Assembly: GCA_048939765.1 (NCBI GenBank)
Contig: JBHLPF010000028.1
Location: 1-17,533 of the forward strand
Source of the DNA: Promethearchaeota archaeon
Lineage (GTDB): Archaea > Asgardarchaeota > Thorarchaeia > Thorarchaeales > Thorarchaeaceae
Direction: 5' to 3'
Length of the DNA: 17,533 nt
Part shown: positions 1 to 17,533 of the stretch, one piece after another
Layout: every line of letters begins with the position of its first letter
How positions within the stretch are numbered: the first letter of the stretch is position 1
The notes under the pieces: generated by a model
Told to the model about the DNA's origin: nothing
The model's database searches: none
What the model saw: the letters and a program-made list of their open reading frames with translations, nothing else
Position numbers and translations under genes: made by a program

Positions 1-398
1 TCAGGTTGGCCGAATCGAGCATTTGATGACGCATATCGTATATCACAGGCCATAGCAAACTCGCACCCACCTCCAAGCGCATAGCCATTGACCGCGGCAA
101 TTGTTGGAATGCTTAAGGACTCTATGTAAGTGCATGCAGCCTGACCATTCTCAACGAAAGGCCGCACTGTCTTTGAGTCCCGCCCTGGAAATGCTGTAAT
201 GTCAGCCCCTGCAGCGAACGCCTTCTCACCCATGCCCGTGAGAATCACAGCTCGTACTTCAGGATCCTCCTCTGCTTTCTGGAAGAAGTTGCGCATTGCA
301 TTGACAACGTCTGTGTTTAGAGCATTGTATTTTTCGGGGCGATTAATAGTGATTATAGCCACACCATCTTCAACTTCATATAGAACCTCATCAGACAT
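1..398 (-). CDS. Enoyl-CoA hydratase/isomerase (crotonase) family protein, 5' part; runs off the window
   Basis: Not in the ORF track; translated by hand as MSDEVLYEVEDGVAIITINRPEKYNALN...KAFAAGADI...IAAVNGYALGGGCEFAMACDIRYASSNARFGQP(E), which has the crotonase oxyanion and catalytic Glu motifs. GGAGG lies 8 nt before ATG 398. An in-frame ATG at 413 is an alternative start. Confidence 0.93.
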   Translation of the reverse strand, partial: MSDEVLYEVEDGVAIITINRPEKYNALNTDVVNAMRNFFQKAEEDPEVRAVILTGMGEKAFAAGADITAFPGRDSKTVRPFVENGQAACTYIESLSIPTIAAVNGYALGGGCEFAMACDIRYASSNARFGQP

Positions 399-562
399 TT
401 CAGGATCCTCCATGAAACTAGTCTGTGAAGCCCCCTAGCCAAGTAATAAGCGTTGGGACCGGAATCGGCAGAAACTACCCTCTGCGTCTAATCTAGGCAA
501 GTAATGGTACTTCCGGTTCTCTTTTTACATCAAAACACATTGATTCAGCGAGGCCCCTTCAA

Positions 563-1759
563 ATGAGTAGAAAATGGCGAATAGCTTCTGAAGAGGAAAT
601 CATCTCGGGGAAAACAACTGACATCTACTTTGAGAGAGCAGTTCAAATCCTCAAAGCGGAGGGGCTCAATCCAACCGTCCATGCAGAGGTCACCGTGTCT
701 GGAATGCCCAGGGAGTTCGATTGGGGTATAGTTGCTGGCGTGAATGATTCGCTGAGGCTGTTCGAAGGAAAAGAAGTTGACATCTTTGGATTGCAAGAGG
801 GGACGTTCTTTAGGCCAAGAGGACCTAATGGTGTGAAGACGCCGGTATTCGCAATAGAAGGTCCATACCAGGAGTTCGCTACTCTTGAAACACCACTGCT
901 TGGCTTCCTCTGTCATACCTCCGGGATGGCGACGCAGACTGCTCATGTTCGAATTGCTGCTGGTGAGAAGAGCCTTCTTTCATTCGGAGCGAGGAGAACT
1001 CATCCAGCAATCACTCCACAGGTTGAATATGCTGCCTTCATTGGCGGATGCGATGGTATTTCTTGCATCCTAGGCGCAGAAATGTTAGGAGTCAATCCTC
1101 AGGGAACAATGCCGCATGCACTCATAATTGCTGCAGGTGGCCACATCAGAGCTTGGCAAGCCTACGATAGACATCTCTCAAAGGATATTCCAAGAATTGC
1201 TCTCACTGACACATATCTCGATGAAGTTGTTGAGTCTGTGATGGCTGCGGATTCGATTGACGACTTGGCAGGAGTCAGACTGGACACGACTAGCAGTAGA
1301 AGAGGAAACTTTGCACGGATCATCCAAGAAGTGCGATGGGAGCTTGATATCCGAGGGCATGAAGATGTCAAGATATACATCAGCGGGGGACTCGATGTAG
1401 CCTCAATTGAGGCATTGTATGAAGCACCGGTTGATGGTTTCGGAGTTGGAGGTGCTATTTCGAATTCGCCCGCAATTGATTTCGCAATGGACATTGTCAT
1501 GAAGCAAGAGAATGGGAAATGGACTCCTAGTGCGAAACGTGGTAAGTTTTCAGGAAGAAAGTCTGTCTGGAGATGCAGCTCATGCTTCGAGGATCGAGTC
1601 ACGCTCTCAGAAGCTCCTTCACCGACTTGCGGCTGTGGCAATAGAATGGAGAAGCTGACCAGCCAATTAATGGAAAGGGGGAAGATTCTGCAGAAAGCAT
1701 TGAGTCCAAAAGCAATCAGAGAGCACGTAATGAAACAGATAGAGAGGGTAAAGAGTTGA
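563..1759 (+). CDS. pncB: Nicotinate phosphoribosyltransferase (archaeal type, with a C-terminal CxxC...CxC Zn-ribbon-like segment)
   Basis: Motifs TDIYF, SFGARRTHP, GTMPHA (phospho-His), DTY, VRLDT, ISGGLD, DGFGVG and KRGKFSG; coupled to a nicotinamidase gene. Confidence 0.93.
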   Translation: MSRKWRIASEEEIISGKTTDIYFERAVQILKAEGLNPTVHAEVTVSGMPREFDWGIVAGVNDSLRLFEGKEVDIFGLQEGTFFRPRGPNGVKTPVFAIEGPYQEFATLETPLLGFLCHTSGMATQTAHVRIAAGEKSLLSFGARRTHPAITPQVEYAAFIGGCDGISCILGAEMLGVNPQGTMPHALIIAAGGHIRAWQAYDRHLSKDIPRIALTDTYLDEVVESVMAADSIDDLAGVRLDTTSSRRGNFARIIQEVRWELDIRGHEDVKIYISGGLDVASIEALYEAPVDGFGVGGAISNSPAIDFAMDIVMKQENGKWTPSAKRGKFSGRKSVWRCSSCFEDRVTLSEAPSPTCGCGNRMEKLTSQLMERGKILQKALSPKAIREHVMKQIERVKS

Positions 1760-2325
1760 CACTTCCCAAGCTAGATCCAGAGAACACCGCACTCATAATC
1801 ATAGACATGCTCAATGATTTTGTTGAGGAGGATGGTGCACTTGTGGTACCGATGGCCAAGGATTTGGTGCCAACACAGATGCAGATTCTCAACAAGGCAC
1901 GTCAGAAGTCCTTCACTGTTGTTTACTTGACTGACAATCACATGCCAGATGATGAGGAGTTCAAAGTCTGGCCCAAACATTCTGTTGCAGGGACACGAGG
2001 TGCTAAAGTGGTTGACGAACTGGCACCGGGTAGGGGTGAGAAAGTCATTCCGAAACGCAGGTACTCGGGCTTTTTTGGTACAGACCTTGACTTGACTCTC
2101 AGGGAAGCTGGAATTACAAATATCATTCTAATGGGAGTCTTGACTGATATATGCGTGATGTACACCTCAGCAGATGCATCAGCCAGAGGCTACAATGTCT
2201 ATGTTGTAGCGGATGGAACTGGCAGCACTGTGAAAGAGAACCATCAATTCGCTCTGCAACATATGAAGGAAGTCCACAACAGTATTGTCGTCACTGCGAA
2301 TCAGGTCTTGACCCAACTACTCTAG
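1756..2325 (+). CDS. pncA: Nicotinamidase / isochorismatase-family cysteine hydrolase
   Basis: Asp-Lys-Cys triad (IIIDMLNDF, KRRYSGFF, TDICV) and metal ligands DNH...H. The TTG start overlaps the pncB stop (TTGA). The pncA call rests on this context. Confidence 0.82.
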   Translation: MTLPKLDPENTALIIIDMLNDFVEEDGALVVPMAKDLVPTQMQILNKARQKSFTVVYLTDNHMPDDEEFKVWPKHSVAGTRGAKVVDELAPGRGEKVIPKRRYSGFFGTDLDLTLREAGITNIILMGVLTDICVMYTSADASARGYNVYVVADGTGSTVKENHQFALQHMKEVHNSIVVTANQVLTQLL

Positions 2326-2448
2326 CCTGGAAGTGCCTTGGGTCCTTCGAATATTGGCGCTTTTCTTCCTCTGCAGCATTGTGATATTCCTCAGGTTTAT
2401 TTAGCTTCAAATGCGGTCTCAGATAGTTTCCTGCCCAGAGGGAAGCAT

Positions 2449-2796
2449 ATGAGTTCAATGAGCAGACGTGCGGTATGGAAGGATTCCCTGATTGCCATGA
2501 AGACCTCACTGGCAAGTTCCTATGACATGAGCACAGCTATCGATGAGCAAAGACGATTTCTCACTGCCTGGGAAAAGGGCGATCTGGAATACATGGTCTT
2601 CTCTGATTATAGACGAAATGAGGGCAAAAGAAGACTCAGAGACGTCATGGAAGTCATCGAGAATGCAATTGTGAAGTTGGATGATTGTGACACAGTGACT
2701 GCATCGAAGGTCTACTTAGATACTCTAAAGACTGTGGCCCTCTTCTCAAAATGGGCCAAGGTTCTTGAAACCTCCTCTTTGTGGTTCAGTTCCTGA
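2449..2796 (+). CDS. Hypothetical ~115-aa alpha-helical protein
   Basis: The ORF fills the gap and reads as protein-like amphipathic helices. ATG 2449 (or 2458) is preferred to TTG 2338 because GAGGGA lies just upstream and a TATA-like TTTATTTA is at ~2396-2403. Confidence 0.65.
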   Translation: MSSMSRRAVWKDSLIAMKTSLASSYDMSTAIDEQRRFLTAWEKGDLEYMVFSDYRRNEGKRRLRDVMEVIENAIVKLDDCDTVTASKVYLDTLKTVALFSKWAKVLETSSLWFSS

Positions 2797-2811
2797 AGGA
2801 AATGGAAGACA

Positions 2812-2826
2812 AGGGCTAGGAGCCCT
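2812..2826. terminator. AGGGC-N5-GCCCT inverted repeat between convergent genes
   Basis: AGGGCT-AGG-AGCCCT, starting 16 nt after stop 2796. Confidence 0.4.
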
Positions 2827-2914
2827 CTGATATGCTATCGCATAGATAAATGGTATCAGACATTCTTACCATCAGTGTGATTCAATCCAAGTCTACTCTC
2901 CAAGGTCGACGGAT

Positions 2915-3469
2915 TCACGCATACATGCGCGAAGAAACACGGGTGATTTTGAATGTACAGCTTTTATCGCCTTTTGACATGCAGGTCTCTTCTTCTACCA
3001 TTAGTTTCCCGTACTCAGTGCTGTCGAGTTCTGAAGCATACTCGAGAACAGCCTCAATGAATCCTTTCAAGAAGTAACAGCTAAATGGTTCATCACTCTC
3101 AACCATGGCTGTATATGGGTTATCCTTAATCTCCAATATCGCCTCTTCGTCTTGCCACTTTATTTGCATCTTAGCAATCTTGATGTCACCAAACGGAACG
3201 ATGAGTCGCTCAAGAGCCATTTTTATAAACTCGATGACGCCCTTGAGATGGCCAAAAGGCTTTCGTCTTCCAATCTGGAAATACTCCTTTTGTGCTTCCA
3301 CTCCTGCCATTCGGCCAGCAGAATAGTAAATATCACGAACGTGGTCTGGGAACATCTCAGCAATTCTATTCGTGAGCTTGCTCAATACCTTAGAGAAGAA
3401 AACAGATACTATCTGCTTCTTATCGAGATGTCCTCGCCACCAAGGTATGACATCTTCTTGTTCCGACAT
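2915..3469 (-). CDS. Standalone V4R (4-vinyl reductase; H-NOX/Bet3-related fold) domain protein
   Basis: YYSAGRMAG helix and C-terminal SCYFLKGFIEA...VEEETCMSKGDKSCTFKI, the typical V4R C...E..C.......C pattern. Confidence 0.85.
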   Translation of the reverse strand: MSEQEDVIPWWRGHLDKKQIVSVFFSKVLSKLTNRIAEMFPDHVRDIYYSAGRMAGVEAQKEYFQIGRRKPFGHLKGVIEFIKMALERLIVPFGDIKIAKMQIKWQDEEAILEIKDNPYTAMVESDEPFSCYFLKGFIEAVLEYASELDSTEYGKLMVEEETCMSKGDKSCTFKITRVSSRMYA

Positions 3470-3540
3470 TTCAACTCTCTCAGGGCTGTGGGATTAATCA
3501 CCAGACTGTTGTTAAGTGCTTTGCTGAGTGTTCAGCAATA

Positions 3541-3573
3541 GAAAAAGGAGAATATGAGGGCAGGAAGCCCTCA
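3541..3573 (-). terminator. Hairpin plus pyrimidine/U tract after the thiolase-DUF35 unit
   Basis: TGAGGGC-N5-GCCCTCA stem at 3555-3573, followed on the minus strand by TATTCTCCTTTTTC. Confidence 0.6.
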
Positions 3574-3579
3574 CTTGGC

Positions 3580-3996
3580 TTATACAAGCCACTTGTATGA
3601 TATTTTCTTGTCGTCAATGTGCTCGAAACCAAGTTTCAAAGGCATACCGACCTCAGGCATACTCATCAGGTTCGTGATGTGCGCTGTCAGTCGAAGACCA
3701 GAGGGAAACTCACCGATAGCAACTACATAGGGAGCTTTTGATGAGAGACTCTCTGGGGCAAACTCCACTACTACGAAGGAACGGAGTTTCGCCTCACGTT
3801 CTGTGAACTCCTCAAACTTGCATTCACTCAAACACTTCTGGCAGTGTTGCCTCGGAGGGAGATACTCTGCACCGCACTGTGTGCAGACACTCTTCATGAT
3901 CTTGTCCTGGTCAAGAGCCTCCAAGAATTCTTGATAGAATGGTGTTACAGCTTTGTCTGAGCTGTAACCTAGATATAGTTCCTTATGCTCGGCCAT
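3580..3996 (-). CDS. DUF35-family Zn-ribbon/OB-fold protein (thiolase partner)
   Basis: CTQCGAEYLPPRQHCQKC Zn ribbon, then APYVVAIGEFPSGLRLTAHI OB fold. Its ATG overlaps the thiolase stop (TAATG). Confidence 0.92.
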   Translation of the reverse strand: MAEHKELYLGYSSDKAVTPFYQEFLEALDQDKIMKSVCTQCGAEYLPPRQHCQKCLSECKFEEFTEREAKLRSFVVVEFAPESLSSKAPYVVAIGEFPSGLRLTAHITNLMSMPEVGMPLKLGFEHIDDKKISYKWLV

Positions 3997-5162
3997 TAGA
4001 ATCCCCTCTCAAAGATAAAGACATTGACAAACTGCCCGCTTTGGCCAACATTGTGGGCAAGGCCATATTGGACATCTTTAATCTGTCTGGACTGGTTCTC
4101 TGCTTCGCCTCTCATCTGTTTCAGAATCTCGTATGTCATGGATACGCCAGTGGCACCCAGTGGGTGACCCTTGCTCTTTAGACCACCATCGCAGTTGATT
4201 GGAATGCGCCCGTCGTGGTAGACATCTTTGTTTTCTATGAGCTCTCTCCCTTTGCCAGGCTCTGCGAAACCGATGTCCTCGTAGGCAACCAACTCAGCAA
4301 TGCTGAAACAGTCGTGCACCTCAGCCATGTTTATGTCATCTGGCTTGAGTCCGGCCATATCAAAAGCCGCTTTTGATGCGCGTTTGGCTCCTGGAATTGA
4401 AGTGAGGCTCTTACGATCTTGAATCATCATGGCTGACGCGCCAGCCCCAATGCCTGTGATCCACATAGGTCTGTCAGTGAACTCTTTCACACGATCTTCA
4501 GCTGCGATAACAACTCCCGCAGCACCATCAGTGATAAGACTGCAATCGTAAAGGTTGAGAGGCCTACAGATAGGAACTGCGTTATTTGCCTCTTCCAGTG
4601 AAACCTCTTTGCCCAAATGTGCCTTCGGATTCTGAGCACCATAATGATGCGACTTCACTGAGATTTTGGAAAGGACTTCGTGGGGCAGATTATAATCTGC
4701 CATGTATCTGGAAGCCATCAGTGCATAGAATGCGGGAAAACTGATTCCAAATGGATACTCCCAGCGCATATCACCTGCTTGACTCATGTACTCGGTCGCG
4801 GTTGCAGATGACACACGATTCATCTGTTCGACTCCAAGCACAAGCATTACATCATAAAGCCCTGCGGCTACCATGCCCCATGCTGCTCTCAGTGATGCCG
4901 TGCCAGTTGTACAGGCTGATTCAACTCTAAGGTGAGGCTTATCATGTAGCCCAATATAGTCTGCAATTAGAGCTGAACCTGCTCCCTGACCAGTGAACTG
5001 AGATGCGGCATAAGAGAGTACTGAAGCATCAATCTTGTCTTGAGTGATTCCTTCATCATAGATTGGTTTGTATGCCTCTGCACACAGCTCTCTCATGGTG
5101 GCATCGTACCGCTTTCCGAATTTGCTGTGGCCGCCAGCAACGACAGCAACTTTTCTTGCCAT
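3996..5162 (-). CDS. Thiolase (acetyl-CoA acyltransferase), SCP2/SCPx archaeal type
   Basis: ESACTTG (catalytic Cys), EVHDCF, KGHPLGATG and HNVG motifs. ATG 5162 (MARKVAVV) has GGAGG upstream; the ORF-track start at 5198 lies within the TATA region. Confidence 0.95.
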   Translation of the reverse strand: MARKVAVVAGGHSKFGKRYDATMRELCAEAYKPIYDEGITQDKIDASVLSYAASQFTGQGAGSALIADYIGLHDKPHLRVESACTTGTASLRAAWGMVAAGLYDVMLVLGVEQMNRVSSATATEYMSQAGDMRWEYPFGISFPAFYALMASRYMADYNLPHEVLSKISVKSHHYGAQNPKAHLGKEVSLEEANNAVPICRPLNLYDCSLITDGAAGVVIAAEDRVKEFTDRPMWITGIGAGASAMMIQDRKSLTSIPGAKRASKAAFDMAGLKPDDINMAEVHDCFSIAELVAYEDIGFAEPGKGRELIENKDVYHDGRIPINCDGGLKSKGHPLGATGVSMTYEILKQMRGEAENQSRQIKDVQYGLAHNVGQSGQFVNVFIFERGF

Positions 5163-5186
5163 TTCTTTTCCTCCGTGCAGAACCTG

Positions 5187-5202
5187 TATATATAGCATAA
5201 AA
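5187..5202 (-). promoter_or_regulatory. TATA-box-like element(s) of the thiolase promoter
   Basis: The minus strand reads TTTTATGCTATATATA, 25-40 nt upstream of ATG 5162. Confidence 0.5.
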
Positions 5203-5240
5203 CAGGTCCTTTCAATCCGTAACTACTCGCGATTCCTAAA

Positions 5241-5285
5241 TTAAGGTAAACTTAAGGTTGACGATTAGAGGATTATTTACCTTAA
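5241..5285. repeat. Perfect 10-bp inverted repeat TTAAGGTAAA-N25-TTTACCTTAA upstream of the thiolase
   Basis: Arms at 5241-5250 and 5276-5285, with an extra TTAAGGT copy at 5252-5258. Confidence 0.6.
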
Positions 5286-5357
5286 AGGACATCATCTTGA
5301 CGATAGTGGCACCAGTCTAACCGATTAATCAATTGGTCTATCGACTAGACACTGTGC

Positions 5358-5392
5358 GAAGAAAGAGGGCGGTCCTCCCTGGTGAGAGGACC
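5358..5392 (-). terminator. Hairpin plus pyrimidine tract after the ECH gene
   Basis: GGTCCTC-N8-GAGGACC at 5371-5392, then GCCCTCTTTCTTC on the minus strand. Confidence 0.55.
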
Positions 5393-5399
5393 AATAGGT

Positions 5400-6212
5400 C
5401 TATTCGCCCGTGAATTTGCCTCGACGCTTTTCTAGGAGGGCTGAGATTCCTTCAGCCAAGTCCTTGGTCTTGAAGCAATCAACGCAAGCCTCCACTTCAT
5501 ATTTGAAGTTCTGTTCAGTTTTCTCCTCCAAAGCCAAGTGAGTTGCTTTCTTAGCGAGCGCAACCGCAATGGGAGCATTTCCTCCCACCTTTGCACCATA
5601 CCACATGGCTTGGCTGAGAAGCTCGTCCTTGGATACGACCTTGCTCACAAGTCCCATTGCTAAGGCCTCATCGGCAGTGACTTGACCACCAGTTAGAATG
5701 AGTTCCATTGCTTTTCCAAGACCAACGATTCTGGGCAGCCGTAGGCAACCACCCCAAGCCGGGAATAGTCCTAAGCTTACTTCCGGCGTTCCCATTTTGG
5801 CTTCCTTCTCGCAAATCCTGATGTCGCATGCAAGAGCGATCTCAAGACCACCTCCAAGAGCCAGTCCATTGACTGCAGCAATGGTCACCTTATCCATAGT
5901 AGCCAGTCGATTTAGGATTGCTTGACCTTGAGCTACAGTTTCTCCCACATTCGACGGGTCACTCAGCATCGTCTGAGCCATCTTCATGTCAGCACCGACG
6001 CAGTAGGCCTTATCATGATTTGATGCAATTACAATGGAACGAACATCAGGATCCTTCTCAGCTTCATCCAGAGCGGCGTTGAAATCCTCGATGAATTTAT
6101 CGTTGATTGCATTTAGTGCATCAAGTCGGTTGAACTTGATAACCGCTGTGTTCTTCACAGGAGAGAGGAAAGATCCCTCCTTGCTATAGAGCATTGTTTC
6201 GAATTCTGGCAT
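5400..6212 (-). CDS. Enoyl-CoA hydratase (crotonase)
   Basis: AYCVGADM, AAVNGLALGGGLEIALACDIR and PEVSLGLFPAWGG (both catalytic Glu present). ATG 6212 is preceded by a GGTGA SD; the ORF-track GTG at 6221 is part of that SD. Confidence 0.94.
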   Translation of the reverse strand: MPEFETMLYSKEGSFLSPVKNTAVIKFNRLDALNAINDKFIEDFNAALDEAEKDPDVRSIVIASNHDKAYCVGADMKMAQTMLSDPSNVGETVAQGQAILNRLATMDKVTIAAVNGLALGGGLEIALACDIRICEKEAKMGTPEVSLGLFPAWGGCLRLPRIVGLGKAMELILTGGQVTADEALAMGLVSKVVSKDELLSQAMWYGAKVGGNAPIAVALAKKATHLALEEKTEQNFKYEVEACVDCFKTKDLAEGISALLEKRRGKFTGE

Positions 6213-6307
6213 TTCAATCACCTTTTGAAAATCTGTGCTGTTGGGGATATGCCCTACTTAAAAATCCGCTCCTAAAAGGCTGCTTCTGTGACAATGGAGG
6301 ATATATC

Positions 6308-6339
6308 AAAAAATCAGAAGGCAGGGCGTTCAGCCCTGC
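6308..6339 (-). terminator. Hairpin plus U tract after the HADH gene
   Basis: GCAGGGC-N5-GCCCTGC at 6321-6339, followed on the minus strand by CTTCTGATTTTTT. Confidence 0.65.
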
Positions 6340-6348
6340 ATTTCAAAT

Positions 6349-7473
6349 CTACTTCAGATACTTGGGCATGCTATAGCATTCACCAAGCTCAGACTCGAGC
6401 TTCCCGATGAACTCTTTGCACCTTTCAAGTCCGTATTGGTCTGCCATCTCGAATGGACCCATTGGCCAGCTCGCTCCGAGCTTCATTCCCATGTCGATGT
6501 CCTCTCTATTGGCAATCTGCTCATCGACAAGAATCATAGCTTCTCGAATTGCAGGCATGTTGAGCCGTTCCACGATCCACTCTGCATCTGCGCCTTTTGG
6601 TGCTTCAGGTTTAGCATCATCAGCAGCATAGTCATAGAATCCTTTCTTGGATTTCATTCCTATGGCTCCCGATTCAACAAGCTTGGATAGAGTTTCAGGT
6701 GGCTTGAAGCAATCGCCAATTTCCCTATAGAGCGTCGACATAGCGTGGAAGGTGATATCCAGACCGACAAAGTCCGCTAGTGAGAATGGACCAGCTGGAG
6801 CTTTTCCTATGCTCACCATGGCAGTGTCAATCTCTTCTTTTGTTGCATCACCTCGCTCTAACATTAGGATTGCCTCGCGCATAACCGGCATGAGAAGACG
6901 GTTGACAATGAAACCAGGGCTATTCTTTGCAAAAACAGTCTGCTTGCCTTGCTTATGGCCAACTGCTTTCGCAACATTGATTGTTTCTTCACTTGTTTTC
7001 TCGCCAAGTACTATCTCTAGTAGCTTCATTGCAGGAACTGGTGAGAAATAGTGCATTCCAATGAATCTGTCAGGGCGACCAGTAGCACTCGCGAGTTCGT
7101 CAATGCTTAGAGAGGAGGTATTCGTTGCTAAGATGCAGTGCTCTGATGCAACTGCGTCAATCTTAGCAAAAACCTCCTTCTTGACTTCCATGTTCTCAAA
7201 GATGGCTTCAATGACAAGGTCTGCATCTTTCACTGCTGCTTCAGTATCAGTGCTCCCCTTGAGTCTCGACATGAGACCCTCAGCCTCAGTGATAGACATC
7301 TTGCCCTTGTCAATACCAGTCATCACGTCGGTTCGGACTTTTTCGATACCCTTGTCCACAAGGTCCTGATTGATATCAACCATGGTGACCTCGTACCCAT
7401 TCCAAGCTGACACATATGCTATGCCAGAGCCCATCAGACCAGAACCAATGACTGCGATTTTCTTGACGTCCAT
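6349..7473 (-). CDS. 3-hydroxyacyl-CoA dehydrogenase with a duplicated C-terminal 3HCDH domain
   Basis: GSGLMGSGIA Rossmann motif, EAIFENMEVK, NTSSL, GMHYFSP, PGFIVNR and GPFSLADFVGLD, then a second IVERL...IDMGMKLGASWPMGPFEMADQYGL repeat. Confidence 0.95.
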   Translation of the reverse strand: MDVKKIAVIGSGLMGSGIAYVSAWNGYEVTMVDINQDLVDKGIEKVRTDVMTGIDKGKMSITEAEGLMSRLKGSTDTEAAVKDADLVIEAIFENMEVKKEVFAKIDAVASEHCILATNTSSLSIDELASATGRPDRFIGMHYFSPVPAMKLLEIVLGEKTSEETINVAKAVGHKQGKQTVFAKNSPGFIVNRLLMPVMREAILMLERGDATKEEIDTAMVSIGKAPAGPFSLADFVGLDITFHAMSTLYREIGDCFKPPETLSKLVESGAIGMKSKKGFYDYAADDAKPEAPKGADAEWIVERLNMPAIREAMILVDEQIANREDIDMGMKLGASWPMGPFEMADQYGLERCKEFIGKLESELGECYSMPKYLK

Positions 7474-7484
7474 TGCAGAACCTC

Positions 7485-7844
7485 CTACATCGCACCCATC
7501 ATGGCTGCAAGAATTAGATTGGCCAGAAAGTCGCTCTCATGTGCGTTGCCAATGACCTCGAGAGAGCCATCTCTCATTGTGTCCTTGAAGGGCACTTCAC
7601 CTGTGAAGATACCGAGGAGTATGGATGAATTCGCCTTGTAAATCACATCGGGACTTGGATAGATGCCTTCGTGAAGGGTCATTCCTTCCTTGGTGACCAC
7701 CATATATTGGGCTCCCTCCTCAGTAAACACCTGGAGAATCTTGCCGTCATATGGGCCAATCCAATCAACGACCATCTTCTTCAGATCTTCCTTCTCATTT
7801 GTCTTTGAAGCCAGGAACTTGAAGAACTCTTGTAACTGTGACAT
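7485..7844 (-). CDS. SCP2 sterol/lipid-carrier-like domain protein
   Basis: PDVIYKANSSILLGIFTGEVPFKDTMRDGSLEVIGN matches the SCP2 C-terminal pattern. ATG 7844 has GGAGG upstream and begins 4 nt after the previous stop. Confidence 0.78.
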   Translation of the reverse strand: MSQLQEFFKFLASKTNEKEDLKKMVVDWIGPYDGKILQVFTEEGAQYMVVTKEGMTLHEGIYPSPDVIYKANSSILLGIFTGEVPFKDTMRDGSLEVIGNAHESDFLANLILAAMMGAM

Positions 7845-7848
7845 TGAA

Positions 7849-8376
7849 TCATTCCTCCTTGGCAACCCAGTCGGTTATTGCTTCCTGCATCGCGGCATCG
7901 ACACTGACTGTCCAGATATTCCCTTTCTTCTTCCTCACGGCATCAAGAAACTCGTCATATCGATCGCCATCCATTGTGACAACGACACGTCCTTGCCTAT
8001 CTTCTATAAACGCCTGATGGTACATCTTCTTCGAGGTCCAGTACTCGTGCTGGATATCGCCTTCCTTGAGGCGGGGGTAGAACGGCCACTCACCGGATGG
8101 ATGTGCACGAAACTTCTTTCCTCCAGATTTCCACTTTTTGACTAGGTCCCCAGTGGCTTCCTTGAATCCTGGTCGGAAAGGCCATTGTGGCACATAGCGG
8201 AATCCTTTCTCCCCATCCACCTCGCCTTTGGACCATCTACCAGTATAGACTCGTCCACCTTTATTGTCACAGAATTGCTCCATTACAACCTCGATGAACC
8301 CTTCAAGAGTCAACCCAGCTTCTTCAGCTCGTTCCTTCATGTTCTCTAGCGTTTCGCCTTCGAAATTGACTTCCAT
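7849..8376 (-). CDS. Hypothetical 175-aa protein, possibly with RHH-like domains at both termini and an internal WPFxP repeat
   Basis: Tightly packed in the operon (4-nt gaps) with a GGGGTGA SD. The domain assignment is my pattern inference. Confidence 0.75.
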   Translation of the reverse strand: MEVNFEGETLENMKERAEEAGLTLEGFIEVVMEQFCDNKGGRVYTGRWSKGEVDGEKGFRYVPQWPFRPGFKEATGDLVKKWKSGGKKFRAHPSGEWPFYPRLKEGDIQHEYWTSKKMYHQAFIEDRQGRVVVTMDGDRYDEFLDAVRKKKGNIWTVSVDAAMQEAITDWVAKEE

Positions 8377-8380
8377 GATA

Positions 8381-9145
8381 TCACCCCTTCTTCCTAAACG
8401 CCAAACGTTTCCATGGATAGCCCCAACGCTCTTGGTACATCAGACCCTCAAGAGGAGGCCTGCTGGGTCCAAGTGCACGAGGCGATATCCGTTTCCCTAT
8501 GCAGAACGCGGTCAAGGGCGTCCATGTTGGTGGAATGCCAAGCCTGTCGCGAATAAGCATCGCATGACGAGGGTCGGAAGTGACCAGTGCTTCATACCCG
8601 CAGCCATATCCAAGTTCTGTTGCTGTCAACCACATGTTTTGGATTGCCATACCTGCAACTACGGACCCAAAAAGCTCGTTGGGATATTGATACCCTGCAT
8701 CATGCCACATTTCGCTGGCACACACAATTATCACAGCGTCGCTCTTCTCAGGATATCTGAAAAGCTCCCCATCTCGAAGCCGAGCATAGACAGCTGCCCG
8801 ATAAGGGTCATTAATGAACCAGTTCCTTCCACTTGTCAGCTCAAAGGGGGCTCCACCAAAGGCTGTCTGAGCCATCTCTTGTGCTATGTCAGCAAGGAAC
8901 ACTTTCATGTCTTCATCGTCTCGAATTACCACGAAACGAATCATGAGCATGTTCTCGGGACTTGGTGCATGTCTGGCAGCTTCAAGAATCATCTCAATAT
9001 GCTCGTCGGGCAGTTTCTCACCAGTGAACTCACGTATAGAACGTCTGCTTCGGATGAGCTTCAAGGACTGTAGTTCCTCAGTGACCTTGACATCATCCTT
9101 GGCTTCACCAGCGGCATCCGACTTGCCTTCAGCATCTGTTGCCAT
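8381..9145 (-). CDS. Nitroreductase-family flavoprotein
   Basis: IRSRRSIREF, ILEAARHAPSPEN, AIQNMWLTATELGYG, LGIP and IG motifs; GAGGTGA SD. Confidence 0.92.
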   Translation of the reverse strand: MATDAEGKSDAAGEAKDDVKVTEELQSLKLIRSRRSIREFTGEKLPDEHIEMILEAARHAPSPENMLMIRFVVIRDDEDMKVFLADIAQEMAQTAFGGAPFELTSGRNWFINDPYRAAVYARLRDGELFRYPEKSDAVIIVCASEMWHDAGYQYPNELFGSVVAGMAIQNMWLTATELGYGCGYEALVTSDPRHAMLIRDRLGIPPTWTPLTAFCIGKRISPRALGPSRPPLEGLMYQERWGYPWKRLAFRKKG

Positions 9146-9392
9146 TGATTCACCTCATATTATATGATAAAATGCAGACCTCGGTGACAAGGGGCTCCAT
9201 AAATGTATTAGCTTTCACCGGAGAAATCTGACATCTCTGGAAGGCTTAATCTATTGACGAACGATACATCGTGACATGTCGACACTATGTGTGGATATGC
9301 AACCACATCTTGTCTGGGACATAACCTGAATATTAACCCAGTATTGGCTTGGATATACAAGATGACTTATTCCAGTTTCATACCCAGTGAAC

Positions 9393-9406
9393 TTGAGTGC
9401 ACTCAA
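9393..9406. repeat. Perfect 14-bp palindrome TTGAGTGCACTCAA in a 328-bp intergenic region
   Basis: Read directly from the sequence. Confidence 0.6.
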
Positions 9407-9444
9407 CTCTCCCGGACCAAAGTGTGCTCAATTATTTCTTGAGC

Positions 9445-9462
9445 GGGAGCGGACGCGCTCCT
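9445..9462 (-). terminator. GC-rich hairpin just after the Pta-like gene
   Basis: GGGAGCG-GACG-CGCTCCC, 12 nt past stop 9474; no clear U tract follows. Confidence 0.4.
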
Positions 9463-9473
9463 TCTCATAATCA

Positions 9474-10544
9474 TCAGCTACTATTGACAAATCCGGTGAG
9501 ATTTAGTGCATCTCCAACAATCTGCTGCACTACCGCGATTTTCTCCCTATTTTCTGGCGAAACCGTCCCGACTAAGTGATCCACTAGGTGGCCAGTTGTG
9601 TATGTGTCGTGGGCAGTCATCATTATTGGAATGCCCAATTCTTTGGCTCGAGATAGAGTACGAATATCAGGTCCCATTCCGCCAGTGAGAATCAGAAGAT
9701 TCGTATCCGTTTCAAGTGCGGCTAGGCAGATATCAGATCGGTCCCCGCTTGTGATGACAGCTTTGTCCTTCGCCCTTCGGAACCATTTGAGTGCATTCTC
9801 AGGAGCCATGCTGCCAACCAAGAAACGATCAATTAGGAGATCCATCTTATCTTCTCCAGCTATCATTTCGCCTTCGAGAGCGCGAAGAATATCTCTCACT
9901 GTGGGACTGAACAACTCCCGCCTTTGGTAAATGACTCCAATAAAGTTCACACCACTCTCTTCCAGAAAGGGCTTGATCCTCTCCTCGACCGTCTTCTTGA
10001 GCATTGGAGCAACCATATTGAGAACTACACCTATTTCCTTGATGCCCGCTTGAGTGAACAAGTCTCTTTGGAGAAACACGTCATCTATTGCTGTCACATC
10101 CGGGAAATTGACTAGAATAATGACAGAGGCTTCAAACTCCTTAGCAATTTGTGGAGCTGAAAGGCTTACATGCAGGAGATGCCACGGCGCTTTGGCACTC
10201 TCAATCACCATGTAGTCTTTTCCAATAGAACCCTTGATATAGCAGTCCTTGATTCTCTTGAGAAGCTTCTCATGGCCAACTTGAAGCAGCTCATCATAAC
10301 TAGACTTCGTTCGTATTATAGGACTGACACAAGATAAATCGACATCGAGTTCGAGAACCTCCTTCATAACAGCTGCATCTTCATCGACATCCACTTCATC
10401 GGTGCTATGCTCAAAGCTCTTGTCACCAACGGGTTTGAAGTAGCCAACTTTATGCCCTTGTTTCTGAAGCTTTGCTGCTAATGCCAGAGCTACCATAGTC
10501 TTTCCAGTCAGTGTTTCTCCACTGATTACAATATTCTTCGCCAT
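9474..10544 (-). CDS. Phosphotransacetylase N-terminal-like protein (BioD-like P-loop plus DRTGG), lacking the catalytic PTA_PTB domain
   Basis: SGETLTGKT P-loop, VGYFKPVG, and ITSGDRSDI...LILTGG (DRTGG). ATG 10544 is preceded by GGAGGAG and lies 1 nt after the ACD stop. Confidence 0.88.
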   Translation of the reverse strand: MAKNIVISGETLTGKTMVALALAAKLQKQGHKVGYFKPVGDKSFEHSTDEVDVDEDAAVMKEVLELDVDLSCVSPIIRTKSSYDELLQVGHEKLLKRIKDCYIKGSIGKDYMVIESAKAPWHLLHVSLSAPQIAKEFEASVIILVNFPDVTAIDDVFLQRDLFTQAGIKEIGVVLNMVAPMLKKTVEERIKPFLEESGVNFIGVIYQRRELFSPTVRDILRALEGEMIAGEDKMDLLIDRFLVGSMAPENALKWFRRAKDKAVITSGDRSDICLAALETDTNLLILTGGMGPDIRTLSRAKELGIPIMMTAHDTYTTGHLVDHLVGTVSPENREKIAVVQQIVGDALNLTGFVNSS

Positions 10545-10545
10545 C

Positions 10546-12675
10546 TCATTCTCCTCCAATAGTAATCTTCACATCTACTGCAATGGCACCATTGCCCTTC
10601 TCGTAAGCGAATGCAGGATTGATATCCAATTCTACAATATCCTCGAAATCGGATACAAGCTGTGATATCCGCAAGATAGTGTCAGTCACTGCATCAATAT
10701 CACTTGGTTCCTCGCCCCTTACTCCGCTAAGCAATGTGCCCATTTTTGTTTCAGAAATCAGATCAGCTGCATCGCTACGAGTCATCGGTGCAAGTCTGAA
10801 TGCTACATCCTTTAGATAGTTGACAAAAATCCCGCCAGCTCCAAACATAATCAAAGGGCCAAACTGTATATCTCGCGAACATCCGATAATCAGCTCCTTT
10901 CCTTTCTCTGCCATTTCCTGGACATCTACGCCATAAACGACTGCCCTCGGTACATGGGTTTTGACATTATCGAGAATCTGGAGAAAGGCATTTTCAACCT
11001 CTTCTTCGGAGTTCATGCCAATCATAATACCGCCAATGTCGCTCTTGTGAACGATATCTGGACTAGCAATCTTCATGACAACAGGGAAACCTATGTCCAC
11101 AGCAATTCCCTTGGCTTCCTCAGCACTTGTGGCCAGTTTCGTTCTCGCAACTCGAATACCATATGCTTCAGCTATTTCGTGTGCTTCACTACCCAGCATC
11201 ACTCTTCTTCGGTCATCTCGAACGCTTTTGATTATCTCCTTGACACGCTTCCTATCCACCTCAAAATCGGGAGGTGTTTCATCCTTTAGGCTATCCCGTA
11301 GAACGGTATATCGATAGAGTTCAGCAATTGCATTTACAGCACGCTCAGGAAAGTCAAACACAGGAATACCACCTTCATTCAACACAATTCGTGGATAGAT
11401 CATCGAGTTCCCGCCCATGAACACAGCTAAGAGAGGCTTGTTTGGATACTTCCTGTGACATTCAACAATTGCCTGAGCCGTTTCTGTTTCTTTTGTCATC
11501 GCTTGCGGTGTAAGTAGAACCAGAACAGAGTCAACATTTTCATCCTGAAGTGTAGTTTCGACACAGAGAGCATAGTCCTCTGGTTGAGCAGTCCCGAGTG
11601 CATCCACTGGATTGTATACCGAAGCTGCGGAAGGCAATCCATTCTTCATCTTCTCGATAGTGGATGGTGAAAATTGAGCCATCTGTAGACCATTCATCTC
11701 GACTGCATCAGTTGTAAGGATTCCAGGACCTCCAGCATTAGTCACAATTGCCACACGATTTCCCCTCGGCAAGTGACAGTCATCAAACACATTTGCCACA
11801 TCAAATAACTCTGACATACTATCTGCTCGAATCACACCACATTGTTTGAAAGCAACAGAATAGGCAGTATCGCTTCCCGCCAGTGAGCCCGTGTGGGATG
11901 ATGCTGCTCTAGCACCTGCTGCGCTAATACCGGATTTGACTACATAGATAGGCTTGCGTGGAGCAACATTCCGGCAGACTTCCATGAACTTCTTGCCATC
12001 AACCACCGATTCAATGTAAAGAAGCAAGAAATTTGTGTCGGGATCTCTTCCGAAAGCTTCTACGAAATCTGCTTCATCAAGTTGGGCTTTGTTCCCTAGA
12101 CTCACGAATTTTGAAAAACCGATCTTCTCCATTAGACTCCAATCAAGTATCCCTGTCATCAGGGCACCAGATTGAGAGGCAAAAGCCACACTGCCTTTCA
12201 CCGGAGTGCCCGCGGCAAATGACGCATTATAGGGCGCAAAGGTGTTTACAATCCCCAGACAATTTGGCCCTTGCACAATCATGCCATATTTCTCTGCTAT
12301 CTCAACTATCTTCTTCTCTGCTTCTTGACCTTCGTGTCCGATTTCCTTGAAACCAGCTGTGATAATGACTAGGGCAGTGACTCCTTTCTCACCGCACTCC
12401 ACCATGACTGGAAGAACAAATTTGGCAGGGACTACTATGACTGCAACATCAACATCCCCCGCAATCTCAGAAATAGACCGATAGACCTTGAGGTCTAGAA
12501 TTTCTCCTGCCTTAGGATTAATCGGGTATATTCTTCCCTCAAAGCCACTCTCGATAAGGTTGCGTACTACATCATTTCCCAATTTTCCCTTAGTCGCAGA
12601 AGCGCCAATCACTGCTATCGATTTTGGATTGAATAGTACATCAATGCCCTTCTGTCTGTCCACCTTCAAGCACAA
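10546..12675 (-). CDS. acdAB: ADP-forming acetate/acyl-CoA ligase, fused alpha-beta (ACD)
   Basis: CoA-binding PKSIAVIGAS, GPNCLG, SQSGA, SLGNK, ASSHTGSLAG (phospho-His), TNAGGPG and NPVD, plus an ATP-grasp domain (KIASPDIVHKSDIGG...ELDINP). The exact start is uncertain (GTG 12675, TTG 12669 or GTG 12663). Confidence 0.92.
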   Translation of the reverse strand: MCLKVDRQKGIDVLFNPKSIAVIGASATKGKLGNDVVRNLIESGFEGRIYPINPKAGEILDLKVYRSISEIAGDVDVAVIVVPAKFVLPVMVECGEKGVTALVIITAGFKEIGHEGQEAEKKIVEIAEKYGMIVQGPNCLGIVNTFAPYNASFAAGTPVKGSVAFASQSGALMTGILDWSLMEKIGFSKFVSLGNKAQLDEADFVEAFGRDPDTNFLLLYIESVVDGKKFMEVCRNVAPRKPIYVVKSGISAAGARAASSHTGSLAGSDTAYSVAFKQCGVIRADSMSELFDVANVFDDCHLPRGNRVAIVTNAGGPGILTTDAVEMNGLQMAQFSPSTIEKMKNGLPSAASVYNPVDALGTAQPEDYALCVETTLQDENVDSVLVLLTPQAMTKETETAQAIVECHRKYPNKPLLAVFMGGNSMIYPRIVLNEGGIPVFDFPERAVNAIAELYRYTVLRDSLKDETPPDFEVDRKRVKEIIKSVRDDRRRVMLGSEAHEIAEAYGIRVARTKLATSAEEAKGIAVDIGFPVVMKIASPDIVHKSDIGGIMIGMNSEEEVENAFLQILDNVKTHVPRAVVYGVDVQEMAEKGKELIIGCSRDIQFGPLIMFGAGGIFVNYLKDVAFRLAPMTRSDAADLISETKMGTLLSGVRGEEPSDIDAVTDTILRISQLVSDFEDIVELDINPAFAYEKGNGAIAVDVKITIGGE

Positions 12676-12776
12676 CCAGGACTAAATCAATGCCGGAGTT
12701 TTCGTACCGGGGGTGTATGATATACCTTCTGCCAATGAGGCAAACTAGACATCAAATAGAGGGGTGCCGAATCCAG

Positions 12777-12802
12777 TTTCATATATGAGACCCAGTATTA
12801 CT
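12777..12802 (+). promoter_or_regulatory. TATA-like box plus palindromic AGTATTACT site (candidate RHH operator)
   Basis: TTTCATATAT at 12777-12786 and AGTA-T-TACT at 12794-12802; AGGTGA SD at 12838-12843. Confidence 0.55.
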
Positions 12803-12850
12803 CGCAATCATATTGATGTGTTACGTGGGTTTCACACAGGTGATACTCAC

Positions 12851-12991
12851 ATGAAGCTCGTAACTCTACACATTCCTGAAACATACGTTGAAGGACTTGA
12901 GAAATTAGTGGACAGTAATCTCTATCCGAATCGTTCTGAGGCAATCAGGATTGCCATTCGTGATCTTCTGAAGAGAGAGCTGTGGAGTTAA
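12851..12991 (+). CDS. 46-aa ribbon-helix-helix (CopG/Arc/MetJ) regulator, CdrS/aCcr1-like, copy 1
   Basis: MKLVTLHIPETYVEGLEKLVDSNLYPNRSEAIRIAIRDLLKRELWS, with an AGGTGA SD 7 nt before the ATG. Confidence 0.93.
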   Translation: MKLVTLHIPETYVEGLEKLVDSNLYPNRSEAIRIAIRDLLKRELWS

Positions 12992-13008
12992 GGGAGTTGA
13001 AGGAATAG

Positions 13009-13149
13009 ATGAAGCTAATCACGCTTCATGTCCCGGAGCAGTATATAGAAGGTCTTGAGAAGCTGGTTGACAACAAGCTCTATCCAAACAGGTCCGAGGC
13101 CATTCGCATTGCTATCAGAGACCTCTTGAAAAGAGAGCTTTGGGGTTAG
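13009..13149 (+). CDS. 46-aa ribbon-helix-helix regulator, CdrS/aCcr1-like, copy 2 (absent from the ORF track)
   Basis: Translated by hand as MKLITLHVPEQYIEGLEKLVDNKLYPNRSEAIRIAIRDLLKRELWG*; 39/46 identical to copy 1; GAAGGA upstream. Confidence 0.93.
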   Translation: MKLITLHVPEQYIEGLEKLVDNKLYPNRSEAIRIAIRDLLKRELWG

Positions 13150-13217
13150 AATTGCACCCGGGTTTGGCGCCAGCGAATAGTAGATACGAGCCCAATTTAG
13201 GCATCCGAGATTGATTG

Positions 13218-13234
13218 AAAAGCGCTTTTTCTTC
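13218..13234 (+). terminator. Palindrome AAAAGCGCTTTT running into a U-rich tract, downstream of the RHH pair
   Basis: 12-bp perfect palindrome at 13218-13229; the sequence from 13226 reads TTTTTCTT. Confidence 0.35.
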
Positions 13235-13384
13235 GGATGCTATGTCAACTCAAAGTCGCGAGTCATGTGCGTACAGATACAAACCTTAATATGGCCTCAT
13301 ATAATATAATCAATGGCAGGCGGGACCCTGCTAGACCTCATGACTCGGAGTTTGGCTGCAACAGCGACCAGGAGCATCATGTGA

Positions 13385-14356
13385 ATGGGACTAGACTCAA
13401 CCGCCATGGCGGGACCTTTGACTGGCAATAATCGCTTTGTGAAGGGATGCCCATGTCTCAAGGAGTTCGGCAATGAGAAGGTCTGCCTGAACAATGATGA
13501 CGTAGTCCCAATTGTCACTATCGCAGTCGACCCAATGTTCCTGGGAGACGCGACATCATCTACAGACCTTGCCAATCTCAAGAGCGATAATGAGAGCATG
13601 TGCTACCTTCTGATTCTTCTTGATGCTGATGCGGATCACACCTACTGTATTAGTCAGGGCCAGAAGATTCGGATTAATTCACAAGATGTCAAGGCTTCGG
13701 AGATTCTAGCAGCACTGCAATTCGTGACAACCACGGAGCAGGCAAGTGATGGCATTGCATGCTCTTCATGCCTCTACAAGTACCTAGTCACACTCGGAGA
13801 AACGTTTGACGATATTCTATCAGAGGCTGAGCGTTCAGAGCTAATCTCTGCGTACGTGAAGAATATCACCTCTCAGATGGCTACAGAGCTAATTGGGAGC
13901 GATGCAACCACAAACCCAGAAGTGATCGATGAACTCGTGAATAGTAGAATCAACAAGCTCCTCACCTTGAGAATAACTTGGGCATCAATTCTGCATGATC
14001 TCAATAGGGACAATGGTGACAGAAAACTCATCGATCTCATTCGTCGCTATAGACAGTTAGCACGATTTGAAACGATATTCCTCTTTCAAGTCTCGACGCT
14101 GAGGGAGTCAGAAGACAAGGAAGTTTCTTTGGGTCTATTGAGATTCATGGTGGATGTTGCAGAACGTATAGTCAGTGTGATTGCATTAATCAGAGATTCG
14201 ACGCATTCTTTGGCAGAGTCAGGTAATGTGCCCAAACACATACATGATCTTTTGGATGAGCAGATTGAAGATCGGAATCGAACAGAAGAGTGGTTCACAA
14301 ACCTAGTGAAACTGCTTAATACGATTGAGATTCGCACGGCACAAAAATCCTCATAA
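13385..14356 (+). CDS. Hypothetical Cys-rich protein, paralogue A (323 aa)
   Basis: Long ORF with full-length similarity to the next gene. AGGAG lies upstream of ATG 13385 (alternative start ATG 13406) and an AT-rich ATATAATATAAT element is at ~13298-13309. Confidence 0.88.
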   Translation: MGLDSTAMAGPLTGNNRFVKGCPCLKEFGNEKVCLNNDDVVPIVTIAVDPMFLGDATSSTDLANLKSDNESMCYLLILLDADADHTYCISQGQKIRINSQDVKASEILAALQFVTTTEQASDGIACSSCLYKYLVTLGETFDDILSEAERSELISAYVKNITSQMATELIGSDATTNPEVIDELVNSRINKLLTLRITWASILHDLNRDNGDRKLIDLIRRYRQLARFETIFLFQVSTLRESEDKEVSLGLLRFMVDVAERIVSVIALIRDSTHSLAESGNVPKHIHDLLDEQIEDRNRTEEWFTNLVKLLNTIEIRTAQKSS

Positions 14357-14428
14357 ACATGCGCGTCACTGAGAAGTGAGGTTAAGTAAGAGACCCACTA
14401 GCTAGAAATCGTAAATGGAGCCGATGGA

Positions 14429-15397
14429 GTGACTGTAGGACTGAATGACGGGCAGAGCCAGAGTCAAATCAAGCTGGTTAGAGGCTGCCCTTGCTACAAA
14501 GTCTTCGGAGACGAGAAGCTTTGCGTTAATGATGACAAGGTCCTAGAGGTTGAAGCCATCGAAATAGACCCCATGCTCTTCTCGTATCACAAGACTAGAG
14601 AAAGCATGAAGGCCGAAGAGGCCATAGATGACAATGTATGCTATACAGCAATCTTCGTCAACCATCCGGATAACAGGGTGTTCTGTATATCTCAAGGATG
14701 GGTCCTAAGAATCCATGGAAGAGATGTTCCGGGCGACGACTTGGAGGATGCACTGCAGTTCCTGTCAACGAAGGACCTTTCAGCGAGTGCGGAGATATGT
14801 TCTGAATGCCTCTACAAATTCCTGCTCACCCTCTCAGACAAGTTTGCAGACACCATGTCGAAGAAGGAGAAGACTGATGAAGTAAAGCGCTATGTAGACA
14901 AATTCTCGCTCATGATAGCTGTGAAAGCCAGTCAGACTGACAAAATGATGGAACCAATAGGCACTGAAGATGATATTGAGGAGGGTGTCGATCACTTTGG
15001 ATTCCTCAGGAAGTATCTGGTCCAGCTCCTTGAACAACAGGAGTCCTGGACCGAGCTATTGAACGAGTTTTCTGATGAAGCAGACACCTGGCTGCAAAAC
15101 ATAGTGGAGATGAGAGTCCGCCTAGCAAGACTGGAGTATCAATTCTACAGTCAGACTCTGCAAATAAGAGACATAAACGACTTCAACATGCTAATCAAAA
15201 TGCTGCAGTTCATTCTCAAGACATCCAGTGACATTCTGAATCTGAATGAACAAATCCATACGGAGATACGGTCTAGAGCTTTCTGCGAGAAAGCCGAATC
15301 AGACGCCAGGTTAGACAATCTGGCATCCTATGCCGACAAGAGCAGAACAGTTGAGCATAACTTCGGGAATATCCTTCAAATCCTCAGTAAGCTATGA
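14429..15397 (+). CDS. Hypothetical Cys-rich protein, paralogue B (322 aa)
   Basis: GTG start with GGAG 8 nt upstream. Shares GCPC, FGxEKxC, DPM, CY, CISQG, ALQF, CSxCLYK and LARxE with paralogue A. Confidence 0.9.
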   Translation: MTVGLNDGQSQSQIKLVRGCPCYKVFGDEKLCVNDDKVLEVEAIEIDPMLFSYHKTRESMKAEEAIDDNVCYTAIFVNHPDNRVFCISQGWVLRIHGRDVPGDDLEDALQFLSTKDLSASAEICSECLYKFLLTLSDKFADTMSKKEKTDEVKRYVDKFSLMIAVKASQTDKMMEPIGTEDDIEEGVDHFGFLRKYLVQLLEQQESWTELLNEFSDEADTWLQNIVEMRVRLARLEYQFYSQTLQIRDINDFNMLIKMLQFILKTSSDILNLNEQIHTEIRSRAFCEKAESDARLDNLASYADKSRTVEHNFGNILQILSKL

Positions 15398-15417
15398 TTT
15401 TGCGGTTCCATGCATCA

Positions 15418-16377
15418 TTACTTGAGGACTCCAAAGGTTTGCACAAGCCAGTCTAGATATAGCTTAACTCCTTGCCTCAGGGAAATCTTTTGCTTCCAGC
15501 CAGCTTTTCGCAATAACCCAACATCTAGATCAGTAATCAGCACATCTCCTGACCAACCACGTTCAGATCCAGTGTAGTGGATTTCAACATCAGTTCCAGT
15601 AAGCTCTTCAACGACCAGTTGAGCAATGTCACTTACCTTCAATCGTTCTCCAGAACCCACATTGACTGGAGTATAACCCGAAGCCATATTCTGAGCTAAT
15701 GCGATAGTTGCATCAGTAGCATCCGTTACATACATGTATGATTTCTCCTGCAAACCGGTTCCAAGGACTTCGAGACGATTCGGATTCTTCTTGAGCTTCT
15801 CATAAAAATCAAAAATGACGCCATGAGTCAATCGGGGTCCAATGATGTTTGCCAGTCTCAGACTTACAGAGTCAAATCCATACAAGGCTGAATACGATGA
15901 GAGATACATTTCCACTGCACACTTTGCCGCCCCATAGTTACTGATGGGCCTAAGGGGAGTCGACTCAGGCGTAGGCAGAATCTCTGGATCACCATAAACA
16001 GTCCCCCCAGAGGATGCAAACACAATCTTGGTAACGTCATTCAGCCTCATAGTTTCTAGTAGCAGGAGGCTTCCTTGCACATTTATATCAAAGTCCAAGA
16101 GGGGTTGAGCGATACTGAGCCTCACGTCAGGCTGTGCGGCAAAATGATAGACAATGTCAATGCTATCCATCACCTTGGAGATATCATCGTCAGAGGTGAT
16201 TGAGCCTTTCACAAATAGGAACTTGACATCTTCTTCATGCTGCCGAAGGTTATCCATCGCTCCAGTTGATAGATCATCTAGCACAACCACCTCATGGTCT
16301 GTCAATAGACGATCAACCAAATGGCTGCCCAGAAATCCTGCCCCACCAGTCACCAATATTCTTGCCATTGCATTCAT
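15418..16377 (-). CDS. NAD-dependent epimerase/dehydratase (UDP-glucose 4-epimerase-like extended SDR)
   Basis: ILVTGGAGFLGSHL, HFAA, FASSGGTVYG and YGAAK motifs. The start may be ATG 16368. Confidence 0.92.
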   Translation of the reverse strand: MNAMARILVTGGAGFLGSHLVDRLLTDHEVVVLDDLSTGAMDNLRQHEEDVKFLFVKGSITSDDDISKVMDSIDIVYHFAAQPDVRLSIAQPLLDFDINVQGSLLLLETMRLNDVTKIVFASSGGTVYGDPEILPTPESTPLRPISNYGAAKCAVEMYLSSYSALYGFDSVSLRLANIIGPRLTHGVIFDFYEKLKKNPNRLEVLGTGLQEKSYMYVTDATDATIALAQNMASGYTPVNVGSGERLKVSDIAQLVVEELTGTDVEIHYTGSERGWSGDVLITDLDVGLLRKAGWKQKISLRQGVKLYLDWLVQTFGVLK

Positions 16378-16409
16378 TCCCCAAGCTCTGCCTTTGGCAT
16401 TAAGTCTTG

Positions 16410-16985
16410 CTAGGCAGTGAAACGGGAATCGGAAAGGATGCTCTCGATGAGCAATGATGCAGTGGGATTTTCTTGATTCTTATTCCATTCTGATACGAAT
16501 TCCCGGTAGAGCGACAATTCTCTCAAGATTGGAAGTGATATAGCCTTGAGTTCGTTGAACGCAATTTCAGGTCCTGTTCCCAAGCCCGGACATATCTCTT
16601 TCACAGCGCTCAAGCCCCAAGTAGTTTCCCCCTCTTTCTCTCGGAATACAAAAGGGAATGACCTGCACACACCAGGTCTAAATTGGTGAATCATGCAGAG
16701 ATCGTCTGACAGGAAGATACACTCCTTGTTTTCCATTCGGCGAAGAGCAATATAGGCCGCTCCATGTTCGGTGTTCACGGCAGGTATATCTCTCATACCA
16801 GCAGGCGGGTCACCACCATTCTCAGGCAACACATAGAAATCCAAAGCACGAAGTGTTTCGGATGTCGAGGTATCCAAGAAGAATGATAGACGCACTATAT
16901 CATTGCCGGTGACTGTCACTAGAAGTTCCTTCTCCTTGCAGCATGCCCCACACTTCGTGCACTCGAAATGGACCTGAGTTCCCAG
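16410..16985 (-). CDS. YkgJ-family CxxCxxCC (Zn/Fe-S-chelating) protein, probable CTG start
   Basis: The in-frame extension upstream of the ORF-track start gives GTQVHFECTKCGACCKEK; later CIFL...CMIHQFRPGVCRSFPF...CPGLG. GAGGTG lies 7 nt before CTG 16985. Confidence 0.85.
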   Translation of the reverse strand: MGTQVHFECTKCGACCKEKELLVTVTGNDIVRLSFFLDTSTSETLRALDFYVLPENGGDPPAGMRDIPAVNTEHGAAYIALRRMENKECIFLSDDLCMIHQFRPGVCRSFPFVFREKEGETTWGLSAVKEICPGLGTGPEIAFNELKAISLPILRELSLYREFVSEWNKNQENPTASLLIESILSDSRFTA

Positions 16986-17044
16986 ATTTAGCCACCTCTC
17001 TCTGCATTATCGATTTGGCCTCTTAAAGGAAGGCAAAGGACCGG

Positions 17045-17533
17045 TCAGCTTAATGAAGGAAGAAACGCCTCTAGCGAATCTAGCCCCTGCTCTATCGTTT
17101 CTTGAGATGCGGCATAACAGAACCGCAGATAACCGTCAAACGCTCTTCCAAATACCGAACCAGAAGCAGTGGAAACGCCCGCCTTCATGAGAAGCAACTC
17201 GGCAATTGTATTGCTGCTTAAGCCATATGCACTGAAGTCTGGAAATGCGTAGAAAGCACCTTCTGGCATCTCGCACTCGACATCTTCTATATGACGAAGC
17301 CGCTCGACCATATAGTTCCGACGAGCTTCATAAGCCTCACACATTTTAGTGATATGACTCTGGTCACTCTCTAATGCAACAGCACCCGCATATTGAACAA
17401 ACGATGTGGGACATGAGGTGGTGTTCTGTTGAATCCGCACCATATTCTCGATTGTTTCAGGATTTCCAATTGCATATCCGAGGCGCCATCCAGTCATACT
17501 GTAGGCCTTGGAGAATCCACTAATTACAAGTGT
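17045..17533 (-). CDS. PLP-dependent class I/II (aspartate-type) aminotransferase, 3' part
   Basis: The frame is open from the window edge: TLVISGFSKAYSMTGWRLGY (PLP Lys motif), PEGAFYAF and YLRFCYA. Confidence 0.93.
   Translation of the reverse strand, partial: TLVISGFSKAYSMTGWRLGYAIGNPETIENMVRIQQNTTSCPTSFVQYAGAVALESDQSHITKMCEAYEARRNYMVERLRHIEDVECEMPEGAFYAFPDFSAYGLSSNTIAELLLMKAGVSTASGSVFGRAFDGYLRFCYAASQETIEQGLDSLEAFLPSLS

Follow-up and report, generated by a model that had tools for sequence, protein, structure and literature searches.

Why should two ribbon-helix-helix (RHH) proteins that resemble archaeal cell-division regulators stand directly ahead of two cysteine-rich proteins of no recognised family in a Thorarchaeota genome, and does this order reflect a working connection? 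Eukaryotes have their closest known relatives in the Asgard archaea, and to our knowledge almost nothing is known about the control of the cell cycle in these archaea. We know of no Thorarchaeote that is both cultured and tractable, nor of any genetic manipulation in this lineage. Here we analyse such a locus within a stretch of 17,533 nucleotides (the whole of the DNA analysed, referred to below as the window).

Results

Layout of the locus

Four plus-strand genes occupy positions 12777-15397 of the window, two encoding 46-aa RHH proteins and two encoding ~322-aa paralogues, here termed A and B:

12851-12991, plus strand: RHH1, a 46-aa CdrS/aCcr1-like ribbon-helix-helix protein, assigned from Pfam and NCBIfam scores.
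13009-13149, plus strand: RHH2, the tandem paralogue of RHH1 (85% amino-acid and 69% nucleotide identity).
13385-14356, plus strand: protein A, 323 aa, with a seven-cysteine N-terminal domain and a C-terminal five-helix bundle.
14429-15397, plus strand: protein B, 322 aa, built like A, of which it is a paralogue.

The flanking genes lie on the minus strand, with an ADP-forming acetyl-CoA synthetase (ACD) on one side and an epimerase, a CxxCxxCC protein and an aminotransferase on the other. Gene calls and pairwise alignments bear out the original prediction of four co-oriented genes in a 2+2 order among minus-strand neighbours. RHH1 starts at a conserved ATG (12851) behind the Shine-Dalgarno sequence AGGTGAT (12838-12844), and the upstream GTG of a 75-aa open reading frame was rejected as its start in favour of that conserved codon. 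The gap of 17 nt between RHH1 and RHH2 suggests that the two are co-transcribed. Protein B begins with a GTG common to its orthologues. Composition is unremarkable (GC content 0.44-0.50 throughout the window), and an Rfam scan of 12500-15600 returned no match at E <=1.

The RHH pair belongs to an expanded CdrS-like set

Both small proteins match the Pfam family RHH_1 (PF01402, CopG-Arc-MetJ superfamily), at 35.2 bits for RHH1 and 34.6 for RHH2 against a cut-off of 20.5 (E ~1e-8; 1.1e-8 for RHH1). They score 52.2 and 52.5 bits with the NCBIfam model of CdrS (NF058555, a haloarchaeal equivalog; cut-off 100) and 22.9 and 24.8 bits with that of aCcr1 (NF053762; cut-off 60). In a genome-wide search with the CdrS model they are the best of seven matches (50.9 and 50.6 bits). 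The proposed likeness to CdrS and aCcr1 is upheld in that the pair gives the genome's top CdrS-model matches, though it falls under both curated cut-offs. The assignment draws on curated HMM scores, on synteny and on a tree built from the Thorarchaeota paralogues.

Each of six Thorarchaeota genomes from six genera carries four groups of CdrS-like RHH paralogues, and each group has one neighbour: ftsZ, the A-B pair, a 197-aa protein (U197), or an FtsX-like/ABC (FtsE/X-like) pair. Three of the groups form clades with support of 99-100 in the tree of Thorarchaeota paralogues. In the source genome, a paralogue 65-71% identical to the window proteins (C64:47436-47579) ends 48 nt before a true ftsZ (TIGR00065, 419 bits). 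It is this paralogue that has the ftsZ-adjacent placement by which CdrS is defined, whereas the window copies precede A-B.

RHH1 and RHH2 agree at 39 of 46 residues but at just 95 of 138 bases, and 26 of the identical residues are encoded by different codons. RHH1 is 100% identical in congeners whose protein A has just 77-93% identity. Tandem copies recur in further lineages, as RHH-RHH-A-B at 19 loci and with four RHH genes ahead of A-B at one; the RHH gene is tandemly duplicated in the source genus, and such duplication is repeated among lineages.

A short palindrome recurs in the RHH promoter and before cell-cycle genes

Three elements precede RHH1:

12777-12786, plus strand: putative TATA-like element (TTTCATATAT) of the RHH promoter.
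12794-12802, plus strand: box 1, the palindrome AGTATTACT, a candidate RHH operator whose core, GTAWTAC, is also that of the aCcr1-box.
12818-12824, plus strand: box 2, GTGTTAC, starting 23 bp after the start of box 1.

Both boxes sit between the AT-rich element and the Shine-Dalgarno sequence, and TTGAATAYCGAC-type AT-rich words occur at the matching position in orthologous loci, ~8-10 nt ahead of box 1. GTAWTAC is present in 58 of 62 orthologous RHH promoters, mostly 55-60 nt upstream of the RHH ATG. Box 2 reads GTATGAC in most other genera (overall pattern GTRTKAC), its 23-bp spacing from box 1 is fixed in 40 loci, and the composite box1-N16-box2 occurs once in the source genome. Three of the four RHH groups likewise have the box at a fixed position upstream, the ftsZ- and U197-linked genes among them.

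Across the source genome GTAWTAC occurs at 162 sites, 31% of them in the ~9% of the DNA that is non-coding, which ranks it seventh among 1344 7-mers of the same composition. Taken as the full 9-mer AGTAWTACT, the site shows no genome-wide excess (27 sites, with ~26 expected from genome size); evidential weight is limited to the 7-mer core, through its intergenic bias and its conservation across genera. Among 20 genes lying downstream of a box and chosen by distance alone, five encode a second FtsZ, SMC, Cdc6, Topo VI-B and DNA ligase. In six genera, the source genus and five others, the box is conserved upstream of cdc6/orc1 (6/6), topoVI-B (5/6), smc (5/6) and the second ftsZ, ftsZ-b (4/6); before smc there are two boxes, 11 bp apart. 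The box before DNA ligase was treated as a chance occurrence, two orthologues showing no conservation of it. This pattern suggests that the genes with a conserved GTAWTAC box form a cell-cycle regulon, and a cell-cycle role for the window RHH proteins is plausible since the box in their promoter also occurs before cdc6, smc, ftsZ and topoVI-B in six genera. The box could also be read by a factor other than the RHH proteins.

The A-B pair probably forms its own transcription unit

The gap of 235 bp between RHH2 and A, described in the original prediction as holding a possible terminator and an AT-rich promoter, is real and contains two features:

13201-13240, plus strand: hairpin with the conserved element CATCCGAGATTGATTGAAAAG (13202-13222) and a T5 run, evaluated by folding against shuffles and by spacer comparison.
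13279-13294, plus strand: BRE/TATA-like element ACAAACCTTAATATGG, conserved in orthologous loci, the putative promoter of the A-B unit.

The word AAANNTT[AGC]AT[AC][TA] is found in 32 of 62 RHH-to-A spacers, ~100 nt ahead of the match to A, and in none of the controls (0/62 and 0/63), which fits a predicted promoter belonging to A-B itself. The folding energy of the hairpin is no better than that of shuffles (z -1.47), so it is not distinctive as a terminator or an RNA element and was set aside as either. The conserved element of the hairpin, as AGATTSATTSAAA, recurs in 30 of 62 RHH-to-A spacers and in no control region, and occurs once in the source genome.

A GTAWTAC box was found in the A-B promoter region at one of 62 loci and in the spacer between A and B at none of 63. 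Together with a hairpin and T-run after the RHH stop codon in 12 of 62 loci, this makes it probable that the RHH and A-B halves are separate transcription units.

A and B carry a cysteine domain restricted to Asgard archaea

Proteins A and B, both acidic and soluble, align end to end (27% identity, BLASTP E 1e-43) and are old paralogues. In A, a seven-cysteine domain (aa ~14-141, DNA 13424-13807) is followed by a helical bundle (aa ~145-323). Cysteines C22, C24, C34, C73, C88, C126 and C129 of A are invariant (7/7) in 23 homologues, and the domain carries six to seven cysteines across the A/B paralogues. Orthologues of B are 91-95% identical where those of A are 77-93% identical; judged by these identities, B evolves more slowly than A.

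That A and B belong to an unrecognised family with no metabolic match, as had been proposed, was confirmed in Pfam, NCBIfam and profile searches of PDB sequences. The best Pfam values lie at noise level (E 0.06 for DPC2, 0.087 for MatP_C; range 0.06-0.09), NCBIfam gave nothing, and PDB-sequence profile searches with A1 and A2 gave no match under E 0.07. Arf/Sar1 rows in the A2 profile search are due to a few GTPase residues contributed by fusion rows and were discarded. AlphaFold2 models reached a pLDDT of 77 for full-length A and of 87.2 for the N-terminal domain alone (pTM 0.81). Foldseek against the PDB returned at best E 0.086 for full-length A and E 0.72 for the domain; VIA comparison of the domain with 48,161 chains gave a best Z of 2.3 and just nine chains at Z >=2, BFVD gave at best E 0.41, and the ESM Atlas offered no usable match. 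These scores are also the best that the domain gave in the comparison with solved metal-binding folds (zinc-ribbon, treble-clef and Fe-S). We regard the N-terminal domain as a probably new domain family without a detectable relative in sequence or fold. For residues 145-323, VIA returned generic helical bundles alone (Z <=10). Kinship of this half with the hemerythrin-like RIC proteins ScdA and YtfE was dropped, because their His/Glu di-iron ligands are not conserved: among the 23 homologues the helical half has no conserved His, and no conserved His/Glu metal site.

For A/B, a search of 1.84 billion representative proteins yielded only 68 matches, and the cysteine domain is restricted to Asgard archaea (139 of 400 genomes). 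In metagenome-assembled genomes of Heimdallarchaeota it forms the C-terminal domain of Arf-family GTPases (Pfam Arf, E 1e-43 and 6e-39), which makes a partnership of A-B with small GTPases possible. It is also fused to thioredoxin-like folds (E 3e-4).

Discussion

How the two halves may belong together

We put forward a reading to which we give roughly even chances: the RHH genes are a box-controlled unit within a cell-cycle regulon, and A-B is a dedicated, metal-binding neighbour pair. RHH dimers would bind the GTAWTAC boxes, as aCcr1 does in Sulfolobales, and, forming one node of that regulon, would repress their own gene or adjust its expression. A and B would be cytoplasmic proteins binding Zn or an Fe-S cluster and working together, probably as a hetero-oligomer, and would stand to the window RHH paralogue as a "client", much as ftsZ does to another paralogue. 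Their role might be that of an adaptor or sensor in cell biology tied to the cell cycle, possibly alongside small GTPases. If the halves are coupled, it would be by transcripts reading through from RHH into A-B, by a site in the A-B promoter that has escaped recognition, or by contact between the proteins, rather than by way of the GTAWTAC box.

Gene order speaks for a connection. RHH-(RHH)-A-B on one strand is kept at ~80 of 85 Thorarchaeota loci, in line with the synteny foreseen for RHH-RHH-A-B, and the exceptions are mostly contig ends; A-B itself is a tandem pair in nearly all genomes of the Thorarchaeota family. The wider neighbourhood is syntenic too (ACD at 49, the CxxCxxCC gene at 57 and the epimerase at 25 of 66 loci), so slow genome rearrangement may account in part for the adjacency. 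It is possible, if on balance unlikely, that nothing but descent makes the halves neighbours, the RHH proteins acting on themselves and on distant promoters while A-B is an independent operon of unrelated function in a rarely rearranged region. Besides the conserved flanks, the A-B promoter of its own and the boxless spacer favour this, as does the sister family G025, in which a single A/B-like gene lies in a matching neighbourhood, ACD and CxxCxxCC genes included, with no RHH gene; nor is there an RHH gene near the cysteine-domain genes of other Asgard lineages outside Thorarchaeota. Against it stand the precise insertion of RHH before A/B, its retention and its repeated tandem duplication, and the fact that all four RHH groups keep one specific downstream neighbour in six genera, one of these being the established cdrS-ftsZ arrangement.

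The chemistry of A and B invites another explanation, which we consider improbable: that they are redox or iron-sulfur proteins serving the neighbouring metabolism (the acetyl-CoA synthetase and the CxxCxxCC zinc/iron-chelating protein), the cysteine domain being an electron-transfer or cluster-carrier module with no role in division. Six to seven invariant cysteines in a cytoplasmic protein of an anaerobe, the thioredoxin-like fusions, and ACD and CxxCxxCC neighbours kept even in G025 would all fit. However, the searches of sequence and fold brought out no similarity of the domain to ferredoxin, rubredoxin, HdrC-type or other Fe-S or Zn families, its thioredoxin-like partner in P0067 lacks the CxxC active site in its sequence, the long helical bundle offers no conserved metal site, and the strongest fusions, to Arf-like GTPases, point to signalling rather than redox. 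That the RHH proteins are antitoxins of the ParD/CopG type, part of a toxin-antitoxin or mobile-element module in which A/B would be cargo or toxin, is very hard to credit: public annotations of relatives do read "ParD family antitoxin", but the ParD model (TIGR02606) matches weakly, at 14-15 bits and well under its cut-off of 46.2, A/B match no toxin family in Pfam or NCBIfam, and extreme RHH conservation, unremarkable composition and four fixed chromosomal paralogues beside housekeeping genes such as ftsZ all speak against it.

The reading of a box-controlled RHH unit with a dedicated A-B neighbour bears on the original prediction of a lineage-specific cell-cycle module under RHH control. 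The RHH-A-B order and the boxes that the RHH genes have in common with cell-cycle genes favour that module, whereas the boxless A-B promoter and the RHH-less G025 locus count against it. As A-B has a conserved promoter of its own lacking the box, RHH control of A-B is something we infer, as is a division role for A/B. A bolder version, to which we assign little probability, would make A/B trans-acting sensor subunits: a metal- or redox-sensitive cysteine domain, which Heimdallarchaeota also join to Arf-like GTPases, would bind the 46-aa RHH dimers, which have no further domain, and gate the conserved Asgard cell-cycle regulon (cdc6, smc, ftsZ, topoVI-B) by cellular state, all four CdrS paralogues of Thorarchaeota being paired with a partner encoded next to them. 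If true, this would be a way of building checkpoints of the cell cycle not seen before, in the prokaryotes most closely related to eukaryotes.

In Thorarchaeota a regulator of the CdrS/aCcr1 type has expanded to four fixed paralogues with one neighbour each. The short box in common with Sulfolobales aCcr1 points to a cell-cycle regulon, a prediction open to in vitro testing with short DNA duplexes and a 46-aa protein. Its repeated fusion to Arf-like GTPases makes the Asgard-restricted cysteine domain a candidate for a new partner of "eukaryote-like" GTPase machinery. Should A/B turn out to be metal proteins of an ordinary kind, with a linkage that is only historical, the regulon prediction and the new domain family would remain.

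Comparison with known systems

The helical half of A resembles the up-down long helices of the RIC/ScdA/YtfE bundles (VIA Z 8.7-9.5 to ScdA, 9j47, and YtfE, 5fnn); it also reaches Z 10.0 to an unrelated membrane protein, all below the ~13 expected by chance for helical bundles, and the resemblance is a common arrangement that gives no evidence of kinship. The N-terminal domain of A/B is shared with Asgard Arf-like GTPases (AArf/ArfR), as their C-terminal domain, whereas A and B have no GTPase domain; two accounts of AArf/ArfR speak of extra domains only broadly (longin, roadblock), with no description of this cysteine domain (PMC11914678; bioRxiv 10.1101/2024.02.28.582541).

The aCcr1 protein of Sulfolobales is an RHH protein of similar size (PMC9976878, PMC9976892). 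Its box is a 9-bp palindrome between the TATA element and the start codon of target and cell-division genes (PMC9976878), and the protein is proposed to repress by blocking initiation (PMC9976878, PMC9976892). The window has a predicted counterpart in AGTATTACT, placed between the TATA-like element and the RHH start: likewise a 9-bp palindrome, with a common core (AGTATTACN-like), found before several cell-cycle genes. The candidate targets differ, being ftsZ, cdc6, smc and topoVI-B rather than cdvA, and the window proteins reach just 23-25 bits with the aCcr1 model (cut-off 60).

In the cdrS-ftsZ2 locus of Halobacteria and other archaea (PMC7439475; PMC8406309), as in the window, a very small RHH gene lies upstream of, and on the same strand as, a non-enzymatic cell-biology gene; the candidate operator is a palindrome, and the source genome has its own paralogue 48 nt before ftsZ. 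There cdrS stands directly upstream of ftsZ2 and is co-transcribed with it (PMC7439475), whereas the window has a 235-bp spacer and a putative separate promoter, and its downstream genes are the cysteine-rich pair A-B instead of ftsZ. Thorarchaeota also have four such paralogues, not one, and in the window the gene is itself tandemly duplicated.

Organization of the RHH-RHH-A-B locus

Genome G000, which carries the window as its contig C21, comprises 3.37 Mb at 88.5% completeness; publicly available MAGs labelled 'Candidatus Thorarchaeota' are its relatives. The locus consists of the following plus-strand features:

12851-12991, plus strand: RHH1, ribbon-helix-helix protein of 46 aa (Shine-Dalgarno upstream; Pfam RHH_1 E 1e-8)
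13009-13149, plus strand: RHH2, 46 aa (Shine-Dalgarno upstream; Pfam RHH_1 E 1e-8)
RHH2-to-A spacer, 235 bp
13385-14356, plus strand: A, Cys-rich protein of 323 aa
14429-15397, plus strand: B, paralogue of A, 322 aa

A and B align end to end (27% identity, E 1e-43) and the flanking genes are metabolic and on the opposite strand; coordinates, paralogy and flanks all agree with the arrangement first noted, two RHH genes followed by two paralogues. RHH1 and RHH2 share 39 of 46 residues and only 95 of 138 bases, with 26 identical residues encoded by different codons; the duplication is old, and purifying selection on it is strong. Congeners carry the two RHH proteins at 100% identity, and protein A there is only 77-93% identical.

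Elsewhere in the window, positions 3-7473 hold minus-strand beta-oxidation-like genes (two enoyl-CoA hydratases, a thiolase with a DUF35/OB-fold partner, and a 3-hydroxyacyl-CoA dehydrogenase), together with a nicotinate-type phosphoribosyltransferase and an isochorismatase on the plus strand. A 184-aa protein (2915-3469, minus) has a V4R domain match below cut-off (E 6e-6); for Thorarchaeota, PMC10933270 describes V4R/TRAPPC3-like proteins that carry a Cys4 zinc site. The 175-aa ORF at 7849-8376 (minus) has no Pfam match.

Four CdrS-like paralogues in four constant contexts

The nearest NCBIfam model to RHH1 and RHH2 is CdrS (52 bits, below the cut-off of 100), followed by NikR N-domains and aCcr1 (23-25 bits for aCcr1; cut-off 60), and the two proteins are in turn the top matches of the CdrS model in the whole genome. 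G000 encodes three further RHH paralogues, 64-71% identical to the window copies: one lies 48 nt 5' of a true ftsZ (Pfam Tubulin and FtsZ_C; TIGR00065, 419 bits), the second 5' of a 197-aa protein (U197), and the third 5' of an FtsX-like permease and a LolD/FtsE-type ABC ATPase. The same set of exactly four such RHH genes, in precisely the same four contexts, recurs in each of five more Thorarchaeota genomes, all of different genera from that of the window. In a tree of the paralogues, the ftsZ-, U197- and ABC-linked groups are clades (support 99-100), and the A/B-linked proteins form a short-branched, unresolved core. The proposal that A-B occupies the place of ftsZ is therefore literally true, and it is part of a wider pattern of four fixed pairs.

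U197 (L028:3823-4416:-, G000 C45; L124, L126, L129, L131, L132) has no family match and combines an acidic, probably disordered N-terminus with a folded C-terminal part of ~130 aa; it always lies 3' of its own CdrS-like paralogue across six genera. The permease-ATPase pair (L029:6225-7426:+, G000 C87; L133-L137) always follows the most divergent paralogue, and its permease is short (173 aa; Pfam FtsX 23 bits, just below cut-off).

A conserved promoter box and a putative cell-cycle regulon

The word GTAWTAC occurs 5' of the RHH gene in 58 of 62 loci, in most cases at a distance of 55-60 nt from the ATG, and a second box, GTATGAC, follows in 40 loci at a start-to-start distance of exactly 23 bp; in the window genus this second box is GTGTTAC (12818-12824). 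Box 1 of the window is the palindrome AGTATTACT (12794-12802), 8 nt 3' of TTTCATATAT. The GTAWTAC core recurs at -53 in 6/6 ftsZ-linked and at about -72 in U197-linked RHH promoters. ABC-linked RHH promoters lack it, and the RHH encoded there diverges in its DNA-reading strand.

Across G000 there are 162 GTAWTAC sites, of which 51 (31%) fall in non-coding DNA, the latter being the ~9% left by a crude ORF call. This intergenic bias ranks 7 of 1344 7-mers of the same composition (median 10%). Twenty genes chosen solely by a box 45-110 nt upstream include a second FtsZ, SMC, Cdc6/Orc1, topoisomerase VI-B and DNA ligase.

Conservation of the box in six genomes (own and five other genera; in G000 at C36:19664, C37:27179, C26:25061 and C35:35665; L171-L203)
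cdc6: 6/6; abuts the CTTTAT TATA box directly
topoVI-B: 5/6; one more with a one-mismatch box
ftsZ-b: 4/6; two more with one-mismatch boxes
smc: 5/6; two boxes 11 bp apart

DNA ligase orthologues had the box in 0/2 cases. A 130-aa protein with an SH3 domain (Pfam SH3_2 E 1.5e-9) has three GTATTAC boxes within 36 bp on its 5' side (G000 C12:14177-14212). At C37:96346-104072, a stretch poor in genes by the crude ORF call, several GTATTACA(A)AC words may represent a repeat array instead of operators.

A and B form a new Asgard-specific family

Neither Pfam nor NCBIfam holds a family for A or B, and no match to a metabolic family emerged, in keeping with their description as an unrecognised family. 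Both are acidic (pI 4.7), and neither has a hydrophobic stretch of the kind that spans membranes. The cysteines of A number exactly seven (C22, C24, C34, C73, C88, C126 and C129; CPC-x9-C ... C-x14-C ... CxxC), and 23 homologues keep every one of them. Metal binding is predicted from this cysteine pattern, which includes a CxxC at a helix start.

When 1.84 billion representative proteins were searched with a profile, just 68 matched, among them ~25 full-length proteins, many stand-alone ~135-aa proteins matching only the seven-cysteine N-domain, 'Heimdallarchaeota' MAG proteins in which the N-domain follows an Arf-family GTPase (Pfam Arf E 1e-43), and weak thioredoxin-like fusions. The N-domain occurs in 139 of 400 genomes of the phylum, including 78 of 85 in the window's family and every or almost every genome of several further families, and in 0 of 135 genomes of the largest family sampled. 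A and B constitute a new Asgard-specific protein family.

One genome of another Asgard family, f20 (G117), has four different Cys-domain architectures (L109:976-1986:+, L117:964-1956:+, L116:862-1989:+, L115:1501-2424:+): two are separate fusions to Arf-like GTPases, a third places the domain after a long N-terminal region, and the fourth adds an A/B-like helical tail; close relatives of its Arf fusion lie in Heimdallarchaeota MAGs.

Full-length A was modelled at pLDDT 77. Its C-terminal five-helix bundle matches only generic helical structures (Z 10 or lower, below chance level for bundles). The N-domain alone (pLDDT 87.2, pTM 0.81) gave best Foldseek E values of 0.72 in PDB and 0.41 in BFVD, and a best Z of 2.3 with VIA against 48,161 chains; as modelled, it has no known fold by these tests.

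Linkage and transcription of A-B

Gene order was surveyed in 85 loci (two sets, 20 and 65, overlapping in species).

Gene order at A/B loci (R, RHH gene)
RAB: 54/85
RRAB: 19/85
RRA: 3/85 (contig ends)
RBB: 3/85
RRRRAB: 1/85
AB: 3/85 (contig starts inside A)
RB: 1/85
B alone: 1/85

Tandem amplification of the A-B-linked RHH happened repeatedly: L037 (CAYFTD010000481.1) has four RHH-like matches before A-B, and other loci two. 

The expected RHH-A-B link stood as gene order, kept in nearly all loci, but the flanks are also conserved: an ADP-forming acetyl-CoA synthetase is kept in 49 of 66 loci, and the CxxCxxCC gene (16410-16919, minus; 169 aa; PF03692, putative zinc/iron-chelating), convergent to B, in 57 of 66 Thorarchaeota loci. 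Moreover, G025, a genome of the sister family, keeps this neighbourhood, the CxxCxxCC gene included, around one lone A/B-like gene without RHH, and in other Asgard families no RHH lies within 1.5 kb of Cys-domain genes. These observations count against a simple functional reading of the linkage.

Some observations favour transcription of A-B on its own. The box is found in 1 of 62 RHH-to-A spacers and 0 of 63 A-to-B gaps, a hairpin with a T-run just follows the RHH stop in 12 of 62 loci, and a BRE/TATA-like AAANNTTRATAT, followed by genus-specific inverted repeats, occurs in 32 of 62 spacers (0 controls); A-B is therefore most likely a separate transcription unit. Of the original caveat about the gap, the spacer itself and a BRE/TATA-like element were upheld, whereas the window's presumed terminator hairpin does not exceed shuffled sequence in stability (z -1.47); Rfam gave no match over 12500-15600. 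The spacer word AGATTSATTSAAA (13202-13222: CATCCKAGATTSATTSAAAWG) recurs in 30 of 62 loci and 0 controls and is unique in G000. Read on the reverse strand it is TTTGAATGAAT, similar to the RHH promoter's AT-rich element, and CATCCKAGATTSATTSAAAWG may serve as an additional operator or as a promoter for antisense transcription. Control of A-B by the RHH proteins, and a role of A/B in division, are proposals that are plausible by association.

Relation to known systems

The published work searched, whose coverage is not exhaustive of the literature, contained no multiple CdrS paralogues in Thorarchaeota, no GTAWTAC regulon in Asgard archaea and no description of the A/B cysteine domain; Asgard Arf-like GTPases with unspecified 'additional domains' are reported (PMC11914678, 10.1101/2024.02.28.582541, PMC10933270). 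Both cdrS-ftsZ2 (PMC7439475, PMC8406309) and aCcr1 (PMC9976878, PMC9976892) have been described. The CdrS/aCcr1-like character originally proposed for the RHH proteins is supported by their rank in the genome-wide CdrS search and by the ftsZ-linked paralogue. In function they go with CdrS/aCcr1, as part of a putative cell-cycle regulon; the original interpretation as a whole is partly supported. According to PMC9976878, the aCcr1-box lies between TATA and start codon and has the 9-bp palindromic sequence A(T/G)G(A)TA(G)A(T/G)TACN, and our data suggest that GTAWTAC is a conserved cell-cycle regulon box with the aCcr1-box core, which the RHH proteins would read on the precedent of aCcr1.

What the first reader, a model, noticed from the sequence alone, without database searches (positions are those of the whole stretch)
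13385..15397. Tandem divergent paralogues with seven shared cysteines and a long helical C-terminal half
Seen by manual alignment: VKGCPCLKEFGNEKVCLNND vs VRGCPCYKVFGDEKLCVNDD; DPM; CY; YCISQGQKIRI vs FCISQGWVLRI; ALQF; CSSCLYKYLVTL vs CSECLYKFLLTL; RQLARFE vs VRLARLE; EEWFTNLVKLLNTI vs EHNFGNILQILSKL. Lengths are almost identical (323 and 322 aa) although overall identity is low. No signal peptide or transmembrane segment is evident, so the Cys set (CxC, C, C, C, CxxC) more likely binds Zn or Fe-S than forms disulfides. The C-terminal ~180 aa read as long amphipathic helices. I recognise no family. Inference: an old duplication giving a heterodimer or heteropolymer with a new metal-binding domain.
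Basis: partly seen in the sequence, partly recalled or inferred. Interest (0 to 1): 0.72.

Follow-up and report, generated by a model that had tools for sequence, protein, structure and literature searches.

The report
Asgard-only cysteine-domain protein pair
Two neighbouring, anciently duplicated genes of a Thorarchaeota (Asgard archaeon) genome encode proteins built on a cysteine-rich domain that matches no known family or fold, and in other Asgard lineages the same domain is fused to Arf-type GTPases; its function is unknown.

Summary
ORF A (13385-14356, 323 aa) and ORF B (14429-15397, 322 aa) are paralogues: 27% identity, E 2e-43. All quoted motifs and the seven shared Cys are present.

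No Pfam, NCBIfam, PADLOC or PDB-sequence match was found. A confident model of the N-domain (pLDDT 88) has no fold match: best Z 2.5 of 48,161 chains.

Six Cys are invariant and one is over 90% conserved in 55 diverse sequences.

The family is small and, wherever records are named, Asgard-only. It had 63 representatives among 1.84 billion proteins. It occurs in 139 of 400 Asgard genomes, including 78 of 85 in the window's own family.

Elsewhere the domain stands alone or is fused to Arf GTPases or to a polytopic membrane part.

A-B tandem order holds in 60 of 71 loci. The pair lies behind a CdrS/aCcr1-like RHH gene whose promoter carries an aCcr1-box-like palindrome.

B evolves more slowly than A.

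The scan found this gene trio before on other DNA (e1-360197), and my reading agrees with it.

The parts
12794..12802 (.). Palindrome AGTATTACT in the promoter region of the first RHH gene; fits the aCcr1-box as printed in PMC9976878
   Evidence: Exact match at this place. GTATTAC occurs in 55 of 68 and GTANTAC in 66 of 68 upstream regions of the RHH gene across loci, and 41 of the 55 lie 54-58 nt before the ATG. Shuffles give a mean of 1.2 and a maximum of 5. The box is printed as A(T/G)G(A)TA(G)A(T/G)TACN in section 21 of PMC9976878.
12851..12991 (+). RHH gene 1 (46 aa), CdrS/aCcr1-like ribbon-helix-helix regulator
   Evidence: Pfam RHH_1 E 1.1e-08, 35.2 bits against a cut-off of 20.5. NCBIfam CdrS NF058555 E 4.6e-14, 52 bits, below its cut-off of 100. 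aCcr1_fam E 5.7e-05, below its cut-off.
13009..13149 (+). RHH gene 2 (46 aa), paralogue of RHH 1
   Evidence: Pfam RHH_1 E 1.7e-08. CdrS model E 3.7e-14. It is 85-87% identical to RHH 1. Only 12 of 68 loci have two copies, 55 have one and 1 has four.
13201..13240 (+). Hairpin GCAUCCGAG...CUUCGGAUGC with a U-run in its loop, after RHH 2; possible terminator
   Evidence: The stem is predicted in the fold of 13150-13384, but the whole stretch folds no better than shuffles (z -0.5). Words from it recur across loci (TTGAAAAG in 22 of 68, ATCCGAGA in 14 of 68). No Rfam family matched.
13281..13292 (+). AAACCTTAATAT, promoter-like (BRE/TATA-type) element about 95 nt before the start of gene A
   Evidence: Read. 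The pattern AA-N2-4-TT[ACT]ATAT occurs in 24 of 68 RHH-to-A spacers and in 0 of 68 RHH upstream regions; shuffles give a mean of 0.9 and a maximum of 4. That it acts as a promoter is inference.
13385..14356 (+). Gene A, 323 aa: Cys-rich N-domain (about residues 17-145, 13433-13819) plus a helical C-half
   Evidence: Orthologues have a median 44% identity across 903 genome pairs.
14417..14420 (+). GGAG, Shine-Dalgarno-like, 8 nt before the GTG of gene B; the A-B gap is 72 nt
   Evidence: Read directly. Co-transcription of A and B is inferred.
14429..15397 (+). Gene B, 322 aa: Cys-rich N-domain (about residues 15-143, 14471-14857) plus a helical C-half; the slower-evolving paralogue
   Evidence: Orthologues have a median 68% identity across 903 genome pairs, and B is higher than A in 898 of them.

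Best explanation
A and B are a vertically inherited gene pair of the Thorarchaeota family that holds this genome.

Shown:
- Each protein joins a roughly 125-residue N-terminal domain to a roughly 180-residue bundle of long antiparallel helices.
- The N-domain has six invariant cysteines and a seventh that is nearly invariant.
- The N-domain has no detectable relative in sequence or fold.
- It is a mobile module found in several Asgard lineages.

Inferred:
- The cysteines hold metal (Zn most likely, an Fe-S cluster possible) in a cytoplasmic protein.
- The N-domain is a docking or sensing module.
- A and B pair through their helical halves into a heteromer. B would be the constrained core subunit and A the fast-evolving partner.

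In another Asgard family the same domain sits at the C-terminus of Arf-family GTPases or behind a polytopic membrane part. I therefore think its job is protein docking or regulation in GTPase-type or membrane-proximal signalling.

In Thorarchaeota the pair lies behind a CdrS/aCcr1-like RHH regulator with its own operator-like box. This hints at, but does not show, cell-cycle-linked expression.
For: - Paralogy: E 2e-43.
- Cys conservation: C8, C20, C59, C74, C112 and C115 are invariant and C10 is at least 90% conserved in 55 sequences with a mean column identity of 38%. The same holds across both paralogue families.
- No signal peptide or TM segment. Fusion to cytoplasmic Arf GTPases: Pfam Arf E 1.2e-43, 1.2e-44 and 6.4e-39.
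- N-domain model: pLDDT 88, pTM 0.82. CxxC sits at the N-terminus of helix 113-130 and CPC sits between strands 2-6 and 11-14. This placement is typical of zinc ligands (my knowledge).
- No fold match: Foldseek PDB best E 0.4. VIA wide best Z 2.5, with 0 of 48,161 chains at Z>=5. Second look best Z 3.0. BFVD best E 0.13.
- Co-retention: A then B in 60 of 71 loci. Two or more domain matches in 71 of 86 genomes of the family, own genome included, one match in 8 and none in 7 (my count).
- A and B are separate clades (A 48 rows, support 99; B 61 rows, support 80).
- Rate asymmetry: 44% against 68% median identity.
- The A-B gap is 72 nt with GGAG before B.
- RHH context.
Against: - No coordinates were available, so Cys clustering is untested. 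No metal or A-B contact is shown.
- The second Cys of CPC is missing in distant members, so seven ligands are not universal.
- Some loci keep only one paralogue. L050 has B only. L065 and L066 have A followed directly by YkgJ. The sister-family genome G311 has a single 317-aa copy. An obligate A-B heteromer is therefore not universal.
- Seven of 85 family genomes have no match, one of them rated 93% complete.
- The GTANTAC box is in the RHH promoter but in only 2 of 68 RHH-to-A spacers, and A seems to have its own promoter. Regulation of A-B by the RHH is not shown.
- Synteny is conserved for more than 8 kb beyond B in 30-33 of 34 long loci. Adjacency alone is therefore weak evidence of a functional link.
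- The full-length model is only moderate (pLDDT 73).
- The helical half matches only generic bundles (Z below 10).
Confidence: 0.45

Rival explanations
1. Fe-S or redox-sensing proteins. The conserved cysteines would ligate an Fe-S cluster or form a thiol switch, and A-B would report redox or iron status, perhaps to the neighbouring RHH regulator.
For: - There are six to seven invariant Cys.
- The host is an anaerobic sediment organism; DNA holders are sediment, mangrove and marsh metagenomes.
- One distant member carries a weak thioredoxin-like C-terminal part (E 3e-4, below the cut-off).
- Another stand-alone copy lies next to a thioredoxin-V4R protein.
- A conserved neighbour on the opposite strand is a CxxCxxCC putative Zn/Fe-chelating protein.
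Against: - No classical Fe-S spacing is present; the spacing is CxC-x9-C-x38-C-x14-C-x37-CxxC.
- No Pfam Fe-S or CDGSH model hit at E<=1.
- No fold match to Fe-S proteins was listed.
- The thioredoxin hits are weak or concern only neighbouring genes.
Confidence: 0.2
2. Cell-division or chromosome-segregation factors under CdrS/aCcr1-type control. A-B would occupy, behind the RHH gene, the place that ftsZ2 holds in euryarchaeal cdrS loci, and would act in the cell cycle. The ESM Atlas lead to kinetochore DSN1/MIS13 belongs under this reading.
For: - The best NCBIfam model for the RHH is CdrS.
- The box in the RHH promoter fits the aCcr1-box.
- A third RHH paralogue of this genome lies directly upstream of an FtsZ gene (C64).
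- cdrS-ftsZ2 synteny is described in passages of PMC9976878.
- For B, 24 of 30 Atlas hits share the MIS13 set, with a top score of 0.92 and 195 of 256 shared features.
Against: - The box is absent from the A promoter region (2 of 68).
- Other RHH paralogues of this genome precede unrelated genes.
- Pfam MIS13 gave no hit at E<=1.
- No Mis12-complex chain appeared in the listed fold matches.
- The Atlas states that scores of 0.9 or more arise for 4-10% of shuffled proteins.
- The N-domain alone gave no usable Atlas hit.
Confidence: 0.15
3. Two independent homo-oligomers. After duplication A and B took separate roles and do not contact each other.
For: - Some genomes keep only one of the two: L050, L065, L066 and G311.
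- Rates are very different, and the C-halves are only 25% identical between A and B.
- Stand-alone domains work without a partner of this kind.
Against: - Strict A-then-B order holds in 60 of 71 loci.
- The spacer is short and B has a Shine-Dalgarno-like motif.
- The helix motif R..LAR.E..F..Q and the C-terminal F.N...L are invariant or nearly so in both paralogues.
Confidence: 0.15
4. A toxin-antitoxin or defence cassette, with the RHH as a ParD-type antitoxin and A/B as effectors. Alternatively, divergent TFB/Brf1 transcription factors, as one JGI record labels a B orthologue.
For: - Some sources name the RHH a 'ParD family antitoxin'.
- P0229 is labelled TFIIIB Brf1/TFIIB by JGI.
- Stand-alone domain genes in some Thorarchaeota lie beside a Metallophos nuclease and an SMC-like ATPase that matches PADLOC mad3 at 1.6e-33.
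Against: - A, B and the RHH have no PADLOC hit.
- The trio lies at one syntenic place in the family and its trees are clade-wise congruent. That fits a core gene set, not a mobile cassette.
- No TFIIB or TF_Zn_Ribbon Pfam hit at E<=1.
- The Cys spacing is not that of a zinc ribbon.
- The helices are about 30 residues long, unlike cyclin repeats.
Confidence: 0.04

Closest known systems
CdrS (Halobacteria) and aCcr1 (Sulfolobales) RHH cell-cycle regulators; this concerns the neighbouring RHH genes, not A/B
   Same: - A small ribbon-helix-helix protein.
- CdrS is the best-scoring NCBIfam model (4.6e-14).
- A 9-bp palindrome fitting the printed aCcr1-box lies in its own promoter at a fixed distance.
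- A paralogue lies upstream of ftsZ in the same genome.
   Different: - Scores are below both curated cut-offs (52 against 100 bits; 22.9 against 60 bits).
- The protein is 46 aa, against a 61-position CdrS model.
- It is followed here by A-B instead of ftsZ2 or cdvA.
- No function has been tested.
Treble-clef / zinc-knuckle type Cys4 zinc sites (general structural class; recalled knowledge)
   Same: - A CxxC at the N-terminus of a helix, and a Cys-bearing turn between two strands.
- Invariant Cys in a cytoplasmic protein.
   Different: - The ligands are spread over about 108 residues.
- There are six to seven Cys, not four.
- No zinc-finger Pfam model hit.
- No fold match was listed.
ArfGAP zinc-finger domain (PF01412): a Cys-rich domain of about 130 aa that works with Arf GTPases
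   Same: - Similar size.
- Cys-rich.
- Physically tied to Arf-family GTPases through fusion in one Asgard family.
   Different: - No PF01412 hit at E<=1.
- No CX2C-X16-CX2C spacing (the spacing is recalled; the sequence is).
- No ArfGAP chain appeared among the listed fold matches.
- The resemblance is one of possible role only.
Mis12-complex subunit DSN1/MIS13 (PF08202)
   Same: - Length of about 300 aa with a long helical C-terminal part.
- Paired paralogous subunits (recalled knowledge).
- ESM Atlas feature score 0.92.
   Different: - No Pfam hit.
- No fold match was listed.
- DSN1 has no Cys-rich N-domain (recalled knowledge).
- The Atlas score lies within the range reached by shuffled proteins.

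Membership tests
TFIIB/Brf1 (JGI label on orthologue P0229) | N-terminal zinc ribbon (Pfam TF_Zn_Ribbon; CxxC-x15-17-CxxC, spacing recalled) | tested here: not met
   hmmscan of A and B against Pfam at E<=1 lists only MatP_C (0.087) and DPC2 (0.06). The Cys spacing is CxC-x9-C-x38-C-x14-C-x37-CxxC.
TFIIB/Brf1 (JGI label on orthologue P0229) | Two cyclin-like helical repeats (Pfam TFIIB) | tested here: inconclusive
   No Pfam hit. No TFIIB or cyclin chain among the listed fold matches of the full model. Absence from a list does not exclude a fold.
MIS13/DSN1 kinetochore family (PF08202) | Match to the family profile | tested here: not met
   No hit at E<=1. No PDB-sequence hit with profile A2 at E<=10 other than calmodulin and unrelated chains.
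MIS13/DSN1 kinetochore family (PF08202) | Head domain plus coiled-coil stalk fold, as in solved Mis12 complexes | tested here: inconclusive
   Not among the 50 rows listed by Foldseek or VIA-align. Only the Atlas feature score of 0.92 points there.
ArfGAP domain (PF01412) | Profile match and C4 zinc finger with a catalytic Arg | tested here: not met
   No Pfam hit. The spacing is absent from the sequence. GAP activity is not testable here.
Longin / roadblock domains (my own idea, from the strand-helix order and the GTPase link) | Alpha-beta-alpha sandwich fold of longin or roadblock proteins | tested here: inconclusive
   The N-domain model (pLDDT 88) gave best Z 2.5 of 48,161 chains and no longin or roadblock chain in the lists. 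I dropped the idea.
CdrS (NCBIfam NF058555), for the RHH genes | Score at or above the curated cut-off of 100 bits | tested here: not met
   52.2 and 52.5 bits. It is the best-scoring model, but the RHH is not an equivalog member.
aCcr1 family (NCBIfam NF053762), for the RHH genes | Score at or above 60 bits | tested here: not met
   22.9 and 24.8 bits.
aCcr1/CdrS-type regulators, functional class | Palindromic 9-bp box in target promoters | tested here: met
   AGTATTACT at 12794-12802 fits the box printed in PMC9976878. GTANTAC is in 66 of 68 RHH upstream regions but in 2 of 68 RHH-to-A spacers. Binding was not tested.
Pfam RHH_1 (PF01402), for the RHH genes | Score above the gathering cut-off of 20.5 bits | tested here: met
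   35.2 and 34.6 bits.
Known anti-phage defence or TA cassettes | Match of A, B or the RHH to a PADLOC model | tested here: not met
   0 families for A, B and RHH 1 at E<=0.01.
   Structure prediction returns no coordinates. Only conservation and the positions of the Cys in secondary structure could be read.

The most novel reading that the evidence does not exclude
The Cys-rich domain is an Asgard-specific partner module of Arf-family GTPases, acting as an effector, GAP/GEF-like regulator or nucleotide-state sensor. The Thorarchaeota A-B pair would then be a heterodimeric scaffold that couples such GTPase signalling to the CdrS/aCcr1-type cell-cycle circuit. It would be a regulator class of pre-eukaryotic small-GTPase systems with no eukaryotic or bacterial counterpart.
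Probability: 0.12. Interest if true: 0.85.

Novelty: categorically new. Interest (0 to 1): 0.62.

Why it matters
Asgard archaea are the closest known relatives of eukaryotes, and how their many Arf- and Rab-like GTPases are regulated is open.

This protein domain is confined to Asgard lineages wherever records are named. It has invariant cysteines and no known fold, and it is repeatedly fused to Arf GTPases. That makes it a concrete, testable candidate for a lineage-specific piece of that machinery.

In Thorarchaeota it is a near-universal duplicated gene pair beside a CdrS/aCcr1-like cell-cycle regulator, so it may also open a way into Asgard cell-cycle control.

At the least it is a new domain family, and possibly a new fold, that merits a structure.

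Tried and rejected
Ideas tested and rejected, or searches that led nowhere:

1. Longin/roadblock idea for the N-domain. No fold support.
2. TFB/Brf1 label. No Pfam support.
3. DSN1/MIS13 lead from the ESM Atlas. There was no Pfam or PDB-sequence support.
4. Di-iron (ScdA/YtfE-like) reading of the helical half. It came from VIA rows at Z 8.5-9.3. I rejected it because no His/Glu/Asp ligand set is among the invariant columns and such Z values are ordinary for helix bundles.
5. CDGSH-like reading of CxC-x9-C (the CDGSH motif is recalled). No Pfam hit, and the second Cys is not kept in distant members.
6. AGTATTACT as a genome-wide regulon mark. There are 27 sites in the genome against 55 for the reversed control. 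The site near the C27 FtsZ-like gene lies inside the upstream coding region.
7. RNA structure in the RHH-to-A spacer. z -0.5 and no Rfam family in the window.
8. Expression. No RNA holder was listed for 12700-15450.
9. A homologue of the ~1100-aa neighbour of the distant copies in the own genome. Not found with that query.
10. Literature. Four searches, and term look-ups in passages of 10.1101/2024.02.28.582541 and PMC11914678, gave no description of this domain or of an Arf-Cys-domain fusion. Supplementary Dataset D8 of PMC11914678 lists extra domains of Asgard Arfs and may bear on that claim.
11. Phylogeny. The treekit careful tree did not finish, so a quick tree was used. The row G082_f13_307aa has a branch of 9.9 and its placement is unsafe.

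Rows dropped before counts:
- One search kept 110 of 134 gene hits, those with both GCP and CxxCLY[KR].
- One search used 38 of those 110, plus the 2 window copies and 15 stand-alone proteins.
- One search used 109 of 134 hits (coverage of at least 290 residues, no X or stop), plus the 2 window proteins and 2 outgroups.
- One search used the 43 loci that hold both full-length proteins.
Full report
**What is there**

The window is a Thorarchaeota (Asgard) contig. All close homologues that carry a name are from Thorarchaeota MAGs or from records labelled Promethearchaeota or Hermodarchaeota.

ORF A (13385-14356, 323 aa) and ORF B (14429-15397, GTG start, 322 aa) lie 72 nt apart on the + strand, with GGAG 8 nt before B. 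BLASTP gives 27% identity and E 2e-43.

A has exactly seven Cys. B has the same seven plus one non-conserved Cys. Neither protein has a hydrophobic N-terminus or a TM-like stretch, and both are acidic.

**No known family**

Every library searched came back empty:

- Pfam at E<=1 gave only noise: MatP_C at 0.087 and DPC2 at 0.06.
- NCBIfam gave nothing.
- PADLOC gave nothing.
- phmmer against PDB sequences gave nothing for A, and aspartate aminotransferase at E 1.4 for B.
- Profiles A2 and A3 against PDB sequences gave nothing below E 0.15.

A profile of both paralogue families, run against 1.84 billion representative proteins, found only 63 proteins at E<=0.001. One JGI record calls a B orthologue TFIIB/Brf1. 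Nothing supports that label.

**Structure**

The full-length A model is moderate (pLDDT 73). It has a strand-rich N-terminal part followed by five long helices. The helical half matched only generic bundles, with Z below 10. The tool itself rates that as ordinary for helix bundles.

I then modelled the N-domain alone, using B residues 13-143 and alignment A3. A3 holds 55 sequences from both paralogues and from distant stand-alone proteins. The model has pLDDT 88 and pTM 0.82. It has no fold match:

| Search | Best result |
|---|---|
| Foldseek against PDB | E 0.4 |
| VIA-align against 48,161 representative chains | Z 2.5; none at Z>=5 |
| Second look at 846 chains | Z 3.0 (part of HslV, 84 residues, rmsd 3.7) |
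| BFVD | E 0.13 |

The tool notes that models without a clear match typically still reach Z 7-8, so this result is unusually blank. AlphaFold DB was not available. The 'new fold' reading rests on a prediction.

**Cysteines**

In A3 the invariant columns are C8, P9, C20, N22, C59, C74, C112, C115 and Y117. C10 is at least 90% conserved. The same residues are invariant across both paralogue families.

In the more distant members, CPC reads CPF, CPL or CPM, so the core set is six Cys.

In the model, CxxC sits at the N-terminus of helix 113-130, and C8/C10 sit in the turn between strands 2-6 and 11-14. This is typical of zinc ligands (my knowledge). I could not measure distances because no coordinates are returned. 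Metal binding remains an inference.

**Distribution and architectures**

The domain profile matched 139 of 400 Asgard genomes:

| Asgard family | Genomes with a match |
|---|---|
| Window's own family | 78 of 85 |
| Sister family of the same order | 1 of 1 |
| f8 | 27 of 31 |
| f13 | 12 of 12 |
| f15 | 5 of 5 |
| f16 | 6 of 6 |
| f30 | 5 of 5 |
| Largest family (f22) | 0 of 135 |

Outside Thorarchaeota the domain takes several forms:

- It stands alone, at 119-160 aa.
- It sits at the C-terminus of Arf-family GTPases: P0297, L094 and L099, with Pfam Arf at 1.2e-43, 1.2e-44 and 6.4e-39. A cluster member of P0297 is named as a Heimdallarchaeota ARF-family protein.
- It sits behind about seven TM-like segments in a 375-aa protein.
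- It precedes a helical tail, as in Thorarchaeota: L093 (307 aa) and P0287.
- It precedes a weak thioredoxin-like part (E 3e-4, below the cut-off).

Some Thorarchaeota genera have extra stand-alone copies. The window's genome has only A and B.

**Locus**

Among 71 species-level loci:

- 60 show A followed by B.
- 2 show B followed by a third, very divergent paralogue (L056, L057).
- 1 has B only, with flanks on both sides (L050).
- 1 starts at B (L060).
- 2 have A followed directly by YkgJ (L065, L066).
- 5 end in or just after A.

Sixty-seven loci, plus the window, have an RHH gene upstream on the same strand. Fifty-five have one copy, 12 have two and 1 has four.

The unit is flanked by opposite-strand genes. 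ADP-forming acetyl-CoA synthetase and a DRTGG protein lie on one side. An epimerase (in some loci) and a CxxCxxCC protein lie on the other.

Synteny continues for more than 8 kb beyond B in 30-33 of 34 long loci, so neighbourhood alone says little. The sister-family genome G311 has one 317-aa copy at the same place and no RHH hit.

**The RHH genes**

Both 46-aa proteins pass Pfam RHH_1. Their best NCBIfam model is CdrS (52 bits, cut-off 100), and aCcr1_fam scores 23-25 bits (cut-off 60). They are therefore CdrS/aCcr1-like but are not members by the curated thresholds.

The palindrome AGTATTACT at 12794-12802 fits the aCcr1-box as printed in section 21 of PMC9976878. Across loci:

- GTATTAC is in 55 of 68 RHH upstream regions, and 41 of those sites lie 54-58 nt before the ATG.
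- GTANTAC is in 66 of 68 RHH upstream regions.
- GTANTAC is in only 2 of 68 RHH-to-A spacers.

The RHH-to-A spacer instead holds a TATA-like word. AA-N2-4-TT[ACT]ATAT occurs in 24 of 68 spacers, against a shuffle mean of 0.9. It also holds a hairpin with a U-run.

I therefore read this as an autoregulated RHH gene followed by a separately promoted A-B unit. A regulatory link between them is possible but not shown.

The genome has five such RHH genes. One lies directly upstream of an FtsZ gene. Two others precede unrelated genes.

**Evolution**

In a quick maximum-likelihood tree of 113 rows, A forms a clade (48 rows, support 99) with the single G311 copy as sister (support 98). B forms a clade (61 rows, support 80). 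Long branches make the deep order unsafe.

Across 903 pairs of 43 genomes, median identity is 44.3% for A and 68.4% for B, and B is higher in 898 pairs.

| Protein | N-domain median identity | C-half median identity |
|---|---|---|
| A | 54% | 37% |
| B | 70% | 68% |

Within a genome, A and B share 37% identity in the N-domain and 25% in the C-half.

**Reading**

I commit to the following.

- Shown: a conserved, duplicated, cytoplasmic protein pair built on a new Asgard Cys-rich domain.
- Inferred: the domain binds metal, and the pair forms a heteromer with B as the constrained core.
- Inferred from the fusions: the domain docks or regulates in GTPase-type or membrane-proximal signalling.

Rival readings are scored in their own section: an Fe-S or redox sensor, a cell-cycle factor, independent homo-oligomers, and a TA cassette or TFB.

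**Earlier scan notes**

I had noted the CdrS idea before I opened the notes. The notes added aCcr1 and the palindrome, and I tested both. A follow-up report on another genome (e1-360197) reached the same overall reading of the gene trio.

Noticed in passing
window 12851-13149; own genome C64:47445-47579, C45:4627-4761, C87:51856-51990: The genome has five CdrS/aCcr1-like RHH genes (62-100% identical to RHH 1). The C64 copy lies directly upstream of an FtsZ gene. The C45 copy precedes a 197-aa acidic protein. The C87 copy precedes a membrane protein plus an ABC ATPase and lies beside a small GTPase gene.
   Followed up: partly
L056:9010-9903, L057:9031-9897: In two Thorarchaeota loci the order is RHH, B, then a third very divergent paralogue (36-37% identical to B, 23% to A) in place of A-then-B. 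These copies form their own long branch.
   Followed up: partly
L100:1794-5396, L103:4938-7822, L101, L102: Extra stand-alone Cys-domain genes of some Thorarchaeota lie beside a 235-240-aa unknown protein, a calcineurin-like phosphoesterase and an SMC-like ATPase. The ATPase matches PADLOC mad3 at 1.6e-33. This may be a defence-type module.
   Followed up: partly
L095:2708-5800 and L098:2038-5421: In two other Asgard families the Cys-domain gene lies next to homologous proteins of about 1030 and 1127 aa. They are 25% identical over their full length (E 1e-81 to 1e-96) and have no Pfam or NCBIfam match. No homologue was found in the window's genome with that query.
   Followed up: partly
L097:1589-5911; own genome C21:22251-26156: In a third Asgard family the stand-alone Cys-domain gene follows, on the same strand, a 1440-aa protein with a TrmB wHTH and a long helical (apolipoprotein-like) region. 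BLASTP with low-complexity filtering found no similarity between the two.
   Followed up: partly
own genome C21:19401-20863 (beyond the window's end): A 152-aa Rab-like protein with a polybasic N-terminus and a 312-aa acidic protein lie about 4-5.5 kb downstream of B. Both are syntenic in 32-33 of 34 long Thorarchaeota loci.
   Followed up: partly
L062:6175-7751: One locus carries four RHH copies upstream of A, three of them matched only from residue 10 or 12 onward.
   Followed up: no
window 7849-8376 (-): A 175-aa ORF with no Pfam match lies between a nitroreductase gene and an SCP2-like ORF.
   Followed up: no
window 13201-13240: A hairpin with a U-run lies after RHH 2. Words from it recur across loci (TTGAAAAG in 22 of 68). 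It may be a terminator or a conserved 3' element.
   Followed up: partly
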